A stretch of DNA of 64,000 nt. Origin: Candidatus Saccharimonadota bacterium (GTDB taxonomy: Bacteria; Patescibacteriota; Saccharimonadia; Saccharimonadales; Saccharimonadaceae). Positions 1 through 64,000 of this stretch are shown in pieces. The notes under the pieces were generated by a model, which worked only from the letters and a program-made list of their open reading frames with translations, ran no database searches and was not told where the DNA came from. The translations under genes were made by a program, and so were the position numbers. The stretch lies in contig JAFRJN010000004.1 in the NCBI GenBank assembly GCA_017432225.1, positions 42,201-106,200 on the forward strand. The letters are read 5' to 3'. Position 1 is the stretch's first letter. Every line of letters starts with the position of its first letter.

Positions 1-559
1 TGATATATTTCTTCGAGAGATTTTCGTAAAATTTACAAGAGGGGTCGTCGGCATTTAGTATGCAAAAATCGGCATTTTTAAACAATTTGCCTTTGGCGGC
101 ACGATAATTTGCGAAGGTTTTGTGGTAGTCCAGGTGCTCGTGGGTGAGGTTGGTAAAAATCGCAATTTCGAAGGGGACGCCGAGGGTGCGGAATTCAGCG
201 AGGGCGTGAGAAGTGACTTCTAGTACCAGATACTCGGCGCCGGAGTCGGCGATTTTTTTGATACGTTTATTGAGAGTGAGGGCATCGACGGTGGTCATGT
301 GAGCGAGCTCGGGCTCGAGATCATCCACGCCCCAGGCGACGGTAGTCATGAGGCCAGTTTTATATCCGGCGGAGTTTAGTATGTGCCAAAGCATGAAGCA
401 AGTGGTAGTCTTGCCATTGGTGCCGGTGACGCCAATGACATGAAGTTTTTTCGCGGGCCAGCCATTTTTGGCCCCCGCTACGACCGACTGCAGATAGTGA
501 TAGGGAAGGACGGCGGTGTTATAAAAAGGCAGTTTCTCGAGAGTGGATTTGAAACTCAT
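1..559 (-). CDS. murE: Mur ligase, MurE-like, N-terminal part only (gene continues past the left window edge)
   Basis: Manual reverse translation from ATG 559..557 gives MSFKSTLEKL...KKLHVIGVTGTNGKTTTCFML (Mur ligase P-loop)...YLVLEVTSHAL...IFTNLTHEHLDYHKTF...AAKGKLF. ATGA start/stop overlap with the upstream permease. Absent from the ORF track because it is truncated by the window edge. Confidence 0.75.
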   Translation of the reverse strand, partial: MSFKSTLEKLPFYNTAVLPYHYLQSVVAGAKNGWPAKKLHVIGVTGTNGKTTTCFMLWHILNSAGYKTGLMTTVAWGVDDLEPELAHMTTVDALTLNKRIKKIADSGAEYLVLEVTSHALAEFRTLGVPFEIAIFTNLTHEHLDYHKTFANYRAAKGKLFKNADFCILNADDPSCKFYENLSKKYI

Positions 560-1785
560 TGGAGGTGCCTCAAGGAATCAATTGGGCGCTTGCTGGCGGC
601 TTTTAATGCCGGGTAGGTGCCGAAGACGATGCCAACAATAATGGTAGAAAGGACGGTGACCACGATAATTTCCCAGGAGGCATAGGGGCTAAATGGAGTG
701 ATTAGAGAGACGAGGAAGGCGAGGAAGTAGCCGAGGAAGAGACCAAGGACGCTGCCGAGGAAGGAAAGGATGAAAGCTTCGAGCATGAACTGCATGAGAA
801 TATTGCGCGCGGAGGCGCCGACGGCTTTTCGGATACCGATTTCGTGAGTGCGCTCGGAAACCGAGACAAGCATAATATTCATGATACCAATACCGCCGAC
901 AACTAGGGAGATGCCAGCGACCAAAGCAAGCATGCCAGAAATAATGCCTAAGAGACTGCTAGCTGGGTGAGAAATAGAGTCGCCGTAGGAGACAGAGAAA
1001 TTGGTGTCACCATAACGATTCTCTTTGAGAGCGGTAGCGATATTGCCGGCAATAGGCTCGAGCAGGCTGGTATTGAGAGCGCGGACGTTGATTTGCTGAA
1101 TTTGGACATAGCCCATCAAGTTTTCCATGGTCTCAATATTGATAAAGAGGGTTTTATTAAAATTAACATTGTCAAAATTGACACTTTCCTCAATCTCGTC
1201 TAAAACACCTACGATAATAAAACGCTGCCCATAGAAGGAAAGAGTGCGACCTACAGGGTTGGAGCTGTTGTAGAGTTCGAGAGCGAGCTGCTGGCCGATA
1301 ACGGCAGCGTTGGCGCTGTTTTTGTCATTTAGAAAGACGCCGTATTTGAGAGTAAGTGGCTCGATAGTGTGAAACTCTGGAGTAGTACCAACAACGGTAG
1401 CGGACGGAACGATATTCTCCTCATTCATGAGAGTATTAGTAGAAATAGCGATCGGGGCAGTAGCGGTGACGCCTTCTACGGCGGAAATGGTCGAAACGTC
1501 TAGGAGAGAAAGGCTACTTTTTTCGAAAGAATTAGCCGAGGTGAGCTCCTCTACGATGCTAGTAACTGCATCTTTGGAATGAGTCGGACGAACCACGATT
1601 AGGTCCGAGCCAATATTGGTAGCTTCGTGGCGGATGAGACTAGAGATACTACCAGTAAGACTCAAGATAAGAGTGATACTAGCAATACCGATAGCAATGC
1701 CGAGGCAGGTGAGAAAAGACCTGGTGCGGTTCTGCCGAATGGAAGCACGAGCAAGCCTTAAATGAGTTTTGAAAAGAAGCGCCAT
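556..1785 (-). CDS. ABC transporter permease, MacB/FtsX family
   Basis: 409 aa. N-terminal TM, large extracytoplasmic domain, C-terminal FtsX-type TM bundle with the SERTHEIGIRKAVGA motif. Immediately follows the ATPase gene. Confidence 0.85.
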   Translation of the reverse strand: MALLFKTHLRLARASIRQNRTRSFLTCLGIAIGIASITLILSLTGSISSLIRHEATNIGSDLIVVRPTHSKDAVTSIVEELTSANSFEKSSLSLLDVSTISAVEGVTATAPIAISTNTLMNEENIVPSATVVGTTPEFHTIEPLTLKYGVFLNDKNSANAAVIGQQLALELYNSSNPVGRTLSFYGQRFIIVGVLDEIEESVNFDNVNFNKTLFINIETMENLMGYVQIQQINVRALNTSLLEPIAGNIATALKENRYGDTNFSVSYGDSISHPASSLLGIISGMLALVAGISLVVGGIGIMNIMLVSVSERTHEIGIRKAVGASARNILMQFMLEAFILSFLGSVLGLFLGYFLAFLVSLITPFSPYASWEIIVVTVLSTIIVGIVFGTYPALKAASKRPIDSLRHLQ

Positions 1786-2556
1786 TTATTTTTCTCCTTT
1801 GTGAGATTTACGACGACGATGTTTCTTGGTCTTGGCATTAATTGGCTGAGGAAGGTTGTAATCGGAAACGGTTTTGACATCGGTAGCGATCTGGCCATCT
1901 AGCATATTGATAACACGAGTAGCATAAACCGTGAGGGCAGGGTTGTGCGTGACCATGATGATGGTGTTGCCCTCCTCATGAATAGCCTTGAGCTCGTCCA
2001 TGACGATACTAGAAGAGCGGGAATCGAGGTTGCCAGTGGGCTCGTCAGCCAGAATAATCTCTGGGTCGGAGACGATGGCGCGAGCGATAGCAACACGCTG
2101 TTTCTGGCCGCCGGAGAGCTGGCTGGGGTGATAATATTCGCGTTCGCCGAGATGAAATCTTTTCAAAGCGTTAGAGGCGGCTTTGAGGCGGACAGTGCGG
2201 GGGCGATTAACATAAACTAGAGGAAGAGCGACGTTCTCAATCACGGTAAGATTCTGAATGAGATTAAAATCCTGGAAGATAAAGCCGATTTTCTTGGCGC
2301 GAAGGCGAGCCTGACGAGCAGAGGAAATGTCGGAGACATCCTCGCCGTTTAGATAATATTCACCATCAGTGGCGCGGTCTAGGAGACCAATGATATTAAG
2401 AAGCGTGGTCTTGCCACAGCCGGATGGTCCCATGATCATGACGAATTCGCCGCGTTTAATCGTAAGGTCAAAGTCTTGAAGAGCAAAAGACGCCGTATCG
2501 CCATAGCCGTAGCGTTTGGTCAGACCGGACATTTTGATTACTATATTATCATCCAT
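1786..2556 (-). CDS. ABC transporter ATP-binding protein (MacB/LolD-like)
   Basis: Walker [10 protein letters not shown], signature LSGGQKQRV, Walker B ILADEPT. Basic C-terminal tail. SD-like AAGGGGG upstream. Confidence 0.9.
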
Positions 2557-2629
2557 AAATTAACCAACCCCCTTTCACATCTCTTTGATTAAATTATAAC
2601 AAAAGGCCTGGGAAATGACAATAAAAAAA

Positions 2630-2719
2630 TGGCGGAAGCGAGAGGATTCGAACCTCCGGTAGAGTTGCCCCTACACACGCTTTCCAAGCGTGCTCCTTAA
2701 ACCACTCGGACACACTTCC
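2630..2719 (-). tRNA. tRNA-Ser(GGA), CCA encoded
   Basis: Manual fold: acceptor GGAAGTG/CGCTTCC, anticodon stem CACGC/GCGTG with loop TTGGAAA, long variable arm, T-arm GGAGGTTCGAATCCTCT, 3' GCCA. Confidence 0.9.
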
Positions 2720-2761
2720 GTCTATATTGATTATAACATAACTCGACAGAAGTGAAAATAC

Positions 2762-2791
2762 GAAAAAACGGCCTCACAAAGTGGGGCCGTT
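2762..2791 (-). terminator. Rho-independent terminator after the HD-domain gene
   Basis: 10-bp stem acggcctcac/gtggggccgt with a 3-nt loop, followed on the minus strand by TTTTTT. Confidence 0.75.
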
Positions 2792-2797
2792 TAAAAA

Positions 2798-3568
2798 TTA
2801 GGTGGTAGTGAGAATTTCGGGAATCTTGGTCAAATCTTCGTCAGTTTTGACGGAAAGGATCCGATTCATTAGCTCATCATCAGGTGCATTTTTGTACGAT
2901 AAATCAATATTTACCACGACCGAGAGAGTATTGACGTACCCGGTAAGGGTCGTCCGAAGCGTATGGATTTGATTGGAATATTCTGGCCATCTGAGTTTTG
3001 AATCTTTGAGCAAGGGGAGAAGAAAGAACCAGGTCTCAAAACAATTTTTAACTATTGATGCTCTGGTCATATCCTTCGCCATAGTGCTCAAGTTGTGCCG
3101 ACGATCAAAGCCTTTACCAATGGTAGCGTAGCGATTAGTGGCAAGATTTTTGTAATATCTCGTCTTGGTCTCCAGCTTGGTCTCGCCAGACATCTTACGA
3201 ATTGTCATACATTCAACTGCGCGCTTGGTCTCCTCGTCTACGGGTAAATCCATTGCGAGAGCGCCTTCATCCTCCAATACGTCATGGAGGAGCAGAGTAG
3301 CAAGCAAAACATCTTCGTTTAGATTCATGCCGACAGCATCACAGGCCAGAGAAAGCGGGTGAATAATATACGGTTCACCGGACGCACGCGCACGCTCGCT
3401 GTGTTTGTCTCTGGCATAGCCGAGAGCGCGAGCAGTGTTAGGATGTTTGCCATCCGAACAGACTCCCCTCATAAAGGTAAACATCTTGGTCGAGCGTTCG
3501 GTGTAGTATGCAATTTTCTCCTCTTTGGTCATGCGGATAAGATCGTGCCTAGCATCCCTACTATCCAT
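2798..3568 (-). CDS. HD-domain phosphohydrolase, RelA/SpoT-hydrolase-like (possible small alarmone hydrolase)
   Basis: HPLSLA...LLHDVLED HD motif. Start moved to ATG 3568 (MDSRDARH), which has AGGAGG 8 nt upstream. The longer track ORF would overlap the neighbouring gene. Confidence 0.7.
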   Translation of the reverse strand: MDSRDARHDLIRMTKEEKIAYYTERSTKMFTFMRGVCSDGKHPNTARALGYARDKHSERARASGEPYIIHPLSLACDAVGMNLNEDVLLATLLLHDVLEDEGALAMDLPVDEETKRAVECMTIRKMSGETKLETKTRYYKNLATNRYATIGKGFDRRHNLSTMAKDMTRASIVKNCFETWFFLLPLLKDSKLRWPEYSNQIHTLRTTLTGYVNTLSVVVNIDLSYKNAPDDELMNRILSVKTDEDLTKIPEILTTT

Positions 3569-3632
3569 TTTTTCATACCTCCTTTTAAAAGTGCAGTCAC
3601 CACCACCACGAGATATTATATCATAAAAATGC

Positions 3633-4781
3633 TTACAGGGAAAGCACAACCAGATTCTCAATGTGGGGAGTGTGAGGGAAGAAATTGAAAGTTTTAACCT
3701 TATCAATGTGGTATTTTTCTAGCAAAATCTTGATGTCGCGGGCTTGGGTGGCGGGGTTGCACGAAAGGTAGGCAATCTTTGGAGGTGCTACTTCTAGGAG
3801 CCTTTCGGCGAGCTTTCTATCGATGCCGGCGCGAGGAGGATCCAGAATAATAGTCTCTGTATTATTTATATAATTTAATGTATTTTCTGATTTTTCTAAT
3901 ATAGTAATTATATTATTTTGATTTCTGCTATTATTTACTAGCTCTTTGTAGGCGGATTTGTCGACTTCTACTAACGTTAGTTTACAGTCGCGGGCGACGG
4001 AGAGGCCGATGGTGCCGACGCCGGAATAGAGGTCGAGGACCTCGTCAGTATTGATATGCTGTTTAATTTCTTTTAGCACCGTTTCATAGACCGGGAGGTT
4101 GATTTGAAAAAAGCCATTAGGTGAATAGGAATACTCGTGGCCCAAAATCTCATCTTCTAGATTATCAAAAACTGGGTGAGGCTTCCCATTTTCAAAAAGA
4201 CCACCAGACACCTCGCCGGCTTGATTACAGCGGAGCAAGAGAGATTGATATTTGCGAGCCTCCTCATGGCGAGTATTTAGATCGTCGATGATTTCGAGAG
4301 CCCTCTTAAAAATCTCGGGGCGCTCTAAAGAAGATTTAAAAATCGGGACCTTACGGTGAGAACCGCGAGCATGAAAAGCGAGATGGATTTTTTCGTCTAA
4401 ATGGTCGTAGTAGAGAGCATATTCCATTTTGTTACGATACTCATAATCTTTGCCATCCGTAATAATCTCCGGGGCGTCTATCGTAATATCGTGCTCACGG
4501 AAAATCTCCTGAACCAGGAGGGATTTTTGCTCTAACTCATAACTATAATCTAAAATTTGCCACGGTGAGGTAGAAAGAAAGCATTCGTCTTTTGGCTCAA
4601 TACGGTAAGGGGAGGGGTTCTCAATTTTGGTGGCGATGGCTTCAAAATAGGAAGATTTATTTTTTACTATCTCAAAATCTGTGACGATCTCGCCAGGGAG
4701 AGCATTCCAGAAAAAGGCCTTTTTGCCATCATCTCTCGTGGCTAGGCTAAAACCGCCAGGGATAAATTTTTCCACTAACAT
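3633..4781 (-). CDS. SAM-dependent RNA (uracil-5)-methyltransferase, TrmA/RlmD family
   Basis: Motifs DLYSGVGTIGL, DPPRAGI, YLSCNPATQARD. 382 aa. Confidence 0.8.
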   Translation of the reverse strand: MLVEKFIPGGFSLATRDDGKKAFFWNALPGEIVTDFEIVKNKSSYFEAIATKIENPSPYRIEPKDECFLSTSPWQILDYSYELEQKSLLVQEIFREHDITIDAPEIITDGKDYEYRNKMEYALYYDHLDEKIHLAFHARGSHRKVPIFKSSLERPEIFKRALEIIDDLNTRHEEARKYQSLLLRCNQAGEVSGGLFENGKPHPVFDNLEDEILGHEYSYSPNGFFQINLPVYETVLKEIKQHINTDEVLDLYSGVGTIGLSVARDCKLTLVEVDKSAYKELVNNSRNQNNIITILEKSENTLNYINNTETIILDPPRAGIDRKLAERLLEVAPPKIAYLSCNPATQARDIKILLEKYHIDKVKTFNFFPHTPHIENLVVLSL

Positions 4782-4837
4782 GTTTTATATTATAGCATAT
4801 TTACAGGGGGCGTGAAGTGTTATATAATATATTTATT

Positions 4838-7048
4838 ATGTCAGCAGAAGAAGTGCTGAAAAATAGCGAAAGGTCAGCCACCACAAATCGTCAGGGTCCG
4901 GATTCCCAGATTATTAATCATGTGACGGGTGAGCATGGGCGAACTGTCCTTCAAAATCTTAAAAAGCATAAGTCGCTTGGGGTAATTGGACTAGTGACTT
5001 TGGTGCTATTAACTCTAGTAGTATTATTTTCCTTTGGAAATTTAATTCCGGCGGCGATTCTAGACCGATTGATTGAGGCAACTGATGTACAATATGCGGA
5101 TGCAGTAGAGAGTAAGTTTCTAGTCTTTGAGCAAGCATTAGAGAATAGCAATGTACCAGAAAACACTATTAAGAGATTAGCTTCTAACGGCATAACCGTG
5201 GATGGCAGCTCTTTAATCTTTAAAGGTGAAACGATTGCGGCGGGGGATTTCATTAATAAAGTCCATAGCAATACCGAACTTTATAATGCTTTTAATGCGG
5301 CAACTTATGATCGAGCAGCCTATTATTATGATGAATCGGCAGAGGCGGTGTTTAAAAAGATTGGGACTTCAAGAAATAACTATTCGTCGAGTTCGGATTT
5401 TAACACAGTAATGAGCAAACTGGTGGGGGATGGTAGTAATATAGATATTTCTAATGTAGGACTATTTGAAAAAGAGGACGAAGAGACTGGCGAGAAATAC
5501 ATGGAATACGACACGGTAAATGGTGGGGCGAGTTCTAAATCGCCGGCGGCGGAATTTATTAGTAAAGTTTCCAAGAATACCTTGGCAGAGGATGGGCTCA
5601 CAGCGACTTTGTATGCTACAGATGCACTAAACACAGCTGATACAATTTCAAAAGAGCAGAAGGCTAGTATTTTCTTTATGGCTTTAATGGAAAACATCAG
5701 TAAAATGAAAGCGGGGGAGGGGAACACGGCAAAAATCAACGAAGCAATGAATTTTCTTTATGATGTAAAAGAGTCTAGTGTGGTAGATGTAAATACGGGT
5801 GAAACTATTACCACGACCGGTAGCGCTCTAGAATCGCCGAGTCTATATGCAATTTTGGCAGGTTCGCAAATTGACGGAAATAAGGTAACTAATTATGCTT
5901 CGGATAGGGTACTTAAAACCGTAGAAAATAAAGTAGGGGTAGATACGGTAGGAGAAGAAGTGAAAGAAGGGAATGTTACATCTACTTCCACTAAGCTCCG
6001 GGGGATGATTGGAAGATTTTTGGAGTTTTTTGGCGAGGAGGCAGATGAGGATACCATATCTAGTGTAACCGAGATAATTAATAGCTCGATGATGGAAAAT
6101 AGCTTTGACTCGATTAATGGTATTTACGCAGGAGAGGTACTAGTGGAGGGGGCGGTGAATGTAGGAAAAGAACTCGCAAAAGCTAGTGGGGCGACGGCGG
6201 GTGATGCAGAGGCCACAAAGTCTTATGCAATACTAAACGATACTATTCTAGCGCTTGATGCGGAGGCAGACCGAATGAATCGGAGCCCATTTGATATTAC
6301 CTCCAAAAATACTTTCCTTGGTTCGATTATTTATCGTCTAGGTGTAAGTGTAGCGAGTAGTAGGTTCAGCAGCACTTTTAACACTATTGGTTCAACAATG
6401 GGAAATATTATTGGAACTTTTGATAATATATTTTCATCATCAACTAAAGCAGAGGATGCTGGGACACAATACCTTGCAAACTTTGGTAATTGTGAAACCC
6501 TCGGCTCGGTAGGCGCGGTGGGGTCAGTGGGGTGCTCGGAAGTTGCAAGTTTTGATACTTCTACACTTAACGATACTTTCCATGATGAAGGTTTTATCTC
6601 TTTTGTAGAAGAAAATACTACTATAGATGAATCTGGCACTAGAGTGATAAAGAAAGATTCTAAATTGGCAGATTTTATTAAATATAATAATGAGAGAATT
6701 ACGCCAATAGGAGTGATGGATGGAGGGATTTTAAACTCTATTACAAGTGGCACTTCTAAACTTTCGTTTGTGTCAGATATTATTTCGATGGTAAAAATTT
6801 GGCTGGGAGCGAGCGACGAAGAAAAAAATATGGCGACCGGAAAAAGTTTTGTCAATTCTAGCTCCAATAGTGAATGGGAGACTTATAAATACGCCCAGAG
6901 ATATGTGTCGCTGGCGCGGGCGACGGAAGCACTTCGTCAATACGATGGAGATGTGACAGCTTACGCAGATCTAAAGTTTTTCGAAGGAACTGAAAATCCA
7001 GTAGTAGCGTTCCTTGAAAATTATTATAACGAAATAGCTAATAATTAA
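4838..7048 (+). CDS. Hypothetical membrane-anchored protein with a large extracytoplasmic region
   Basis: Long ORF. One TM near residues 55-80, then about 650 aa of Ser/Thr/Asn/Glu-rich sequence with no motif I recognise. Start placed at ATG 4838, 9 nt after a TATAAT box. Confidence 0.6.
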   Translation: MSAEEVLKNSERSATTNRQGPDSQIINHVTGEHGRTVLQNLKKHKSLGVIGLVTLVLLTLVVLFSFGNLIPAAILDRLIEATDVQYADAVESKFLVFEQALENSNVPENTIKRLASNGITVDGSSLIFKGETIAAGDFINKVHSNTELYNAFNAATYDRAAYYYDESAEAVFKKIGTSRNNYSSSSDFNTVMSKLVGDGSNIDISNVGLFEKEDEETGEKYMEYDTVNGGASSKSPAAEFISKVSKNTLAEDGLTATLYATDALNTADTISKEQKASIFFMALMENISKMKAGEGNTAKINEAMNFLYDVKESSVVDVNTGETITTTGSALESPSLYAILAGSQIDGNKVTNYASDRVLKTVENKVGVDTVGEEVKEGNVTSTSTKLRGMIGRFLEFFGEEADEDTISSVTEIINSSMMENSFDSINGIYAGEVLVEGAVNVGKELAKASGATAGDAEATKSYAILNDTILALDAEADRMNRSPFDITSKNTFLGSIIYRLGVSVASSRFSSTFNTIGSTMGNIIGTFDNIFSSSTKAEDAGTQYLANFGNCETLGSVGAVGSVGCSEVASFDTSTLNDTFHDEGFISFVEENTTIDESGTRVIKKDSKLADFIKYNNERITPIGVMDGGILNSITSGTSKLSFVSDIISMVKIWLGASDEEKNMATGKSFVNSSSNSEWETYKYAQRYVSLARATEALRQYDGDVTAYADLKFFEGTENPVVAFLENYYNEIANN

Positions 7049-8049
7049 TCTTTGGCAAACTTTTCTACGCTCGTGATGATGACTTGATGGTTTTTGAAAT
7101 TATCAATCAGGGAAGAGCGGCGAGTATTATCGAGCTCCGAAAAAACATCATCAAGTAAAATAATCGGTTTCTTTAATAAATTATCCGCTATAATGTTAGC
7201 CTCAATGAATTTAAGCGCCAGAATAATGGAACGGGTTTCACCACGCGAGGCGGAGCCATTTGCAGGTTTGTGATTAAAAATAAAATCAATTACATCACGA
7301 TGTGAGCCAAAAGTAGTATGGCCTAAAAGATGATCCTTGGTAAAATTTTTTTCTAAAATTTCTAAATATTGATTTTCGGTGAGGTTTGAAACCTCGGACA
7401 TAAAACTTAAATTAATTTCATCCTGATTATCGGCGATAGAATGATAAGTACTAGTAAAAACCAGATTAATGTCATTTAAAAACTTTTCGCGAAGGTTTTT
7501 AAGAATAATGCCGTTTTTAGCTAATAAAACATTCCATGGAAAAATAGTAGTAGAATCTATAAATTCTTGCTTTAAGAGTTTGTTACGCTGGGTGATAGCC
7601 TTTTCATATTTATTGACCGCTGTGGCGTATTCAGGACTCAAAATAGAAAAGACCTGATCAAAATATTTACGACGAGTGGAAGGGGAGTGACTGATTAGAT
7701 TTAAATCTGATGGTTGAAATAAAATAACCGGATATTTATTTTTGAGTGGCAATCTGGTAGTTTTTTTATCTAAAATTTTAAAAGTTTTTTTGGTCCTATC
7801 ATAACTTGCGGTGATTTTTTCACCATTATCATATTCTAGCTCAATACGATAAAAATCCGTGTCTCTTTTAATGATGTCAGGGTCGGTAGCACGAAAACTT
7901 TTACCTTGAGTGAGGATATAAATAGCCTCAAGTACAGAAGTTTTGCCACAACCGTTCTCACCCAGAATCAAAGTAGTATCTTTATTGCAATCTAAAAAGT
8001 AGTTGGCATGGTTTCTAAAATTGGTGAGAGAAATGGATTTGATTATCAT
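7045..8049 (-). CDS. recF: DNA replication and repair protein RecF
   Basis: Walker A GENGCGKTS, C-terminal LLDDVFSELD. Position directly after dnaN. Confidence 0.9.
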   Translation of the reverse strand: MIIKSISLTNFRNHANYFLDCNKDTTLILGENGCGKTSVLEAIYILTQGKSFRATDPDIIKRDTDFYRIELEYDNGEKITASYDRTKKTFKILDKKTTRLPLKNKYPVILFQPSDLNLISHSPSTRRKYFDQVFSILSPEYATAVNKYEKAITQRNKLLKQEFIDSTTIFPWNVLLAKNGIILKNLREKFLNDINLVFTSTYHSIADNQDEINLSFMSEVSNLTENQYLEILEKNFTKDHLLGHTTFGSHRDVIDFIFNHKPANGSASRGETRSIILALKFIEANIIADNLLKKPIILLDDVFSELDNTRRSSLIDNFKNHQVIITSVEKFAKD

Positions 8050-8050
8050 T

Positions 8051-9178
8051 TTAGATACTTAATGGCATTACAACATGAATATAATCGTCAGATTTTTGAT
8101 TTTTTAGAACTAGAGGATAGGCGAGGCCAGTAGATTTATCAACACCTTCACTAAATCCGAGAGAGACTTTTTTGCCATCAATATTATTTAGTGCATCAAT
8201 GAGATAACGAGAAGTGATGCTGATTTTGCCATTTTTATCTATTTTGGTTTCAATAATTGAGTCATTCTCACCATACTCATTAGCAATAGAGTGAATAGAG
8301 AAAGTATTATTCTCGGAATTTGTTTCACAGGTAATAGCATCGTTAGCACCGTGGCGAGCGAATAAACTAGCAAGCTTGGCAACGCGGAGAAGCTCGTCGC
8401 GGTCGGCTTCAAAGTTAATTTCGGAGTTTGTAGAGAAAAGTTTGTCGACATCTGGATATTCGGCGTCGATAAGCTTGGAAATAATCTCTACTTCGCCAAG
8501 GCGGAAGCGGACTAAATCTTCAGCAAAGGATAGTTCGATTTCTTCCATACTGTCATCGATAGAGCGGAGAACTTCCTGGAGTGAGCTAGCTGGAACGGTA
8601 ACTTTGATTTCACTTTTGACATCTTTTACTAGAACTTTCTTTGCTAAACGATAGCCATCAGTGGAAACAAGATAGAGAATTTTATTTTTGGTGTAGAAAT
8701 GAATACCGGTGAGGGCGGGACGATTAAAGTCGTTACTAGCTGCTACGAGCACTTGATTGGCACTATTTTTAAAATCCTCGATGCCAACCTTAAAAATTAC
8801 CGCGGATTTTTCATTAATTTCTGGGAGTTCTGGAAAATCGTCAGCTGGAGCGCCGTTAATGAGAGAAGAATACTTACCGGCGGCGATATTAATCTTATTA
8901 TCGCTTGAGGTAATCTTTACTGGTGTAGATTTGGGAAGGTTGGAGACAAATTCGGCGAGAAGTCTAGCTGGAACAGTGACAACTCCATCTTTTGAAGAAG
9001 AAACTGGTAGATAATCAATAGTAGCCATATCAAGGTTGGTGGTGATCAGGGAGACCTTTTTATCTTGGACTTTGATGAGTACATTATTTAAGACTGGTAG
9101 AGTAACTTTACCAGTAGCGATGCGACTGACATTATTTAAAGCTTTGGCTAACTTTTCTTGGGCGACTTCAATTTCCAT
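8051..9178 (-). CDS. dnaN: DNA polymerase III beta sliding clamp
   Basis: 375 aa with three-domain clamp-like sequence. Canonical dnaA-dnaN-recF order. Confidence 0.9.
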   Translation of the reverse strand: MEIEVAQEKLAKALNNVSRIATGKVTLPVLNNVLIKVQDKKVSLITTNLDMATIDYLPVSSSKDGVVTVPARLLAEFVSNLPKSTPVKITSSDNKINIAAGKYSSLINGAPADDFPELPEINEKSAVIFKVGIEDFKNSANQVLVAASNDFNRPALTGIHFYTKNKILYLVSTDGYRLAKKVLVKDVKSEIKVTVPASSLQEVLRSIDDSMEEIELSFAEDLVRFRLGEVEIISKLIDAEYPDVDKLFSTNSEINFEADRDELLRVAKLASLFARHGANDAITCETNSENNTFSIHSIANEYGENDSIIETKIDKNGKISITSRYLIDALNNIDGKKVSLGFSEGVDKSTGLAYPLVLKNQKSDDYIHVVMPLSI

Positions 9179-9435
9179 TTTAATCCTTTCTTTAATTATT
9201 ATTATATTTATATATATCGTAGTAGTAGTAATAGTAGGGTCTGTGTAAAAGTGGAAAAGTCTTGGTTGAAACAGGGGAAGGGATATTGTTTAAAAGTCGG
9301 TGGAACGGTAGTATAAAAATGTGAAAAAAGTGGGTGTTATAATGTGAATAAAATTTTGTGGTGTAAATATCCACAAAATTTTGCACGAGATTTACACGGG
9401 AATTTGCACATAGTTTTGCACGGGATTTACACAAT
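9179..9435. other. oriC module 1 (dnaA-dnaN spacer): DnaA-box array, trinucleotide repeats, A/T-rich unwinding candidate
   Basis: ATATCCACA at 9367-9375. Five same-orientation (A/T)TTT(G/A)CAC(G/A) 9-mers start at 9379, 9390, 9402, 9414 and 9425. TGTGTAAAA and AGTGGAAAA lie at 9242-9258. Pure A/T 27-mer at 9191-9217. Confidence 0.7.
9220..9237 (+). repeat. Candidate DnaA-trio array (TAG TAG TAG TAA TAG TAG)
   Basis: Six consecutive TAG/TAA trinucleotides sit between the A/T 27-mer and a short G/C spacer (ggtc), followed by two DnaA-box-like 9-mers. Confidence 0.55.
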
Positions 9436-10794
9436 TTAGTCATAGATTTTTTCCTTAATCTCGGCGATTTGATCGCGCAAGGTAAAATTAAGCTTGAGGT
9501 CGTTTTTAATTTTATTAATACCATGAAGAACAGTGGTGTGATCTTTGACACCAACTTCGGTAGCGATTTTGGTGGTACTCATGGAGAGCTCTTCGTGAAG
9601 GAGATACATAGCGATTTGACGGGCGGTTTTGATATTGGCGACGCGAGATTTACTCTTGAGCTCATTAGGATTTAATTGATAATATTTAGAAACCTTCTCG
9701 ACAATACGTTTGGCGGTGGTTGGCTTAAGTTTAGCATTGCGGGTGACTTTGATGGAGCCGTTATTGATGAGCTCTAGAGGAGTAAGTCCGCGGACGTCGG
9801 ACATAAGTAGGATGGTAGATAATTCTGATTCAAGGTCGCGGATGTTAGTATTGACGTTTTCAGCGATATATTCAATGGCTTCATCTTCAATCTCGGCACC
9901 ATCTAGGTCGGCTTTGGCGCGAAGAATGGCGCATTTATCCTCGAATTTAGGGAGCTGGAGATCGAAAGCTCCAGCCCAAGTGAGACGATTGGCGAGGCGT
10001 TCGTCTACGGTCTTAATCTGGGATGGGAGACGATCGCTCGTGACGATGATTTGTTTATCTAATTGATGGAGTGTATTAAAGATATTAAAAAACTCTTCTT
10101 GGGATTTTTCCTTATTAACGATGAGTTGAAAATCGTCAATAATGAGGACATCGAGAGAACGAAACTTATTATTAAAATCTTTACCCTTACCCTTCAAAAC
10201 ATAATCTACGAATTCGGCGTAGAAATCGGAAATTGGGGTATAGAGGATTTTGAAATCGGGATGGTTTTTTTGAATTTCGTTACCAATGGCTTGGACGAGG
10301 TGGGTTTTACCGAGGCCGGAACCACCGTAAAGGAAGAAAGGATTATAGCTAGTGCCGGGGTGCTCAATGATACTCTTTGCAGCAGCGACGGCGAGGTCGT
10401 TGTTGCTACCTACTACAAAACTATCTAGAGTGTATTTACTGTTAAGACCGGTAGTTTGGGATTTGGTAGATTTAAAGGCTTTTTTGGTGGAGGCGAGGCG
10501 ATCTTTGATGTCTATAGAAGTGGTAACTTCGCGCGGACGAATTTTGGACTTGGATTTAGTTTGAATCTCAAACTCTATATCTTTAACTTTGACGCCGTTG
10601 TTTGTGAGGGCCTCGGAAATAATATTGAGGAATTTGGAGCGGAGCTGCTTGATGAAGAAGGAATTTTTGACACCGATGATAATGTGGCCTTTGTCGGTAG
10701 AAATAAGGCTGGTATCTTGGAACCAGGTAGAGAAATTACTAGTAGAAATTTTTTGCTCAATCTCGGCTAGGGTGTTTTCCCACACGTTGTACAC
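9436..10794 (-). CDS. dnaA: Chromosomal replication initiator protein DnaA
   Basis: AAA+ Walker A GGSGLGKTHL, C-terminal DNA-binding helix region (RQIAMYLL...HTTVLHG). GTG start with AGGAGG upstream. Confidence 0.95.
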   Translation of the reverse strand: MYNVWENTLAEIEQKISTSNFSTWFQDTSLISTDKGHIIIGVKNSFFIKQLRSKFLNIISEALTNNGVKVKDIEFEIQTKSKSKIRPREVTTSIDIKDRLASTKKAFKSTKSQTTGLNSKYTLDSFVVGSNNDLAVAAAKSIIEHPGTSYNPFFLYGGSGLGKTHLVQAIGNEIQKNHPDFKILYTPISDFYAEFVDYVLKGKGKDFNNKFRSLDVLIIDDFQLIVNKEKSQEEFFNIFNTLHQLDKQIIVTSDRLPSQIKTVDERLANRLTWAGAFDLQLPKFEDKCAILRAKADLDGAEIEDEAIEYIAENVNTNIRDLESELSTILLMSDVRGLTPLELINNGSIKVTRNAKLKPTTAKRIVEKVSKYYQLNPNELKSKSRVANIKTARQIAMYLLHEELSMSTTKIATEVGVKDHTTVLHGINKIKNDLKLNFTLRDQIAEIKEKIYD

Positions 10795-11019
10795 TTTTGA
10801 CCTCCTTTTGGACTATTATAGCAAAGGTTGGGAAAGTTTTCCACAGGTTTTTATGGAGAAAATAATGTTTTGTAATATGTAAAAATGGTTACAGGGGCGA
10901 AGATTTACACAATTTGAGGCTTCCCCCTAAAAATAGTGTGGAAAAGTCTTTGAAAAATGTGGAAAAGTGTGCTATACTATAACAAGAATTTGCAAAATAA
11001 TAAAATATAGGAAAATAAT
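10795..11019. other. oriC module 2 / divergent dnaA and rpmH promoter region with DnaA boxes
   Basis: TTTTCCACA at 10837-10845, TTTACACA at 10904-10911, TGTGGAAAA at 10937-10945 and 10958-10966 (21-bp spacing). TGCTATACT -10 box at 10968-10976. Confidence 0.7.
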
Positions 11020-11157
11020 ATGCCAAAGAGAACTTATCAGCCACATAAGCGGCAACGAAAGCAAGAACATGGTTTTATGAAGCGGAATGCTTCGGTGAAT
11101 GGACGGAAGGTGTTGAAGCGCCGTCGAATTAAAGGCCGGGCTAAGCTTAGTGTATAA
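11020..11157 (+). CDS. rpmH: 50S ribosomal protein L34
   Basis: Manual translation gives [45 protein letters not shown] (45 aa). Below the ORF-track length cut-off. Canonical position before rnpA. Confidence 0.9.
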
Positions 11158-11165
11158 TAATATAT

Positions 11166-11516
11166 ATGCTAAGTCAGAAATATCGGTTTCATTCGCGGGG
11201 TGGGGTGAAGTATGTTTACAAAAAAGGAAAAACCGTGCGTCGGGCTGGTTTTTCTTTGGTTTTTTGTGAAAATACGCGAGGTTTTATACGAATTGCGGTG
11301 GTAGTTTCAAAGAAGGTAGCAAAGACAGCGGTAGCTCGGAATAGAATTAGGCGGCGAGTATACGAGGCGATTAGAAAAAATATGGAATTTATACCATTAA
11401 AACAAGATTATATCTTTGTGGTGTATGACAAAAAAGCTGGTGAAATGCCTTATGATGATTTAGTAAAATCTCTCGGAGAGCTAGTCGCCGAGAGTAAAGT
11501 GTGTTATAATAGATAG
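11166..11516 (+). CDS. rnpA: Ribonuclease P protein component
   Basis: 116 aa, basic, RNR-like motif ARNRIRRRVYEAIR. Synteny rpmH-rnpA-yidC. Confidence 0.85.
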   Translation: MLSQKYRFHSRGGVKYVYKKGKTVRRAGFSLVFCENTRGFIRIAVVVSKKVAKTAVARNRIRRRVYEAIRKNMEFIPLKQDYIFVVYDKKAGEMPYDDLVKSLGELVAESKVCYNR

Positions 11517-11518
11517 TA

Positions 11519-12673
11519 ATGGATAAAAAGAGTGTGAAAAAATATATCTATTGGGGGTTGTTTATTGCTTTTGTAGCGGGGTCGATTGCGACTGGTGGTC
11601 CGTTTAATCTGATAGACATGATAATTGTGCGGCCGATTGTAAACGTACAATTTATGATTTTTAACTTGGTACATGACTTTGGTCTTGCGATTATAATTCT
11701 TGCGATTTTGGTAAAGTTATTTATGTGGCCGCTTACCAAGAGGCAGCTGATGCAGACGAGGTTGATGCGGAAGATTCAACCAGAGTTAACAAAAATTCGG
11801 AAGAATTGCAACGGTAATAAGCAGTTAGAGTCTCTGCAGACGATGGATCTTTATAAACGGTATAATGTAAAGCCGTTTTCTTCGATCTTGGTGCTTCTAA
11901 TTCAGCTACCGATATTTATTGCAGTGTTTTCGGCGATTCGAGTAATTGCGACGCCTTTACCACAAGATAATTTAACAAACCGAGCTTATGACTTTGTGGC
12001 TTATGAGGGGTCGGAAATTCGTAAGCTTGAGGACGAGCAGGTTGAATATTTGGAGATGAAATATGGAGAGAATTCCACTGAAGAAGATAAGAATGCAGCG
12101 GAGTACAATTTTCATCCGACGCTATTTAATACGATCGATCTTACCGCTAAAGCAAGTGATGTGATTAATCCTTCAAAGTTTACCTGGAGTGCGTTATTTA
12201 TGTTGGCAATCTCAATAGCGGCGAGCTTGGCACAGTATTTTGCAACAAAGCAGCAGATGTCATCTGGAAAGAGTGAAAAGAAAAAGAAATTCCGAGATAT
12301 TTTGAAGGAAGCTAAAGATGGTAAAGAGGTGGACGATTCGGATATTAGTAGTCTCACCACTAACCAGATGTCCAAGATGATGCCTATTATGATGTTTATC
12401 ATCATGTTTAATCTACATGGGGCGTTGGCGTTTTATTACTTCCTCTCGAATATCTTCACGATTTTACAACAGAAGTTGATTTATAATAAGGTAGAAGATG
12501 AGATGGACGATAATACAGATAAGGCGATTCTGAATGAGCTAAAGAAGTCAGAAAAGGGCCGCAACATCGCAAAGGGGGCTAAAATCAAGGAAGCAGAAGT
12601 GGTGGAAAACAAAAAAACCGGAACAAAAATAACTCGTATCTCCGCAAAGGATAATAAAAAGAAAAGGAGATAA
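11519..12673 (+). CDS. yidC: Membrane protein insertase YidC
   Basis: Polytopic. PLTKRQLMQTRLMRKIQPEL motif typical of the YidC/Oxa1 family. Lys-rich C-terminal tail. Confidence 0.85.
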   Translation: MDKKSVKKYIYWGLFIAFVAGSIATGGPFNLIDMIIVRPIVNVQFMIFNLVHDFGLAIIILAILVKLFMWPLTKRQLMQTRLMRKIQPELTKIRKNCNGNKQLESLQTMDLYKRYNVKPFSSILVLLIQLPIFIAVFSAIRVIATPLPQDNLTNRAYDFVAYEGSEIRKLEDEQVEYLEMKYGENSTEEDKNAAEYNFHPTLFNTIDLTAKASDVINPSKFTWSALFMLAISIAASLAQYFATKQQMSSGKSEKKKKFRDILKEAKDGKEVDDSDISSLTTNQMSKMMPIMMFIIMFNLHGALAFYYFLSNIFTILQQKLIYNKVEDEMDDNTDKAILNELKKSEKGRNIAKGAKIKEAEVVENKKTGTKITRISAKDNKKKRR

Positions 12674-12677
12674 TAAC

Positions 12678-13133
12678 ATGAATAAAGAAGAATCGATTAG
12701 ATTTGCGGGTAAATACCTGGAGGATCTATTAAGTTTCTTTGGGATAAATGTGGCGGTCTATGCGACGGCGGAAGATGATGTGATACAGCTTTCGGTACCT
12801 TCGACATCTTTGAACTCGCTTCTTATTGGTCGGAATGCGGATAATTTGCGGGCGCTTCAACATATGGTGATGATGGCTTTGGTAACGAAAGAAGCAGAGC
12901 TAACTAGAGTGAATATTGATATTGCGAATTATAAGAGACAAAGAGAAGATCGAATCGCGTCGAAAGCAGAGGGGTGGATTAATAAGGTCCGTGAGACTGG
13001 AGAACCGATGACAATTAATTTGAACGCGGCGGATAGACGGGTGGTACATAAGGTGGCACAAGATTATTCAGATATTGAGACGCACTCGGAGGGGGAAGGT
13101 AGAGAGAGGCATTTAATTATTTCGAAGATATAA
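12678..13133 (+). CDS. jag: RNA-binding protein Jag/KhpB (KH plus R3H domains)
   Basis: KH-like LLIGRNADNLRALQ and R3H motif DRRVVHKV. Follows yidC. SD AGGAG upstream. Confidence 0.8.
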   Translation: MNKEESIRFAGKYLEDLLSFFGINVAVYATAEDDVIQLSVPSTSLNSLLIGRNADNLRALQHMVMMALVTKEAELTRVNIDIANYKRQREDRIASKAEGWINKVRETGEPMTINLNAADRRVVHKVAQDYSDIETHSEGEGRERHLIISKI

Positions 13134-13134
13134 T

Positions 13135-13166
13135 AAAAATAAGTGGCTTTAAGCCACTTATTTTTT
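13135..13166. terminator. Bidirectional terminator between convergent jag and the LCP gene
   Basis: Near-perfect palindrome aaaaataagtggct-tta-agccacttattttt, flanked by A and T runs. Confidence 0.75.
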
Positions 13167-14988
13167 AGTCATTTAGGATGATGATGAAATCGTAATCTGG
13201 GGCGATGGTGGCGGGGAGGGCGTCTTTTGATAATGGGGTGAAGTTGTAATCTGTCTCGAGGAGGCTGAAGGTGCCGGGTTTCTCGGTAGTGGTGGCGTAG
13301 ATGGTAGTGCCGGCTGGATATTCACCTTCTGGGGCGTTGTCGACAAGCTTGATGGTGTAGCCTTTTTGCTCGAGCTTGGACTTCTCGGAAGCGGCGAGAC
13401 CGGCGGTGTCGGAAGCGTTGTAAATGGCGATGGTTGGCTCTTCATAGTCGCGTGGGTCGCTAGAGAGCTGCTTGGCGACATATCTTTGGATGGCGGTGTA
13501 ATTACCGGCGCCAGCCTTTGGTAAGACATAGGATATACCGTTAAGCATACCGGTAGTCATATAATCTGGGTAGAGGGAGATTTGACGCATCACGTCAAAA
13601 TCGAGAATACCGAGATCGTGCGCGAGAGTTTTGATTTCGGAAATTGAAAAGTTGGTGCGGAGATTATCGCCAAGAGTGGAGGCGAGACCTAACATATCGC
13701 TAATAGTTAAACCTTTTTCGAGAATTCGATCTTTGATGCCGATGAGGATTTTTTGCTGGGAGGCGCCACGAGAGAAGTCGCCACCGGTAGTGCCATGACG
13801 AGCACGGGCGAGACCGACGGCTTCGGCGCCGTTGATAGTGTATGGGGTGTCTTTATAATAAACAGCTTCGGTATAGTAATAGTCTAAAATATCCTCGTCT
13901 AGAGTGACAGTGATGCCACCGAGGATGTCAACGATAGAAGCGAGCGAACCCCAGTTTAAGTGCGCGTAATATTGGAAATCAATGCCGAGGACATCACCGA
14001 CGGCATCCATAACTGCGGTGACAGCTTTTTCTTCTTGCTCGATAGAAGCATCGCCACTGCCGCCGTTACACCAGTAGACTTCATTGATTTTGCCAGTAGA
14101 AGTACAGGTGGAAGGACCCTTTAAATCGCGAGGAAGGCTAATCATAGCGACATCGCCGGTCTTTTGATCGAAGCTGATGACCATGATAGAGTCGGTAAGC
14201 TGGGCACCGTCGTGGACGCCGTTTCCTTCGTCGCCATCCATGTTGTAGCCACTGGTGCCGATGGCCAGGATATTAGTGCGGCCGTTAGAGTCGGTCTTTA
14301 ATGGCTCATAAGTCTCGGAATTAAGGGAAAAGAGATCAAAAAGATTACCACGACCACCGGTGATTTTGGCAATAATGTCGTTACCCCAGAGGACCATCCA
14401 GATGACGCCGCCGATTAAAATTAATACGATGATGAGGGCGACGATGGAAATGACTTTACGCTTTTTGCTAGGTTTTTTCTGGCCTTTTTTTAGGGATTTG
14501 GCGAGTTTTTTCTGCTCCTTTTTTTCCTTTTTTAGCTCTTTTTTGGACATTTCTGCTGGCTCCTCCTCTGTATCTTCATCGGACTTTTTGTCGGGGTCTT
14601 GATGGAGATTTTTGATGTCTTCTACGGTGTCTTCGGATTCGGTGAGACCGTCTTCTTCGTTAAAATCAAAAGCTTGAATAGGCTTTAAGAAACTAGTGTC
14701 TTCGTTTGACTTTTTGGGTTTAAAATCAATGGTCTTGGGCTTTTTTGCGACTGGCTTTTCTTTGAAATCGCTAGTATCTATGGTGTTCAAATCATCGGTG
14801 TTGTCAGAAAAATTGGATTCCAATTTAATAGAGTCCCACATATTGTCGGTAGGGGCGTTGATAAAATCTTCGGATAATTTAGGGGTGATAGGTTTTTTGG
14901 CCTTGGTAGGTTTTTTGGTGGCAACTTTGCTAGCGCTAATTTTTTCAGCGCGAGTAGAAAGCCCATCAATTGATTTATTTTTAGTCAT
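13165..14988 (-). CDS. LytR-CpsA-Psr (LCP) family cell-wall glycopolymer ligase with LytR_C domain
   Basis: N-terminal Lys/Asp/Glu-rich cytoplasmic region, one TM. LCP core (ILAIGTS...DSIMVISFD...SLPRDL). C-terminal LytR_C-like domain. Confidence 0.85.
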   Translation of the reverse strand: MTKNKSIDGLSTRAEKISASKVATKKPTKAKKPITPKLSEDFINAPTDNMWDSIKLESNFSDNTDDLNTIDTSDFKEKPVAKKPKTIDFKPKKSNEDTSFLKPIQAFDFNEEDGLTESEDTVEDIKNLHQDPDKKSDEDTEEEPAEMSKKELKKEKKEQKKLAKSLKKGQKKPSKKRKVISIVALIIVLILIGGVIWMVLWGNDIIAKITGGRGNLFDLFSLNSETYEPLKTDSNGRTNILAIGTSGYNMDGDEGNGVHDGAQLTDSIMVISFDQKTGDVAMISLPRDLKGPSTCTSTGKINEVYWCNGGSGDASIEQEEKAVTAVMDAVGDVLGIDFQYYAHLNWGSLASIVDILGGITVTLDEDILDYYYTEAVYYKDTPYTINGAEAVGLARARHGTTGGDFSRGASQQKILIGIKDRILEKGLTISDMLGLASTLGDNLRTNFSISEIKTLAHDLGILDFDVMRQISLYPDYMTTGMLNGISYVLPKAGAGNYTAIQRYVAKQLSSDPRDYEEPTIAIYNASDTAGLAASEKSKLEQKGYTIKLVDNAPEGEYPAGTTIYATTTEKPGTFSLLETDYNFTPLSKDALPATIAPDYDFIIILND

Positions 14989-15004
14989 TATATATAATTA
15001 TATC
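14989..15004. promoter_or_regulatory. 16-bp divergent intergenic region with overlapping -10 boxes in a palindrome
   Basis: Sequence tatatataattatatc. TATAAT on the plus strand at 14993-14998 is 6 nt before ATG 15005. TATAAT on the minus strand at 15002-14997 is 8 nt before ATG 14988. ATATAATTATAT is a perfect palindrome. Confidence 0.55.
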
Positions 15005-15340
15005 ATGAACTCGACTAAACTTACAAAAAAACAATTAGCGGTTTTAGACTTTATTCAGGATTTTACAGATGAAAATGGAACATCTCCGTCTTATCGAGAA
15101 ATTATGGAAGGATTGGGGTTAACTTCGGTTTCGGCAGTGGCAGAGCATGTAGATAATTTGGTCGCTAAAGGGGCGCTTCGTAAGACTCCGGGGGAGGCGC
15201 GGAGCCTAGAAATTCTAGATTATAAACACACCGAGACGGTGAATTTGTTTAAAGCGAGGATGATAGATGTCTCGGAGGAAGATAAGGCTGTTTTGGTTAA
15301 GGCTGCGGGGATTCTGGGGTTAGATTTGGACCAGAACTAA
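15005..15340 (+). CDS. LexA N-terminal-domain-like winged-helix DNA-binding protein, no S24 peptidase domain
   Basis: 111 aa. LTKKQLAVLDFIQDFTDENGTSPSYREIMEGLGLTSVSAVAEHVDNLVAKGALRK resembles the LexA DNA-binding domain. Start moved to ATG 15005, because the longer track ORF is antisense to the LCP gene. Confidence 0.65.
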   Translation: MNSTKLTKKQLAVLDFIQDFTDENGTSPSYREIMEGLGLTSVSAVAEHVDNLVAKGALRKTPGEARSLEILDYKHTETVNLFKARMIDVSEEDKAVLVKAAGILGLDLDQN

Positions 15341-16719
15341 TTAGCATCTGAACTAGCACCATAAGTTTCCTCGAAATATTCGTAGCGTTTGGCGACCCAG
15401 TCAATGAGGTAGTCGGCTTCTTCGTCGAAGTCGGTTTTTAACTTCCAGCGGGCTTGGTCACGGTAGGCGGCATCCCTAATGTAGTTAGCTTGAGATTTGA
15501 TATGAGTGAGCAACTCTTCGCCGTGGCCGGAGAGGGTGGACTGGTAGATTTGCTTGACCTTCGTCTCAAATTCGGGAAGCTCTAGGAGGTCGAAAAAGAG
15601 GGTGGAAATGGAAGCGACATGGCGAGTGTCAGATGAAATTTCGTTGCTAGCTGATAGATTGAGTAATTGTTTTAGGGCTAATGAACTGGCGGGAGATAAT
15701 ACGAGGTTGGCGTTGACGTTTCCGGTGGGCCAATGTTTGTTGCCAAAAGCGAGGTCAAAGTCCCAACCGGGGCCGGCATGGATTTTGTCGTTTTCATCGT
15801 TTTGGTATAGGAATAAACTAGAGCTGTATGCGTCTGGGTTGTTGGTAAACTCGTTAAGCAGGAAATATCTAGCAAAAGATTCTGTGTCGATGATGGCGTC
15901 TAGGGTCTGATAATCTCCAGCAGAAATAGCTTGTTCGGCAGCGTTTAATTTGTTGATGAATATAGCCATAGCAGACTTTGAATCATCTGGGTTGGGGCTA
16001 TCTTTGATGGTGAGGCAATTGTGGTTAATGTCATAGTAGCAAGTGTCGGCAGTGCCGTATAGATTGTCTAGTTCTACTAAAATGCCATAATGGTCTTGAA
16101 GGTTGATACGAGATTTATTGATTTCGACTTTTTCGGTCAAATAGTAGAGGCCGTTGTAATTGCCGTCGAAATAAACTTCTATGAAATTACCATTCAGAGC
16201 ATAAGGCTCGTTAAGGATTTTTTCAAGATAAAAGGCGGTATCATTACGAAGATAGGTAGGATCGGTGTAGTTGGAAATAAGATTCCATTTTTTGGCTGGA
16301 TTGTGGCCAAATAGTGATTCTTTGCTGGGGAGCTTTAGTTGGTAAGATTTTTTGGCTTGTACCCAGCTAAAATTGCCACGTCCTTTAATTTCGACATTTT
16401 GAAAAGTAGAGGAAACTTTGTCGATTGTAAAAATGGCGGTGTTGTCGGAGTATTTGACATCTTTTGTGTCTAGGTTGATTTGCTCAAGTGGAACAGAAGC
16501 GAGGGAAATTTCTAATTTGGGAAAAGTTTTTTGTGTACTAATAGCTAGGTATTCGGAAATTTTGAGGACGGTGATGACAGTTATAAAAATGATAATAAGA
16601 AAAAGTAAACTTCTAGTAATGGTTGAAGATTTAGCGGTGGTGGTTTTATGAGTGATTCTTTGAGTGCTTTTTTGAGGTGCTTTTTTAGCTTTGCTCTTAG
16701 CACGACTTTTCCGTTGCAT
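15337..16719 (-). CDS. CotH kinase-family protein, membrane-anchored/secreted
   Basis: Motifs YFDGNYNGLYYLTEKVE and GPGWDFDLAFG are typical of the CotH family. N-terminal basic segment plus TM. Start placed at ATG 16719. Confidence 0.75.
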   Translation of the reverse strand: MQRKSRAKSKAKKAPQKSTQRITHKTTTAKSSTITRSLLFLIIIFITVITVLKISEYLAISTQKTFPKLEISLASVPLEQINLDTKDVKYSDNTAIFTIDKVSSTFQNVEIKGRGNFSWVQAKKSYQLKLPSKESLFGHNPAKKWNLISNYTDPTYLRNDTAFYLEKILNEPYALNGNFIEVYFDGNYNGLYYLTEKVEINKSRINLQDHYGILVELDNLYGTADTCYYDINHNCLTIKDSPNPDDSKSAMAIFINKLNAAEQAISAGDYQTLDAIIDTESFARYFLLNEFTNNPDAYSSSLFLYQNDENDKIHAGPGWDFDLAFGNKHWPTGNVNANLVLSPASSLALKQLLNLSASNEISSDTRHVASISTLFFDLLELPEFETKVKQIYQSTLSGHGEELLTHIKSQANYIRDAAYRDQARWKLKTDFDEEADYLIDWVAKRYEYFEETYGASSDAN

Positions 16720-16800
16720 ATCTATATATATTTTAACACATTTTGACAAGGTTGATAATTTGCGCGAAGAATAATATAATGATATCAGGAGATTTGTCGA

Positions 16801-17349
16801 ATGGCTACGCGCAGAAATAATCGAAAATGGCTCTGGTGGGGGATAGGGATTTTGGTGGTGGCTGTAACTATTGTGGCGGTAGTACTAATTGTAAAAAATA
16901 ATACTAAAGACGAATCTACTTATAATGAACGAGGACAGTCGGAGACGAAGGAGTCTGAGAAAAAGGAAGAAAAGAAGGAAGAGCCCGAAAAAACCAAAGA
17001 AGAGACGACGTCTCAAAAAGAAGAGGTGAAACAATATGATGGTGAAGACCCTAATACGGTTGAGACTTTGACCGGGGTGATTTCTTATGCGGGGGTGAGT
17101 GGGGGTAAATTGCTGATAAGGGTGAATATTGATCAGTATCTTTCAAACGGGAGTTGCAAACTTGCACTAACGAGGGATGGCGTCACTATATATAATAGTA
17201 CGGCTGCGATTGAGAGCTCGGTCTCGACTTCGACTTGTAATGGGTTTGATGTGCCGGTAAGTGAAATTGGAAATGGTAACTTTAAGATCGAGGTGACTTT
17301 GGAGTCTGATAATAAATATGGTAAAATAGCGGGAGAAGTAGCGGTATGA
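16801..17349 (+). CDS. Hypothetical membrane-anchored protein
   Basis: 182 aa. TM, Lys/Glu-rich linker, roughly 100-aa C-terminal domain with two Cys. AGGAG upstream. ATGA overlap with the next gene. Confidence 0.6.
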   Translation: MATRRNNRKWLWWGIGILVVAVTIVAVVLIVKNNTKDESTYNERGQSETKESEKKEEKKEEPEKTKEETTSQKEEVKQYDGEDPNTVETLTGVISYAGVSGGKLLIRVNIDQYLSNGSCKLALTRDGVTIYNSTAAIESSVSTSTCNGFDVPVSEIGNGNFKIEVTLESDNKYGKIAGEVAV

Positions 17350-19067
17350 AAAAACAAACAGTAAGGCGAAGAGATTATCGGAAGTTGGAATTCTTTGGAC
17401 TTTTGGTTTTTGTAGCGGCGTTCTTCTTTGCATTTTTGGCCCAGATGAGTGGGAAGTTAGAGAATGATACGAGTGCGGCGAATCTGGCGAATTTTAACGC
17501 GGGGTATATTATATCTGATTATCAGATGACGGATTATAACTCGATGAGCGAGGCAGATATTCAGAACTTTTTGTGGTCGAAAGGAAAATGCTACAATACG
17601 GATTTTCGGTATGTAGGCACGCGGTCGGACAATTTTTCGGATACTACTCCGCCGACGACTTGGCATGTATTGGATGGTCATACGGTGTGTTTAGCGGAAG
17701 AAAATATGAATGGTGAGACGGCGGCGCACATTATTTGGCAGACGGCGCAGGACTATAAAATTAACCCAAAAGTTTTGATCGTACTTTTGCAGAAAGAGAC
17801 TGGATTAATCACGGATCCGATCCCGAATAGCTGGGACTATCAGAGGGCGGCGGGATATGGTTGCCCGGATACGGCGGCTTGCTCGGAAAAGTATTATGGC
17901 TTTAAAAATCAGATTAGAAATGCGGCGTATTTGTTTAGGATTGTGATGGATGGAAATTCCTCATATTATCCGATTGGAAATAATTATATACAATATAATC
18001 CAAATGCCGGATGTGGTGGCTCGATTGTAAATATTCAGAATTTGGCGACCTCGGCGCTGTATAGATATACGCCGTATCAACCAAATGAAGGTGCGCTCGC
18101 CGCGGGATATGGTACGGCATACTGTGGCGCGTATGGGAACAGAAACTTTTATTCGTATTTTGAAGATTGGTTTGGCGACATTAAGAAAGAAGGTTGGCCA
18201 ACTTTGGAAGAAGTAACGAAAAATAATCGAGTGGCGGATGAAAATAGTGACTCAAAATTAACATATCAGGCACATATTGAACATTTTGGCTGGATGGAGA
18301 CAGTGAACGGCGGACAAATGGCAGGGACGACTGGATATGGATTAAGGATGGAGGGGGTGTCAATAAAACTAGATGATAATAAATCTGGAATTGAATATCG
18401 AGCACATGTGGCTGCTAAGGGCTGGCTAGATTATGCGAAGGATGGCGAGCTTGGGGGGACGGCTGGAGAGTCTTTGCAGATGGAGGCAATACAAATAAGG
18501 CTGACGGGAGAGGCGTCAAAATTGTATGACGTCTGTTATCGGGTGCACGTAGCTGGGATCGGTTGGATGGATTGGATGAAAAATGACGAAGTGGCGGGGA
18601 CGACTGGGCAAGGTAGGCAAATAGAAGCGATACAAATAAAAATGGTGAAGAAAGAGTCTAATACGAGCGTTCAATATTCTACGCATATCGCTATAAACGG
18701 TTGGTTAGATTGGACGGAAGATGGAGAGATGGCGGGGACGACTGGGCAAGGTAAACAAATGGAGGCGATAAAAATAAAATTGTCCGATAGCTCTTCGGGT
18801 TCAACATTGAAGTATAAAGTGCACATAGCTTACGATGGTTGGAAAGACTGGACTCGTGAGGGTGAGCTGGCTGGGACGACTGGGCAGGGTAAGAGAATGG
18901 AAGCGATAATGATAGAACTTGACGATGAAGAGAAGCGTGATATTTATTACCGAGTGCATGTGGCGAATATTGGCTGGATGGATTGGGTAAAAAATGGTGA
19001 GATGGCGGGGACAACTGGTCGGTCACTACAAATAGAAGCGATTGAAATAAAGTTGGTAGAAAAATAG
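17346..19067 (+). CDS. Secreted protein with a conserved N-terminal domain and six C-terminal ChW repeats
   Basis: Signal/TM at the N-terminus. Six repeats of about 44 aa of the form Y(R/K)xH(V/I)xxxGW(M/L)DWxxxGExAGTTGxxxxxEAIxI(K/R)L. Confidence 0.75.
   Translation: MKKQTVRRRDYRKLEFFGLLVFVAAFFFAFLAQMSGKLENDTSAANLANFNAGYIISDYQMTDYNSMSEADIQNFLWSKGKCYNTDFRYVGTRSDNFSDTTPPTTWHVLDGHTVCLAEENMNGETAAHIIWQTAQDYKINPKVLIVLLQKETGLITDPIPNSWDYQRAAGYGCPDTAACSEKYYGFKNQIRNAAYLFRIVMDGNSSYYPIGNNYIQYNPNAGCGGSIVNIQNLATSALYRYTPYQPNEGALAAGYGTAYCGAYGNRNFYSYFEDWFGDIKKEGWPTLEEVTKNNRVADENSDSKLTYQAHIEHFGWMETVNGGQMAGTTGYGLRMEGVSIKLDDNKSGIEYRAHVAAKGWLDYAKDGELGGTAGESLQMEAIQIRLTGEASKLYDVCYRVHVAGIGWMDWMKNDEVAGTTGQGRQIEAIQIKMVKKESNTSVQYSTHIAINGWLDWTEDGEMAGTTGQGKQMEAIKIKLSDSSSGSTLKYKVHIAYDGWKDWTREGELAGTTGQGKRMEAIMIELDDEEKRDIYYRVHVANIGWMDWVKNGEMAGTTGRSLQIEAIEIKLVEK
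18264..19064 (+). repeat. Six tandem coding repeats of about 133 nt (ChW-type)
   Basis: Repeated DNA such as gcggggacgactgggcaaggta...gaagcgatacaaataaaa recurs with high identity. The protein repeats are listed in the CDS entry. Confidence 0.8.
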
Positions 19068-20225
19068 TTAATTCAACTTACTGGATTTGACGGAGGCTTT
19101 TTGGCTCTTTAAAAGGGCTTTGTAATTAGGATCTTTGTAGATTTCGTGATATCTTTTGAAATACCAATAGAGATCTGAAAGGGTGATAGAAGGTTCGTTT
19201 GTTGATTGGTAACTATAGTCGCGTAAAAAAATTTTTAAGTATTTGGTAGGTGCGAGTAAAAACGGGCCCATGCCAAAGAGAACTTGCCGAATGCTTTTAA
19301 AACAATCTATATAGGTTAGTTTAGCTTTGGTCATGTCATCGATCACTAGTTGATAATTATTGGTTAGCCTGAATTTGTTTAGAATGGTAGCTTCTAGATT
19401 TTTGTTTCTAGCAAACATTAAATTATGCGAGATACTGCCGGCTACCATGGCGACTTTATCGGCTTGGTTAAAATAGGCGATTTGCTCTTTGACGGTTAAA
19501 TTTTCTGGGCGCATAATTTGGTAGCCATTTTTTGCGAAAATTTTTTCTATTTTTTCTTCGCCTCGTTCTTTGTCGTTACTAAACTTGGTCCTTGAAAAAT
19601 AGATTTTTGAAGGGCATTTTTGTTTGTTTAGAGAAACATTTTTGATAATGGCGTCGATTAATTCTTCGAACTCTTTGGTGTAATAATTTCCACCGGAAAA
19701 GGAAAGCTCTGGGATGATGATTTTTTTAAATCGGGTGGGTTTTTGGATGTTTTTGAACTGACTTTTTTTGCAGCCTAATAATTCTAATAATTCTAAATAG
19801 TTGCCGTCTAGGTCGCCAGGGCCTTGTCGCCAGTTCCAACCACAGTAAGCGATTTTGTATTTTTGGGGATTATTTTTGATATACCAAAGTCTGCCGATTT
19901 GATCACAAATGAAATGTCCCCAATGCTTGATGAAAGGGCCAAAAAAGACAACTTCTTCGTCTACATATTTGACTTCAGCTTCGTCGTAATCGTATTTTCC
20001 GCCAAAAATGTAGCCGTTGCCGGAAAGTTCCACAAAGTTTCCTTTTTCATCGATGACGCCGCCGTCGGCCCAGAGTTTGCTGGAGTTCTCATGGGCTGGA
20101 AGGATGAGGCCATTTTTTATGGTAATAACTTGTAGTTTGTCGGACCTTAAAAAATCACGAGCGCTACTCTTGAGCTCTGATTGGTGTTTTTTGTTCATAT
20201 AGTATTTTATGCTGCCAGTACTCAT
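19068..20225 (-). CDS. Glycosyltransferase family 61 / DUF563-like protein
   Basis: KHWGHFICDQIGRLWY and IYFSR...EKIFAKNGYQIMRPENLTVKEQIAYFNQADKVAMVAGSISHNLMF match the DUF563 pattern. Start set at ATG 20225 (TGTTATAAT-N7-ATG). Confidence 0.65.
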   Translation of the reverse strand: MSTGSIKYYMNKKHQSELKSSARDFLRSDKLQVITIKNGLILPAHENSSKLWADGGVIDEKGNFVELSGNGYIFGGKYDYDEAEVKYVDEEVVFFGPFIKHWGHFICDQIGRLWYIKNNPQKYKIAYCGWNWRQGPGDLDGNYLELLELLGCKKSQFKNIQKPTRFKKIIIPELSFSGGNYYTKEFEELIDAIIKNVSLNKQKCPSKIYFSRTKFSNDKERGEEKIEKIFAKNGYQIMRPENLTVKEQIAYFNQADKVAMVAGSISHNLMFARNKNLEATILNKFRLTNNYQLVIDDMTKAKLTYIDCFKSIRQVLFGMGPFLLAPTKYLKIFLRDYSYQSTNEPSITLSDLYWYFKRYHEIYKDPNYKALLKSQKASVKSSKLN

Positions 20226-20276
20226 TAGTCTAATTATAACATTATGATATAATGTTTTTTGTAGGTTGTTTGTAAA

Positions 20277-21998
20277 ATGAAAAAAAATAAGGATTTTGCT
20301 AGAAAATATTATTTTGCGATAATTATAGTTTTGGCAATTTTGGTGAAACATATAATAACGATCAATTTACCTTTGGATGCGCGGGACCCTTCTGGTGCGG
20401 ATGAATATTTAATGTTGGAGCAAGCTGAACAGTTGGTGGCGGGGAATTATTTGGGGCCGTATAATTATTTGACTTTGGTAAAAGGGATTGCTTTTCCGCT
20501 ATTTTTGGCATTTTCTAATGTGACAGGGATTTCTTTACTTGCGCTTTACAGTATTTTTTATGCGGCGGCGTGTCTAGTGGCGCTGGTGCCGATTCGACGG
20601 ATAATAAAGAGAAAACCTTTGCAGCTTTTGGCATTTCTATTTTTATTATTTTGCCCGGCGACACTAGACAATAATGTACAGCTGATATATAGAAATATGC
20701 TAATTATCCCGCAATCGGTGCTTCTAGTTTCGGCTTTAATGATGATGTACTATCATATTAACGATGAGAAGAAAAATAAATTAGTGTGGTGGACTCTACT
20801 GGCCTCTTTTGCCTGGGTGTTTATGTGGCATACACGGGAAGACAGTATTTGGTCGGTGCCGTTGGTAATTGGGGCTTGGATAGTGATGGGTGTGATGGCA
20901 ATAAAGGAGAAAAAGACTAAAATTTGGAGTAAGCCGATTTTAGGTAAAATTGGAATTATTACATTGCCATTTTTGCTGTTGTTTGCTAGTATACATATAA
21001 TATCTTTGATAAATTATCGGTATTATGGTGTGTATATGACTAATCAGCTGAATGGCTCTAACTATACGAAAGCAGTAATGCTGATGATGAAAGTTAAACC
21101 GGCGGAGGAGATAGAACGGGTAGAGATAACGCGCGAAACTTTGCAACGTTTGTATGAAGTGAGCCCAACTTTTAAGAACCTTGAGGATGTGATTGAGAAT
21201 GATTACGAAAATAAAAATGGTTTAGTGATGGCGGCAGAAGACAACGGAGAAATTAACGAAGATTTGATTACTTGGGAGCTGACTGGCGCCGCAAATGCCA
21301 AAGGATATTACAAGGACGCCAAAAATGCAGAAAAGTTTTGGGGAGATGTATACTCGGAAATAAAACAAGCGGTAAATGAGGGTAAATTAGAAACTAGAGC
21401 AACGCTTCCGTCTAGGTCTTTGATTCCATTCCCGACTAAAGAAGGGAGTTTTGCTAAACTGATATGGTCGATTGGTAGTTTGTATATGAGAGCGGCAAAA
21501 TACGAGAATAGCATAATGAATGTGGAAAAAGTCGATATTGATGAGATGGTGGCTAGGAGGTATGAGGCCATATCTGGTGGATATGCGGTGAGAGAAGCAG
21601 ATGCTTTTGATGGAGCTGATCCGATGGAGGTGAGGGCAAGTCGCTACGTGAGGTGGGCTAGCAGAATAAAGAAAGTTTATGCAATAATAAGTCCGGTATT
21701 GTTGATAATAGGTATTATATATTATATAGGGTTAACCGCGCTAATAATAATAAACGCGGTGAAGAAACGCGCCTGTAGATATTTTGATAGATGGTTGTTT
21801 TTGTCGGCGACATTTGGCGCGCTAACGGTAATGTTGATTGGGCTAGGGTATGTGAATGCATTTATGGTTGATGTGAATGGGTATATTGCAAGTTGTAATG
21901 GGCTACTAAATCTGTTTATTGCGCTGTCTATGGTTTTGATAATCCAAGATGTAGCTAATGTCGTTTTACGATGGCGGAAATGCCGTTCATTACAATAG
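20277..21998 (+). CDS. Polytopic membrane protein, GT-C-like (paralog A)
   Basis: 573 aa. About 8 N-terminal TMs, a roughly 200-aa soluble domain, C-terminal TMs. Acidic motif DARDPSGADEY after TM1. Clear similarity to the 26656-28503 product. Confidence 0.6.
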   Translation: MKKNKDFARKYYFAIIIVLAILVKHIITINLPLDARDPSGADEYLMLEQAEQLVAGNYLGPYNYLTLVKGIAFPLFLAFSNVTGISLLALYSIFYAAACLVALVPIRRIIKRKPLQLLAFLFLLFCPATLDNNVQLIYRNMLIIPQSVLLVSALMMMYYHINDEKKNKLVWWTLLASFAWVFMWHTREDSIWSVPLVIGAWIVMGVMAIKEKKTKIWSKPILGKIGIITLPFLLLFASIHIISLINYRYYGVYMTNQLNGSNYTKAVMLMMKVKPAEEIERVEITRETLQRLYEVSPTFKNLEDVIENDYENKNGLVMAAEDNGEINEDLITWELTGAANAKGYYKDAKNAEKFWGDVYSEIKQAVNEGKLETRATLPSRSLIPFPTKEGSFAKLIWSIGSLYMRAAKYENSIMNVEKVDIDEMVARRYEAISGGYAVREADAFDGADPMEVRASRYVRWASRIKKVYAIISPVLLIIGIIYYIGLTALIIINAVKKRACRYFDRWLFLSATFGALTVMLIGLGYVNAFMVDVNGYIASCNGLLNLFIALSMVLIIQDVANVVLRWRKCRSLQ

Positions 21999-22827
21999 GG
22001 GGAATATACTGAACGCCGTTTCTGTCGGCGGGAAGATACATGCATTCGTAACGGCCGATTTTGACGATACGAGATTTGAGTTCGCTAAAGAAAGTCTCGG
22101 CTTTGACTTTTTCGATCATGGAAGTTTGTTTGTTATATAATACTGATGAAAGTGCATAATTTTCTACTACTGGCTGAACCATTTTGTAGAGCCAGTCAGA
22201 ATCATTGACGTAGGTGCCTTGGCTGAGATAGGCGACGTATTTGGCTTTGCCGTTGGCTAAATTTTTGGCCAGTGTGATGCTACTGTTGGCGGCAACAAGG
22301 TTGATATAGGTGATTTTGGCGGATTCGGCGATTTCGGCGATTTGGTTGGAACTACTTAAGTCGACAATAATGAATTTAAGTTTGCTAAAACCCGTTTGTT
22401 CGCGGAGATTTTGAATTTGCTTGGTTAGGCTGTCATCGGCACTAGTGGCATAAATAATAATTTTGATTTCGTCTTTGATTTTTTCGATGCTAGAAAAGTT
22501 GAAAGTTGGGTAAGAACGGTGATTTTTGATCTGGCGAGAAATGAGACGGAATGGTTGAGTGACTTTCCACCAAAATGAATTCATTAGATATTCGATGAAT
22601 ACGTCGGACATATCATTTCTTTTTTGGAGCTCGTCGATTTGTTTTAGGAGGCGCTCATTTTCTCCGAGAGTTTTTTTGAAGCTGTAAGAGTTGTTGATGA
22701 TAACTTCATTTTCGGTGTCTATGAGGGTGTTCAAATCTTGGTCGCCGACAGATAAATTTTTAGAAAGTTTGTCTAGACGTTCTTCTAAATATTTGATGTA
22801 GGCTGTTTGGTCGTTTTTGTCGATCAT
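21955..22827 (-). CDS. Coiled-coil protein with a possible GT-A-like C-terminal domain
   Basis: 290 aa. N-terminal heptad-rich region, then an SFWWKVTQPFR motif of a kind I recall (from memory, not checked) in polysaccharide-locus coiled-coil proteins. ATGA-coupled to the upstream epimerase. Confidence 0.45.
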   Translation of the reverse strand: MIDKNDQTAYIKYLEERLDKLSKNLSVGDQDLNTLIDTENEVIINNSYSFKKTLGENERLLKQIDELQKRNDMSDVFIEYLMNSFWWKVTQPFRLISRQIKNHRSYPTFNFSSIEKIKDEIKIIIYATSADDSLTKQIQNLREQTGFSKLKFIIVDLSSSNQIAEIAESAKITYINLVAANSSITLAKNLANGKAKYVAYLSQGTYVNDSDWLYKMVQPVVENYALSSVLYNKQTSMIEKVKAETFFSELKSRIVKIGRYECMYLPADRNGVQYIPPIVMNGISAIVKRH

Positions 22828-23726
22828 ATTTTTTCTCCATTAGTTTTTTGAGCGATAATTTTGTCGATGCCTTTTGACAAGGGAATGTTTGGGGTCCAAC
22901 CGGTTTCTTTTTTGATTAGGCTGATGTCGAGTACGTTTTTTTCGACGTCGCATTTTCTGGCGGGGTGATATTCGATTTTGGCTTTTTTATTTAATTTGGA
23001 TTCGGCTAAAGTGATGATGTTGTGTACGGTGTGGCCGATACCAGAGCCGAGATTGAAAACTCTAACTTTGCCTTTGTAGTTTAGGACAGCGATGATCCCG
23101 GCGATAGCATCGTCGATATGAATGTAATCGCGAACTTCTTTGTCGCCCCAGACTGGGATGACTCGATCTTTGACGATGCTGTCAATAATGACGGGGATGA
23201 CACCCTGCTTTTTGCCGTGATAGACGGCTTCACTGTAGGGGTTAGAAAGGCGGATGACTTTGTATTTTAGTCCGTAAAAATGATGATAGAGATGAAGATA
23301 TTTTTCAATCATGAGTTTGGTAATGCCATAATTGCAAATAGGGTTTTCTGGATCAAATTCGGAGTTCTTTTTAGAATTTTCACCATAGACCGTGCCGCCA
23401 GAGGAAATGAAAACGACTTCTTTTTTGAGTTCGGCAGCGTTTTTTAGGAGTATAGTGGTAGGGAAAATATTGTCGGCAATTTCTTGATTGACATTTGAAA
23501 GATTGTCGGATGGAATGATAGTAGACACCATGTGGATAATGACGTCTATATCCTTGATGTATTTAGTAAAATCTTTGCAACCGGTAAAGTCTAGCTGTTG
23601 ATATTTGACATTGGGTAAACCAAATTTTGGGCCGTGACCGATCACGGTAACGTCGTGTTCTTTGGCCAAGCTTGACGCTAAAAAACTACCAATAAAACCG
23701 CTGCCACCCAGAAGTAAATATTTCAT
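22824..23726 (-). CDS. NAD-dependent epimerase/dehydratase (extended SDR)
   Basis: GGSGFIGSFL Rossmann motif and catalytic YGITK. Confidence 0.8.
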   Translation of the reverse strand: MKYLLLGGSGFIGSFLASSLAKEHDVTVIGHGPKFGLPNVKYQQLDFTGCKDFTKYIKDIDVIIHMVSTIIPSDNLSNVNQEIADNIFPTTILLKNAAELKKEVVFISSGGTVYGENSKKNSEFDPENPICNYGITKLMIEKYLHLYHHFYGLKYKVIRLSNPYSEAVYHGKKQGVIPVIIDSIVKDRVIPVWGDKEVRDYIHIDDAIAGIIAVLNYKGKVRVFNLGSGIGHTVHNIITLAESKLNKKAKIEYHPARKCDVEKNVLDISLIKKETGWTPNIPLSKGIDKIIAQKTNGEKI

Positions 23727-25006
23727 GCTGCCTCCTTTATGATGTTTAGTAAATTATTTTCGAATATGCCCATTTCAAAATTTTGCAAATAAACTTGGCG
23801 ACCGTTTTGGCCGATTTTAGCTAGATCGTCTTTGTGGTCGATGATGTATTGGATTTTTTCTGCTAGTTTTGGAACGTTTCCGGATCCAAAGATAAAACCG
23901 TTTTCGCCGTCTTTTAGGTAGTAAGAAGTGCCAGTAGTGTCGGAGCAGAGGACGATTTTTTCTAGCATGAGCGCTTCGGTAGCAACTACGGGCATAGGGT
24001 CATCTAGGGAAGGGAGTACGAGAACGTCAGTTTTTTTGTATATATCAAATAGCCCTTCTCTGGTAACGGAAGTGATGTAGTCAATGTTAGCGTGGTTTCG
24101 AGAGGCAGAAAGAAGGGCGTTTTTGGTGTTTTTGCCGTCGATATCGGCTTCGGAAACGATGTCGCCAATAAAAGTAAAGTTAGCAGCTTTTTGGTATTTG
24201 GGCGGTAGGATTTCGATAGCGTCGAGTAGGATTTTTTGACCTTTTCTTTTGCCGATACTGCCGGGGAGAATAAAATTGACTTTGTCATGTGAAGTGGAGC
24301 TATTTTCTGGGTCAAAAGTATCGATGAGTCCGTAATTTAAGATTTTGGCTGGATAAAATAAATTGTAATTTCTGAGTTGATCAAGGGCGTATTTGCCTCC
24401 GGTATAAACCCGGATGGGCGGAATGATAGTAGTAGGCATGAGCGGGGCAAGATTGTCATAAGTGGCGGTGCCTTCGTGAAGCCACCAGATAATGGGGGTC
24501 TTGGTGCTGCCGTTTAAGCGGTGAATCAAATTGCAATATACTGCGGTAACGATAATAGCTTGGTCAAAACTTTTAATGAAGTGATCTACATACATGGGGG
24601 TGTTTTTGGCTTCCATGATTATTCGACTATCATAAGTAAGCTCTAGTTCGCGGTCAAAGACTACGGGGATGCCACTCTCCAGTAATTCTTTCAGGAGTGG
24701 GCCACGACGCATGGTGATGACGGTGACGAAATAACCATTTTTGATTAGGGCTTTGGCGGCGTCAACGGCAACAACCGGAGCGCCAGTGCGACTAAGCTCG
24801 TGAATGAGAAGTAGGACGTTCTTCTTGGCGGAGAGATTTTGCGGATTATTAGGGGTGTAAATGGTGAGGCCGGGATTTCTGGTGAGAGTGCATTTACTCT
24901 CTCTCCCAGAGGCTATAACCTTTTTAAAAGTGGAAAGGAAAGATTTGGCGTTGTCTTTTTTAAGACACACTTCTAGTTCAAAAAGATTTTTTACCTCGCT
25001 AGACAT
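23723..25006 (-). CDS. Glycosyltransferase family 4 (GT-B, group 1)
   Basis: C-terminal GT1 domain: VLVLPSLDDPMPVVATEALMLEKIVLCSD...DGENGFIF. Confidence 0.8.
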   Translation of the reverse strand: MSSEVKNLFELEVCLKKDNAKSFLSTFKKVIASGRESKCTLTRNPGLTIYTPNNPQNLSAKKNVLLLIHELSRTGAPVVAVDAAKALIKNGYFVTVITMRRGPLLKELLESGIPVVFDRELELTYDSRIIMEAKNTPMYVDHFIKSFDQAIIVTAVYCNLIHRLNGSTKTPIIWWLHEGTATYDNLAPLMPTTIIPPIRVYTGGKYALDQLRNYNLFYPAKILNYGLIDTFDPENSSTSHDKVNFILPGSIGKRKGQKILLDAIEILPPKYQKAANFTFIGDIVSEADIDGKNTKNALLSASRNHANIDYITSVTREGLFDIYKKTDVLVLPSLDDPMPVVATEALMLEKIVLCSDTTGTSYYLKDGENGFIFGSGNVPKLAEKIQYIIDHKDDLAKIGQNGRQVYLQNFEMGIFENNLLNIIKEAA

Positions 25007-25112
25007 ATTAGTATAATTTTAACACACTTTTTTATTCTTTATCAAAACTCCTTGAAAAAATAGGTTTTATTTTTTGCTTCTTTAAGGTATAATGGTGGAA
25101 ACGGAGGAGTTA

Positions 25113-26672
25113 ATGAAAAAGAAAACTGTGATTGTGGTGGGTGCTGGGCCGGCAGGATTAACAGCGGCTTATGAGCTTTTGGATAAATCTGATGACTACA
25201 ATGTGGTAGTTTTGGAAGAGACAGATACTTTTGGTGGAATTTCTCGGACGGTAAATTACAAGGGCAATCGGATGGACATGGGCGGTCATAGGTTTTTCTC
25301 AAAAGTGCCAGAGGTGAACGAATGGTGGGAGAAGATGATGCCGACACAAGGTGCATTGCCATATGATGATAAAATTTTGAAGAGAAAATCTAACACGGTA
25401 AAAGGTGGCCCGGATCCGGAAAAGACTGATAAGGTAATGCTCCGCCGCAATAGGCTCTCCCGAATTTTCTTTAACCAAAAATTCTTTGACTATCCAGTTT
25501 CTTTGAAAGCCTCGACAATTAAAAATATGGGGCTCGGTACGACTTTCGTGGTGGGGTGCAGCTATTTAAAGAGTGCAGTGCATAAAAGGCCAGAAAAATC
25601 TTTGGAAGATTTTTACATTAATCGGTTTGGTAAGAAGCTTTATTCGATGTTTTTTGAAAATTATACAGAGAATTTATGGGGGAGGCATCCGCGTGATATT
25701 TCGCCAGAATGGGGCGCACAGCGGGTAAAGGGTTTGTCGATTTCGGCGATTCTTAAAGATATTTTCGGCAAAGCCTTTGGCAAGAAAGACCGCAAAGTAG
25801 AAACGTCACTGATTGAGGAATTTGCTTATCCGAAGCTTGGTCCAGGGCAGCTTTGGGAGCTTACGGCTAAAGCGGTGAAGAAAAAAGGTGGCGAAATTAT
25901 TATGAACGCTAAAGTGATTGGTGTGAAGAAAAATAGCAAGGACGTTTTGACTGGCGTGATTTATGAAAAAGACGGGAAGAAAGTGACCCTGAAGGGCGAC
26001 TACGTGATTTCTTCGATGCCGATTAAAGATTTGGTGGCGGCGATGAATGATGTGCCGGCCAAGTATGCGAAGATTGCTAAAGGGCTACCTTATCGGGATT
26101 ATATGACAGTGGGGGTTTTGGCGCACAAGTTAGCGCTTAAAAACGAAACGGATATTAAAACTATTGGTAATATTGTGCCAGATAACTGGGTGTACGTGCA
26201 TGACAAAAGCGTGCAGATGGGGAGATTTCAGATTTACAACAACTGGTCGCCGTATTTAGTAAAAGACATTAAAAATACTGTATGGGTAGGTTTAGAGTAC
26301 TTCTGTAATGAAGGCGATAAACTTTGGTCTATGAGCGATGACGACTTTGCTAAAATGGCTATCAAGGAAATGGTAAAGATTAACGTTCTAGACAACGAGG
26401 ATGAAGTGATAGATTATCATGTAGAGAGAGTGAAGAAAGCTTACCCGGCGTACTTTGATACATACGAAAAAATTGACGATTTGCGTGCGTACCTAGATAA
26501 GATTCCAAATCTCTTCTGCGTAGGACGAAATGGGCAACATAGATATAATAATTTGGATCATTCGATGTGTACTTCTTTTGAAACGGTGAAAAATATTATG
26601 AGCGGGGTGACGGATAAAAGTAATATTTGGGAAGTGAATACTGAAAAAGAGTATCATGAAGACAGTAAATAA
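25113..26672 (+). CDS. FAD/NAD(P)-binding oxidoreductase (amine oxidase / UDP-galactopyranose mutase-like superfamily)
   Basis: N-terminal [17 protein letters not shown] dinucleotide-binding motif. Start set at ATG 25113 with GGAGG upstream. The track start at 25092 overlaps the TATAAT box. Confidence 0.65.
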
Positions 26673-28503
26673 AAAAACTAAAAAAACTAGTACTACTAAA
26701 ACAAAGTCACAGGCGGTGGGACTGGAGGCTTTTGGGGCCATAGTAAAACAATTTTTAAAGCATAACTATATTTATATAATCATGATTCTTTTAGTAGTAG
26801 CGAGGATTGGACTTGGTTATGCGATGGGCGGTTGGTATGGCATTAGCGAGACTTACGATGACGTAGCGATGATGCAGGGGCTGTCACTTAAACGGTTAAT
26901 TGAGCCAACTAATTTAGCGTTGATTAAAGATTTGAGTTTTTCGTTATTTTTGGGATTCTCGGCTATTTCTGGCTTGCCTTACACAGTGGTGTTGTCTGGA
27001 TTTTGGGTTTTGACAGCATTTACGGCTTGGCTTTTGACTGGCAAAGTGACAAAAAATAAATGGGTGCGACTTTTTGTCTTTGCTTATGTGCTATTTCTTC
27101 CAATTGCCTTTACCTCGTGGGGAGGACTTCGAATATATCGTAATGCAATAATTGCGCCATGTATAATATTGACATTCTGTTTGGCACTGATATTGGTAAT
27201 AAATCTGGTGCGACAAGAAAAAATGAAAAAGACAATTTGGGCGGCGGTATTTACAGGAATTTCCTTTGCATTTACATATTTTCTGAAAGAGGATGGGCTA
27301 TGGTTGAAAGCTTGTATGTTAGTGATTTTGCTAGTATGTCTCGGAATAATTGGCTATCGATTATTTAAGAAAAAGGTTAAAGGAAAGTTTGAAATTAAAA
27401 AGGCCGTTTCTTGGACTTTGGTCTGCCTAATTCCGTTTGCGGTGCTATTTGTGTGGGACAATGTGTACAGGGGCGTGAACTATGCGTTTTTTGGAGTTTA
27501 TGAAATTAACACGCGGACTGAAGGCGAGTTGGGTAGATTTGTAGAAAATATTTACAAGATTGATTCGCCAAATCGGAGTGAAGTGGTGTGGGCGCCATAT
27601 GATGTAATCGAAAAAGCCTTTGAAGTTTCGCCGACACTAGCAGCGCATCCGGAACTTTTGGATGAGATTATGAATACTGGATGGAATGAAGGCGGAATTA
27701 AGGAAAATCCAATTAAGTATGATTTTTTGGGTTGGGTGATGCGGTCGGAACTTGTGGATGCGAGTCTTTGGACTTCGGAAAAAGATGTAAATGACATGTT
27801 TAAACAAGTGAATATTGAACTGGAACAGGCGTTTAAGGATGGTACGCTTAAGAAAGCCGAAGGTAGGTTGCAGCTTTTGGCCTCGACCGGTGGGTATAGT
27901 TTGGAGGAAATCATGAATAGTAATTTGCTAGAGCAAGTAAGGATGTCGTTTGAGGATGCAAATTGGTTTTTGAATTACACGATAGGGTTTGGTGATACTG
28001 AACTAGCCTATGGGACAAAAGGTTTGGAATGGGACTATACCAAAGTAAATAAAGTACTACACATGGATGGAGATATAAATGTGACAGAAGGCAGAGAAGT
28101 TCCGGTTGCGGTGGTGAATGTTATAATGATAGTTTATCGGGTTGTGAATACGGGTCTATTAATAGTGACGATTGCCCTTCCGATCTGGCTGATTATAAAA
28201 TTATTTAGGACAAAGGAACGTAAGCAATATGTTAGAGATGATGGCATGGCGATTTGCTGCGCGATTGTCGGGCTAGCGTTTTTGGGGGTGACTTTGGTGT
28301 ATAGTTTTGCGACAGCTTGGTTTTTTATAATGCCACTTGATGAGGCGGCGTATTTTACTGATGGGTTCGTGTTTTATCGAGTGGGAGTGCCGGGGTTACT
28401 AACGATGGCTTATTTGCCGATGGCGGTAGGTTGTAGTATAATATCTGTATGGCAAAAGAAGAAAGTTCAGAAGAATACATCCGTGCGCTTGAAGAAGAAT
28501 TAA
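26656..28503 (+). CDS. Polytopic membrane protein, GT-C-like (paralog B)
   Basis: 615 aa. Same architecture as the 20277-21998 product. Acidic ETYDD after TM1. Shared blocks such as [15 protein letters not shown] versus QLIYRNMLIIPQSVL. Confidence 0.6.
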
Positions 28504-29879
28504 TGGCTTCGATAGAACGGGAAGAGAAACTCAGTAATGAAGATTTGAAAATCCGTCCGTTTGTGATGCAAAAAATCAAAAGGACGAAACTATATAAAAA
28601 CGTGATTTCCGATCCGGACAGTAAATCGGGGAAGCTGGCTAGAGCTCCGAGGACAATCTATAGGATGATTAGAAACCCAGAAGTTAGAAAAAGTTTATTG
28701 CAAAAAAAAACGGCAAACGGGAAAATAATTGAAGCCGAAAAAGTAAATTCTTTGGAGCCGTGGACGGTAAGCTTAAAGACACGGAAAAAAATTGCTCGTG
28801 AAAGTTTGAAAGATGGCCGAAAATTGGTGCTTTATTTTGTGGATAAGCCGGATAGTTCGACATTTAGGTATCGTTGTTATAATACTTTTCAGGCGACTCT
28901 TAAGAGCAAAAAGTGGCAGGCGGTTTACTTTTTTCGAGATGAAGTAAAAACTTTTGAGGAACTGCTTTCCAAAAGTAGTCTGGTAATAATGGGGCGACAG
29001 TCTGGGCAGACTAAAATCGTGGAGAAAATAGTAGAACTTGCACATAAAAATAAGATTAAAGTGGGTCTAGACGTAGATGATTTGGTATTCGATATGAAAT
29101 ATCTCGATTTGATGTTAGACGCAATTGGCGAGAAAACAAACAAGAGCTATTGGGCGGGGTATTGTGCTGGCGTACAAGCAATAGCAAAACAAATGGATTT
29201 CTTTGTTACGACAAATAAATTTTTGATGGACAAAATAAAAAAATCATACAATAAGCCGTGTGTGGTAATAAGAAATTCTCTAAATCAAGAACAAGTTGAC
29301 GCGTCTTTGGCATATACTCGACTGCATAAAAAACATGATGGATTTAAAATCGGGTATTTTTCGGGGTCGCCGACACATGCGAAGGATTTTGCGGTGGCGG
29401 AGCCGGAGGTGATTAGATTTTTGGAAGAGCATGACGACGCGACTTTGAATGTGGTAGGGTATATGCGATTTTCTAAGAAAGCGGAGAAGTTGGCGGATAA
29501 GAAAAAAATAAAGTTCCTCCCGATGGTGGACTTTAGAAAGCTGCAAAGACTGATGGCGGAAGTGGATGTGAATATTGCGCCGCTACAGGTGAATGATTTT
29601 ACGAATTGTAAATCGGAGCTGAAATTCTTTGAGGCGGCGGCGGTGGAGACGACGACGATTGCCTCGCCGACCTATACCTTCTCGCGTGCGATTACTGATG
29701 GCGAGAATGGGTTTTTGGCCAAGCCGGGGGAGTGGTATGATAAGCTAGAATATTTATATAAGAATCCATCTGAAAATATTAAAATTGCGAAGGCGGCGAG
29801 GAAGTATGCGCTTGAGAACTATTATGGTGAGAAATTCTTAAAAGAGGTGGAAGAAGCGTACGATTCTTTCATGGTATAA
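28449..29879 (+). CDS. Glycosyltransferase, GT-B fold (group 1-like C-terminal domain)
   Basis: C-terminal ELKFFEAAAVETTTIASPTYTFSRAITDGENGFL. TATAAT 6 nt upstream of ATG 28449. An alternative start at 28503 is possible. Confidence 0.7.
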   Translation: MAKEESSEEYIRALEEELMASIEREEKLSNEDLKIRPFVMQKIKRTKLYKNVISDPDSKSGKLARAPRTIYRMIRNPEVRKSLLQKKTANGKIIEAEKVNSLEPWTVSLKTRKKIARESLKDGRKLVLYFVDKPDSSTFRYRCYNTFQATLKSKKWQAVYFFRDEVKTFEELLSKSSLVIMGRQSGQTKIVEKIVELAHKNKIKVGLDVDDLVFDMKYLDLMLDAIGEKTNKSYWAGYCAGVQAIAKQMDFFVTTNKFLMDKIKKSYNKPCVVIRNSLNQEQVDASLAYTRLHKKHDGFKIGYFSGSPTHAKDFAVAEPEVIRFLEEHDDATLNVVGYMRFSKKAEKLADKKKIKFLPMVDFRKLQRLMAEVDVNIAPLQVNDFTNCKSELKFFEAAAVETTTIASPTYTFSRAITDGENGFLAKPGEWYDKLEYLYKNPSENIKIAKAARKYALENYYGEKFLKEVEEAYDSFMV

Positions 29880-29886
29880 TGAATGT

Positions 29887-30813
29887 ATGAGTTTTTCGGA
29901 TAGAGAAAAAAGAATGGAAGAAATGGCTGCTCGGAAGAATGGAGTGAATGGAGTGTCGAGGAGGAATGCTAAGAAGATTTCGGTGATTGTGCCGAATTAT
30001 AATTATGCAAGGTATCTAAAATGGCGGATCCTATCGATCGCGAAGCAGACTTATCCGATTTATGAAATGATAGTACTTGACGATGCGTCGCGTGATGGGT
30101 CGAAGACGATGATCAAAAAACTAGTGGCGGAAGCGAAGCAAATAAACCCAGAGATGCGGGTGAAAATGATTTTTAATAAAACGAATTCCGGCAAGGCAAT
30201 TTCGCAGTGGATTAGGGGAGTGGAAGAAGCGAGCGGTGATTACATTTGGATTGCGGAGGCGGATGATGTCTCTCGTAAAGATTTCTTGATGGAAGTGATG
30301 AAAGGATTTGCGGCGGACGAGGAAGTGGCGGTGGCGTATTCGGAATCGGCGATTATCAATAAATACGGAATACTTCTGACTCCGAATTTTCGGAAGTCGC
30401 GTGATAAAGAGGGGACGGGACACTTTAACAAAAGTTATATCCGGCCAGGGCAAAAAGAAATTGAAGAAATTATGGCGATACGATGCACGATTCCAAACGT
30501 CTCGGCGGTGGTGTTTAAAAATACTGTGAAATTTAAACGGGCTCTAAAGGAAGCGCTCAAATTTGAACAGGTGGGGGACTGGTATCTGTATGCTAAACTG
30601 CTAGAAGACGGGAAGATTTTTTATAATAAAAGATCGATGAACCTTTTTCGCGTGCATAAGGAGAGTGCGACGAAGCGGGGTAAAGAGCACGTGGATGAAG
30701 TGAAAAAAATGCATAAATATTTCCAGGATAATTATGAGCTAGACGCGAAAGTGCGAAAGTGGATGGAGCTGGAACTTCAACGGACTAGAGTGAAGTATGG
30801 TATAATAGAATAA
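29887..30813 (+). CDS. Glycosyltransferase family 2
   Basis: ISVIVPNYNYARYL...MIVLDDASRDGS GT-A signature. Confidence 0.85.
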   Translation: MSFSDREKRMEEMAARKNGVNGVSRRNAKKISVIVPNYNYARYLKWRILSIAKQTYPIYEMIVLDDASRDGSKTMIKKLVAEAKQINPEMRVKMIFNKTNSGKAISQWIRGVEEASGDYIWIAEADDVSRKDFLMEVMKGFAADEEVAVAYSESAIINKYGILLTPNFRKSRDKEGTGHFNKSYIRPGQKEIEEIMAIRCTIPNVSAVVFKNTVKFKRALKEALKFEQVGDWYLYAKLLEDGKIFYNKRSMNLFRVHKESATKRGKEHVDEVKKMHKYFQDNYELDAKVRKWMELELQRTRVKYGIIE

Positions 30814-30834
30814 ATAATTGGAGTTATTTATTCT

Positions 30835-31719
30835 ATGAAAGGAATTATTCTTGCGGGGGGATCTGGGACTAGGCTTTATCCTTTGACGCTGGGGACATCG
30901 AAACAGATGCTACCGGTGTATGACAAACCGATGATTTATTATCCTTTGACGACTTTGATGTTGGCGGGAATTCGGGAAATTTTGATTATTTCGACGCCGG
31001 ATGATTTGCCGAACTTTGAGAGGCTACTTGGGGATGGTTCTAATATGGGATTGCAACTTTCGTATAAAGTGCAGCCTTCTCCGGACGGGCTGGCGCAGGC
31101 GTTTATCCTAGGCGAAGAGTTTATCGGTGGTGAGCCGTGCGCGATGATACTAGGCGATAATATTTTCTATGGGTCGGGATTTAATGCGACACTCAAAAAT
31201 GCTGTTTCTAATGCGGAAAATGGTCGGGCGACGGTGTTTGGCTACTATGTGAATGACCCGGAGAGATTTGGTGTGGTGGAGTTTGACTCCAACTGGCATG
31301 CGATTTCGATTGAAGAAAAACCGCTTGAACCGAAGAGTAATTATGCGGTGACGGGACTGTATTTCTATCCTGGGGATGTTTCTAATCGAGCTTCGCAAGT
31401 GGTACCGTCGGATAGAGGGGAGCTTGAGATTACTTCGCTCAACGAAATGTACCTTTCGGATGGACTTCTCGATGTGCAACTACTCTCGCGCGGGTTTGCG
31501 TGGTTGGATACGGGGACGATTGACTCGCTGTCGGATGCGTCGGATTTTGTGAGGGTGGTGCAAAAGCGGCAGGGGGTGCAGATCGCAGCACCGGAAGAGA
31601 TTGCATTTAAAAACGGTTGGATTTCTAAAGATGTTTTACTCTCTGCTGCGGAAAAGTATAAGAAGACTACTTATGGTCAGCATCTTTTAAGGGTGGCTGA
31701 AGGAAGGATGATGGATTAA
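30835..31719 (+). CDS. rfbA: Glucose-1-phosphate thymidylyltransferase
   Basis: [18 protein letters not shown]...[17 protein letters not shown] is the canonical RmlA N-terminus. Confidence 0.95.
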
Positions 31720-32273
31720 TGGGAAAGTTTAAATTTAATCCGACGGCGATTGAGGGTATGTATGTAGTAGAGCCGCAAGTCTTTGGCGATGAGCGGGGGT
31801 ATTTTATGGAAACCTATTCGGCGGAGGAGTTTAAAGAGGCGGGGCTTGATTATGATTTTGTGCAGGATAATCAATCGTCTTCTAGAAAAGGAGTATTGCG
31901 CGGGCTCCATTTTCAGAAAACTTATCCGCAGGCAAAACTAGTGCGGGCAATCTCAGGCGAAGTGTTTGATGTGGCAGTGGATCTTCGTGCGGGGTCGCCG
32001 ACTTATGGTAAATGGGTCGGGGAACTACTCTCGGCGGAAAATCATAAGCAGCTAATGATACCACGAGGATTTGCGCATGGATTCCTGGTAGTGTCGGACA
32101 CGGCGGAGTTTGTGTATAAATGTGATGACATATATCATCCAGAAGATGAAGGCGGGGTAATGTATGATTCCTGCGGGATTGAGTGGCCGGAAGTAGATGT
32201 GGAACTAACTTTGTCAGAAAAGGATTTGAAACATCCAAGGCTCGAAGATTTAGATTTTAAGTTTAATTTATAA
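31719..32273 (+). CDS. rfbC: dTDP-4-dehydrorhamnose 3,5-epimerase
   Basis: VFGDERGYFMETY...LRGLHFQ...QAKLVR motifs of RmlC. Confidence 0.95.
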   Translation: MGKFKFNPTAIEGMYVVEPQVFGDERGYFMETYSAEEFKEAGLDYDFVQDNQSSSRKGVLRGLHFQKTYPQAKLVRAISGEVFDVAVDLRAGSPTYGKWVGELLSAENHKQLMIPRGFAHGFLVVSDTAEFVYKCDDIYHPEDEGGVMYDSCGIEWPEVDVELTLSEKDLKHPRLEDLDFKFNL

Positions 32274-32284
32274 AAAGGAGGAAA

Positions 32285-33322
32285 ATGGAAGACAAAAAAA
32301 CAATTATTGTGACAGGCGGGGCAGGATTTATCGGCTCGAACTTTGTGTATTATATGCTGAAGAAATATCCGTTCTATCGGATTGTGTGTCTTGACGCATT
32401 GACCTATGCGGGAAATTTGTCGACACTAGAAAAGGCGATTGAGACTCACCCGGATAATTTCCGATTTGTGAAGGGTGATATTCGCGATGCGGATTTGGTA
32501 GAAAATCTATTTGTAGAAGAAAAGCCAGATATTGTGGTAAACTTTGCAGCGGAGTCGCATGTGGACAGATCAATTCTGAATCCACAGGAATTTTTGGAAA
32601 CTAATATCATGGGGCCACAAGTATTGATGGATGCCTGCCGAAAACATGGCGTGGCTAGGTATCATCAAGTTTCGACAGATGAAGTGTATGGGGATTTGCC
32701 GCTAGACAGGCCGGACCTCTTCTTTACGGAGAATACTAATTTACACGCATCTTCACCATATTCGGCGTCGAAAGCTTCGGCGGACCTCGTGGTGATGGCA
32801 TACCATCGGACCTATGGACTACCAGTCTCGATCTCGCGCTGCTCTAACAACTATGGACCGTATCATTTCCCGGAGAAATTAATTCCACTGATGATTATCA
32901 ATGCTCTAAATGATAAACCTTTGCCGGTGTACGGTGATGGGCTAAATGTGCGCGACTGGCTGTATGTGGAAGATCACTGTAAAGCGATCGACATGATTAT
33001 TCACGGAGACTGCGTAGGCGAAGTATATAATGTGGGTGGACATAACGAGAAATCAAACATCGAAATTGTAAAGCTGATTTTGAAAGAGCTAGGTAAGCCG
33101 GAAAGTCTGATCACCTTTGTGGAAGATAGAAAAGGACACGATAGGAGATATGCGATTGACCCGTCGAAAATTTCTCGGGAGCTAGGCTGGGAGCCAGAAA
33201 CGAAATTTGAAAATGGGATTGTAAAAACAATTCAATGGTATCTCGATCACAAAGATTGGTGGGAAGAAATTATTTCCGGTGAATACCAAAATTATTATAA
33301 CAAAATGTATGGGGGGAAATAA
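32285..33322 (+). CDS. rfbB: dTDP-glucose 4,6-dehydratase
   Basis: GGAGFIGSNF, YSASKASAD. AGGAGG SD upstream. Confidence 0.95.
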   Translation: MEDKKTIIVTGGAGFIGSNFVYYMLKKYPFYRIVCLDALTYAGNLSTLEKAIETHPDNFRFVKGDIRDADLVENLFVEEKPDIVVNFAAESHVDRSILNPQEFLETNIMGPQVLMDACRKHGVARYHQVSTDEVYGDLPLDRPDLFFTENTNLHASSPYSASKASADLVVMAYHRTYGLPVSISRCSNNYGPYHFPEKLIPLMIINALNDKPLPVYGDGLNVRDWLYVEDHCKAIDMIIHGDCVGEVYNVGGHNEKSNIEIVKLILKELGKPESLITFVEDRKGHDRRYAIDPSKISRELGWEPETKFENGIVKTIQWYLDHKDWWEEIISGEYQNYYNKMYGGK

Positions 33323-34216
33323 ATGAAAGTACTAGTAACGGGAACTTCGGGACAGCTTGGTTATGATGTGATGATGGAGCTCTTGAAGCGGGGACATGAA
33401 GCGATCGGTGCGGATAGACACGAGTCGGAAGCGGAATTTGAACATGTGATTCTTGACATCACGGATGCGGAGAGAGTGTCGGAAGTGGTGAAGGAAATTC
33501 ATCCAGATGCAATCATTCACTGTGCGGCGTGGACAAATGTAGACGGGGCGGAAGACCCAGCCAATTACGACAAGGTGATGGCGGTAAATGTGGAAGGGAC
33601 TGGTAATCTGGCGCGAGTGGCGAAAGAAATCGATGCCAAGATGATGTATATTTCTACGGACTATGTCTTTGATGGGCAGGGTGAAAAACCGTGGGAACCG
33701 GACGACAAAAACTATGCGCCGCTAAATGTCTATGGCGAGTCTAAACTGAAGGGCGAGCTGGAAGCTTCGGAGAATTTGGATAAATATTTCATCGTGAGAA
33801 TCGCGTGGGTGTTTGGCAAAAATGGCAACAACTTTATCAAGACGATGATAAAAGTGGGTGAGGGTCGCGACATGGTAGAGGTGGTAGCAGACCAAATTGG
33901 TACGCCGACCTATACGTTTGACCTTTCGCGACTGCTCGTCGATATGATTGAGACGGATAAATATGGGTATTACCATGCGACGAACGAAGGTGGATATATT
34001 TCTTGGGCGGAGTTTGCCGAGGAAATTTATAAAGATGCTGGAATGGATGTGGAAGTGAAAGCAGTGACGACCGCGGAGTACGAGGCTAAGGCGGGGAAGG
34101 CGGTAGCGAAGAGGCCGTTTAACTCTCGGCTAGATAAGGCTAAATTAGTGGAGAATGGGTTTAAGCCTTTGCCGGATTGGAAGGATGCGGTGAAGAAATA
34201 TATCGCGGAACTATAA
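33323..34216 (+). CDS. rfbD: dTDP-4-dehydrorhamnose reductase
   Basis: VTGTSGQLG N-terminus, YGESKLKGE catalytic motif. Last gene of the rfb block. Confidence 0.9.
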   Translation: MKVLVTGTSGQLGYDVMMELLKRGHEAIGADRHESEAEFEHVILDITDAERVSEVVKEIHPDAIIHCAAWTNVDGAEDPANYDKVMAVNVEGTGNLARVAKEIDAKMMYISTDYVFDGQGEKPWEPDDKNYAPLNVYGESKLKGELEASENLDKYFIVRIAWVFGKNGNNFIKTMIKVGEGRDMVEVVADQIGTPTYTFDLSRLLVDMIETDKYGYYHATNEGGYISWAEFAEEIYKDAGMDVEVKAVTTAEYEAKAGKAVAKRPFNSRLDKAKLVENGFKPLPDWKDAVKKYIAEL

Positions 34217-34230
34217 AAGCACTCAAGAAT

Positions 34231-34259
34231 AAAAGAGCCTGTAAAAGCGGGCTCTTTTT
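34231..34259. terminator. Bidirectional terminator between rfbD and the ABC exporter genes
   Basis: aaaagagcc-tgtaaaagc-gggctctttt hairpin with flanking A and T runs. Confidence 0.7.
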
Positions 34260-35001
34260 AATCCCAAAGTTTCTCGTAAGCGGTGGCGACTTCGTCTGGA
34301 CTGCCGTCTTTGACAATTTTGCCGTTTTCGATAAGGATGGCGCGAGTGCAATATTTACGGACATTTTCCATGGAGTGGGTGACGAGGATGACGGTCTGGT
34401 TGCCTTTGATGGCGGCGAAATAATCGTTACATTTTTTCTGAAATTCGGCGTCGCCGACGGCCAAAACTTCGTCGAGCAACAGGATGTCGCCTTTGGCGCG
34501 GATGGCAATAGAAAATGCCAAACGAACTTGCATACCAGAGCTGAAGTTCTTGAGCTTTTGATTCATAAACGGGCGAAGTTCGGCAAAGTCGACAATATCA
34601 TCGTACATGGCGTCCATTTCTTTGTTGGAAAAGCCAAGCAGGGCGCCGTTTAAATAAACGTTTTCATAACCGGTGAGGTCGGGGTTAAAACCGACGCCGA
34701 GCTCGATGAATGGAACGAGGGTGCCGTTGATTTCGAGCGAGCCCTTTTCGGGGAAGTAGATTTTGGCGAGAGTTTTGAGTAAGGTAGACTTACCTGAACC
34801 GTTGCGACCGACAATGCCAACAAACTCGTTTTGATAAATGTCGAAAGAGAGACCATTTAGGACTTTTTGCTCGGTGTAGCCTCGGATGCCTTTTAATCTA
34901 TTGAAGATAGCTTGCTTGAGGCCGCCGGCGCGCTCGGTAGGGAGCTTGAAACTTTTGTGCAAGTTCTTAACAGAAATAACAACTTTTGTATCGGCTTTCA
35001 T
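34258..35001 (-). CDS. Polysaccharide/teichoic-acid ABC exporter ATP-binding protein (Wzt/TagH-like)
   Basis: Walker A GRNGSGKSTLLK, signature FSSGMQVRLAF, Walker B LLLDEVL. Confidence 0.9.
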   Translation of the reverse strand: MKADTKVVISVKNLHKSFKLPTERAGGLKQAIFNRLKGIRGYTEQKVLNGLSFDIYQNEFVGIVGRNGSGKSTLLKTLAKIYFPEKGSLEINGTLVPFIELGVGFNPDLTGYENVYLNGALLGFSNKEMDAMYDDIVDFAELRPFMNQKLKNFSSGMQVRLAFSIAIRAKGDILLLDEVLAVGDAEFQKKCNDYFAAIKGNQTVILVTHSMENVRKYCTRAILIENGKIVKDGSPDEVATAYEKLWD

Positions 35002-35819
35002 TAGATTTCCTCCGCGAATTTTTTAGACTTTTTGCGGAAATACCAAGAGCCCCAGATGAGAACAATGACTACGATGGCGATAGGGACGAGTTTCCAGAAA
35101 AAATGCTCGGAACCGACGTAATTCCAAACGGTAATAGACTGATCGGTAACTAGACAGTAACGAATGTCTTGGATGATTTGAGCGATGGGATTCATAAGGA
35201 GAACTTTGGCGGCGGTCTCGGAAGTCTCGGCAATCATGGTGAGGGGGTAAATAATTGGAATGGCATAGAAAAGGGCCTGGATACAGACATCCCAAATGGA
35301 AGTGATGTCGCGGTATTTGACGTTAATAGCGCCAAGTAGGAAAGAAATGCCGAGAGCTAGGACGTATAATTCCAAGACTAAAACTGGTACGAGAAGCCAA
35401 GTCCAGGATGGGGTAATGCCGTTGATGAGGGCAAAAATAACGACTACGACGAGGTTGATTGCGAGATTGATAACGGCGGTGAGGGTGGCAGAAACTACGA
35501 CGATATATTTAGGAAAGCAGATTTTGCGGATTAACTCGCCGCGCTGAATGATGGCCTGAATGCCTTGATTGGTACATTCGGTGAAGAAGCTCCAAAGAGT
35601 AGTGCCGACCAAAAGATATACAGGATAATGAGGGATGCTATCGCCAAAACGCATAAGCTTGGTAAATACTATATATAATATAGCAAACATCATCAGTGGG
35701 CGAAGAAGTGCCCACAAGTATCCGAGGACAGAGCCTTGATAACGAAGCTTAAAATCTGTCTTGGTAAGCTCTTTTAGCAAAACTCGATTATTCTTGTATA
35801 GGAAATTAGGAATTGCCAT
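35001..35819 (-). CDS. ABC-2 type polysaccharide exporter permease (Wzm/TagG-like)
   Basis: 272 aa with six predicted TMs. One-nt stop/start overlap with the ATPase gene. Confidence 0.85.
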   Translation of the reverse strand: MAIPNFLYKNNRVLLKELTKTDFKLRYQGSVLGYLWALLRPLMMFAILYIVFTKLMRFGDSIPHYPVYLLVGTTLWSFFTECTNQGIQAIIQRGELIRKICFPKYIVVVSATLTAVINLAINLVVVVIFALINGITPSWTWLLVPVLVLELYVLALGISFLLGAINVKYRDITSIWDVCIQALFYAIPIIYPLTMIAETSETAAKVLLMNPIAQIIQDIRYCLVTDQSITVWNYVGSEHFFWKLVPIAIVVIVLIWGSWYFRKKSKKFAEEI

Positions 35820-35839
35820 ACGATATTATTTTACCATAA

Positions 35840-36841
35840 TTATTGATGATTTTCTAGGTAGGTGAGGGTGTCTCTTATGGCATCTTCGACGGTGAGGTGA
35901 GTTTGCCAGAGCAAGTCTTTTTTGGCTTTAGACGGATCGGCCCAAATTTCGGCGAGGTCGCCAGGGCGGCGTGGGGCGAATTTGTGAGGAAGCTTCTTAC
36001 CGCTGATTTTTTCGAAAGTATTGACGATTTCGAGGACGGAGGTCGGGGTACCAGTGCCGAGATTGTAGGCTTTGAAGCCGGGTGTTTTGACAGCGCGGAA
36101 GGCAGCTAAATGACCTCCAGCTAGGTCGGTAACGTGAATGAAATCGCGGCGACAAGTGCCATCAGGCGTGTCATAATCGTTGCCATAAATATTTAACTCC
36201 TTTAATTCGCCGCTCGCTACTTTCATAACGTAAGGCATGAGATTGTTGGGGATGCCATTAGGCTCTTCGCCGAGAAGCCCAGAAGGATGATTCCCGATAG
36301 GGTTGAAATAACGTAAAGCCACGGCAGAAAATTTGGGATCGGCGGCGCAGACATCTTTTAGAATTTCCTCGATCATGTATTTGGTGCGGCCGTAAGGATT
36401 GGCAATATTTTGGCCGGTCGGCATATCCTCGGTGCGTTTGGCGTTTTTGGAATCGCCATAGACGGTGGCAGAAGATGAAAAGATGATTTTGTTGACATGA
36501 CCGACTTGCATGGCTCGGAGTAAATTGATGGTGCCGGTGAGATTGTGTTGGTAATACATGATGGGTTTTTCGACAGATTCGCTGACGGATTTGAGCCCGG
36601 CAAAGTGGATAACTAAATTAAATCTGGTATCTTTGAAGATTTTTTCGATAGTACCGTAATTGATGAGGTTGGCGTGATGGAAAATCGGCATCTGGCCGGT
36701 GATTTTCCCGATGTTCTTTAACGCGGTAGTTTTGCTATTGATGAGGTTGTCGATGATGGTGACTTCGTGGCCGTTTTTAAGTAATTCGACAACTACGTGC
36801 GAACCGATATAGCCAGTGCCGCCGGTAACTAGGATTTTCAT
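35840..36841 (-). CDS. galE: UDP-glucose 4-epimerase
   Basis: GGTGYIGSH, YGRTKYMIE. 333 aa. Confidence 0.9.
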   Translation of the reverse strand: MKILVTGGTGYIGSHVVVELLKNGHEVTIIDNLINSKTTALKNIGKITGQMPIFHHANLINYGTIEKIFKDTRFNLVIHFAGLKSVSESVEKPIMYYQHNLTGTINLLRAMQVGHVNKIIFSSSATVYGDSKNAKRTEDMPTGQNIANPYGRTKYMIEEILKDVCAADPKFSAVALRYFNPIGNHPSGLLGEEPNGIPNNLMPYVMKVASGELKELNIYGNDYDTPDGTCRRDFIHVTDLAGGHLAAFRAVKTPGFKAYNLGTGTPTSVLEIVNTFEKISGKKLPHKFAPRRPGDLAEIWADPSKAKKDLLWQTHLTVEDAIRDTLTYLENHQ

Positions 36842-37395
36842 GCGTGCTCCTTTTCTGATTTTTCTGCTTTTTTAGGCTTTTTGGATTTACCGAAAACGAA
36901 TTTGTCGTAGAGCAAGAAATTCATAATCATAGTGACGGCGGTAGTAAGGACAAAAGCACCGGTCGTAAGGACAAACTCGTAGGAAAAATCTAGATGGAGA
37001 TTTTGGCAGATATTGTGGGCGAACTCGTAAAGAGGGGTAAAGAGGCTAAAAAATTGGGTGAGGCCAGGGCCGATAGGAAAGGTTAAAAGTAGGTTCCAAA
37101 TGAAAAATTTGTAAACCGCAGTTTTTGTTACGTGGCGCTCCTTCCAAGTGATTTTGGAATGCATAAGGTAGGCTACGATAGTGGTGATGAAAGTGGCGAT
37201 GGTGGTAGAGAGCCAAAGCAAATCGTTATTTTTGATAATAAGATTAGAAAGAATAGTATATAGAATGTAGTTAAAGACAGTTAGAAAAATGCCAACGAAA
37301 AGATAGCGAGTGGCATGCGTGGCAGTCTTGACGTCTGCCTTTGGGTCTGGATTTTCTAGAGTCTTTTCTTCGGTCTTATTTGAATCTGTATCCAT
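36838..37395 (-). CDS. GtrA-family membrane protein (putative polyprenyl-phosphate-sugar flippase)
   Basis: 185 aa, four TMs with GtrA-like spacing. ATGA overlap with galE. Confidence 0.7.
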   Translation of the reverse strand: MDTDSNKTEEKTLENPDPKADVKTATHATRYLFVGIFLTVFNYILYTILSNLIIKNNDLLWLSTTIATFITTIVAYLMHSKITWKERHVTKTAVYKFFIWNLLLTFPIGPGLTQFFSLFTPLYEFAHNICQNLHLDFSYEFVLTTGAFVLTTAVTMIMNFLLYDKFVFGKSKKPKKAEKSEKEHA

Positions 37396-37432
37396 GGGTA
37401 TTATTATATCACACCTGTGGTATAATAGGGGT
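37396..37432. promoter_or_regulatory. Divergent promoter pair, both -10 boxes 6-7 nt from a start codon
   Basis: Minus strand TGATATAAT (37411-37403), N7, then ATG 37395. Plus strand TGGTATAAT (37418-37426), N6, then ATG 37433. Confidence 0.6.
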
Positions 37433-38995
37433 ATGAAAGGGAAGTTTTTTAGAGAAAATCGGTATCTTTTGAAACCGTTTTTAATAATTTTCTTGATTTA
37501 TCTAGTAGGGATTTCGGCGATTATTCTTGCGGGGGTGCATTATGCGGATGATGTGGCACGGACGAACTATGGATACGCGGGATGGTCGGGATTTTCGAGA
37601 TACTTAAGTACGATTTTGTCGCATGGGCTGCACGCGGATAATTATTTGACGAATATTGCACCGCTACCTCAACTTCTCGCGGTGGCGATTCTTGCAGTGT
37701 CTTCGATGATCGTGATTACAGTGGTGAACGGAGCGGAGATTTTTAAAGAAAAATGGACGCGGTGGATTTTGCCGGTGATTGCGGTGGTGCCTTTGGGACT
37801 ATGTCCGTATATGCTGGAGTGTCTTTCGTACCAATACGATGCGGTGTATATGGCGCTGTCGGTGTTTTTTGTGGTAATGCCGTTTTTGTTTTATCGTGAG
37901 TCGCGAGGGAAGTTTGTAGTTTTCTCGGTGATAGGGGTTTTGGGGGCGTGTATGACTTATCAAGTGTCGGCGGGTATTTATCCGATGCTGGCGATATTTG
38001 TGATAATGAAAGATTGGAATGGGAAGAAAATTGAGAATAAAGAAATTATTAAAAATATACTTTTGATGGTGGCGACATTTGGGCTGACGCTCATTTTGTT
38101 CCAGAAAGTCTTGATGAGGCCGCAAGATATATATGTTTCTAATGAAGTGCCAGGGCTGGCGGAATTTTTCCCGTCGCTATTCTCGCACCTGTCACATTAT
38201 TTTGAGCTTTTATTTAACGATTTTCGGATTTTGTGGCTGGTGCTGGTTGGGATAATGATGCTGGAATTTGTGGTGGTATTTGTGAAAAAGAGCGAGAGAA
38301 ATAAGATTCTCGCTGCGGTGCTTGGAATGATTGGAGTGGGGGCGATGCTTCTAATGAGCTACTTGCTTTACTCGGCGCTAGATAAGCCGCTTTATACGAC
38401 GCGGGCGATGTATGCGGTGGGGGCGTTTATGGCAATTATCGGGGTGTACGCCGTGTCGGGGGATGTTTTTGGAAAAATTGCGAAAAAATATGTAGGTAAA
38501 AAGACAGAGATGGAAATGCAGATGTCGGTGCGGATTAGCCGGTTCGTGCTGGCAATCCCGGTAGTGATGCTGGCGTGGTGTTTCTTCTCGTTCGCATTTA
38601 CTTATGGCAATGCATTAAAAGAGCAAGATACTTTTAAAAATATGCAGATTGACATGGTAATATCAGATCTTAATGAGATTGTAAGTGATGGTAAAGTGCG
38701 GAAAGTTCAAGCGGAGGGGCAGATTGAATTTGCGCCGGCAGTGAAACACATGCCGAGCGGTGATTACTTGATCCTCCGGAGGCTTTTGAAACCGAGCTAT
38801 GGGACGACGCCGTGGATGGCCTATCGTTTGACGGAAGCGTCGGGGCTGAATAACTTGGTTTATAATCCAAGTGCGAGCTCGGCGGCTGAAGATTTGTCGG
38901 TACTAAAGGATACAGCACTATATATTATATATGGTGATGATGAAGATATTTTGGTGAGATTTAAGGGCGAGGAATTTAATATATGGGAAGATTAA
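37433..38995 (+). CDS. GT-C fold glucosyltransferase-domain membrane protein (GtrII / GacL-like)
   Basis: 520 aa, polytopic. GVHYADDVARTNYGYAGWSGFSRY after TM1 resembles the Glucos_trans_II family. Start set at ATG 37433. Confidence 0.65.
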   Translation: MKGKFFRENRYLLKPFLIIFLIYLVGISAIILAGVHYADDVARTNYGYAGWSGFSRYLSTILSHGLHADNYLTNIAPLPQLLAVAILAVSSMIVITVVNGAEIFKEKWTRWILPVIAVVPLGLCPYMLECLSYQYDAVYMALSVFFVVMPFLFYRESRGKFVVFSVIGVLGACMTYQVSAGIYPMLAIFVIMKDWNGKKIENKEIIKNILLMVATFGLTLILFQKVLMRPQDIYVSNEVPGLAEFFPSLFSHLSHYFELLFNDFRILWLVLVGIMMLEFVVVFVKKSERNKILAAVLGMIGVGAMLLMSYLLYSALDKPLYTTRAMYAVGAFMAIIGVYAVSGDVFGKIAKKYVGKKTEMEMQMSVRISRFVLAIPVVMLAWCFFSFAFTYGNALKEQDTFKNMQIDMVISDLNEIVSDGKVRKVQAEGQIEFAPAVKHMPSGDYLILRRLLKPSYGTTPWMAYRLTEASGLNNLVYNPSASSAAEDLSVLKDTALYIIYGDDEDILVRFKGEEFNIWED

Positions 38996-39999
38996 TTTCG
39001 GTTGTGGTGCCGGTCTATAATGAGGCGGAGGGGATTTCGAAATTTTTGGATGATGAGCTTTTGCCTACTCTAATGGGGCTGAAATATGATTTTGAAATCG
39101 TGATTGTGGATGATGGATCTATTGATAAGACTTTAGAAAAAGTGCGGGGGGCGGAGATTTTTCGGAAAATCCCGTGTCGAGTGGTGGTGCTAACGCGCAA
39201 CTTTGGTAAGGAAGTGGCGCTGACGGCGGGGCTGCAAGAAGCTTTTGGCGATGCGGTGATAATGATCGACTCGGATGGGCAACATCCGGTGGAAGCAATA
39301 CCAGAGATGATCTTGAGATGGGAAAAAGGCGCGATGGTGGTGACGGCAGTGAGAAAACATAATAGTACGAAACACCGGCTGGGGTCGAGAGTGTATTATC
39401 GGCTGATGAAGACGATGGGGTCTCGAGATTTGGTGGTAGGGGCGATGGATTTTCGGCTGATAGATCGGGAAGTGGTGGATGAGTTTTGCCGGCTGGATGA
39501 GCGAAACCGGTTGACGCGAGGACTGATTGACTGGCTGGGGTTCCCACAAGAATATATTGTGGTAAAGACGAAGGGGCGGCTATCGGGGAAGCCGTCGTAT
39601 AGTTTCAAAAAATTGATGGCGCTCACGATTGATTCGATGGCGTCGTCGTCGAGGACGCCTTTAGTAGTGTTTGGATATATTGGCGGGTTTATTATGGTGT
39701 TTTCGCTGATACTGGGGCTGTTTATTTTGATTGAGCAGTATATTATGGGGGATCCGCTGGAGTTGGATTGGAGTGGGGCGGTGGCGATGAGCGTGTTTGT
39801 GTCGTTTCTAGTCGGGCTGGTACTAGTATCACAGTCGATGACGGCGCTCTATGTGGCGCAAATTCATACGGAAGCAAAGGGGCGACCGCTGTATATTATT
39901 AATAAGAAGAGGTCGTTTGAGAGCGGCTCTGGAGGTGGCGCTAAAGCTGGCTCTAGGGCTGGGGTTAGGGCTGGGGTTGACAAAAAGGAGAGAAAGTGA
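38983..39999 (+). CDS. GT2 polyprenyl-phosphate glycosyltransferase (GtrB / ArnC / GacI-like)
   Basis: ISVVVPVYNE...IVIVDDGSIDKT...MIDSDGQHP plus two C-terminal TMs, the classic GtrB architecture. Confidence 0.85.
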   Translation: MGRLISVVVPVYNEAEGISKFLDDELLPTLMGLKYDFEIVIVDDGSIDKTLEKVRGAEIFRKIPCRVVVLTRNFGKEVALTAGLQEAFGDAVIMIDSDGQHPVEAIPEMILRWEKGAMVVTAVRKHNSTKHRLGSRVYYRLMKTMGSRDLVVGAMDFRLIDREVVDEFCRLDERNRLTRGLIDWLGFPQEYIVVKTKGRLSGKPSYSFKKLMALTIDSMASSSRTPLVVFGYIGGFIMVFSLILGLFILIEQYIMGDPLELDWSGAVAMSVFVSFLVGLVLVSQSMTALYVAQIHTEAKGRPLYIINKKRSFESGSGGGAKAGSRAGVRAGVDKKERK

Positions 40000-40796
40000 T
40001 ACAATCTAAACATAAGCGCTCTGTGCTTTTGAGTTTTGATGTGGAAGAATTTGATCTTCCACGAGAACATGGCGGGGAGATTTCTTTAGAGGAGGGGGTG
40101 AAAGTGTCTTCAGATGGTTTAGTGAAGATATTGGCACTTCTGCGGAGGTCTGAGGTGAGGGCGACGTTTTTTGTGACGGGAAATTTTGCCTCTGCTCGGC
40201 CGGATTTAGTAAAGGAAATTTTGAAAGATGGGCATGAGGTGGCGTGCCACGGGGTGGATCATTTTGAGCCGCGCGCCAGTGACATCCGCGAGTCGAAAAA
40301 AATCGTGGAAAAGGTGGCGGGGGTTAAAGTGGTGGGGTATCGGCAGCCGAGAATGTTTAAAATTGATTATGTAGAGCTTCTAAAGTGTGGATATTTGTAT
40401 GATTCGAGTGTAAATCCGGCGTGGGTGCCGGGGCGGTATAACCACCGAGATGTGCCGAGGAAAGTGTTTGAAAAAAATGGGATAATGGAAGTGCCCGTGT
40501 CGGTGGCGACGGCGATTCGGGTGCCGCTGTTCTGGCTGTCTTTACATCTTTTCCCGATTTCGGTGTATATGGCGGGGGCACGGGAAGCTTTGAAAAAAAC
40601 GGGGTATTTTGCAACCTATTTTCATCCGTGGGAATTTAGTGATTTGCTTAAAGGATATGGGGCGGTGCCGTCGTATATTAAATTAAATAGTGGGGAAAAA
40701 TTGGTGGGGAGGCTGGAGAAAGTAATTTTGAAGCTTAAGAAATCTGGATGTGAATTTATAACATACAAAGACTATGTAGCTCTAGACAAATCTTGA
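39996..40796 (+). CDS. Polysaccharide deacetylase family protein (CE4)
   Basis: [10 protein letters not shown] and ACHGVDH motifs. GTG start overlapping the GT2 stop. Confidence 0.75.
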
Positions 40797-40822
40797 GTTT
40801 TGGTGTATAATATATACCGTTT

Positions 40823-43705
40823 ATGGATGATAATTTTATACGAGTCAGAGGTGCTCGGCAGAATAATTTGAAAGATATTGATGTGGATATCCCTAGGGAT
40901 AAGCTCGTGATTATGACGGGTCTCTCGGGGTCGGGGAAGTCGTCTTTAGCATTTGATACGATTTATGCGGAGGGGCAGAGGCGGTATGTGGAGTCTCTCT
41001 CGTCTTATGCACGGATGTTTCTCGGGGTGATGGATAAGCCAGAGGTGGATTCGATTTCGGGTTTGTCACCGGCGATTTCGATTGACCAGAAGTCGACTTC
41101 GAGAAATCCGCGTTCGACGGTGGCGACAGTGACGGAAGTATATGATTATTTGAGGCTTCTATTTGCGAGAGTAGGGGTGCCGCATTGTCCGATTTGCCAT
41201 AAGCCGGTATCAAGACGGACGGCGGAAGATATTGTAAATGAAGTGATGAAATTGCCGCTTGGCTCTAAACTGATGCTACTTGCGCCGATCGTGTCGGCGA
41301 AAAAAGGTGAGTTTTTGCATATCCCAGAACAGTATACTCAAAAAGGATTTTCGCGAGTAAGGGTAGATGGGATTATTTACGCCCTAGATGAATTCCCGGA
41401 GCTAAATAAAAATGAGCGGCACGATATTGAGATCGTGGTGGATAGATTTGTGCTGTCGCCGGAGATTCTATCGAGGATATCTGGGTCGATTGAGCAGGCG
41501 CTCGAGATGGGCGAAGGAATTATCAAGGTGCTCAAAATTACTGATCGCTCGACGGCGGTGGGGGAATCTCGAGTGACTTCGGAAAATACGGAAGTGATTA
41601 CTTATTCGCAGAGGTATGCGTGTCCGGATCATCCGGATGAGTTGATACCGGAGCTGACGCCGCGGCTATTTTCATTTAACGCGCCAGAGGGGGCGTGCCC
41701 GGATTGTACGGGGCTCGGGTCAAAGATGGAAGTGGACCCAGCGCTGGTATTTAATAAAAACCTGACGATTGCGGAAGGTGGAATTCGGCCGTTTAACCGG
41801 GTGCAACAGGAATCTTGGTGGCTGAAAAGGTTGATGGCGGTGGGGTTGAAGCATGGATTTGATGTGTACACACCGATCGGAGATTTGTCAGAAGATGTGC
41901 GGCATTTGATTCTTTATGGGACGGGGGAAGAAAAATATGAAATGAAGATTTCTGGGTCGGGGCGGTTTGCCGATGGGACGGTGTATGAGACGACTTATGA
42001 GGGGGTGATTCCGACGCTTGAGAGGCGGTATAACGATCCGAAGACTTCGGAGTTTACGAAGCATGATATTGAAAGATTTATGCGGGTGAGGGAGTGTCAG
42101 ACTTGTCACGGGGCGCGGCTAAAGCCGGCAGTGCTTGCGGTGACGGTGCACGATCTCAATATTGTGGATATGTGTAATCTGGATGTGGATGCGACACTCG
42201 AGGTTTTGAATAAAGATTTGAAATTTAGCGCTGAAGAAGAGATGATTGCGGCGCCGATTCTGAAGGAAATTCGCGAGCGAGTGAAATTTATGAAAGATGT
42301 GGGGCTCGGGTATTTGGAACTTGGGCGAGCGGCAAATACTCTGTCTGGTGGCGAAGCGCAGAGAATTAGGCTGGCGACGCAAATCGGGTCGGGGCTGACG
42401 GGGGTTCTGTATGTACTAGATGAGCCATCGATTGGGCTGCACCAGAGGGACAATGATAAGCTAATCAATACTTTGAAACATTTGCGAGATCTTCATAATA
42501 CGGTGCTAGTGGTGGAGCATGATGAAGATACGATGAGAGCGAGCGACTATGTGATTGACATTGGGCCTTATGCGGGGGTAAATGGTGGGCGACTGGTAGC
42601 GGCGGGGACGCCGGAAGAGGTGGCCGCTAATCCGGATTCTATCACGGGGCAGTATCTGTCGGGGGCGAAAAATATTCCAGTGCCAAAGAAACGGCGGAAA
42701 GCGCCGAAGGGAATTGAACTGGTGGTACGAGGTGCGCGGGAAAATAATTTGAAAAATATTGATGTGCACATCCCGCTGGGAGTGATGACAGTGGTGTCGG
42801 GCGTGTCGGGGTCGGGGAAGTCGACTCTCGTGAATAATATTTTGTCGAATGAACTTTTGGCGAGATTACATCATGCGCAGACGGTGCCGGGTCTTCACGA
42901 CAAAATTGACGGGGTGGAAAATTTGAATAAGATTATTGTGATTGACCAGAGCCCGATTGGGCGGACGCCGCGGTCGAATCCAGCGACTTATACGGGGGTG
43001 TTTAACGCGATTCGCGAACTTTATGCGTCGCAGCCAGAAGCGGAAGTGCGGGGATACAAGGCAGGAAGATTTTCGTTTAATGTGAAGGGGGGTAGGTGTG
43101 AACATTGTCAGGGTGATGGGGTGAATAAGATTGAAATGCATTTTCTTCCGGATGTGTATGTGACTTGTCCGGCCTGTCATGGGCGGAGGTACAATCGCGA
43201 GGCGCTCGAGATTAAGTATAAGGGTAAAGATATTTCGCAGGTGCTCGACATGACAATTGATGAAGCGGTGGAGTTTTTCTCTAATATTCCGTCGATCGCT
43301 ACGAAACTCCGGACGATTCAGGAAGTGGGCTTAGGGTATATTCGGCTGGGCCAGCCGGCGACGACTTTCTCGGGTGGTGAAGCACAGAGAATTAAGCTCG
43401 CGACGGAACTGGCGCGACGGTCGACGGGACGGACTTTGTACGTCCTCGATGAGCCGACGACGGGGCTACATACGGACGATGTGAAACGGCTACTTGAGAT
43501 TTTAAATAAACTGGTGGACGGGGGGAATTCGATGATTATTATTGAGCATAATCTACATGTGATTAAATCGGCGGACTGGGTGATAGAGATGGGCCCGGAA
43601 GGTGGGTTGAAGGGTGGCCAAGTTTGTGATGAGGGGACGCCGGAAGATCTCGCGAAACGGGCGAAAACTCCGACTGGCGAGTATCTCAAAAAGTATTTGA
43701 AATAA
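40823..43705 (+). CDS. uvrA: Excinuclease ABC subunit A
   Basis: 960 aa. Two ABC modules ([20 protein letters not shown]) and zinc-finger Cys clusters. Confidence 0.97.
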
Positions 43706-43706
43706 T

Positions 43707-44345
43707 ATGGCGTGGAAGAATGATCAGGTTTCTTTGAAAGAGACTGAATATATAATAGATAGTGCGACCTCTGCTCTTGAGATCGAGGGGGATTTTGTGG
43801 AACTGGGGTGCTATAGAGGAGATACATCTTTATGTCTGGCAGAGGTTGTGGAAAAGTATAACAAAAATTTGCAAAATACCTCTGATGAACCTGTGGAAAA
43901 CTCTGGTGAAAATTTGGCCAGGAAACTGTGGATTTATGATTCCTTTGAAGGGCTACCAGAGAAGAACAGAGAGGACGAATCGGTGCTGGGGAAGGAATTT
44001 GTCTCTGGGGCGCTAGGGGTGACCAAGAGAGAGGTAAAAGAGAGGTTCTTAAAAGCAGGGCTGAAAGTACCAATAATTAAAAAAGCTTGGTTTAATGAAC
44101 TAACCTCTGATGACATGCCAGAGAAAATTGCGTTTGCTTTCCTCGATGGGGATTTTTATGGATCAATCAAGGATTCTTTGAATTTGGTTACACCTCTGAT
44201 GACCTCTGGAGGGGTGATTCTAGCACATGATTATAACAATCTGGCGCTCCCAGGGGTGAAAAAGGCGGTGGATGAGTGGCTAACGGGGAAGAATGTAAAG
44301 ACTGAAGTATTTGAAACTTTGATCAAAATTACCATAAAGAATTAG
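43707..44345 (+). CDS. TylF/MycF-family (macrocin-O-methyltransferase-like) SAM-dependent methyltransferase
   Basis: GDFVELGCYRGDTS and FLDGDFYGSIKDSL motifs. Confidence 0.7.
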   Translation: MAWKNDQVSLKETEYIIDSATSALEIEGDFVELGCYRGDTSLCLAEVVEKYNKNLQNTSDEPVENSGENLARKLWIYDSFEGLPEKNREDESVLGKEFVSGALGVTKREVKERFLKAGLKVPIIKKAWFNELTSDDMPEKIAFAFLDGDFYGSIKDSLNLVTPLMTSGGVILAHDYNNLALPGVKKAVDEWLTGKNVKTEVFETLIKITIKN

Positions 44346-44368
44346 CACTCTAGGGTTGCAAGTGCCAA
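44342..44368 (+). promoter_or_regulatory. CIRCE-like inverted repeat (HrcA operator candidate)
   Basis: TTAGCACTC-N9-AAGTGCCAA versus consensus TTAGCACTC-N9-GAGTGCTAA (left arm 9/9, right arm 7/9). Overlaps the -35 TTGCAA of the groES promoter. Confidence 0.7.
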
Positions 44369-44383
44369 AAAATGTGCTATAAT
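44356..44383 (+). promoter_or_regulatory. groES-groEL promoter
   Basis: TTGCAA (44356-44361), 16 nt, then TATAAT with an extended TGC (44375-44383). Followed by a leader with AAGGAG. Confidence 0.7.
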
Positions 44384-44422
44384 AGGGGTAGATAAGCGCG
44401 AAAGCGCAAAAAGGAGTAAAAT

Positions 44423-44677
44423 ATGGCACTTAAACCATTAAAGGATAGAATCGTAGCGGTGGTGGAAAAGCCACTAGAGAAGACCAAATCGGGGATTCTC
44501 CTCGGTGAAGCGAAGGAAAAACCGGCCTATGCGGTGGTGGAATCGGTTGGCCCAGAGGTAAAAGCGGTAAAAAAGGGTGACAAAATCGTTTATAAAGAAT
44601 ATTCTACGACAGATATAAAGGTGGACGAAAAAGAATACATCATCGTGAAAGAAGAGGATGTGTTAGCAACTCTGTAA
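44423..44677 (+). CDS. groES: Co-chaperonin GroES
   Basis: 84 aa. LKPLKDRIV...KSGILL pattern. Confidence 0.95.
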   Translation: MALKPLKDRIVAVVEKPLEKTKSGILLGEAKEKPAYAVVESVGPEVKAVKKGDKIVYKEYSTTDIKVDEKEYIIVKEEDVLATL

Positions 44678-44744
44678 ATGAGTGTAAAGGCCAGCAAAAA
44701 TGCGGAAGACCGGTGAAAATTTGAATAAATAATAAGGAGTAAAA

Positions 44745-46355
44745 ATGGCAAAGAAAATTTATTATGAGGCGGAAGCCAGAGAAAAGGTGCTATCAGGGGC
44801 GAAACAGCTCTATGATGCGGTGAAAGTGACATTTGGACCGAAGGGTCAGAACGTGATTATTGAGAAAGATTACGGCGCACCGGTGATTACACATGATGGT
44901 GTGACGGTAGCAGAGGCGGTGGATCTCCCGTCCGATAAGGAAACGATGGGCGAGGCCGTGGGGGTGAAGCTGATCAAAACTGCAGCGCAGAAACTTAATA
45001 AAGTGGCGGGGGATGGCACCACTACGGTGACGGTGCTCACATACAACATCCTCTCGGAGGCAAACAAATTGATCGCTGCGGGGGTGAACCCGATGGAACT
45101 TCGAAGAGGTATCGAGAAGGCCGGCGCGGAAATCGTAGCCCAGATTGACAAAATGTCTGAAAAAATTGAGGGTAACTCCAAGAAAGTGGCAGAAGTTGCG
45201 ACGATTTCGGCGGGGGATGCGCAGATTGGCGAGCTGATTGCGAAAGTGATTTCGAAAATCGGTAAAGACGGCGTGGTGACGGTAGAAGCTGGGCAGGGCC
45301 TTGAAATGGAAGATGAAATCGTGGAAGGATTTACCTATGATAAGGGGTATGCTTCGGCGTTCTTTATCACCGATGTGAACCGGCAGGAGGCGGTGTTTGA
45401 TAAGCCTCTAATACTGGTTACCGATAAGAAAATTTCTTCGGCGAATGAGATTCTGCCACTACTTGAGAAGTGTGCGCAGGCGGGCAAGAAAGAGCTGGTG
45501 ATCATCGCGGAGGAAGTGGAGGGGGAAGCATTGTCGCTACTCGTCCTTAATAAGCTAAAGGGCGTGTTTAACTCTTTGGTACTCAAGGCGCCTTCTTTTG
45601 GTGATAGACGGAAAGAAATTATGGAAGACATCGCGATTCTGACTGATGCGACGGTGGTGTCTGCCGATAAGGGATTGAAGCTTGAGGAAGTGGGGATGGA
45701 AGTACTCGGGTCGTGTGGCAAGGTGATTGCGGCGAAAGATGAAACTACGATTATCAAGGGTGCGGGCGTGAAGGCCGAGGTAGAAGCGAGGATTGAGCTG
45801 ATTCGTAATTTGGCGGAGAATGCGAAGTCTGACTACGAGCGCGAAGAATTTGAAAAGCGGGCGGCAGCGCTATCTGGCAAGGTGGCGGTGATCAAAGTAG
45901 GTGGTGCGACCGAGACCGAGATTGACGAGAAAAAGTTTCGCGTGGATGATGCGGTGGCGGCGACCAAAGCGGCCCTTTCGGAAGGAATTGTTCCTGGTGG
46001 GGGTGTGACTTTGGTAAATCTCGCTACATCGCTCGACGCTACGGATGATGGCGCGCGGATTGTAAAAAATGCGCTGAAGGCTCCGTTTACCCATATCATG
46101 GAGAACGCAGGGCTGAATGCACAGGCGCTACTCGCGCAGGTAGAGTCGGCGAAACCTGGATTTGGTATAAACGTGATGGCGCCAGAGAAGGGCCTGATTG
46201 AAATGAAGAAGGCGGGGGTGATTGACCCGGCGAAGGTGACGAAGGAAGCGGTAAAGAACGCAACTTCGATCGCGGCGACGGCGATTACGATGGGGGCGCT
46301 GATCTCAGAAATTCCAGAGGAGAAGTTGGCGGCTCCGGCGCCAGAGATGTACTAG
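44745..46355 (+). CDS. groEL: Chaperonin GroEL
   Basis: 536 aa. AVKVTFGPKGQNV, AGDGTTTVTVL. Confidence 0.97.
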   Translation: MAKKIYYEAEAREKVLSGAKQLYDAVKVTFGPKGQNVIIEKDYGAPVITHDGVTVAEAVDLPSDKETMGEAVGVKLIKTAAQKLNKVAGDGTTTVTVLTYNILSEANKLIAAGVNPMELRRGIEKAGAEIVAQIDKMSEKIEGNSKKVAEVATISAGDAQIGELIAKVISKIGKDGVVTVEAGQGLEMEDEIVEGFTYDKGYASAFFITDVNRQEAVFDKPLILVTDKKISSANEILPLLEKCAQAGKKELVIIAEEVEGEALSLLVLNKLKGVFNSLVLKAPSFGDRRKEIMEDIAILTDATVVSADKGLKLEEVGMEVLGSCGKVIAAKDETTIIKGAGVKAEVEARIELIRNLAENAKSDYEREEFEKRAAALSGKVAVIKVGGATETEIDEKKFRVDDAVAATKAALSEGIVPGGGVTLVNLATSLDATDDGARIVKNALKAPFTHIMENAGLNAQALLAQVESAKPGFGINVMAPEKGLIEMKKAGVIDPAKVTKEAVKNATSIAATAITMGALISEIPEEKLAAPAPEMY

Positions 46356-46364
46356 ACATGAGCG

Positions 46365-46394
46365 GCGCCTAGCACTAGATGTAGTACTAGGCGC
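46365..46394 (+). terminator. GC-rich hairpin after groEL, no U-tract
   Basis: 12 paired positions, gcgcctagcacta/tagtactaggcgc, with a 4-nt loop. No T run follows, so it may be a terminator or an RNA-stabilising element. Confidence 0.4.
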
Positions 46395-46467
46395 TGTGGC
46401 TAGCAAAAGTGGGGAAAAAGTGATATAATATTTTTAAGTATAATATCAATTAATTTTGGAGTGAAAA

Positions 46468-47169
46468 ATGTCTGGACATAGTAAATGGGCAACGACCAAA
46501 CGTCAAAAAGCGGTGGTAGATGCAAAGCGAGGAGCGCTATTTACCAAAATTGGGAATCAAATTGCGATTGCGGCGCGAGCGGGGACAGACCCAAATATGA
46601 ATCCGTCGCTCGCGATGGTATTAGAAAAGGCGAGGCTCGCAAATATGCCGAAGGCGAATATCGAGCGGGCGATTGCGAGAGTAGCGGATAAATCGGCGGC
46701 GGCGCTGATTGAAGAAGTGTATGAGGCTTACGGGCCAGGGGGTGTTGGCATCGTGATAGAAGTGGCGACGGATAACAAAAACCGGACTTTGCCAGAAGTG
46801 CGGCATACTTTGGATAAGAATGGTGGTCGGATGGCAGATTCGGGAAGTGTGATGTTCCAGTTTGCTAGAAAAGGCGTGATTGAAATTTCCGAAAAGGGTG
46901 ATGATGCGATGATGATGGCGCTCGATGCGGGGGCTGCGGATGTCTCGGAAGAAGATGAAGGAACAGTGATTTATACCGATTCGGCGGAGCTGATGAAAGT
47001 ACGGCAGGCGCTGGTGGACGGTGGTTTGACGATAACTTCGGCGGAGCTTCAGTACGTGCCGAACTCGTATGTGCCGGTAGAGGGCGAAAATGCTGAGAAG
47101 CTAGAGAAGTTGCTTGGGGCGATTGACGATCTCAATGACGTAACAAACGTTTACACGAATGCAGAATAA
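46468..47169 (+). CDS. yebC: YebC/PmpR family DNA-binding transcriptional regulator
   Basis: MSGHSKWATTKRQKAVVDAKRG is the canonical N-terminus. Confidence 0.9.
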   Translation: MSGHSKWATTKRQKAVVDAKRGALFTKIGNQIAIAARAGTDPNMNPSLAMVLEKARLANMPKANIERAIARVADKSAAALIEEVYEAYGPGGVGIVIEVATDNKNRTLPEVRHTLDKNGGRMADSGSVMFQFARKGVIEISEKGDDAMMMALDAGAADVSEEDEGTVIYTDSAELMKVRQALVDGGLTITSAELQYVPNSYVPVEGENAEKLEKLLGAIDDLNDVTNVYTNAE

Positions 47170-47181
47170 AAAATAAAAATT

Positions 47182-47208
47182 GCCCCCGGATAGAACCGGG
47201 GGCTTTTT
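47182..47208 (+). terminator. Rho-independent terminator after yebC
   Basis: gcccccgg-atagaa-ccgggggc followed by TTTTT. Confidence 0.85.
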
Positions 47209-47284
47209 GAGGATATTAGATGGCTCCAAGCATTGCTTTGAATACAGGTGCCATAGTGTTAGCTGAAGTTGCTATCATTTTGAT

Positions 47285-47316
47285 GAAAAATACCCTGCCT
47301 CATTGAGACAGGGTAT
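47285..47316 (-). terminator. Rho-independent terminator about 90 nt downstream of the L,D-transpeptidase gene
   Basis: Minus strand ATACCCTG...CAGGGTAT stem with an inner CTC/GAG extension, followed by TTTTT. Confidence 0.7.
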
Positions 47317-47406
47317 GAAAGTACGTGGCCATGGAGACCAGTTTGTATAGGGGGTGGGTGGTCCCCAGGCCGAATTATGAAGGAGTATGACCAATAAAGA
47401 TAAATT

Positions 47407-47982
47407 TTAGTCATCTACGATCTGAACGGTACAACCGTTCGGAGTAGCATTGTAGAGCCACTCTGCATCGGTAACCGAAAGTCTCACGCAGCCGCGAGAA
47501 ACGGATGTACCGAGTGCATCGACTTCTTCCTGAATGGGCTCTGCATCACCACTTTTACTGTAGCAGACGGTATGAAACATGTACCCACCTTTTTTCCATC
47601 TCATGCAGTATTTGGCATAAGTGCCATCTACCATGAGGTGGTAGCCGTCCCCGATAGTGTGCTCATAGATGCTGTAAGTACCTAAAGGGGTACGATGGCC
47701 TTCGCGGCCGGTAGACACTGTGAGCGTCCGGAGTAGCTGGCTGTCTTTGTTGTAGACATTGGCAGTGCAGGATACTCTGTGCACTATGATAAGTGCAGGG
47801 GTGCCATCAGTGGTGGTGGTAACGGTGCCGTCGGGATTGGTAACCGTATACAGAGGTACACCAGCTATTTGTGGTGTTTCTGCTTCGGTGGTGTCGCCGC
47901 AGGCATAAACTCTAGTAACAGGGGCCATGATGGCCAGGGCTATCATAATGATGCCAGTTAAGATTGCGTACATTTTTCTCAT
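47407..47982 (-). CDS. L,D-transpeptidase (YkuD domain) with signal peptide
   Basis: HRTPLGTYSIYEH...GGYMFHTV...SRGCVRLS catalytic motif. Start set at ATG 47982, with GGAGG 9 nt upstream. Confidence 0.8.
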   Translation of the reverse strand: MRKMYAILTGIIMIALAIMAPVTRVYACGDTTEAETPQIAGVPLYTVTNPDGTVTTTTDGTPALIIVHRVSCTANVYNKDSQLLRTLTVSTGREGHRTPLGTYSIYEHTIGDGYHLMVDGTYAKYCMRWKKGGYMFHTVCYSKSGDAEPIQEEVDALGTSVSRGCVRLSVTDAEWLYNATPNGCTVQIVDD

Positions 47983-48093
47983 AATACTCACCCTCCTTAT
48001 ATGTGAATGTACTCAAAATCAATTGCTATACTTTATATTATACCACAAGTGGAATAAAAAATCAAGTACTTTTTTGGATTTTCCTGAAAAATA

Positions 48094-48102
48094 TGATATA
48101 AT
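48094..48102 (+). promoter_or_regulatory. Extended -10 promoter of tRNA-Ser(TGA)
   Basis: TGATATAAT sits 7 nt upstream of tRNA nucleotide G1 (48110). Confidence 0.6.
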
Positions 48103-48109
48103 CAGAGAT

Positions 48110-48198
<89 letters not shown>

Positions 48199-48262
48199 TT
48201 TAAAATTGCCTGAACTAGAGGGCATTTTTTTAGTTGGGATTCGAATCTCGCTATGCTCGATG

Positions 48263-48283
48263 CGAATCCTGCCCCTTCCGCCA
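48263..48283 (+). pseudogene. Duplicated 3' end of tRNA-Ser(TGA), 21-nt exact copy
   Basis: cgaatcctgccccttccgcca at 48263-48283 is identical to 48178-48198. A second T-arm-like relic, gggattcgaatctcgc, lies at 48236-48251. Confidence 0.7.
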
Positions 48284-48284
48284 A

Positions 48285-48308
48285 AATCACCAATCTTGGT
48301 GATTTTTT
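48285..48308 (+). terminator. Rho-independent terminator before the pyrG promoter
   Basis: aatcaccaa-tc-ttggtgatt followed by a T run. The TGATATAAT box of pyrG starts at 48308. Confidence 0.65.
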
Positions 48309-48322
48309 GATATAATGGAGGT

Positions 48323-49978
48323 ATGAAGAGGTGTAAATATTTATTTGTGACTGGTGGGGTGTTGTCGGGTGTCGGTAAAGGGATTACGGCGGCGAGTATG
48401 GGGGCGATTTTGAAGGCTAAAGGCTATCGGGTGACGATGCAGAAGTGCGACCCGTACCTGAACGTGGATGCGGGGCTATTAAACCCGGTGGAGCATGGGG
48501 AGTGTTTCGTAACTCATGATGGGGTAGAGACGGACCTTGACCTCGGGCATTATGAGAGATTTCTCGACTTTGAGACTTCGAAATATTCGATTACTTTGTC
48601 CGGCTCGATTTATAAGGAGTTGATTGAGAGAGAGCGGGCAGGTGGATTTCATGGCAAAACGGTGCAGCTGGTGCCGCATTTTACCGACCTGGTGCAAGAA
48701 AAAATCGCTTTGGCCTCGAAAGATTCGGACGTACATATTGTGGAAATCGGGGGTACGGTGGGGGATTATGAAGGGTTGCCGTTTATTGAGGCGATTAGAT
48801 TATTTGCAAATAAAGTGGGGCGGCGGAACTGTTTGTATTTATCTGTAGTGTACGTGCCGTGGATTAATACTTCGAAAGAGCTCAAGACCAAGCCGGCGCA
48901 GAATGCACTCAAAGATCTCCGCGGATTTGGGATTATCCCAGATATCGTGTGCGTAAGGACGGAGAAACCGTGTCCACGGTCGATTTGTGAAAAAATCGCG
49001 GCATTTTCGGGGATTTCGGGAGACGCAGTGGTAAATTTGCCAGATATTAATTCGGTGTATGACGTACCATTTAATGTACTGAAATCTGGGGTGCTTGATA
49101 TTTTGAATGATTTTGTGGGTGATACAAGAGAGCCAGATATGAGTAAGTGGGCGGATTTTTCGGCGATGAGAGCGACGGATTTTGATCAGACGATAAAAGT
49201 AGGATTAGTGGCAAAATATGTAGGAAATGACGATACTTATATCTGTGTGACGGAGGCTCTGAAAGCGTCGGCGGCGCATAATAAAGTGAATCTAGATATC
49301 AAATGGGTAAATGCGGAAGATTTGGAGACTAATCCTCCTGAAAAGATGCTGGAGGGGCTAGATGGAATTGTAGTGCCAGGTGGGTTTGGTTCGCGTGGGG
49401 TGGAGGGTAAAATTAAAGCGGCAGACTATGCGCTTTCTCATAATTTGCCGTATCTGGGGCTGTGCCTAGGGATGCAGGTGGCATGTATCGCAGCGGCTAG
49501 ACGAGGTGGAGCCAAAGATGCTAGCTCTGAAGAGCTGGGTGCGAATGACAAGAATAACGTGATTTATATTATGGATGGACAAAAAGGGAAAGAGTCGACT
49601 GGCGGGACGATGAGACTGGGAGATTATCCGGCCAAACTTAAGAAAAAGACTTTGACGGCGGAGATTTACCGTGAAGAAGCGGAAGAATGCGGCGAATATA
49701 TATACGGTACGGAAGTTTTGAAAAGTGGTGATGTGAAAGTGATTGAAAGGCATCGACACCGCTATGAGGTAAATCAGAAGTTTTTGCCAGAGATAGAAAA
49801 AGGTGGGATTATCGTATCGGGGACTTCGCCGGACGGGAAACTAGTGGAGTTTGTCGAAGCACCGGAATGTGATTTCTTTGTGGCGACTCAAGCGCATCCG
49901 GAGTTTAAATCTAGGCCGCTCGCGGTGCATCCATTGTTTTATCATTTTATCAAAAATATCAAAAAACGTGCAAAATAG
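48323..49978 (+). CDS. pyrG: CTP synthase
   Basis: YLFVTGGVLSGVGKGITAAS N-terminus, GATase domain with GLCLGMQ. Confidence 0.97.
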   Translation: MKRCKYLFVTGGVLSGVGKGITAASMGAILKAKGYRVTMQKCDPYLNVDAGLLNPVEHGECFVTHDGVETDLDLGHYERFLDFETSKYSITLSGSIYKELIERERAGGFHGKTVQLVPHFTDLVQEKIALASKDSDVHIVEIGGTVGDYEGLPFIEAIRLFANKVGRRNCLYLSVVYVPWINTSKELKTKPAQNALKDLRGFGIIPDIVCVRTEKPCPRSICEKIAAFSGISGDAVVNLPDINSVYDVPFNVLKSGVLDILNDFVGDTREPDMSKWADFSAMRATDFDQTIKVGLVAKYVGNDDTYICVTEALKASAAHNKVNLDIKWVNAEDLETNPPEKMLEGLDGIVVPGGFGSRGVEGKIKAADYALSHNLPYLGLCLGMQVACIAAARRGGAKDASSEELGANDKNNVIYIMDGQKGKESTGGTMRLGDYPAKLKKKTLTAEIYREEAEECGEYIYGTEVLKSGDVKVIERHRHRYEVNQKFLPEIEKGGIIVSGTSPDGKLVEFVEAPECDFFVATQAHPEFKSRPLAVHPLFYHFIKNIKKRAK

Positions 49979-50005
49979 TTTTGACGCTTATGGTATAATA
50001 GTACT

Positions 50006-51769
50006 ATGGACGAAAGGGAGATACAGAATAAAAGGCGTGAAAACGAGGAGCAGGCTACTCGTGAGCGTGCAAAAATTTTGGGCCTGCCGTATGCAGATGC
50101 GAGAGAATTTGAAGATACAGTACCACTAGTGAAGGGGCTGATTGAAATTGAGCAGATGCATAAAGATTCGATTCTGCCTTTGTCTAGGGGTGGAGATAGC
50201 CAGCATTTTCAATTTTTGGTGACTAGCCAGACTCCGAAATCTGTGATCGACAAAATGCGCCAAGAATATTTGGATAAGGGTGAGCACGCGGACTTCTTCT
50301 TGATTTCTCTGTCGGCTTATCGGGTGCTGATGCTGCGCTACGATCCGCCAAAGGAGATTAAATATGATGATATCAAGATTGCTGGCGAAGGTGATTCGGA
50401 GACGATTGCGTCGGTATCCAAGACTCTTGCTAGCGTGTCGACGGAAAAAGTATTTGATTTCTTGATCGATCAGGCGGATAAGCTGGGGGCTTCGGATATT
50501 CATATTGAAAATTTGCGGGATGAAATTAGGATTCGGATGCGCGTGGATGGTTTGCTCCACCCAGTGGCAAAAATTGACCGAGATAGATACCGGATTTTTA
50601 TGGGGGAGCTGTCGTCACGGGCGGATGTTTCGACGGCATCGAATAAACCGCAGTCTGGGCACATGCAAAAAGAGATTGCAAGAGGGAAATCGTCGCACCT
50701 TCTAAATATTCGTGTGGAGACGATTCCGACGATGTATGGACAAGATGCAGTGCTGCGTCTGTTCAACTTTGATGAAACACTGCTTAATTTGGATTTGCTT
50801 GGTTTGTCGACTGACGAGCGGGCAGAAATTAATGAAGTGATTTCGCATCCGCGAGGGCTAGTTTTGATGGTAGGTCCTACAGGGTCTGGTAAATCTACTA
50901 CATTGTATTCGATGTTGAATGCTCTGAATACGACCGACCGTAAGATTATTACTTTGGAGGATCCAATCGAATATGGGATTACGGGGATTTCGCAGATTCC
51001 AATTCATACGAATGATGGCGGATCGTTTGCAGAAGGTTTAAGAAGTGTGCTTCGTCTAGATCCGGATGTAGTAATGGTAGGTGAGATTCGTGATGCGGAT
51101 ACGGCCAAGACAGCGATTCAAGCGTCTATTACTGGACATTTGGTTTTGTCGTCGTTCCACGCAAATTCAAGTTCGGCGGCGTTTTCGAGGATGATTGATT
51201 TGATTGGTGTAAACCCAATTTTTGCTTCTTCAATTCGGTTAGTAGTAGCACAGAGATTGGTGCGTAAATTATCACCTTCTAAAAGAGCGCGGCGAATTAC
51301 GGATGCGGAGGCGAGGTATATCCGCAAAGTGCTTGCTGGTGTGAGTCCGAAATGGTTTAAAGGCATCAAGGATGCAAGTGAAATTTTGGCGACGAAAAAT
51401 TCTGGACCAGTATTCACCGATGAGACGATGAACGCAACAAAGCTAGATAAAGCCCTTAAAGCTTACGATGATGACGCGGTGCTATCAGAAGCGGACTTGG
51501 AAGAGTTTGACTTTGGCGATTTGGTGTTATACGATCCGGTGCCAACAAGAGAAGAGCCGTTTGGATATAGTGGTCGAATGGTGATTATGGAACAGCTGGT
51601 AGTATCTGAAGATATGCAGGCGTTTATTAGCGGTGATGTGACGGATATTAATACTGCTGCAATTGAGAAGGTTGCCAAACAAAACGGAATGTTGACCCTC
51701 GAACAAAAAGGAGTGCTAGCGGCACTCAGAGGGGAAACGACTCTTGCTGAAGTATCTAGAGTAATATAA
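50006..51769 (+). CDS. pilB: GspE/PilB-family secretion ATPase (type IV pilus assembly ATPase-like)
   Basis: N-terminal T2SSE_N-like domain. Walker A GPTGSGKSTT, Asp box and His box (LSSFHANSS). Confidence 0.85.
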   Translation: MDEREIQNKRRENEEQATRERAKILGLPYADAREFEDTVPLVKGLIEIEQMHKDSILPLSRGGDSQHFQFLVTSQTPKSVIDKMRQEYLDKGEHADFFLISLSAYRVLMLRYDPPKEIKYDDIKIAGEGDSETIASVSKTLASVSTEKVFDFLIDQADKLGASDIHIENLRDEIRIRMRVDGLLHPVAKIDRDRYRIFMGELSSRADVSTASNKPQSGHMQKEIARGKSSHLLNIRVETIPTMYGQDAVLRLFNFDETLLNLDLLGLSTDERAEINEVISHPRGLVLMVGPTGSGKSTTLYSMLNALNTTDRKIITLEDPIEYGITGISQIPIHTNDGGSFAEGLRSVLRLDPDVVMVGEIRDADTAKTAIQASITGHLVLSSFHANSSSAAFSRMIDLIGVNPIFASSIRLVVAQRLVRKLSPSKRARRITDAEARYIRKVLAGVSPKWFKGIKDASEILATKNSGPVFTDETMNATKLDKALKAYDDDAVLSEADLEEFDFGDLVLYDPVPTREEPFGYSGRMVIMEQLVVSEDMQAFISGDVTDINTAAIEKVAKQNGMLTLEQKGVLAALRGETTLAEVSRVI

Positions 51770-51772
51770 AAC

Positions 51773-51847
51773 TGGTAGGGCCAGTAGGAATCGAACCTAC
51801 ATTGTATCCTTAGAGGGGATATGTCCTATCCGTTGAACGATGGCCCC
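51773..51847 (-). tRNA. tRNA-Arg(TCT), CCA encoded
   Basis: Acceptor GGGGCCA/TGGCCCT (G1-U72), anticodon stem TATCC/GGATA with loop CCTCTAA, T-arm GTAGGTTCGATTCCTAC. Position 33 reads C. Confidence 0.8.
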
Positions 51848-51865
51848 GTATTTATATATTATACA

Positions 51866-52615
51866 CTATTTTTCGGGTTTTCTCAACTTGTAATAAATTG
51901 ATGGGGCGAAGCGAATGGGGGCGAGGGCCTGCTGGGCGGTGTCTTCCATTTTGACAAGACCGCGGGTTTTGAAAATCTTTTTTAATGCTTTGCTGCGGAA
52001 GTTAGAAACGGACAAAACTTTTTCTTGTTTGAAACCGATGCGTTTGAAAAGCTCCTCGACGTATTTGGGATGGTAATTATAAAAGCCGGTTTCGCAAATT
52101 TCGGTGTAGTTGGCTGGCTCTTTGCTCCAAGGGTTTTCTTTGGAACGAAAAGTGATATAACGAGCCATTTTGGGTAGAGTACGCTTGTTGGCAACTTCAA
52201 TGACGGCGACGCCGCCTGGCTTCAAAACGCGGTAAAGCTCTTCCAAAGCTTCGTCGAGATGCTCAAGGTGATGAGTAACGCGGACCATCATGAGGCCGTC
52301 CAATTCGTTGTCGCGGAATGGCAATTTGTAAATATCGCCGGCTTTGGTGTCGAGTTTGTTGCCATAAATTTCTTTGGCTTGCTCGAGCTCGGTCTTGGAA
52401 TAGTCAAACAAATAAACTTTGCGAGCGCGCTTTAAGTATTCATTGGCGAGACGGCCGTAGCCACCGCCGATGTCGGCAAACTTTTCCATGCGCTTCGGGA
52501 GGAGCTTACGAATAGCCATACGATCGGCTTGGTCTTCGTATTCGCGATCGGCGTCTTCCCAAAAAATCTTCTTGTAATCATATCCATTATAATCTGAAAC
52601 GACTTTATTTGTCAT
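51866..52615 (-). CDS. Class I SAM-dependent methyltransferase
   Basis: FADIGGGYGRL motif I, LKPGGVAVIE. 249 aa. Confidence 0.75.
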   Translation of the reverse strand: MTNKVVSDYNGYDYKKIFWEDADREYEDQADRMAIRKLLPKRMEKFADIGGGYGRLANEYLKRARKVYLFDYSKTELEQAKEIYGNKLDTKAGDIYKLPFRDNELDGLMMVRVTHHLEHLDEALEELYRVLKPGGVAVIEVANKRTLPKMARYITFRSKENPWSKEPANYTEICETGFYNYHPKYVEELFKRIGFKQEKVLSVSNFRSKALKKIFKTRGLVKMEDTAQQALAPIRFAPSIYYKLRKPEK

Positions 52616-52651
52616 ATTTTTATTATAACATATTTATGATACAATAAAAGC
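52616..52651. promoter_or_regulatory. Divergent promoter pair, both -10 boxes 6 nt from a start codon
   Basis: Minus strand TGTTATAAT (52630-52622), N6, then ATG 52615. Plus strand TGATACAAT (52637-52645), N6, then ATG 52652. Confidence 0.6.
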
Positions 52652-53962
52652 ATGAGCAGAGTCAGAAAAGACAAGTTTTTGCGATGTGGTGTGCTGCTTC
52701 TGGCGTTTTTATTTTTGGCTTTGGCGCTCACGCAACCGACCTTGGCGCTCACGAGCCATCAAATTAATTTGTATGGGCAGAATAGTATATTTTTTTATGA
52801 TCCGAATGCGAACTGTGTGGATATGAATGATGAGGATGATGAGTCGGGTGAGAGTGTTGGCTGGGATGGACATTGTTCGGATGTGTCATCGTATAATTCG
52901 CAAATTTTTAAATATTTCTTTGACGTATATAAAGTGGCGAGCAGTAATGGGCTGCCGTGGGAAGGCTTGATGGCGCAGTTAATTGGCGAAAGTAGTTTTA
53001 TGACTAGAGAAGTTTGCGCATTTAACCCATTAGGTCTTAAAGGCGAACCGTCTTGCGACGGAAAACACCGAAGCTTTAGTAACTATGATGAGGCATTTGC
53101 ATATTATGTGAATAGTATTGTGCCGGTAAGAATGGCAAAAGGTAGATTTACGAGCGATCCTTATGGATATGTAGAATTTTTGATAAATGGGGTGCCAGGA
53201 TATAGATATGCAACTGACCCAGATTATATAAATAAGATTTCGGCGATAGTCTGCGGTTTACAAAAATGGGCACAAAGAAATAATCGGCCGATTTCAGGGG
53301 TTGGCTCGGGAAGTAGCTCAACTAGTACAGGCAGTACGAGTAACAGTTCTTTGTATTGTCAGCCAGATAACAGTGAAAAAGATCCCTACGAACGTGGAAA
53401 TTGTATGGAAAATGGAACTTGTAGTGATTACGTATTTCCCTTAAAAGGAGCGACGAAATCGAACTATTTGCACAATAGCAGTCTTTCGCCTTTGCCCTGT
53501 AGAAACCTCTCTATGGGTGGGTGCCACCACGATTACTTTGCGATGGATTTGGGGTTAAGCACGGGCACGAAGAATGAGAACAATTATCCAGATCTTGTCG
53601 GTAAATTTTCTAGTTATTATTGGCAATCGGTGGGGGTTAAAGTGGTCGCTATGACTTCAGGTAGAATTATCAGTTATAAACCATATTCTAGGGCTACTCT
53701 TAATTATCAAACTAAATGTGCTTCGGTGATATATCAAACGAATGATGGTAGAAAGTTTTGGCTAGGGCATATGTTATATGATTCTAGATACAAAGCAGGA
53801 GATAGTTTTGGAACTGGTGATGTAATTGGCGAGGTGGGGCCACCGCCTTGTGCTGTGAGTACGCAGGCGCATTTACATGTAGATGAAACTCCTACATACG
53901 GAAGCAGCGGGTCGGTTAAGACGGTTGAATTAATTAATACTTTGTATGAAAGGCTACGGTGA
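52652..53962 (+). CDS. Secreted peptidoglycan hydrolase, glucosaminidase-like N-domain plus M23-like C-domain
   Basis: Signal peptide. LPWEGLMAQLIGESSF (glucosaminidase/FlgJ-like). C-terminal CHHDYFAMDL...GDVIGEVG...AHLHVDE resembles the M23 HxxxD/HxH motifs. Confidence 0.6.
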   Translation: MSRVRKDKFLRCGVLLLAFLFLALALTQPTLALTSHQINLYGQNSIFFYDPNANCVDMNDEDDESGESVGWDGHCSDVSSYNSQIFKYFFDVYKVASSNGLPWEGLMAQLIGESSFMTREVCAFNPLGLKGEPSCDGKHRSFSNYDEAFAYYVNSIVPVRMAKGRFTSDPYGYVEFLINGVPGYRYATDPDYINKISAIVCGLQKWAQRNNRPISGVGSGSSSTSTGSTSNSSLYCQPDNSEKDPYERGNCMENGTCSDYVFPLKGATKSNYLHNSSLSPLPCRNLSMGGCHHDYFAMDLGLSTGTKNENNYPDLVGKFSSYYWQSVGVKVVAMTSGRIISYKPYSRATLNYQTKCASVIYQTNDGRKFWLGHMLYDSRYKAGDSFGTGDVIGEVGPPPCAVSTQAHLHVDETPTYGSSGSVKTVELINTLYERLR

Positions 53963-54522
53963 AGGATAAAATAGAAAAAAACAAAAAGTTAATTATTGTT
54001 GTTTTGGCTGGCGTGGCTGTTGCAATAATAATGACGGTAATTTTGGTAATAGTAAATAGCGCGCCAAAAACGGATTTTCCGGATGTGAATGAAGGACCAG
54101 GTGAAGAGGTGGATGAAAAATCTTTAGTTTTTTATAATCGAGATATTTTGACATTGACTTATAATATAGATATATCGGCTAGAATACTAGATAATATTCA
54201 GACGGTGGTTTTTTCGAAAGAAGAAATGGTTTTTTCTAAAAATAATGAGTCACAAGAAGGCGATAATAGTATATATTATGATGCGACGATTGATATTCCG
54301 AGTCTTGAATCTTATGATTTATATACGGTAGGATTTGAGGTGGGGATTTCGGATGGGCGAAAATATAAGGTGATGGTAAGGACGGATTCTTTGGACGAAA
54401 ATTACACATATATATACAGTGCAATAAAAAGAGAAGGCGGGGAGGAAATTTACTTTGTGGCGGACGGTGATGAAAGCGAACTAGCAGAGTTTAAGACTCT
54501 AGCCGAGGAGGTAATCGAGTAG
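53959..54522 (+). CDS. Hypothetical membrane-anchored protein
   Basis: 187 aa with one N-terminal TM. GTG start overlaps the upstream stop (GTGA). Confidence 0.55.
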   Translation: MKDKIEKNKKLIIVVLAGVAVAIIMTVILVIVNSAPKTDFPDVNEGPGEEVDEKSLVFYNRDILTLTYNIDISARILDNIQTVVFSKEEMVFSKNNESQEGDNSIYYDATIDIPSLESYDLYTVGFEVGISDGRKYKVMVRTDSLDENYTYIYSAIKREGGEEIYFVADGDESELAEFKTLAEEVIE

Positions 54523-55062
54523 CATTTTGGCGGTGAAGAAGCCGGCGAGCTCGTCGTCGTTATTGAGGACGAGAAAATAATAGGAATTGGTGCGTTCGAT
54601 TTCTTCGACGACGTGTTGTAATGAGTCAGTGACGTGAAGATATGAAACGGTTTTATCCATATACTTTTCGGCGCGGTCGGTCTTTTTGATTTCGAGAGCG
54701 TTTAATGCCTCGGTATGAATGACGCCTTTGACGTGATTTTTGTTGTCTACGACGGGGAAATTGGTGAAGCCGGATTTATATAATTTGTCGAGCATGAGAG
54801 GACCGAGAAAATCTTTGGCATTTACAAAAACCATTTTGGATTTATCTATCATCAAGTCGGCGACGATGCGGTCGTCAAAACTCATGACGGCGGAAATACG
54901 GGCGCGATCTTTTTGATTTAAAACGGTGAGTGGTGTGCGCTTAATCACGCCAATAAAATCTTGGATGGTCTTTGGCGTGTAAGGCTCGGGCTTTTTCACC
55001 TCTTCTGGCGCTTCGGACTCATCTGAACCTCCGATGATTTTTGATAAAAACTCACCTAGCAT
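54499..55062 (-). CDS. CBS-domain pair protein
   Basis: Two CBS-like segments (VADLMIDKSKMVFV...FPVVDN; VSYLHVTDSL...FLVLNND). Start set at ATG 55062. Confidence 0.7.
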   Translation of the reverse strand: MLGEFLSKIIGGSDESEAPEEVKKPEPYTPKTIQDFIGVIKRTPLTVLNQKDRARISAVMSFDDRIVADLMIDKSKMVFVNAKDFLGPLMLDKLYKSGFTNFPVVDNKNHVKGVIHTEALNALEIKKTDRAEKYMDKTVSYLHVTDSLQHVVEEIERTNSYYFLVLNNDDELAGFFTAKMLLDYLLG

Positions 55063-55092
55063 GTTATAATAATTATAACACAAAGGAGTAAT

Positions 55093-55872
55093 ATGAAAAA
55101 AGCAAGAGGTTTCTCAAAGGTGGGAGTGATAATTGGTGTGGTGGCGCTAGTGTTTGTAGCGGTGGCGACATATTTTGTAATAGACGGGAACAATAAAGCA
55201 ACAGATTTTACAAAATATGATTTTTATTCAGTGATTTCTGGGGACGAGCATAACGGAAATATTAGTGATCATGTGAAAACGGATAAAGATGGGTCTTATA
55301 CTGGCGCGCCGGTGTACGTGTTTGAATATGCGGACTATCAATGTCCGGGTTGTGCGTCACTCAACACCAAAATAAATCAGGTAGTGGATGAATTAAACGG
55401 GAAGCTCGTGGTGGTGTATAGAAATTATCTACTATCTTATCACCAGAACGCGACAGCGGCAGCTTCGGCGGCGGAAGCGGCAGGGATGCAAGGATTTTGG
55501 AAAGAATATGCGGATCTTTTATTTGCCAATCAAAGCGAGTGGCAGTATCTTAACGGCTCGGAAAGAACGGCGGCTTTTGAAAAATATTTTGTCCAGGTAG
55601 CTGGCGATAAAGCAGATATGGAAAAATTCCGTAGCGATCTAGCTTCGGACGCGGTGTCAAAAAAGATTAGCTTTGACATGGGGATTGGTAAACGTATAAA
55701 TGTGGAGGGGACACCAGCATTTTATGTAGAAGGCCAATTTATCCCTTGGAGCAAAAGCGAGGGTGGTTCGGTTACAATTGACGGCAAAACTATCACCTGG
55801 GATTCAGCGCTCTCTGGTAATGATTTTGTGAATATTTTGAAAAAAATTGTAGAAGCGAAACTCGGTGAATAA
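55093..55872 (+). CDS. DsbA-family thioredoxin-fold thiol:disulfide oxidoreductase, membrane-anchored
   Basis: CPGC active site (EYADYQCPGCASLN), N-terminal TM. AAGGAG SD upstream. Confidence 0.8.
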   Translation: MKKARGFSKVGVIIGVVALVFVAVATYFVIDGNNKATDFTKYDFYSVISGDEHNGNISDHVKTDKDGSYTGAPVYVFEYADYQCPGCASLNTKINQVVDELNGKLVVVYRNYLLSYHQNATAAASAAEAAGMQGFWKEYADLLFANQSEWQYLNGSERTAAFEKYFVQVAGDKADMEKFRSDLASDAVSKKISFDMGIGKRINVEGTPAFYVEGQFIPWSKSEGGSVTIDGKTITWDSALSGNDFVNILKKIVEAKLGE

Positions 55873-55956
55873 TTAAATTTCGATGAATTCTTGCCACTTG
55901 GCTGGGGCAATTTTAGCCTTTTGCTCTTTGGAATTTTTGGATTTTTTGATACGCAT
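55873..55956 (-). CDS. Candidate 27-aa basic small protein
   Basis: Manual translation gives MRIKKSKNSKEQKAKIAPAKWQEFIEI. TGATAGAAT (55972-55964), N7, then ATG 55956, the same geometry as many genes here. No homology evidence. Confidence 0.3.
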   Translation of the reverse strand: MRIKKSKNSKEQKAKIAPAKWQEFIEI

Positions 55957-56010
55957 GGTATCTATTCTATCAAAAAAATGCGCGTGATGCAAGCACAAAA
56001 ATGAATCTTA

Positions 56011-56019
56011 TGATATAAT
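56011..56019 (+). promoter_or_regulatory. Extended -10 promoter of aspS
   Basis: TGATATAAT sits 7 nt upstream of ATG 56027, with no SD. Confidence 0.6.
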
Positions 56020-56026
56020 ATATCTT

Positions 56027-57826
56027 ATGAGAATTAAAACTGCTGATTTAGATAAACATTTGGGTGAAGAAGTAGAGGTGGCTGGATGGGTGAATAGCCG
56101 GCGCGACCATGGAGGATTGATTTTTATTGATCTTCGCGATTTCGATGGGCTAATTCAGCTGGTGGTGACGCCAGAAACGGCGGAGTCGTTTGCGTTGGCG
56201 GAGACGGTGCGAGATGAGTTTGTGCTATCGGCTCGGGGTACGATGCGGAAGCGCGAGCCGGAGCTGGTGAATTCGAATATCCCGACGGGCGAAATTGAAC
56301 TGGTGGTGTCAGAGTTGAAACTCTTAAATCGGAGTGAGCCTTTGCCGGTGAATACGCACGATGATGGTGATGCGTCATCGGAAGAGATGAGGCTGAAATA
56401 TCGGTATCTGGACTTGCGTCGGCCAAAGATGCAGAAAAGGTTGAAACGGCGCTCGGAGTATTACAAAGTGGTGCGCGACTATATGTATGCGCATGGATTT
56501 ACGGAGATTACGACGCCGATTTTGGCTAACTCGTCGCCAGAAGGGGCGAGGGATTTCCTTGTGCCGTCTAGGCTTCATCCGGGGAAATTTTATGCTTTGC
56601 CACAGGCGCCACAGCAGTTTAAACAACTTTTGATGGTGGGGGGAGTGGAAAAGTATTTCCAGATTGCGCCGTGTTTCCGCGATGAAGACCCGCGGGCAGA
56701 TAGGCTGTATGGTGATTTTTACCAGCTGGATTTTGAGATGTCGTTTGTGGATGATGGCGAGATAGTGCGACGCGAGATTGAACCTTTGTATTTGAAATTG
56801 GTGACGGAGTTTGCGGAAAAGAAAATTGTCTGCCGGAGTGAAATTGCGAAGTCGTATATTCCGGAGGATGACGTGGTGCCGAGGCTTCCTTATGAAGTGG
56901 CGATGGATAATTACGGCGTGGACAAGCCGGATTTGCGCTATGGGATGGAGCTGGTAGATTTGACCGAGGTGTTCTCAAAAACGGAGTTTAAAGTATTTAA
57001 ACAGCCGTGCGTAAAGGCTTTGTGTGTGAAAGGTGGGGCGGAGCTGACGCGGCGGGAAATTGACGAATTTACCGAAAAAGCGCGGAAGCTGGGCGCTGGG
57101 GGGCTGGCATATATATTATATAGTGACGGGGAAGCGAAATCGCCGATTTTGAAGTTTATGTCTGAGGCGGAAATTGATGCAGTGAAGGAAAAAATGGGCG
57201 CGGAGGATGGCGATGCGGTGTTCTTTGGCGCGGATACAAGGGATCTGGTAAACAAAGTTTTGGGGCAGCTGAGAATCGCTTTTGCGGATAGATTTGGACT
57301 CAAAAATCCAAAAGAAGTGGCGCTGACTTGGGTAGTAGATTTTCCATTCTATGAATGGGACGAGAAAAATAAGAAACTGGACTTTGGACATAACCCGTTT
57401 AGTATGCCAAAGGGTGGACTCTCTGCTCTTGAGGCAGCGAAGACTGATGCGGAGAAACTGGCGATTAAGGCCGACCAGTACGATATGGTGATGAACGGGT
57501 ATGAATGTGCGTCTGGTGCGGTGAGAAATTACAATCCGGAAATTATGTACAAAGTATTTAATATACTCGGCTATAACAATGAGTATGTGGAAGCGAGATT
57601 TGGCGGGATGCTAGGTGCATTCAAATTTGGCGCGCCACCGCATGCGGGCTGTGCGCCGGGGCTAGATCGGATTTTTATGATTCTCGAGGATGAAGACAAC
57701 ATCCGTGACGTGGTGGCATTTCCAAAGAACGGTAACGGGGTGGATTTGATGATGAATTCGCCGTCGGAAGTGGATGCGGAACAACTTGACGAGGCGCATC
57801 TTGCAATTATTCCAGAAGAGGATTAA
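56027..57826 (+). CDS. aspS: Aspartate--tRNA ligase
   Basis: 599 aa. OB-fold N-domain, class II motifs (FRDEDPRADR, GLDRIFMIL), bacterial insertion domain. Confidence 0.95.
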   Translation: MRIKTADLDKHLGEEVEVAGWVNSRRDHGGLIFIDLRDFDGLIQLVVTPETAESFALAETVRDEFVLSARGTMRKREPELVNSNIPTGEIELVVSELKLLNRSEPLPVNTHDDGDASSEEMRLKYRYLDLRRPKMQKRLKRRSEYYKVVRDYMYAHGFTEITTPILANSSPEGARDFLVPSRLHPGKFYALPQAPQQFKQLLMVGGVEKYFQIAPCFRDEDPRADRLYGDFYQLDFEMSFVDDGEIVRREIEPLYLKLVTEFAEKKIVCRSEIAKSYIPEDDVVPRLPYEVAMDNYGVDKPDLRYGMELVDLTEVFSKTEFKVFKQPCVKALCVKGGAELTRREIDEFTEKARKLGAGGLAYILYSDGEAKSPILKFMSEAEIDAVKEKMGAEDGDAVFFGADTRDLVNKVLGQLRIAFADRFGLKNPKEVALTWVVDFPFYEWDEKNKKLDFGHNPFSMPKGGLSALEAAKTDAEKLAIKADQYDMVMNGYECASGAVRNYNPEIMYKVFNILGYNNEYVEARFGGMLGAFKFGAPPHAGCAPGLDRIFMILEDEDNIRDVVAFPKNGNGVDLMMNSPSEVDAEQLDEAHLAIIPEED

Positions 57827-57835
57827 TTCTGGCGC

Positions 57836-58510
57836 ATGAAAGATAATTACAAAAGGAATCGGAGAATATTAATCGGTGGATTTGTATCTGTCTTGATTGT
57901 TATTCTTGTGATTTCTTTGGGATTTTTGATTTATGGGCGGATTTATTCGGCTGAACTCAATATCTTGGTGGCGCCGTCGATTGCTACGGTAAAAGTGGGG
58001 GATGCGGAGTTTTCGCCATCGGGGAATTATAAAATGATGCCGGGTGAATATGCAGTAGAAATTAAGGCAGAAGGGTTTGAAGCTAAAACGGGCAAAATTG
58101 TTTTGAGTGCCGATAAAACTTCAGAACTTCATTTATATTTAAATTCGAATGATGAATCTACAGCGAATTGGTATGAGACGCACGCGGAAGACGCTTTGAT
58201 TGTAGGTGAAATACAAAATGCCGAAACTTTGAAAATGGTAAATAAGCTGCTCGAAAAAGAGCCGGCGTTGAAGGAATTACCTTTGACAGTAGAATATTAT
58301 TCAGATGATTTTAGCGAATATACAAAATATATAATAAGTTATGGACTGGATGATAGCGATAGAGGGTTTTATTTAATCATGAAAGATTATACAGGTGTAG
58401 GAATGATTGGCGCGATTTCGAAAATGCAGGAGCTCGGAATGAATACGGTAGGGGTGGAACTTCGGTATGAGAATTTGTCGGGCGATTCTTTGAGCGGGCA
58501 CGCAGAATAA
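57836..58510 (+). CDS. Hypothetical membrane-anchored protein with a PEGA-like domain
   Basis: N-terminal TM. VKVGDAEFSPSGNYKMMPGEYAVEIKAEGFEAKTGKIVL resembles a PEGA fold. Confidence 0.55.
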   Translation: MKDNYKRNRRILIGGFVSVLIVILVISLGFLIYGRIYSAELNILVAPSIATVKVGDAEFSPSGNYKMMPGEYAVEIKAEGFEAKTGKIVLSADKTSELHLYLNSNDESTANWYETHAEDALIVGEIQNAETLKMVNKLLEKEPALKELPLTVEYYSDDFSEYTKYIISYGLDDSDRGFYLIMKDYTGVGMIGAISKMQELGMNTVGVELRYENLSGDSLSGHAE

Positions 58511-58514
58511 AAAA

Positions 58515-58590
58515 TGGTCTGGGATACCAGACTTGAACTGGCGACCTCACGCCCCCCAGGCGTGCGCGCTACCAACTGCGCCAATCCCAG
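58515..58590 (-). tRNA. tRNA-Pro(GGG), CCA encoded
   Basis: C1-G72 acceptor CTGGGAT/ATCCCAG, anticodon stem CACGC/GCGTG with loop CTGGGGG. Confidence 0.9.
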
Positions 58591-58595
58591 CTAAA

Positions 58596-58671
58596 TGGTC
58601 AGGGTGATCGGACTTGAACCGACGACCTCGGCGTCCCGAACGCCGCGCGCTACCAACTGCGCCACACCCTG
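58596..58671 (-). tRNA. tRNA-Pro(CGG), CCA encoded
   Basis: Acceptor CAGGGTG/CACCCTG, anticodon stem CGGCG/CGCCG with loop TTCGGGA. Confidence 0.9.
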
Positions 58672-58747
58672 ATAATGTTAAAACGGACTTGAACCGACGA
58701 CCTCGGCGTCCCGAACGCCGCGACGCTTTTAACTGCGCCACACCCTG
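58672..58747 (-). pseudogene. Truncated tRNA-Pro(CGG)-like copy, lacking the 3' acceptor strand and with an altered D-loop
   Basis: CAGGGTGTGGCGCAGTTAAAAGCGTCGCGGCGTTCGGGACGCCGAGGTCGTCGGTTCAAGTCCG then TTTTAACATTAT. Matches the downstream tRNA except GGT to AAA in the D-loop, one inserted T, and a diverged 3' end. Confidence 0.8.
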
Positions 58748-58754
58748 TAAAAAA

Positions 58755-58830
58755 TGGTCTGGGTGACAGGACTTGAACCTGCGACCTCGACTTCCCAAAA
58801 GTCGCGCGCTACCAACTGTGCTACACCCAG
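58755..58830 (-). tRNA. tRNA-Pro(TGG), CCA encoded
   Basis: Acceptor CTGGGTG/CACCCAG, anticodon stem CGACT/AGTCG with loop TTTGGGA. Confidence 0.9.
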
Positions 58831-58907
58831 ATATTAAACTAAAGTACTTATTCCTGGGGACCTCGACTTCCCAAAAGTCGCGACGCTTATAACTGTGCTA
58901 CACCCAG
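58831..58907 (-). pseudogene. Truncated tRNA-Pro(TGG)-like copy, with degenerate T-arm and 3' end and an altered D-loop
   Basis: CTGGGTGTAGCACAGTTATAAGCGTCGCGACTTTTGGGAAGTCGAGGTC then CCCAGGAATAAGTACTTTAGTTTAATAT. Matches the downstream tRNA through the variable loop except GGT to ATA and one inserted T. Confidence 0.8.
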
Positions 58908-58920
58908 ATGTTCTATTTAT

Positions 58921-58929
58921 ATTATAGCA
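58921..58929 (-). promoter_or_regulatory. Extended -10 promoter of the tRNA-Pro cluster
   Basis: Minus strand TGCTATAAT lies 13 nt upstream of the first (truncated) tRNA-like unit. Confidence 0.55.
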
Positions 58930-58990
58930 CATTTTTGTGAAAAAATAGAGAGATTTATGGTAGAATAGATATATATGAAAGGAGAAAATA

Positions 58991-60925
58991 GTGGCAGGTG
59001 AAAATCCCAAAAATTCAGTAAGCGGTAAAGGTGCTAATAATATGATGAATCGTTCTAATATGATTCGGAGTGCGCTATTTACGATAATTCTGATTTGTCT
59101 TTCGGCGATGCTGATTGTGAATTGGACGAGCAATGGTCCGGTGAAGGTAGAAGTACCTTTTTCGGAAGTGGTGACTAGGGCGAACGATCCAAACGGTGAC
59201 ATTGCTAAAATCACAGTGTATGGGGATACACTTGATATCACTCTGAAGGGGAAAGACCAGCCAACGGAGACTTCGAGAAAAGACTCTTCGGGGACTTTGT
59301 ATGAACAAGGCATAATTAATCATTGCGAAGATTTGGAAGGTGACGAGCTGAAAAAATGCAACGAGACTTATCCAGTGATTGAGTATAAGGAAAGTGTAAA
59401 TACGTGGGGAATCGTGCTAGATGTGGCGCTGACGGTGTTGCCAATTATAGCAGTGGTGATTTTCTTCTCCTGGATGATGAAACAGGCGACGGCGGCGAAT
59501 AGTCAGTCAATGTCTTTTGGTAAAGCAAAGGCAAAACTTTATGGTCCGGATAAAAAGAAAGTAACTTTTAAAGATGTGGCAGGAAATGAATCAGCTAAAC
59601 AAGATTTGACGGAAATTGTAGATTTTCTCAAAAATCCAAAGAAATATGAGAAGCTGGGAGCGAAAATCCCGCGAGGGGTACTACTCGCAGGAGCACCAGG
59701 CACTGGTAAAACTTTGATGGCTAGAGCAGTGGCTGGGGAAGCTGACGTACCGTTTTTCTCGATTTCGGGTTCGGAATTTGCAGAAATGTTTGTAGGCGTA
59801 GGCGCTTCTCGAGTCCGTGATCTTTTCTCTAAAGCGAAGAAAAATGCGCCGTCGATTATCTTTATTGATGAGATTGACGCGGTAGCACACAAACGTGACG
59901 CTCGCGGTGGAGCGGGGCGCGAAGACGAGCAGACTCTGAATCAAATTCTTGTGGAAATGGACGGGTTTGATAACGACTCGGGGGTGATTGTGATGGCAGC
60001 GACAAACCGGGTAGATATGCTAGATAAGGCGCTCCTTCGTCCGGGGCGGTTTGACCGGCACGTAAATGTGACTTTGCCGGAGAGAAAGGACCGTTTGGAG
60101 ATCCTTAAAGTGCATTTTAAGGGCAAACCGGTGTCTTCGGACGTAGACCTCGAGGCTTTGGCCAAGAAAACTGCGGGTTCGTCTGGTGCGGACCTCGCGA
60201 ATATCGCTAATGAGGCGGCGATTACGGCGGCGCGCGAAGGGCATAAGGCGATTTCGAATGCGGACCTTACCTCGGCGTTTGAGCGGGTAGCGATCGGGCC
60301 GGAAAGAAAGTCCAAAGTGATGAACGAGAAGGAGCGCAAAATCACGGCCTATCACGAAGCGGGGCACGCGATTGTGGGACATGTACTGCCAGATTCTGAC
60401 CCGGTGCATAAGGTGACGATTATTCCGCGGGGTTCGACTGGTGGGGTGACGTGGTTCTTGCCACCAGAGGATAGAAGCTATAAGAATATTTATGAGCTGA
60501 AAGACATTTTGGCGCGAGCGATGGGTGGTAGAATCGCAGAGAAATTGATCTTTGGCGCGGATGCGGTGACGACTGGTGCGTCATCGGATCTTAAGAATGT
60601 GGCGGAGCTTTCAAAATCAATGATCGTAGAAGAAGGCATGGGAAGTGGCACTAGAAATTTGGTATTTCCGGGCGAAGAAACAGGATATTATACGATTACT
60701 ACTGGCAAGCCATATTCGGAAAAAACTGCAGAGCTAATTGACGCCGAGATTAAGAAATTGTCGGATGAAGCGGCAATGAGGGCCGAGCAAGTTTTGAAAG
60801 CGAACAAGAAAGTGTTGGATAATTTGGCAGAAGAACTTTTGAAACACGAGACTTTGGAAGAGGCAGAGCTTGAGCCGATTCTCAAGGATGCGAAATTGCC
60901 AGAGGCGGCAAAACTCTATAAGTAA
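58991..60925 (+). CDS. ftsH: ATP-dependent zinc metalloprotease FtsH
   Basis: GTG start with AAGGAG upstream. Two TMs, AAA+ Walker [10 protein letters not shown], zinc site HEAGHA. Confidence 0.95.
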
Positions 60926-60946
60926 AAATTAAAAAAGGAGATTTTG

Positions 60947-63346
60947 ATGGAGAGATTTTTAGACTATTTTGTGCCGGAAAAATATGAACTTAATCTAGAG
61001 ATTGATAAGTTTCAGAAAAAAATCGGTGGAATAGTAAAAGTTACTGGCGAGACAAAAGCAGAAGTGATAAAATTCCATGCGGTGAATTTGAAAGTTTCTG
61101 ATGTAACTTTCGATGGTGCTAAATGCAAGTTTGAAGCGGACGGAAAGGTTTTGACGATTTTTGATGTGGATCTTGGCAAGGCAGAAATCGAAATCCATTA
61201 CGAGGGGAAGCTAAATGAAAATATGCAGGGAGCGTATCTTTCGACTTACCAATATAAGGGTAAGATTGAAACGATTGTGGCGACACAGTTTGAGAGCCAT
61301 TATGCGAGAGAGGCTTTCCCTTCAGTTGACGAACCGGCGGCTAAAGCGGTGTTTGAACTTTCTCTAACTACTGCAGATAGTGATGATGTAGTTTTGTCTA
61401 ATATGCCAATAAAAAGTGTTGTAAAAAATACAACACTTTTTGAACAATCGCCAAGGATGAGCACATATCTGCTAGCTTGGGTGATCGGGAAGTTCAAAAG
61501 TCGGAGCGTGGTAAATAAACATGGAACCACGATTACAACTTATGTCGCACTTAACCAAAATGACAGTTCAGTGAATTTTGCTAATGAAGTGGCGGCGAGA
61601 AGTTTGGAATTTTATGATGATAGTTTTGGAGTGCCGTATCCTTTGAAAAAATTGGATCAGGTGGCTTTGCCAGATTTTGAAGCGGGGGCGATGGAAAACT
61701 GGGGGTTGGTGACATATCGTGAATCGATGTTGCTTGTGACGGGAGCGGCGACTTTATCTACGATGAAATCTGTGGCTCTGACTGTGGCGCATGAGCTTTC
61801 GCATCAATGGTTTGGCGATCTAGTGACAATGGAATGGTGGGATGATTTGTGGCTAAATGAATCGTTTGCGAGCGTGATGGAATATTTTGCGACGGATGTG
61901 ATTTTCCCGGAGTTTAAGATTTGGGAGAGCTTCTTTACGGGTGACTGTTTGGCGGCGCTCAAACGAGATTGTATCTCTGGCGTGCAGTCGGTACATCAGG
62001 ATGTGAATGACCCGGAGGAAATCGCGACGCTATTTGACGGGGCGATTGTGTATGCAAAGGGGGCGAGGCTGATGCTAATGATAATTCGGCTGATGGGATG
62101 GGAAGCGTTTAATACTGGCATAAGAGATTATTTTGAAAAATATAAATATAAAAATACGGTAGGGGATAATTTGTGGGACGCATTAAATAAATATGCGGAT
62201 TTTGATGTAAAAAAAATGATGCATGCCTTTATTGATCGGCCTGGGTATCCGGTGGTGTCTGATGGGGGTGCAGGAGATTTTAAAAAGATTTCGCAAAAAA
62301 GATTCTTGATTGATGGGGGTATGTCGGATTCGGATTGGCTTTTGCCAGAAATTACAGAAGATATGAGTGGGCATTATATTCTGAATCTTTCGGACGAAGA
62401 ATTTGAAGAGAGGCTAGCCAGATTTGACGTGCTTAATTTGGAAGAGAAATTGAGGCTTCTAATTGATAGAGAGCTGCTTTCTAAAACTGGCCTCGCAAGC
62501 TCGGCGTCGCTTCTGCCTTTGATCTTTAAATTCCGTGAGGAGACAAGCGCGGCGGTTTGGAGTATTATTCTCACGATTGTCTCGGGGCTCAAACCATTTT
62601 TTAAGCCCGATTCGGAAGAGGAAAAAATGTTCCAGAGCTTTGTGCGGAAACTAGTCGCACCGGGTCTTGAACGGGTGGGGTTGGCTACGCGTGAAAATGA
62701 TGATGAAAATACTTTGAGACTTCGGTCGATACTACTAGCGCTTGATTTCTACGCGGAAAATAAGGAAAACCTGTACAAGCTTGCGAGTATGTATTCGTTT
62801 AAGTATTCGAGGCTAGATAAGGAAATTCGGGCAGATATTTTGGATGCAAAACTGTATGTCGAACCGAATTTTATTGATGAGTACATAAATAGATATCAAA
62901 AAATAACCGATCCGGACGTTAAATTTGATTTGATGGTGGCGATGACTTTGACGAAGAATATGACTGCACTAACAAAAGTGATAGAACTCTTGGACCGTCC
63001 AGACATAGTAAAGCCGCAAGACCAATTTTATTTGTATTTGTATCTTTACCGAAATCCGGTGTCAAAAAAATGGGCGTTTGAATGGCTAAAAAAGCATTGG
63101 GATTATGTGAAGAAAATGTCTGGAGACAAATCGCTGGATAATTATCCAAGATATATGGCGGGCGCGGTGCGGACAAAGAAAGAATGCGAAGGATATAAGA
63201 AATTCTTTGGTCCGATGAAAAAGGATCCGGCGCTAGCTAGAGCAATAGAAATGGGCGAGAATGAAATTGGAGCGAGACTGAAACTACTGGAGGCTGACAG
63301 GGAACCAGTAATGAAGGAGCTGCGGAAGATGAGCAAAAAGATTTGA
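60947..63346 (+). CDS. pepN: M1-family aminopeptidase N
   Basis: GAMENWG exopeptidase motif and HELSHQWFGDLVTMEWWDDLWLNESFA zinc site. ATG 60947 with AAGGAG upstream. Confidence 0.9.
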   Translation: MERFLDYFVPEKYELNLEIDKFQKKIGGIVKVTGETKAEVIKFHAVNLKVSDVTFDGAKCKFEADGKVLTIFDVDLGKAEIEIHYEGKLNENMQGAYLSTYQYKGKIETIVATQFESHYAREAFPSVDEPAAKAVFELSLTTADSDDVVLSNMPIKSVVKNTTLFEQSPRMSTYLLAWVIGKFKSRSVVNKHGTTITTYVALNQNDSSVNFANEVAARSLEFYDDSFGVPYPLKKLDQVALPDFEAGAMENWGLVTYRESMLLVTGAATLSTMKSVALTVAHELSHQWFGDLVTMEWWDDLWLNESFASVMEYFATDVIFPEFKIWESFFTGDCLAALKRDCISGVQSVHQDVNDPEEIATLFDGAIVYAKGARLMLMIIRLMGWEAFNTGIRDYFEKYKYKNTVGDNLWDALNKYADFDVKKMMHAFIDRPGYPVVSDGGAGDFKKISQKRFLIDGGMSDSDWLLPEITEDMSGHYILNLSDEEFEERLARFDVLNLEEKLRLLIDRELLSKTGLASSASLLPLIFKFREETSAAVWSIILTIVSGLKPFFKPDSEEEKMFQSFVRKLVAPGLERVGLATRENDDENTLRLRSILLALDFYAENKENLYKLASMYSFKYSRLDKEIRADILDAKLYVEPNFIDEYINRYQKITDPDVKFDLMVAMTLTKNMTALTKVIELLDRPDIVKPQDQFYLYLYLYRNPVSKKWAFEWLKKHWDYVKKMSGDKSLDNYPRYMAGAVRTKKECEGYKKFFGPMKKDPALARAIEMGENEIGARLKLLEADREPVMKELRKMSKKI

Positions 63347-63401
63347 ATGGTCTGAAATGGCTTGGATGGTTTAGGTGGCCTGAATGACTTGTGGGGGCAC
63401 T

Positions 63402-63435
63402 AAAAATCTGCGTGAGGTGGGCACGCAGATTTTTT
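63402..63435. terminator. Bidirectional terminator between pepN and the convergent gene
   Basis: aaaaatctgcgtg-aggtggg-cacgcagattttt. Confidence 0.8.
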
Positions 63436-63447
63436 GATTTATTTTTG

Positions 63448-63984
63448 TTACATTTTGTCGATAGAATCGATGAGGTAAAGCAAAGCTTCACCACGATCGC
63501 GTTCGTCTTTGATCTTGGAGGCAGCATAGTAAGCTGGCTCAATGACGCTAGAATCGTGATAGTTGTCGATGACAGTTTTGTAAATGCCAAATTTCTGTTC
63601 GGCTGGAACATCAAGTTTGGAAAGAATCGGAGCGAGTTCGCGAAGAGCGGCTTCTCGAACTTGGTTGATGCCGAGGTTGCCCTTTTCCATGAATGGGGTC
63701 TTTGGCTCTGCGGCCGGAGCTTCGATGTCTTCTTCGTGGCCGATAGGAGTTGGCTCGAGATTTTCGATTGGTGCAGAAACTGGTTCGGCTGGCTTGACTG
63801 CTTCTGGCATTGGCATTGGTGCTGGCATTGGTGCAGGAGCTGGAGTCGCGACTGGGAATGGTCCGACTGGTGCAGGAGCAGGAGCTGCTACTGGATCAGC
63901 GAAAAGCGGATCAGACCCGGTTGATTTAGTGATGTCATCTATTGCTTTTTGTAGATCATTATCTACGGATACGTTTTGGTTCAT
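63448..63984 (-). CDS. Hypothetical protein with a Pro/Ala-rich linker
   Basis: 178 aa. AGGTGGG SD upstream. Central PAPAPVGPFPVATPAPAPMPAPMPMP segment and a structured-looking C-terminal domain. Confidence 0.6.
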   Translation of the reverse strand: MNQNVSVDNDLQKAIDDITKSTGSDPLFADPVAAPAPAPVGPFPVATPAPAPMPAPMPMPEAVKPAEPVSAPIENLEPTPIGHEEDIEAPAAEPKTPFMEKGNLGINQVREAALRELAPILSKLDVPAEQKFGIYKTVIDNYHDSSVIEPAYYAASKIKDERDRGEALLYLIDSIDKM

Positions 63985-64000
63985 TTACCCACCTTTAATA

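What the first reader, a model, noticed from the sequence alone, without database searches (positions are those of the whole stretch)
52613..52654. Extended -10 boxes 6-8 nt from start codons: apparent widespread leaderless mRNAs
Many genes here have TGnTAnAAT, or TATAAT, ending 6-9 nt before the start codon, with no room for a Shine-Dalgarno sequence. The instances, by gene start, are:
- RNA methyltransferase 4781: TGCTATAAT-N7
- hypothetical 4838: TATAAT-N9
- rnpA 11166: TATAAT-N7
- LCP 14988: N8
- lexA-like 15005: N6
- GT61-like 20225: TGTTATAAT-N7
- GT 28449: TATAAT-N6
- GT2 29887: TGGTATAAT-N6
- wzm 35819: TGGTAAAAT-N8
- gtrA 37395: TGATATAAT-N7
- GT-C 37433: TGGTATAAT-N6
- pyrG 48323: TGATATAAT-N6
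- pilB 50006: TGGTATAAT-N6
- methyltransferase 52615: TGTTATAAT-N6
- hydrolase 52652: TGATACAAT-N6
- 27-aa ORF 55956: TGATAGAAT-N7
- aspS 56027: TGATATAAT-N7
Transcription normally starts about 7 nt after the -10 box, so these transcripts would begin at or next to the AUG. Other genes keep clear AGGAGG-type sites (dnaA, HD, jag, rfbB, groES, groEL, dsbA-like, ftsH, pepN, ldt), so two initiation modes seem to coexist. Several of these boxes lie inside the 3' end of the preceding gene.
Basis: partly seen in the sequence, partly recalled or inferred. Interest (0 to 1): 0.65.

Follow-up and report, generated by a model that had tools for sequence, protein, structure and literature searches.

The report
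Leaderless genes in a Saccharibacteria genome
In this gut Saccharibacteria (TM7) genome piece about 37% of the genes have a promoter -10 box 6-11 bases before the ATG and no ribosome-binding site, so their mRNAs most likely start at the start codon: a known mechanism that I found no paper describing for this lineage.

Summary
All 17 listed boxes exist with the stated spacings; the 27-aa ORF at 55956 is on the minus strand. I found five more: 11519, 16719, 25006, 40823 and 55062.

Of 56 curated gene starts, 21 have a strong -10 box (mostly TGnTAnAAT) 6-11 nt upstream. None of these 21 has a Shine-Dalgarno (SD) core. Another 27 have an SD core and no box (Fisher p = 3e-9). Only 0.75% of other ATGs carry such a box (P = 2e-30), and shuffled upstream regions give 0.9 hits instead of 21.

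Ten related Saccharibacteria loci show the same peak: 47 of 122 boxes have an ATG at N6 or N7. aspS, pilB and two other genes keep box and spacing while the surrounding DNA has diverged.

Three further signs point to promoters that fire at the A of the ATG:
- The same box precedes tRNA genes.
- The base before the ATG is a pyrimidine in 53 of 54 N6/N7 cases.
- Every start judged leaderless is ATG, never GTG or TTG.

No usable RNA data existed, so transcription starts are inferred, not shown. This is a new member of a known kind, like the leaderless-rich genomes of Actinobacteria and Deinococcus. I found no paper describing it for Saccharibacteria. Interest is moderate.

The parts
52613..52630 (-). 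Methyltransferase gene start (ATG at 52615) with TGTTATAAT-N6. This is one half of the flagged divergent pair.
   Evidence: Pfam Methyltransf_11. Four of four orthologues keep TGnTATAAT-N6/7-ATG.
52637..52654 (+). Glucosaminidase/M23-like hydrolase gene start (ATG at 52652) with TGATACAAT-N6. This is the other half of the pair; the two 9-mers lie 6 nt apart.
   Evidence: Pfam Glucosaminidase.
4779..4797 (-). RNA methyltransferase gene start (ATG at 4781), TGCTATAAT-N7.
   Evidence: Pfam tRNA_U5-meth_tr.
4820..4840 (+). Gene for a 736-aa hypothetical protein, start ATG at 4838, TATAAT-N9. An alternative hexamer TAATAT would give N7.
11150..11168 (+). rnpA start (ATG at 11166), TATAAT-N7. The rpmH stop codon TAA lies inside the hexamer.
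   Evidence: Pfam Ribonuclease_P: residue 3 aligns with profile position 2.
11502..11521 (+). Start ATG at 11519 of the gene next to rnpA (yidC-like by position), TGTTATAAT-N8. The box lies inside the 3' end of rnpA.
14986..15005 (-). LCP gene start (ATG at 14988), TGATATAAT-N8. Its hexamer overlaps that of the lexA-like promoter in a 16-bp intergenic palindrome.
14990..15007 (+). lexA-like HTH gene start (ATG at 15005), TATAAT-N6.
   Evidence: Pfam LexA_DNA_bind: residue 4 aligns with profile position 2.
16717..16738 (-). Gene start ATG at 16719, TGTTAAAAT-N10, so a leader of about 3 nt is likely.
20223..20241 (-). GT61-like glycosyltransferase gene start (ATG at 20225), TGTTATAAT-N7.
   Evidence: Pfam Glyco_transf_61.
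25004..25024 (-). Gene start ATG at 25006, TGTTAAAAT-N9.
28434..28451 (+). Glycosyltransferase gene start (ATG at 28449), TATAAT-N6. The box lies inside the preceding gene (26656-28503).
29872..29889 (+). GT2 gene start (ATG at 29887), TGGTATAAT-N6. The box lies in the 3' end of the preceding gene.
35817..35836 (-). wzm-like ABC permease gene start (ATG at 35819), TGGTAAAAT-N8.
37393..37411 (-). gtrA-family gene start (ATG at 37395), TGATATAAT-N7.
   Evidence: Pfam GtrA_DPMS_TM.
37418..37435 (+). GT-C-like gene start (ATG at 37433), TGGTATAAT-N6, divergent from gtrA with a 37-bp gap.
40803..40825 (+). Gene for a 960-aa protein, start ATG at 40823, TATAAT-N11, so a leader of about 4 nt is likely.
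48308..48325 (+). pyrG start (ATG at 48323), TGATATAAT-N6. The GGAGG in the spacer lies 1 nt from the ATG, too close to act as a Shine-Dalgarno site.
   Evidence: Pfam CTP_synth_N: residue 5 aligns with profile position 1.
49991..50008 (+). pilB start (ATG at 50006), TGGTATAAT-N6, 27 nt after the pyrG stop codon.
   Evidence: Pfam T2SSE. Four of four orthologues keep the box at N6/N7.
55060..55080 (-). CBS-domain gene start (ATG at 55062), TGTTATAAT-N9.
   Evidence: Orthologues in L001, L003, L004 and L006 keep the box (N9-N12) and start at residue 1.
56011..56029 (+). aspS start (ATG at 56027), TGATATAAT-N7. A terminator-like hairpin at 55900-55918 lies upstream.
   Evidence: Nine of ten relatives keep TGnTAnnAT-N7-ATG as the only conserved upstream block; L007 has GGAG instead.
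55954..55972 (-). TGATAGAAT-N7-ATG opening a 27-codon ORF (MRIKKSKNSKEQ...) divergent from aspS. Whether it is a real gene is unknown.
48094..48110 (+). TGATATAAT-N7 in front of the mature 5' G of tRNA-Ser(tga). This shows the same box at a gene that is not translated.
   Evidence: N7 is kept in L001 and L003.
2719..2738 (-). TGTTATAAT-N10 in front of tRNA-Ser(gga).
51847..51886 (-). TTGAGA-17-TATAAT promoter, N10 in front of tRNA-Arg(tct).
10794..10823 (-). Contrast case, dnaA: TGCTATAAT, then 20 nt containing AGGAGG, then GTG. The mRNA has a leader and a Shine-Dalgarno site.
55062..55095 (+). Contrast case: TGTTATAAT, then 22 nt containing AAAGGAG, then ATG at 55093. Promoter plus Shine-Dalgarno site is kept in six of six orthologues.
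58958..58993 (+). Contrast case, ftsH: TGGTAGAAT, then 24 nt containing AAAGGAG, then GTG at 58991.

Best explanation
The window comes from a ruminant-gut Saccharibacteria (TM7, Patescibacteria/CPR) genome.

Its housekeeping promoters are extended -10 promoters with consensus T-R-T-G-n-T-A-T-A-A-T and little or no -35 element. At 21 of 56 genes the box ends 6-11 nt before the ATG, mostly 6-8 nt. These include 11 of the 17 genes that diverge from their upstream neighbour, which must therefore head a transcription unit. RNA polymerase normally starts about 7 nt after the -10 hexamer. It would therefore start at the A of the ATG, or 1-4 nt before it in the N8-N11 cases.

The resulting mRNA has no room for a Shine-Dalgarno (SD) site. 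It would be translated by the leaderless route, in which a ribosome with initiator tRNA binds a 5'-terminal AUG directly.

Internal operon genes and the other unit heads (dnaA, rpmH, groES, ftsH and others) use ordinary SD sites on short leaders of 12-40 nt.

Shown here: the motif, its spacing, its exclusivity with SD, its presence before tRNA genes, its conservation, and the ATG-only and pyrimidine-at-minus-1 rules.
Inferred: the transcription start positions and the mode of ribosome binding.
For: Enrichment and spacing:
- 21 of 56 starts carry a -10 box at N6-11, against 0.75% of other ATGs (P = 2e-30).
- Shuffled upstream regions give 0.89 +/- 0.92 hits.
- The annotation-free peak lies at N6-9 in the window and at N6/N7 in ten related loci, where 47 of 122 boxes have an ATG and 41 of those open ORFs of at least 80 aa. 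Seventy non-Saccharibacteria loci show no peak.
- Every one of the ten related loci shows the pattern.

The box and the SD core never coincide: 0 starts have both, 21 have the box only, 27 have SD only, 8 have neither (Fisher p = 3.4e-9).

The box is a promoter, not a ribosome-binding site:
- It carries the TG (TRTG) extension.
- It lies 18-46 nt upstream of SD-led genes.
- It lies 7-14 nt before the mature 5' end of tRNA genes in the window and in relatives.

Signs that transcription starts at the A of the ATG:
- The base before the ATG is a pyrimidine in 18 of 21 window cases, against 15 of 35 other genes (p = 0.002). It is a pyrimidine in 41 of 41 N6/N7 cases in relatives.
- All 21 window starts and all 52 starts in relatives are ATG. 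No GTG or TTG occurs at N6-9, where about 4 are expected by chance, whereas 4 of 35 other window genes use GTG.

Conservation:
- aspS keeps TGnTAnnAT-N7-ATG in nine of ten relatives. It is the only conserved block upstream, and the spacer varies in sequence but not in length.
- pilB, the 52615 methyltransferase and the 55062 gene keep it in four of four relatives. SD-led 55093 stays SD-led in six of six.

The chosen start codons are correct where this could be checked. Pfam profiles begin at residues 3-5 of rnpA, the lexA-like protein and pyrG. Orthologue alignments start at residue 1.
Against: - No transcription start was mapped. The only clearly RNA run holding this organism has depth of about 1-3 and shows mainly tRNAs. 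The 'RNA?' runs that hold relative L010 have flat, DNA-like coverage crossing the predicted starts.
- Five cases have N9-N11 spacing and probably carry 2-4 nt leaders rather than none.
- Four boxes lie inside the upstream gene with no terminator between. Those genes are probably also transcribed as internal cistrons, and how they are translated there is unknown.
- Six of the 21 starts were chosen with knowledge of the motif.
Confidence: 0.85

Rival explanations
1. The boxes are real promoters, but most of these mRNAs carry very short leaders of 1-5 nt rather than starting exactly at the A of the ATG. They would be 'short-leadered' rather than strictly leaderless.
For: Eight of the 21 window cases have N8-N11 spacing. 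For 55062 the spacing drifts from N9 to N12 among orthologues. tRNA genes show the same box at N7-N14, so the distance from box to functional 5' end is not fixed.
Against: The dominant classes are N6 and N7: 13 of 21 in the window and 41 of 52 in relatives. Their minus-1 base is a pyrimidine in 53 of 54 cases, as expected if the polymerase is steered to start at the A. Studies of Mycobacterium group leaders of up to about 5 nt with leaderless mRNAs (own knowledge), so this refines the main explanation rather than replacing it.
Confidence: 0.1
2. For genes packed on the same strand, the boxes inside the upstream gene are weak or inactive. These genes would be expressed mainly from polycistronic mRNAs, and their ATGs lacking a Shine-Dalgarno site would be reached by translational coupling or re-initiation after the upstream stop codon.
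For: 10 of the 21 genes follow a same-strand neighbour. For 11166, 11519, 28449 and 29887 the gaps are 8, 2, -55 and 7 nt, with no terminator between. Three other genes at junctions of 1, -17 and 1 nt have neither box nor SD (8049, 26656, 43707). Coupling without SD therefore probably exists in this genome.
Against: Perfect TGnTATAAT 9-mers at exactly N6-N8 inside coding sequence are not expected by chance; no other ATG in the window has a top-scoring box at N6-9. Other tightly packed junctions have clear AGGAG sites instead, so the genome supplies an SD where one is needed. The 11 divergent genes cannot be explained this way.
Confidence: 0.04
3. The TATAAT-like element works at the RNA level as an A/U-rich, non-Shine-Dalgarno ribosome-binding or enhancer element on longer mRNAs. 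This would resemble the GeneMarkS-2 'group B' non-SD motif.
For: The element is A/U-rich and sits where a ribosome-binding site would sit. No RNA data exclude longer transcripts.
Against: - The conserved TG (TRTG) extension is a DNA contact of sigma-70 region 3.0 and has no known role in ribosome binding (own knowledge).
- The identical 9-mer occurs 18-46 nt upstream of SD-led genes and 7-14 nt upstream of tRNA genes, which are not translated.
- It is absent from 27 SD-led genes, whereas a general ribosome-binding motif should accompany all genes.
- The pyrimidine-at-minus-1 rule is a transcription-start feature.
Confidence: 0.01

Closest known systems
Leaderless-rich bacterial genomes, GeneMarkS-2 'group C': Actinobacteria such as Mycobacterium, Streptomyces and Corynebacterium, and Deinococcus-Thermus (Lomsadze et al. 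2018, PMC6028130)
   Same: A Pribnow-type -10 box lies 6-8 nt from the start codon of first genes in operons. The remaining genes use Shine-Dalgarno sites at the same distance. The paper predicts leaderless transcription for 25-50% of operons in group C bacteria. Here 21 of 56 genes and 11 of 17 divergent unit heads fit.
   Different: The lineage is different (Patescibacteria/CPR) and is not named in that paper's text. The genome is AT-rich, and the promoter is a full extended -10 (TRTGnTATAAT) rather than the looser TANNNT. Only ATG is used here, 73 of 73 starts counting relatives, whereas mycobacterial leaderless genes also use GTG (own knowledge). Promoters are often embedded in the preceding gene.
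Extended -10 ('TGn') promoters and the '-16 region' TRTG motif of Gram-positive promoters (Bacillus subtilis, Streptococcus; own knowledge)
   Same: The consensus is T-R-T-G-n-TATAAT, with a weak or absent -35 element.
   Different: In Firmicutes these promoters normally drive mRNAs with leaders and strong Shine-Dalgarno sites. Here a large share abut the start codon.
Reduced-genome Mollicutes such as Mycoplasma pneumoniae (own knowledge)
   Same: Both have small genomes, strong -10 boxes, weak -35 elements and many genes without a Shine-Dalgarno site and with very short or no 5' leader.
   Different: Here SD use is retained and strong for about half of the genes, and the two classes do not overlap. 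The lineages are unrelated.
Archaeal leaderless mRNAs (Haloferax, Sulfolobus; GeneMarkS-2 'group D')
   Same: First genes of operons start at or next to the 5' end of the transcript, and internal genes use Shine-Dalgarno sites.
   Different: The archaeal promoter is a TATA box about 26 nt upstream that is read by TBP and TFB. Here it is a bacterial sigma-70-type -10 box about 7 nt upstream.
Classical single leaderless mRNAs of E. coli systems (lambda cI from PRM, Tn1721 tetR; own knowledge)
   Same: A 5'-terminal AUG is needed, and it is bound directly by the ribosome with initiator tRNA.
   Different: Those are isolated cases in a genome dominated by Shine-Dalgarno sites. Here leaderless starts are a major, conserved class.

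Membership tests
Bacterial genome with frequent leaderless transcription (GeneMarkS-2 group C) | A -10 (Pribnow) motif localised about 6-10 nt upstream of the start codons of first genes in operons | tested here: met
   21 of 56 starts have the motif at N6-11, including 11 of 17 genes divergent from their upstream neighbour. The peak is at N6-9 in the window and at N6/N7 in ten relatives.
Bacterial genome with frequent leaderless transcription (GeneMarkS-2 group C) | The other genes (internal genes and leadered first genes) use a Shine-Dalgarno-type ribosome-binding site, so two start models coexist | tested here: met
   27 of 56 starts have an SD core at 3-13 nt, against 8.9% of other ATGs. 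No start has both signals.
Bacterial genome with frequent leaderless transcription (GeneMarkS-2 group C) | The pattern holds genome-wide | not testable with these tools
Only the 64-kb window and 147 kb from ten relatives were analysed.
Leaderless mRNA | The transcription start coincides with, or lies within a few nt of, the first base of the start codon | not testable with these tools
   No usable RNA 5'-end data exist. Indirect support comes from the N6/N7 spacing and the pyrimidine at minus 1 in 53 of 54 cases.
Leaderless mRNA | No Shine-Dalgarno sequence, with AUG as the 5'-terminal start codon | tested here: met
   None of the 21 starts has an SD core. 21 of 21 window starts and 52 of 52 starts in relatives are ATG, with no GTG or TTG.
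Extended -10 (TGn / TRTG) sigma-70-type promoter | TG dinucleotide one base upstream of the -10 hexamer | tested here: met
   In the aligned window promoters, 18 of 21 have T and 16 of 21 have G at those positions. One position further upstream is R in 19 of 21, preceded by T in 18 of 21.
Extended -10 (TGn / TRTG) sigma-70-type promoter | The -35 hexamer is dispensable or weak | tested here: met
   Only a faint TT signal appears 17 nt upstream. The classical two-hexamer scan finds 48 sites against 33 +/- 6.5 expected, and its 48 listed sites include only one of the seven start-codon-proximal boxes in the scanned 44-64 kb (55062).
Extended -10 (TGn / TRTG) sigma-70-type promoter | Drives transcription of genes of any kind, not only protein-coding genes | tested here: met
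   The same box lies 7-14 nt before the mature 5' end of most tRNA genes that have no tRNA immediately upstream, in the window and in relatives (three exceptions at 20-27 nt, two without a box). Promoter activity itself was not measured.

The most novel reading that the evidence does not exclude
Saccharibacteria may have stripped 5' leaders from gene expression as a lineage-wide, gene-specific and selected trait. Most transcription units would fire from extended -10 promoters without a -35 element, placed so that RNA synthesis begins at the first functional base. For proteins that base is the A of an obligatory AUG, enforced by a pyrimidine at minus 1. For at least tRNA-Ser(tga) it is the mature 5' G, which would bypass RNase P. 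Promoters are often written into the last codons of the preceding gene. This would make the -10 box the single element that sets both the transcription start and the protein N-terminus in these tiny genomes.
Probability: 0.55. Interest if true: 0.55.

Novelty: new member of a known kind. Interest (0 to 1): 0.4.

Why it matters
- **Annotation.** Gene callers that expect a Shine-Dalgarno site can misplace starts in these genomes. Some database aspS homologues are called 603-631 aa long instead of 598-599. The box-to-ATG rule gives a simple way to fix the N-termini of many orphan Saccharibacteria proteins.
- **Genetic tools.** Saccharibacteria have only recently become genetically tractable (PMC10187176). 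A 9-bp TGnTATAAT box plus a 6-7 nt spacer ending in a pyrimidine plus ATG would be a minimal native expression signal for constructs.
- **Biology.** It adds an AT-rich lineage outside Actinobacteria and Deinococcus-Thermus to the bacteria with a large leaderless gene class. It also shows which housekeeping genes (aspS, pilB and others) keep one initiation mode over long evolutionary distances. This bears on how translation initiation adapts in small CPR genomes with reduced ribosomes.

The mechanism itself is not new.

Tried and rejected
The rRNA operon found in relative L010 holds only 23S and 5S, not 16S.
- **RNA evidence.**
  - Three RNA searches with window sequence found only one metatranscriptome, X21, with a word share of 0.05-0.06. 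Laid on the window and on L002, it gave short contigs of depth 1-3 and mainly tRNAs, with no 5'-end information.
  - A search with relative L010 (mouse gut) gave 24 'RNA?' runs. Eight were laid. They show flat coverage with contigs crossing promoters and several genes, so they look like DNA or carry no 5'-end information.
- **Reaching a cultured relative (TM7x) through aspS homologues.** The best 120 hits are all at least 83% identical gut relatives, so no TM7x locus was obtained.
- **Literature.**
  - No paper in the library links 'leaderless' with Saccharibacteria, TM7, Patescibacteria or CPR in its own text.
  - The TM7x transcriptome preprint does not mention promoters, leaders or transcription starts.
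  - A 2025 paper in Nucleic Acids Research (NAR) inferred 188 TM7x starts from RNA-seq coverage but does not discuss leaderless mRNAs.
  - The GeneMarkS-2 supplementary tables are not held.
- **Rejected explanations.** Chance or AT-rich intergenic composition is rejected by the shuffles and by the counts at other ATGs. A non-SD ribosome-binding motif is rejected because the same box precedes tRNA genes and leadered genes. Wrongly chosen start codons are rejected for rnpA, lexA-like, pyrG, aspS, pilB, 52615 and 55062 by Pfam and orthologue N-termini.
- **Classical -35/-10 scan.** It is only weakly enriched and, in the scanned 44-64 kb, lists only one of the seven start-codon-proximal boxes (55062). 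This fits -35-independent promoters.


Full report
**What the window is**

The aspS gene at 56027-57826 finds its closest relatives in 'Candidatus Saccharibacteria' and Nanosyncoccus genomes assembled from metagenomes of ruminant and other gut samples (loci L001-L010, 68-90% amino-acid identity). DNA runs holding 98-99% of the window's words are gut metagenomes. The window is therefore from an uncultured gut Saccharibacterium (TM7, Patescibacteria/CPR). It has about 44% G+C and about 56 tightly packed genes.

**Checking the observation**

I read the upstream sequence of all 17 listed starts. The apparent miss at 55956 arose because I first read the plus strand. On the minus strand TGATAGAAT-N7-ATG opens a 27-codon ORF.

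At the flagged coordinates, two boxes on opposite strands lie 6 nt apart. TGTTATAAT (52622-52630) and TGATACAAT (52637-52645) are each 6 nt from an ATG (52615 on the minus strand, 52652 on the plus strand).

A systematic pass over all genes found five more cases: 11519 (N8), 16719 (N10), 25006 (N9), 40823 (N11) and 55062 (N9).

**Is it more than chance?**

- *Without annotation.* The window has 51 TGnTAnAAT matches on both strands. My rough composition estimate expects about 14. Nineteen have an ATG 6-9 nt downstream and 16 of these open ORFs of at least 80 aa. Other spacings average about 0.8.
- *With a curated list of 56 starts.* 21 have a strong -10 box at N6-11. 'Strong' means TAnnnT with either 6 of 6 matches to TATAAT or 5 of 6 plus the TG extension. 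Only 15 of 2008 other ATGs have one (binomial P = 2e-30).
- *Shuffling.* Shuffling each gene's 40 upstream bases gives 0.89 +/- 0.92 hits, never more than 5 in 2000 trials. AT-rich intergenic composition therefore does not explain the result.
- *Shine-Dalgarno (SD) sites.* An SD core at 3-13 nt is present at 27 of 56 starts, against 8.9% of other ATGs (P = 2e-14). The two signals never coincide: 0 starts have both, 21 have the box only, 27 have SD only and 8 have neither (Fisher p = 3.4e-9).
- *Caveat.* Six of the 21 starts are not the first start codon of their ORF and were picked knowing the motif. The annotation-free counts are free of that circularity.

**Is the box a promoter or a translation signal?**

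Aligned on the hexamer, the 21 sites give T(18/21)-R(19/21)-T(18/21)-G(16/21)-n-TATAAT, with only a faint TT about 17 nt further upstream. The 52 sites in relatives give the same pattern. This is the extended -10, or '-16 TRTG', promoter type. The classical two-hexamer scan is only weakly enriched (48 sites against 33 +/- 6.5 expected) and, in the 44-64 kb it covered, lists only one of the seven start-codon-proximal boxes (55062).

The identical 9-mer also lies 18-46 nt upstream of genes that do have an SD site. Examples are dnaA, groES, ftsH, 17346, 30835, 46468, 47982 and 55093. It also lies 7-14 nt before the mature 5' end of tRNA genes:
- tRNA-Ser(tga) at N7, the same in the window, L001 and L003;
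- tRNA-Ser(gga) at N10;
- tRNA-Arg(tct) at N9-N14;
- tRNA-Ile and tRNA-Pro in relatives at N8-N11.

An element that precedes untranslated genes and sits at variable distance from SD-led genes is a promoter, not a ribosome-binding site.

**Signs that transcription starts at the A of the ATG**

RNA polymerase usually starts about 7 nt after the -10 hexamer and prefers a purine preceded by a pyrimidine. This is established knowledge, and the 49-species analysis in PMC12641261 also centres transcription starts 7 bp downstream of the -10 element.

With N6 the A of the ATG is that seventh base. With N7 it is the eighth. The base before the ATG is a pyrimidine in 18 of 21 window cases, against 15 of 35 other genes (p = 0.002). 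It is a pyrimidine in 41 of 41 N6/N7 cases in relatives, where the background is 50%. Counting the 13 window N6/N7 cases by hand gives 12 of 13, so 53 of 54 in all.

All 21 window starts and all 52 starts in relatives are ATG. No GTG or TTG occurs at N6-9 behind a box, although about 4 would be expected by chance and 4 of the 35 other window genes start with GTG. A strict need for a 5'-terminal AUG is a known property of leaderless translation in E. coli-type systems (own knowledge).

**Conservation**

In ten related loci (147 kb), 122 TGnTAnAAT boxes occur. Of these, 47 have an ATG at N6 or N7, and 41 of those open long ORFs. Each of the ten loci contributes. The 70 non-Saccharibacteria loci show no peak.

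Gene by gene:
- aspS keeps TGnTAnnAT, then exactly 7 variable bases, then ATGAGA in nine of ten relatives. This is the only conserved block in 60 nt of otherwise unalignable upstream DNA.
- L007 is the exception. It has lost the box and gained GGAG 8 nt from the ATG, a switch of initiation mode.
- pilB, the 52615 methyltransferase and the 55062 CBS gene keep the leaderless layout in four of four relatives.
- 55093 keeps its promoter-plus-SD layout in six of six relatives.

**Are the start codons right?**

Pfam profiles begin almost at the predicted N-terminus:
- rnpA residue 3 aligns with profile position 2;
- lexA-like residue 4 aligns with profile position 2;
- pyrG residue 5 aligns with profile position 1.

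Orthologue alignments begin at residue 1. Most aspS homologue clusters are 598-599 aa long.

**Layout**

Of 17 genes that diverge from their upstream neighbour, and therefore must head a transcription unit, 11 are of the leaderless type. Five of the other six have an SD site on a short leader; 20277 has a 23-nt leader behind a box but no SD core. Divergent pairs share intergenic regions of 16-56 bp. These hold little beyond two back-to-back boxes, which overlap at 14988/15005.

Ten leaderless-type genes follow a same-strand neighbour. For four of them the box lies inside the upstream gene's last codons, and the rpmH stop codon TAA is part of rnpA's TATAAT. These genes are probably also transcribed as internal cistrons. 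Their translation in that context would need coupling or re-initiation, which I did not test.

aspS, in contrast, follows a terminator-like hairpin at 55900-55918.

**What could not be done**

RNA data were not usable:
- X21 is the one run with a clear metatranscriptome label that holds this organism. Its contigs are short and of depth 1-3, and it mainly shows tRNAs.
- Runs labelled 'RNA?' that hold relative L010 have flat coverage crossing promoters, so they look like DNA.

Transcription starts and the ribosome-binding mode are therefore inferred.

**Comparison with what is known**

This is the architecture that GeneMarkS-2 calls 'group C'. That group has a Pribnow box 6-8 nt from the starts of first genes and SD sites for the rest, and it is typical of Actinobacteria and Deinococcus-Thermus (PMC6028130). 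It differs here in four ways:
- the lineage;
- the full extended -10 consensus in an AT-rich genome;
- the exclusive use of ATG;
- promoters embedded in upstream genes.

The full-text searches for 'leaderless' with Saccharibacteria, TM7, Patescibacteria or CPR and the search for Shine-Dalgarno with Saccharibacteria found no paper describing this for the lineage. The TM7x transcriptome preprint is silent on promoters and leaders. A CPR ribosome paper discusses anti-SD loss only in some Parcubacteria.

Earlier AI notes of this scan report the same pattern in other Saccharibacteria and CPR windows. They agree with this reading but are not independent evidence.

**Verdict**

It is a new member of a known kind. 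Interest is moderate (0.4). It is useful for annotating and engineering these organisms, and it adds an AT-rich lineage outside Actinobacteria and Deinococcus-Thermus to the bacteria rich in leaderless genes. The mechanism is well known and no transcription-start data exist yet.

Noticed in passing
window 1-64000; also L001-L010: Strand asymmetry is extreme. GC skew is +0.14 to +0.33 in every 4-kb bin. At third codon positions it is +0.54 in top-strand letters for genes on both strands, so it does not depend on the direction of transcription. The sign does not change across dnaA/dnaN/rpmH-rnpA (8-11.5 kb), where an origin would be expected. Relatives L001-L006 have an absolute skew of 0.23-0.29, while L007-L010 have only 0.02-0.11. 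aspS lies on the G-rich strand here and in L001 and L002, but on the C-rich strand in L003-L006.
   Followed up: partly
window 48094-48198; L001 970-1071; L003 17841-17942: tRNA-Ser(tga) has TGnTATAAT exactly 7 nt before its mature 5' G in three species. The predicted transcription start is therefore the mature 5' end, giving a tRNA without a 5' leader that would not need RNase P, although rnpA is present at 11166. Most other tRNA genes that have no tRNA immediately upstream have predicted leaders of only about 1-7 nt.
   Followed up: partly
window 55873-55972 (minus strand): A 27-codon lysine-rich ORF (MRIKKSKNSKEQKAKIAPAKWQEFIEI) lies behind TGATAGAAT-N7. It diverges from the aspS promoter and overlaps the terminator-like hairpin of the upstream gene on the other strand. 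Conservation was not checked.
   Followed up: no
window 58958-59001: The ftsH promoter TGGTAGAAT-N8-ATG opens an 8-codon ORF (MKGENSGR) that overlaps the ftsH Shine-Dalgarno site and GTG start. The ATG is absent in L002, so it is probably not functional.
   Followed up: partly
L007 1601-1663: In this relative aspS has lost the extended -10 box and carries GGAG 8 nt before the same ATG. This is a lineage-specific switch from the leaderless layout to a Shine-Dalgarno-led layout.
   Followed up: partly
window 14986-15007: The LCP gene and the lexA-like gene diverge across only 16 bp. Their two -10 hexamers overlap in the palindrome ATATAATTATAT, so two polymerases cannot occupy both promoters at once.
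   Followed up: partly
homologue list of aspS: Most aspS homologue clusters are 598-599 aa long, but some gene calls are 603-631 aa. These are probably starts extended upstream by gene finders that expect a ribosome-binding site.
   Followed up: no
L010 1628-5055: Relative L010 has 23S and 5S rRNA genes 5 kb upstream of aspS, with no 16S gene within the 1.6 kb before the 23S gene. The rRNA operon may be split.
   Followed up: no

Follow-up and report, generated by a model that had tools for sequence, protein, structure and literature searches.

Truncated tRNA-Pro copies with a parallel D-arm lesion in a tRNA cluster of Candidatus Saccharibacteria: candidates for retained leader and spacer RNA

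Introduction

Pseudogenes of tRNAs are uncommon in bacteria, and the assumption is that they are short-lived junk. The Saccharibacteria phylum is genome-reduced and host-dependent, and spare DNA is usually purged. Partial or altered tRNA sequences are put to non-decoding use in some bacterial RNAs. The rtT RNA (RF00391) of the E. coli tyrT operon comes from partial tRNA repeats that are co-transcribed and processed to a small RNA; these repeats are situated downstream and start from the tRNA-Tyr 3' end. The YrlA/Y RNA-like RNAs and tmRNA have tRNA-derived or tRNA-mimicking hairpins with a non-decoding use, and these mimic the acceptor/T-arm half of the molecule. The E. coli glyW-cysT-leuZ precursor gives rise to 3'ETS(leuZ), a spacer RNA that acts as a sponge (Lalaouna et al. 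2015, as cited in PMC8383071). In the account given there, this 3' trailer does not descend from a tRNA and pairs with Hfq-dependent sRNAs (PMC8383071).

Described here is a tRNA-Pro cluster in which two of the intact genes are each preceded by a truncated copy of the same gene (termed pseudo-TGG and pseudo-CGG), both with the same D-arm lesion. A literature search gave no precedent for lesion-bearing tRNA-Pro pseudo-copies of this kind.

Organization of the tRNA-Pro cluster

The window is a 64-kb stretch of DNA from a Candidatus Saccharibacteria genome, the source of which seems to be ruminant-gut metagenomes. Sequence, ARAGORN output and alignment agree on the order of the cluster on the minus strand: an extended -10 promoter, pseudo-Pro(TGG), tRNA-Pro(TGG), pseudo-Pro(CGG), tRNA-Pro(CGG) and tRNA-Pro(GGG). 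This is the order given in an earlier reading of the sequence alone (the sequence-only reading). The features are:

58921-58931, minus strand: putative extended -10 promoter of the tRNA-Pro operon, TGTGCTATAAT, assigned by reading of the sequence
58908-58920, minus strand: fast-evolving 13-nt leader ATAAATAGAACAT, between the -10 and pseudo-TGG
58859-58907, minus strand: pseudo-TGG conserved core, starting at C58907, tRNA positions 1-48 plus one inserted T (alignment)
58883-58890, minus strand: pseudo-TGG D-arm lesion, GGT to ATA (58890-58888) and inserted T (58883)
58831-58858, minus strand: pseudo-TGG 3' tail CCCAGGAATAAGTACTTTAGTTTAATAT, the T arm and the 3' acceptor strand in diverged form
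58755-58830, minus strand: tRNA-Pro(TGG), intact (ARAGORN; Rfam 61.8 bits)
58748-58754, minus strand: spacer TTTTTTA between tRNA-Pro(TGG) and pseudo-CGG (sequence)
58684-58747, minus strand: pseudo-CGG conserved core, starting at C58747, tRNA positions 1-63 plus one inserted T, T arm kept
58723-58730, minus strand: pseudo-CGG D-arm lesion, GGT to AAA (58730-58728) and inserted T (58723)
58672-58683, minus strand: pseudo-CGG tail TTTTAACATTAT, in place of the 3' acceptor strand
58596-58671, minus strand: tRNA-Pro(CGG), intact (ARAGORN; Rfam 65 bits)
58515-58590, minus strand: tRNA-Pro(GGG), intact and last in the cluster (ARAGORN; Rfam 60.2 bits), with a T-run terminator after it

The pseudo-TGG core contains the 5' acceptor strand, the altered D arm, the anticodon arm and the variable region. 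There is one extended -10 upstream of the cluster and one terminator-like site after the GGG gene (58532-58517 and a T run, at the end of tRNA-Pro(GGG)). A motif of the TGnTATAAT type is kept at the same place in 8 of 8 aligned lineages. TGTGCTATAAT was not reported by a scan for consensus promoters, because it has no -35. The single promoter of the sequence-only reading is present as an extended -10 motif lacking a -35, and co-transcription of the pseudo-copies, also proposed there, would follow from this layout. The lesions themselves (TTATAAG/TTAAAAG) were considered as new -10 promoters, but neither a suitably spaced -35 nor a match in the scan was found.

Comparison of the pseudo-copies with the intact genes

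Outside the lesion, pseudo-TGG is identical to its downstream neighbor at 48 of 48 positions and pseudo-CGG at 63 of 63 (BLAST aligns pseudo-CGG with the real CGG gene over 64 nt at 93.75% identity). The real TGG and CGG genes differ at 8 of their first 48 nt (positions 2, 9, 12, 29, 31, 34, 39 and 41), and the alignment bears out that all 8 are mirrored in the matching pseudo-copy. In both pseudo-copies G18G19U20 has become A-N-A and a T is inserted after G24, which confirms the parallel lesion (GGT to ATA or AAA, plus one T) described before. The window contains two occurrences of a lesion motif, where chance would give 0.00.

Two other statements of the sequence-only reading need qualification. 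A match over about 50 nt describes pseudo-TGG (positions 1-48), but in pseudo-CGG the match continues to position 63; and while the 3' part is altered in both copies, pseudo-CGG keeps the whole T arm and only its last ~13 nt are replaced. It was also stated that neither copy can form an acceptor stem. The pseudo-TGG of the window does keep CCCAG, complementary to its own 5' strand, whereas L137, a 98% relative, has CAGAG.

ARAGORN calls the three intact genes and neither pseudo-copy. The Rfam tRNA model (RF00005) gives no match for pseudo-TGG. It aligns pseudo-CGG at 58676-58733 with 20.8 bits (E = 0.16; threshold 29), in an alternative fold with a non-homologous register. Both pseudo-copies are without a cloverleaf with a 7-bp acceptor stem above threshold, without G18 G19 and without CCA. 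With neither an acceptor stem nor G18G19, a pseudo-copy is not expected to undergo tRNA processing or charging.

In all lineages the unit has kept its length of 76-79 nt, which points to an origin by duplication of a whole gene in tandem; the identity with the neighboring gene agrees with this origin.

Distribution in related genomes

The same arrangement is found in L001-L006 and L137, which come from different samples and apparently from different assemblers. Thus an assembly error, which would have undone the sequence-only reading, is excluded. The gene order aspS, a 224-aa gene, the tRNA cluster and ftsH is conserved, and for the species of the window roughly 20 contigs encode an identical AspS. 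Pseudo-TGG with the same lesion is present in five deeply separated lineages: the window together with L137, L136 (the same as L140), L141, L143 and L144. Its core is identical in the window, L137, L136/L140, L141 and L144. Four carrier lineages have ATA in the D loop and L143 has ACA, and all have the T insertion. Comparison of these loci shows pseudo-TGG to have been present in an ancestor shared by at least six of the lineages sampled.

The pseudo-copies are absent from L010 and L014, and in L009 pseudo-TGG is largely deleted, leaving a remnant. On this distribution pseudo-TGG is lost in at least two lineages and reduced to a remnant in a third. Any function is therefore dispensable. According to the sequence-only reading, absence or random degradation in close relatives, together with the lack of a stable RNA product, would point to a recent neutral duplication. 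Several relatives do lack the copies; where they are present, however, they are not randomly degraded. A contrast is provided by L014, in which the decay of a third Pro-like copy is scattered along its sequence.

Only the window, L137 and L009, members of one sub-clade, have pseudo-CGG, and its lesion is identical in L009 and L137. The counterpart spacer of L009 (TATTTTTTAGCAACACAT) is homologous to the TGG-CGG spacer of L143, a lineage without pseudo-CGG, and therefore pseudo-CGG occupies the original CGG position. The alignments thus show a later origin of pseudo-CGG, in one sub-clade and at that position, with the same lesion.

A strict lesion pattern found one locus among metagenome contigs, that of L136. 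A loose pattern (CAGTTWWWAGCGN{0,1}CGCGRC) gave 120 chance matches in genome contigs, none of them tRNA-like. The translation of a spurious open reading frame spanning the cluster hit only unrelated tRNA-array open reading frames in the protein database, with no lesion-specific peptides. Similarity to phage DNA was limited to ordinary tRNA-Pro genes. A split tRNA of the Nanoarchaeum type was also considered; the 64-kb window has no tRNA-Pro 3' fragment elsewhere.

tRNA genes are common targets of integration, and the pseudo-copies might be scars of a mobile element that integrated in the tRNA-Pro genes (att duplications), or else a repeat assembly artefact. In the window, the tRNA-Ser(TGA) gene is indeed followed, 65 nt further on, by a 21-nt copy of its own 3' end. 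Integration, however, leaves 3' tRNA fragments at the far end of an island. Here the fragments are 5', they lie 12-33 nt upstream of the intact gene, and there is no integrase nearby (the flanks are aspS, the 224-aa gene and ftsH). Viral contigs in IMG/VR contain neither this tRNA segment nor the lesion, the unit length fits whole-gene duplication, and many independent assemblies agree on the arrangement. This explanation has hardly any standing, and is given the lowest probability of those considered. The antisense strand of pseudo-TGG might conceivably be an upstream regulatory site of ftsH, but this leaves pseudo-CGG unexplained.

Conservation relative to neutral sites

Four-fold sites of aspS show a divergence of 0.49-0.62 between carrier lineages, and the divergence is similarly high in both flanking genes (L144 left out), which argues against a recent transfer of the locus. 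A neighbor-joining tree of four-fold sites gives a neutral tree length of 2.58 substitutions per site among the pseudo-TGG carriers. The first 54 nt of pseudo-TGG have sustained 4 changes where ~139 are expected, and the four lesion sites 1 change where 10.3 are expected (Poisson P = 3.7e-4; these tests take four-fold sites as the neutral rate and a rough NJ tree). These counts show the 5' block of the pseudo-copy to evolve, by this measure, at least 30-fold slower than four-fold sites.

The adjoining segments are different. The leader upstream of pseudo-TGG varies in sequence and length in every lineage, and has an A/G polymorphism at -3 within a species (L002-L006). Pseudo-TGG tails have 53-70% identity between deep lineages and, in the T-armless forms, 39-48% identity to the real 3' part. 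From these values the evolution of leader and tail looks near-neutral. Tail and core differ in that scattered substitutions at the neutral rate, as expected of decay, are seen only in the 3' tail. The real tRNA-Pro(TGG) shows no variation across 8 aligned lineages.

The 3' limit of the conserved block is at position 48 in the window type, at ~58 in L141 and L144, where the 5' half of the T arm is still visible in pseudo-TGG, and at 63 in pseudo-CGG. The pseudo-CGG tail has one difference between the window and L009 (11 of 12 nt are the same), though four-fold sites differ at 49%. Taking lesion and tail together, 16 of the 17 pseudo-CGG sites without a counterpart in the real tRNA are identical between the two, where ~50% identity is expected (binomial estimate ~2e-4). 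On the other hand, pseudo-CGG has an anticodon polymorphism, G35A (CGG to CAG), within a species (L002-L005), and this argues against a strict need for the Pro anticodon.

The sequence-only reading had concluded that the pattern is not neutral decay and implies either concerted evolution or selection. This stands: a frozen 5' block that includes the lesion lies beside near-saturated flanks, and exchange between Pro paralogues is real at this locus.

Gene conversion as an explanation of the conservation

Since such exchange occurs, conversion templated by the invariant real tRNA could account for some of the conservation. The pseudo-copies could then be functionless relics of tandem duplication, in which recurrent conversion from the adjacent gene keeps the homologous parts identical, while the lesion is a heterology that ends the conversion tracts; lesion-free copies (direct repeats of at least 50 nt) would be quickly deleted, and the copies seen would be the survivors. 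This is a serious rival, although it is considered to be on the unlikely side.

Several observations favor it. At position 9, pseudo-CGG and the real CGG gene both have A in L009 and both have G in the window, and L139 and L143 have mosaic CGG genes, i.e. TGG/CGG mosaic tRNAs. Repeated loss (L010, L014) fits deletion between direct repeats, the differing 3' ends of the conserved block (48, ~58 and 63) could be eroding edges of homology, and the anticodon polymorphism is tolerated in pseudo-CGG.

Conversion would, however, need to renew two blocks, one of 17 nt (positions 1-17) and one of 28 nt, time after time in five lineages and never cross the 8-nt lesion that separates them. The 17-nt block sits between non-homology and the lesion, and its 5' edge has not eroded in any lineage. 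A tract across the lesion would erase it, and there are no carriers without the lesion. Sites that conversion cannot maintain, i.e. the lesion and the pseudo-CGG tail, are conserved as well. Lastly, L143 retains 4 private changes and L137 retains a difference between pseudo and real copy, which indicates that conversion is not frequent. Gene conversion alone is thus a strained explanation. Retention of the lesion could nevertheless be in part survivorship, as a copy without the lesion would be a perfect direct repeat, prone to deletion.

Changes in L143 and RNA structure

The private changes in the L143 pseudo-TGG are T6C, T19C, G28A and C42T. The last two compensate each other within the anticodon stem of the pseudo-copy, whereas the neighboring intact tRNA has not changed. 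Four substitutions placed at random would include a compensatory pair with a probability of 0.015. The alignment shows in this way that the sole lineage with private changes preserves the anticodon stem. Only L143 varies, so the structural covariation rests on a single pair.

These changes also bear on a proposal of the sequence-only reading, that alternative pairing between the 5' acceptor strand of a pseudo-copy and the 3' strand of the real tRNA could affect processing. In a more specific form, the resulting fold would tune RNase P or 3' processing. The two strands are perfectly complementary in the window, and the 5' strand is conserved in four of the five lineages. When the pseudo-TGG/TGG precursor is folded by a nearest-neighbor model, the predicted probability of the long-range pairing is ~1.0 for the window and L140, 0.64 for L144 and 0.44 for L141. 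But in L143, T6C creates a C-A mismatch with the unchanged real 3' strand, and the predicted pairing is 0; the compensatory pair in that lineage keeps the hairpin within the pseudo-copy and would mismatch a pseudo-real pairing. Reversion of the lesion in silico has no consistent effect on pairing, and the real 5' strand is nearer and is transcribed before the 3' strand. The folding model also misses the cloverleaf of the real tRNA alone, and its long-range preference is unreliable; the pairing test is therefore weak in both directions. The proposal is not borne out, and is considered improbable.

The pseudo-copies might instead be working tRNA-like molecules, pseudo-TGG as a T-armless tRNA closed by CTGGG/CCCAG and pseudo-CGG as a D-armless mini-tRNA closed by GUUAAAA/UUUUAAC. 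RNAfold predicts these closing stems, and the Rfam tRNA alignment of pseudo-CGG could be read in this way; but that alignment is below threshold, and the copies lack a CCA end. L137 is without the CCCAG stem, and in comparison with shuffled sequences the CTGGG/CCCAG stem has P = 0.09 in the window, 0.17 in L137 and 0.49 in L140. Significant closing stems were found only in L143 (0.0025) and L141 (0.02), so that no conserved higher-order structure was detected by this comparison, and the pairing between D loop and tail in pseudo-CGG was not significant (P = 0.06 and 0.27). The T-armless and D-armless models share no architecture, yet the lesion is common to both copies. With a closing helix that is not conserved and mostly not significant, this reading is largely refuted and is given very little probability.

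Other structural roles of the lesion were examined and set aside. An 8-bp extended D hairpin produced by the T insertion in pseudo-CGG is weakened by A9 in L009 and is poor in pseudo-TGG. A palindrome made by the insertion, GTCGCGAC, is missing in pseudo-CGG and broken in L143. A lesion that guards against misfolding between pseudo and real copies is not supported by the in-silico reversion, which had no consistent effect.

Discussion

The explanation preferred here is that the pseudo-copies are relics of tandem duplication held by purifying selection as structured leader and spacer RNA; on the sequence comparisons it is given an even chance. Each pseudo-copy would be the upstream member of a tandem duplication of a whole tRNA-Pro gene that lost the ability to form an acceptor stem, and its first 49-64 nt would have been kept by selection in a specific non-tRNA form, with an A-N-A D loop and a U after G24. 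Transcription from the single extended -10 would make pseudo-TGG the 5' leader, and pseudo-CGG an internal spacer, of a poly-tRNA precursor. The RNA may fold on itself into two neighboring hairpins: a D hairpin remodelled by pairing of G10 with the inserted U, and an anticodon stem-loop extended by C25-G45. RNase P cleavage at the downstream tRNA would then free a by-product of ~80 nt. As to what such an RNA does, it can be guessed, with a rather low probability, that it is a non-chargeable mimic of the anticodon arm of the downstream tRNA that binds or titrates a factor recognizing this arm (for example TrmD or an anticodon-directed nuclease), or that it sets the stability or processing of the precursor.

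The pseudo-copies may represent an undescribed kind of tRNA-derived element, for which the chance is put a little short of even: the 5' three-quarters of a tRNA with a fixed D-arm change, forming a two-hairpin module, selected over about one substitution per neutral site per lineage, copied to a second isoacceptor, and acting as an anticodon-arm mimic or processing module.

Among known systems, rtT is similar in that partial tRNA sequence is repeated inside a tRNA operon; an Rfam scan gave no rtT (RF00391) match at the tRNA-Pro cluster. The pseudo-copies differ from YrlA and tmRNA in keeping the D and anticodon half. Matches to the YrlA model (RF02553) had 19.3-26.3 bits against a threshold of 69 and span the junction of pseudo and real copies, and are thus spurious. 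Like 3'ETS(leuZ), as described in the source cited above, the pseudo-copies may be non-tRNA segments of a polycistronic tRNA transcript, which processing would release and which could act in trans. Unlike that 3' trailer, they would be a tRNA-derived 5' leader and internal spacer, and their release is putative.

The locus resembles bacterial tRNA pseudogenes in its origin by whole-gene tandem duplication, the loss of the acceptor stem and G18/G19, the near-neutral decay of the 3' part and the repeated loss. It differs from decaying pseudogenes in that the 5' 49-64 nt, including the inactivating lesion, are frozen over ~2.6 neutral substitutions per site, and the same complex lesion is also found in a second, later duplicate. 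A tRNA-Pro pseudo-copy seems to have been kept, in one particular broken form, in lineages that diverged deeply. Should it prove to be junk maintained by conversion, it would still offer a clean case, in nature, of concerted evolution by short tracts around a stable heterology. Confirmation of selection would make it a clear instance of a tRNA duplicate reused as a cis-encoded structured RNA. It would then also be a handle on the handling of tRNA-Pro in the CPR (m1G37 modification, processing and possibly defence against anticodon nucleases), and would join 3'ETS(leuZ) among the functional spacers of tRNA precursors, as a new type.

The tRNA-Pro locus

Two truncated tRNA-Pro copies (termed pseudo-TGG and pseudo-CGG) lie directly upstream of the intact genes that they resemble, on the minus strand at 58935–58505. 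The cluster reads:

58931–58921, minus: extended −10 promoter TGTGCTATAAT (read from sequence)
directly after the promoter, minus: leader, 13 nt (sequence)
from C58907, minus: pseudo-TGG, a 77-nt unit with a tRNA-Pro(TGG)-like start (sequence)
58830–58755, minus: tRNA-Pro(TGG), intact, then a 7-nt spacer (ARAGORN)
from C58747, minus: pseudo-CGG, a 76-nt unit with a tRNA-Pro(CGG)-like start (sequence)
58671–58596, minus: tRNA-Pro(CGG), intact, then TTTAG (ARAGORN)
58590–58515, minus: tRNA-Pro(GGG), then a T-run terminator (ARAGORN)

The cluster is flanked by aspS, a 224-aa gene, ftsH and a gene for an M1 aminopeptidase. The best named relatives of the AspS sequence are all Candidatus Saccharibacteria. 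To judge by contig and sample names, the DNA comes from metagenomes of the ruminant gastrointestinal tract. The sequence-only reading proposed a single upstream promoter. An extended −10 motif is present; as it has no −35, it goes uncalled in the consensus promoter scan, and co-transcription is only presumed.

ARAGORN calls neither pseudo-copy. Pseudo-TGG has no match to the Rfam tRNA model, pseudo-CGG gives a sub-threshold 20.8 bits in a different register, and no other Rfam family matches them. tRNA-Pro(GGG) (58518–58590, minus) is unlisted in the whole-window Rfam search at gathering threshold and scores 60.2 bits in a local E-value search; this omission appears to be a speed-filter loss, not biology. 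The D stem of tRNA-Pro(TGG) (58755–58830, minus) has an A12-C23 mismatch. GC skew is strongly positive all across the window (1–64000; 0.14–0.33 per 4 kb, GC 39%–49%), which appears to lie wholly on a single replication arm in a genome with strong skew.

An alignment of pseudo-copies with real tRNAs bears out the earlier count: the TGG and CGG tRNAs differ at 8 positions in the first 48 nt, and all 8 are mirrored in the matching pseudo-copy. The sole differences between pseudo-copy and neighbour are GGT to ATA or AAA at positions 18–20 and a T inserted after G24, together termed the lesion. Replacement of the 3′ part, also claimed, holds in pseudo-CGG for the last ~13 nt only, the whole T arm being retained; in the window, pseudo-TGG still carries CCCAG after position 48.

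Distribution in related lineages

The syntenic locus was fetched via AspS homologues from nine further lineages, and a lesion-specific DNA pattern contributed one metagenome contig. A cross-lineage alignment and a motif listing were used for comparison. In all, five independent lineages with pseudo-TGG were sampled, and two deeply separated ones with pseudo-CGG besides L137, a close relative of the window.

Table. Pseudo-copies at the syntenic loci (L numbers are handles for loci of relatives)
Locus (AspS identity); pseudo-TGG; pseudo-CGG; remark
window, L001–L006 (100%); yes; yes; reference arrangement
L137 (98%); yes; yes; real CGG differs at pair 28:42
L136 = L140 (92%); yes; no; tail without T arm
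L143 (91%); yes; no; four private changes
L141 (91%); yes; no; T arm 5′ half still visible
L144 (90%); yes; no; T arm 5′ half still visible
L009 (94%); only a remnant; yes; leader alignable with pseudo-TGG tails, P about 0.02
L010 (91%); no; no
L014 (89%); no; no; third Pro-like copy, scattered decay

Assembly error, raised earlier as a caution, is excluded since the five-unit arrangement recurs in L137 and in L001–L006; the latter have an AspS identical to that of the window, stem from several samples and were apparently built with different assemblers.

Pseudo-TGG carriers are interspersed with non-carriers on the AspS four-fold-site tree; one ancient origin with at least three losses is the simplest history. 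Pseudo-CGG is confined to the clade of the window, L137 and L009. It directly follows the ancestral TGG–CGG spacer (that of L009 is homologous to that of L143), and is therefore the altered upstream member of a tandem pair, like pseudo-TGG. The pseudo-copies arose by duplication, and are old, constrained and dispensable.

Other features were seen at these loci. The third Pro-like copy of L014 (~5480–5555, minus) is immediately adjacent to the CCA of tRNA-Pro(CGG). Its 5′ end is truncated, its anticodon loop has 6 nt, its T arm is mutated and ARAGORN does not call it; this is ordinary scattered decay within the same clade. In L138 (4792–5463), L140 (4903–5571) and L143 (4307–4978), aspS and the 224-aa gene are separated by an inserted gene of ~223 aa encoding an NYN-domain (PIN-like RNase) protein; it is absent from the window, and its presence does not correlate with the pseudo-copies. 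In L145 and L146 synteny is broken after a 211–221-aa gene and the tRNA cluster is absent; three tandem repeats of ~45 nt, CTCCTGGTGCGAAATCAATGGTTCACGAGAGACAGATAAAAAATC-like, occupy the spot.

Constraint on the 5′ block

Four-fold sites served as the neutral reference, and a rough neighbour-joining tree underlies all rate tests (length among pseudo-TGG carriers, 2.58 substitutions per site). Carrier lineages differ at 0.49–0.62 of four-fold sites in aspS and at 0.46–0.71 in the two genes flanking the cluster (L144 left out). With divergence this high, there appears to have been no recent exchange of the locus. Across all 8 aligned lineages the real tRNA-Pro(TGG) shows 100% identity, against ~50%–60% four-fold-site divergence.

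The 54-nt block of pseudo-TGG (tRNA positions 1–48, the inserted T and CAGAG) shows 4 substitutions where ~139 are expected, all four in L143. Conversion from the real tRNA is unable to preserve the four lesion sites; they show 1 change (middle base T to C, L143) against 10.3 expected (Poisson P = 3.7e-4). In every copy the lesion consists of A-N-A and the inserted T, with both outer As and the T invariant and T, A or C in the middle. Of the 17 pseudo-CGG sites without a real counterpart (lesion and tail), 16 are identical in the window and L009, with about half expected (binomial estimate about 2e-4).

The cluster leader is different in every lineage. The 3′ tails of pseudo-TGG share 53%–70% identity, and T-armless forms are 39%–48% identical to the real 3′ part. 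The unit length is constant (76–79 nt), and the tail is therefore a substituted-out T arm and 3′ acceptor strand, not the residue of a large deletion. The T arm is progressively more visible in L141, L144 and pseudo-CGG.

With moderate confidence, we lean towards purifying selection acting on the 5′ block as RNA or DNA. The main rival, considered less likely, is that gene conversion and survivorship together keep the pseudo-copies. Exchange between Pro paralogues does happen in the clade: at position 9 the pseudo and real CGG copies share an A in L009 and a G in the window. The tRNA-Pro(CGG) genes of L139 (3′ contig end) and L143 (5675–5750) are mosaics with a TGG-type acceptor stem (CTGGGTG/CACCCAG), that of L139 also having a TGG-type anticodon stem together with a CGG anticodon and a T arm of CGG type, which is evidence for recombination between isoacceptor genes. 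The simplest account of the identical complex lesion in the younger copy, pseudo-CGG, is a patch transferred from pseudo-TGG. Conversion alone is strained, however: it would need to renew blocks of 17 nt and 28 nt time and again in five lineages and never run across the intervening 8-nt lesion, no erosion is seen at the 5′ edge, and copies in L137 (pseudo G28:C42, real A28:T42) and L143 diverge uncorrected. Survivorship may add to lesion retention, since lesion-free copies are perfect direct repeats and deletion-prone, but it leaves the frozen flanks unexplained.

L137 differs from the window at 7% of four-fold sites, yet its real tRNA-Pro(CGG) has the A28:T42 allele of L010 and L014 while its pseudo-CGG retains G28:C42. 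A short stretch of the real gene may thus have been imported or converted.

Predicted structure and possible role

The private changes of L143 pseudo-TGG are T6C, T19C, and G28A with C42T. The last two turn anticodon-stem pair G28:C42 into A28:U42, and the real tRNA 79 nt downstream stays G:C. The probability that four random substitutions include such a pair-preserving double change is 0.015. RNAalifold, using five distinct pseudo sequences, gives a D hairpin with G10 paired to the inserted U and an anticodon helix lengthened by C25-G45; no structure outside these two hairpins is conserved. Compared with shuffled sequences, a closing stem between 5′ strand and tail reaches significance in L143 (0.0025) and L141 (0.02) alone. 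Folding of pseudo-CGG as a D-armless tRNA was rejected, its GUUAAAA/UUUUAAC helix not being significant.

The earlier idea that the pseudo 5′ strand competes for the acceptor strand of the real tRNA fares poorly. T6C in L143 weakens that pairing, the compensatory pair favours a hairpin within the copy, and the predicted long-range pairing varies from 1.0 to 0 across lineages under a folding model that is unreliable here because it misfolded the real tRNA alone.

The pseudo-copies would be transcribed as leader and internal spacer of a poly-tRNA precursor and would fold locally into two hairpins. They should be non-substrates for RNase P and ProRS, and RNase P cutting of the following tRNA would release them. 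Our guess is that they mimic the anticodon arm of that tRNA for an arm-reading factor, or affect precursor stability. Within-species SNPs change the pseudo-CGG anticodon from CGG to CAG in L002–L005, which argues against a strict need for a Pro anticodon, and give A/G at leader position −3 in L002–L006. In aspS, the window and L002 are identical at 261 four-fold sites.

Comparison with known systems

Literature searches found no equivalent element described. The pseudo-copies share their origin with tRNA pseudogenes but do not show neutral decay. They are not arm-less tRNAs or Y-RNA-like molecules, nor, as far as the window shows, split tRNAs. An att scar is ruled out, as they keep the wrong tRNA end and there is no integrase nearby and no match among viral contigs.

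Elsewhere in the window, the 3′ end of tRNA-Ser(TGA) (48110–48198), from T loop to CCA, has an exact 21-nt copy at 48263–48283 (plus), 65 nt downstream of the gene. Within 48199–48310 (plus) a T-arm-like fragment lies before the copy and a terminator-like hairpin after it. The copy resembles a remnant of an att-type site or of a duplication, and it keeps the opposite tRNA end from the Pro pseudo-copies.

The rtT repeats of tyrT are functional spacers of a tRNA precursor. The pseudo-copies resemble them as spacers and differ in position, ancestry and presumably partners. The same likeness, with the same differences, holds for the 3′ETS(leuZ) sponge, a functional spacer of a tRNA precursor as summarised in PMC8383071.
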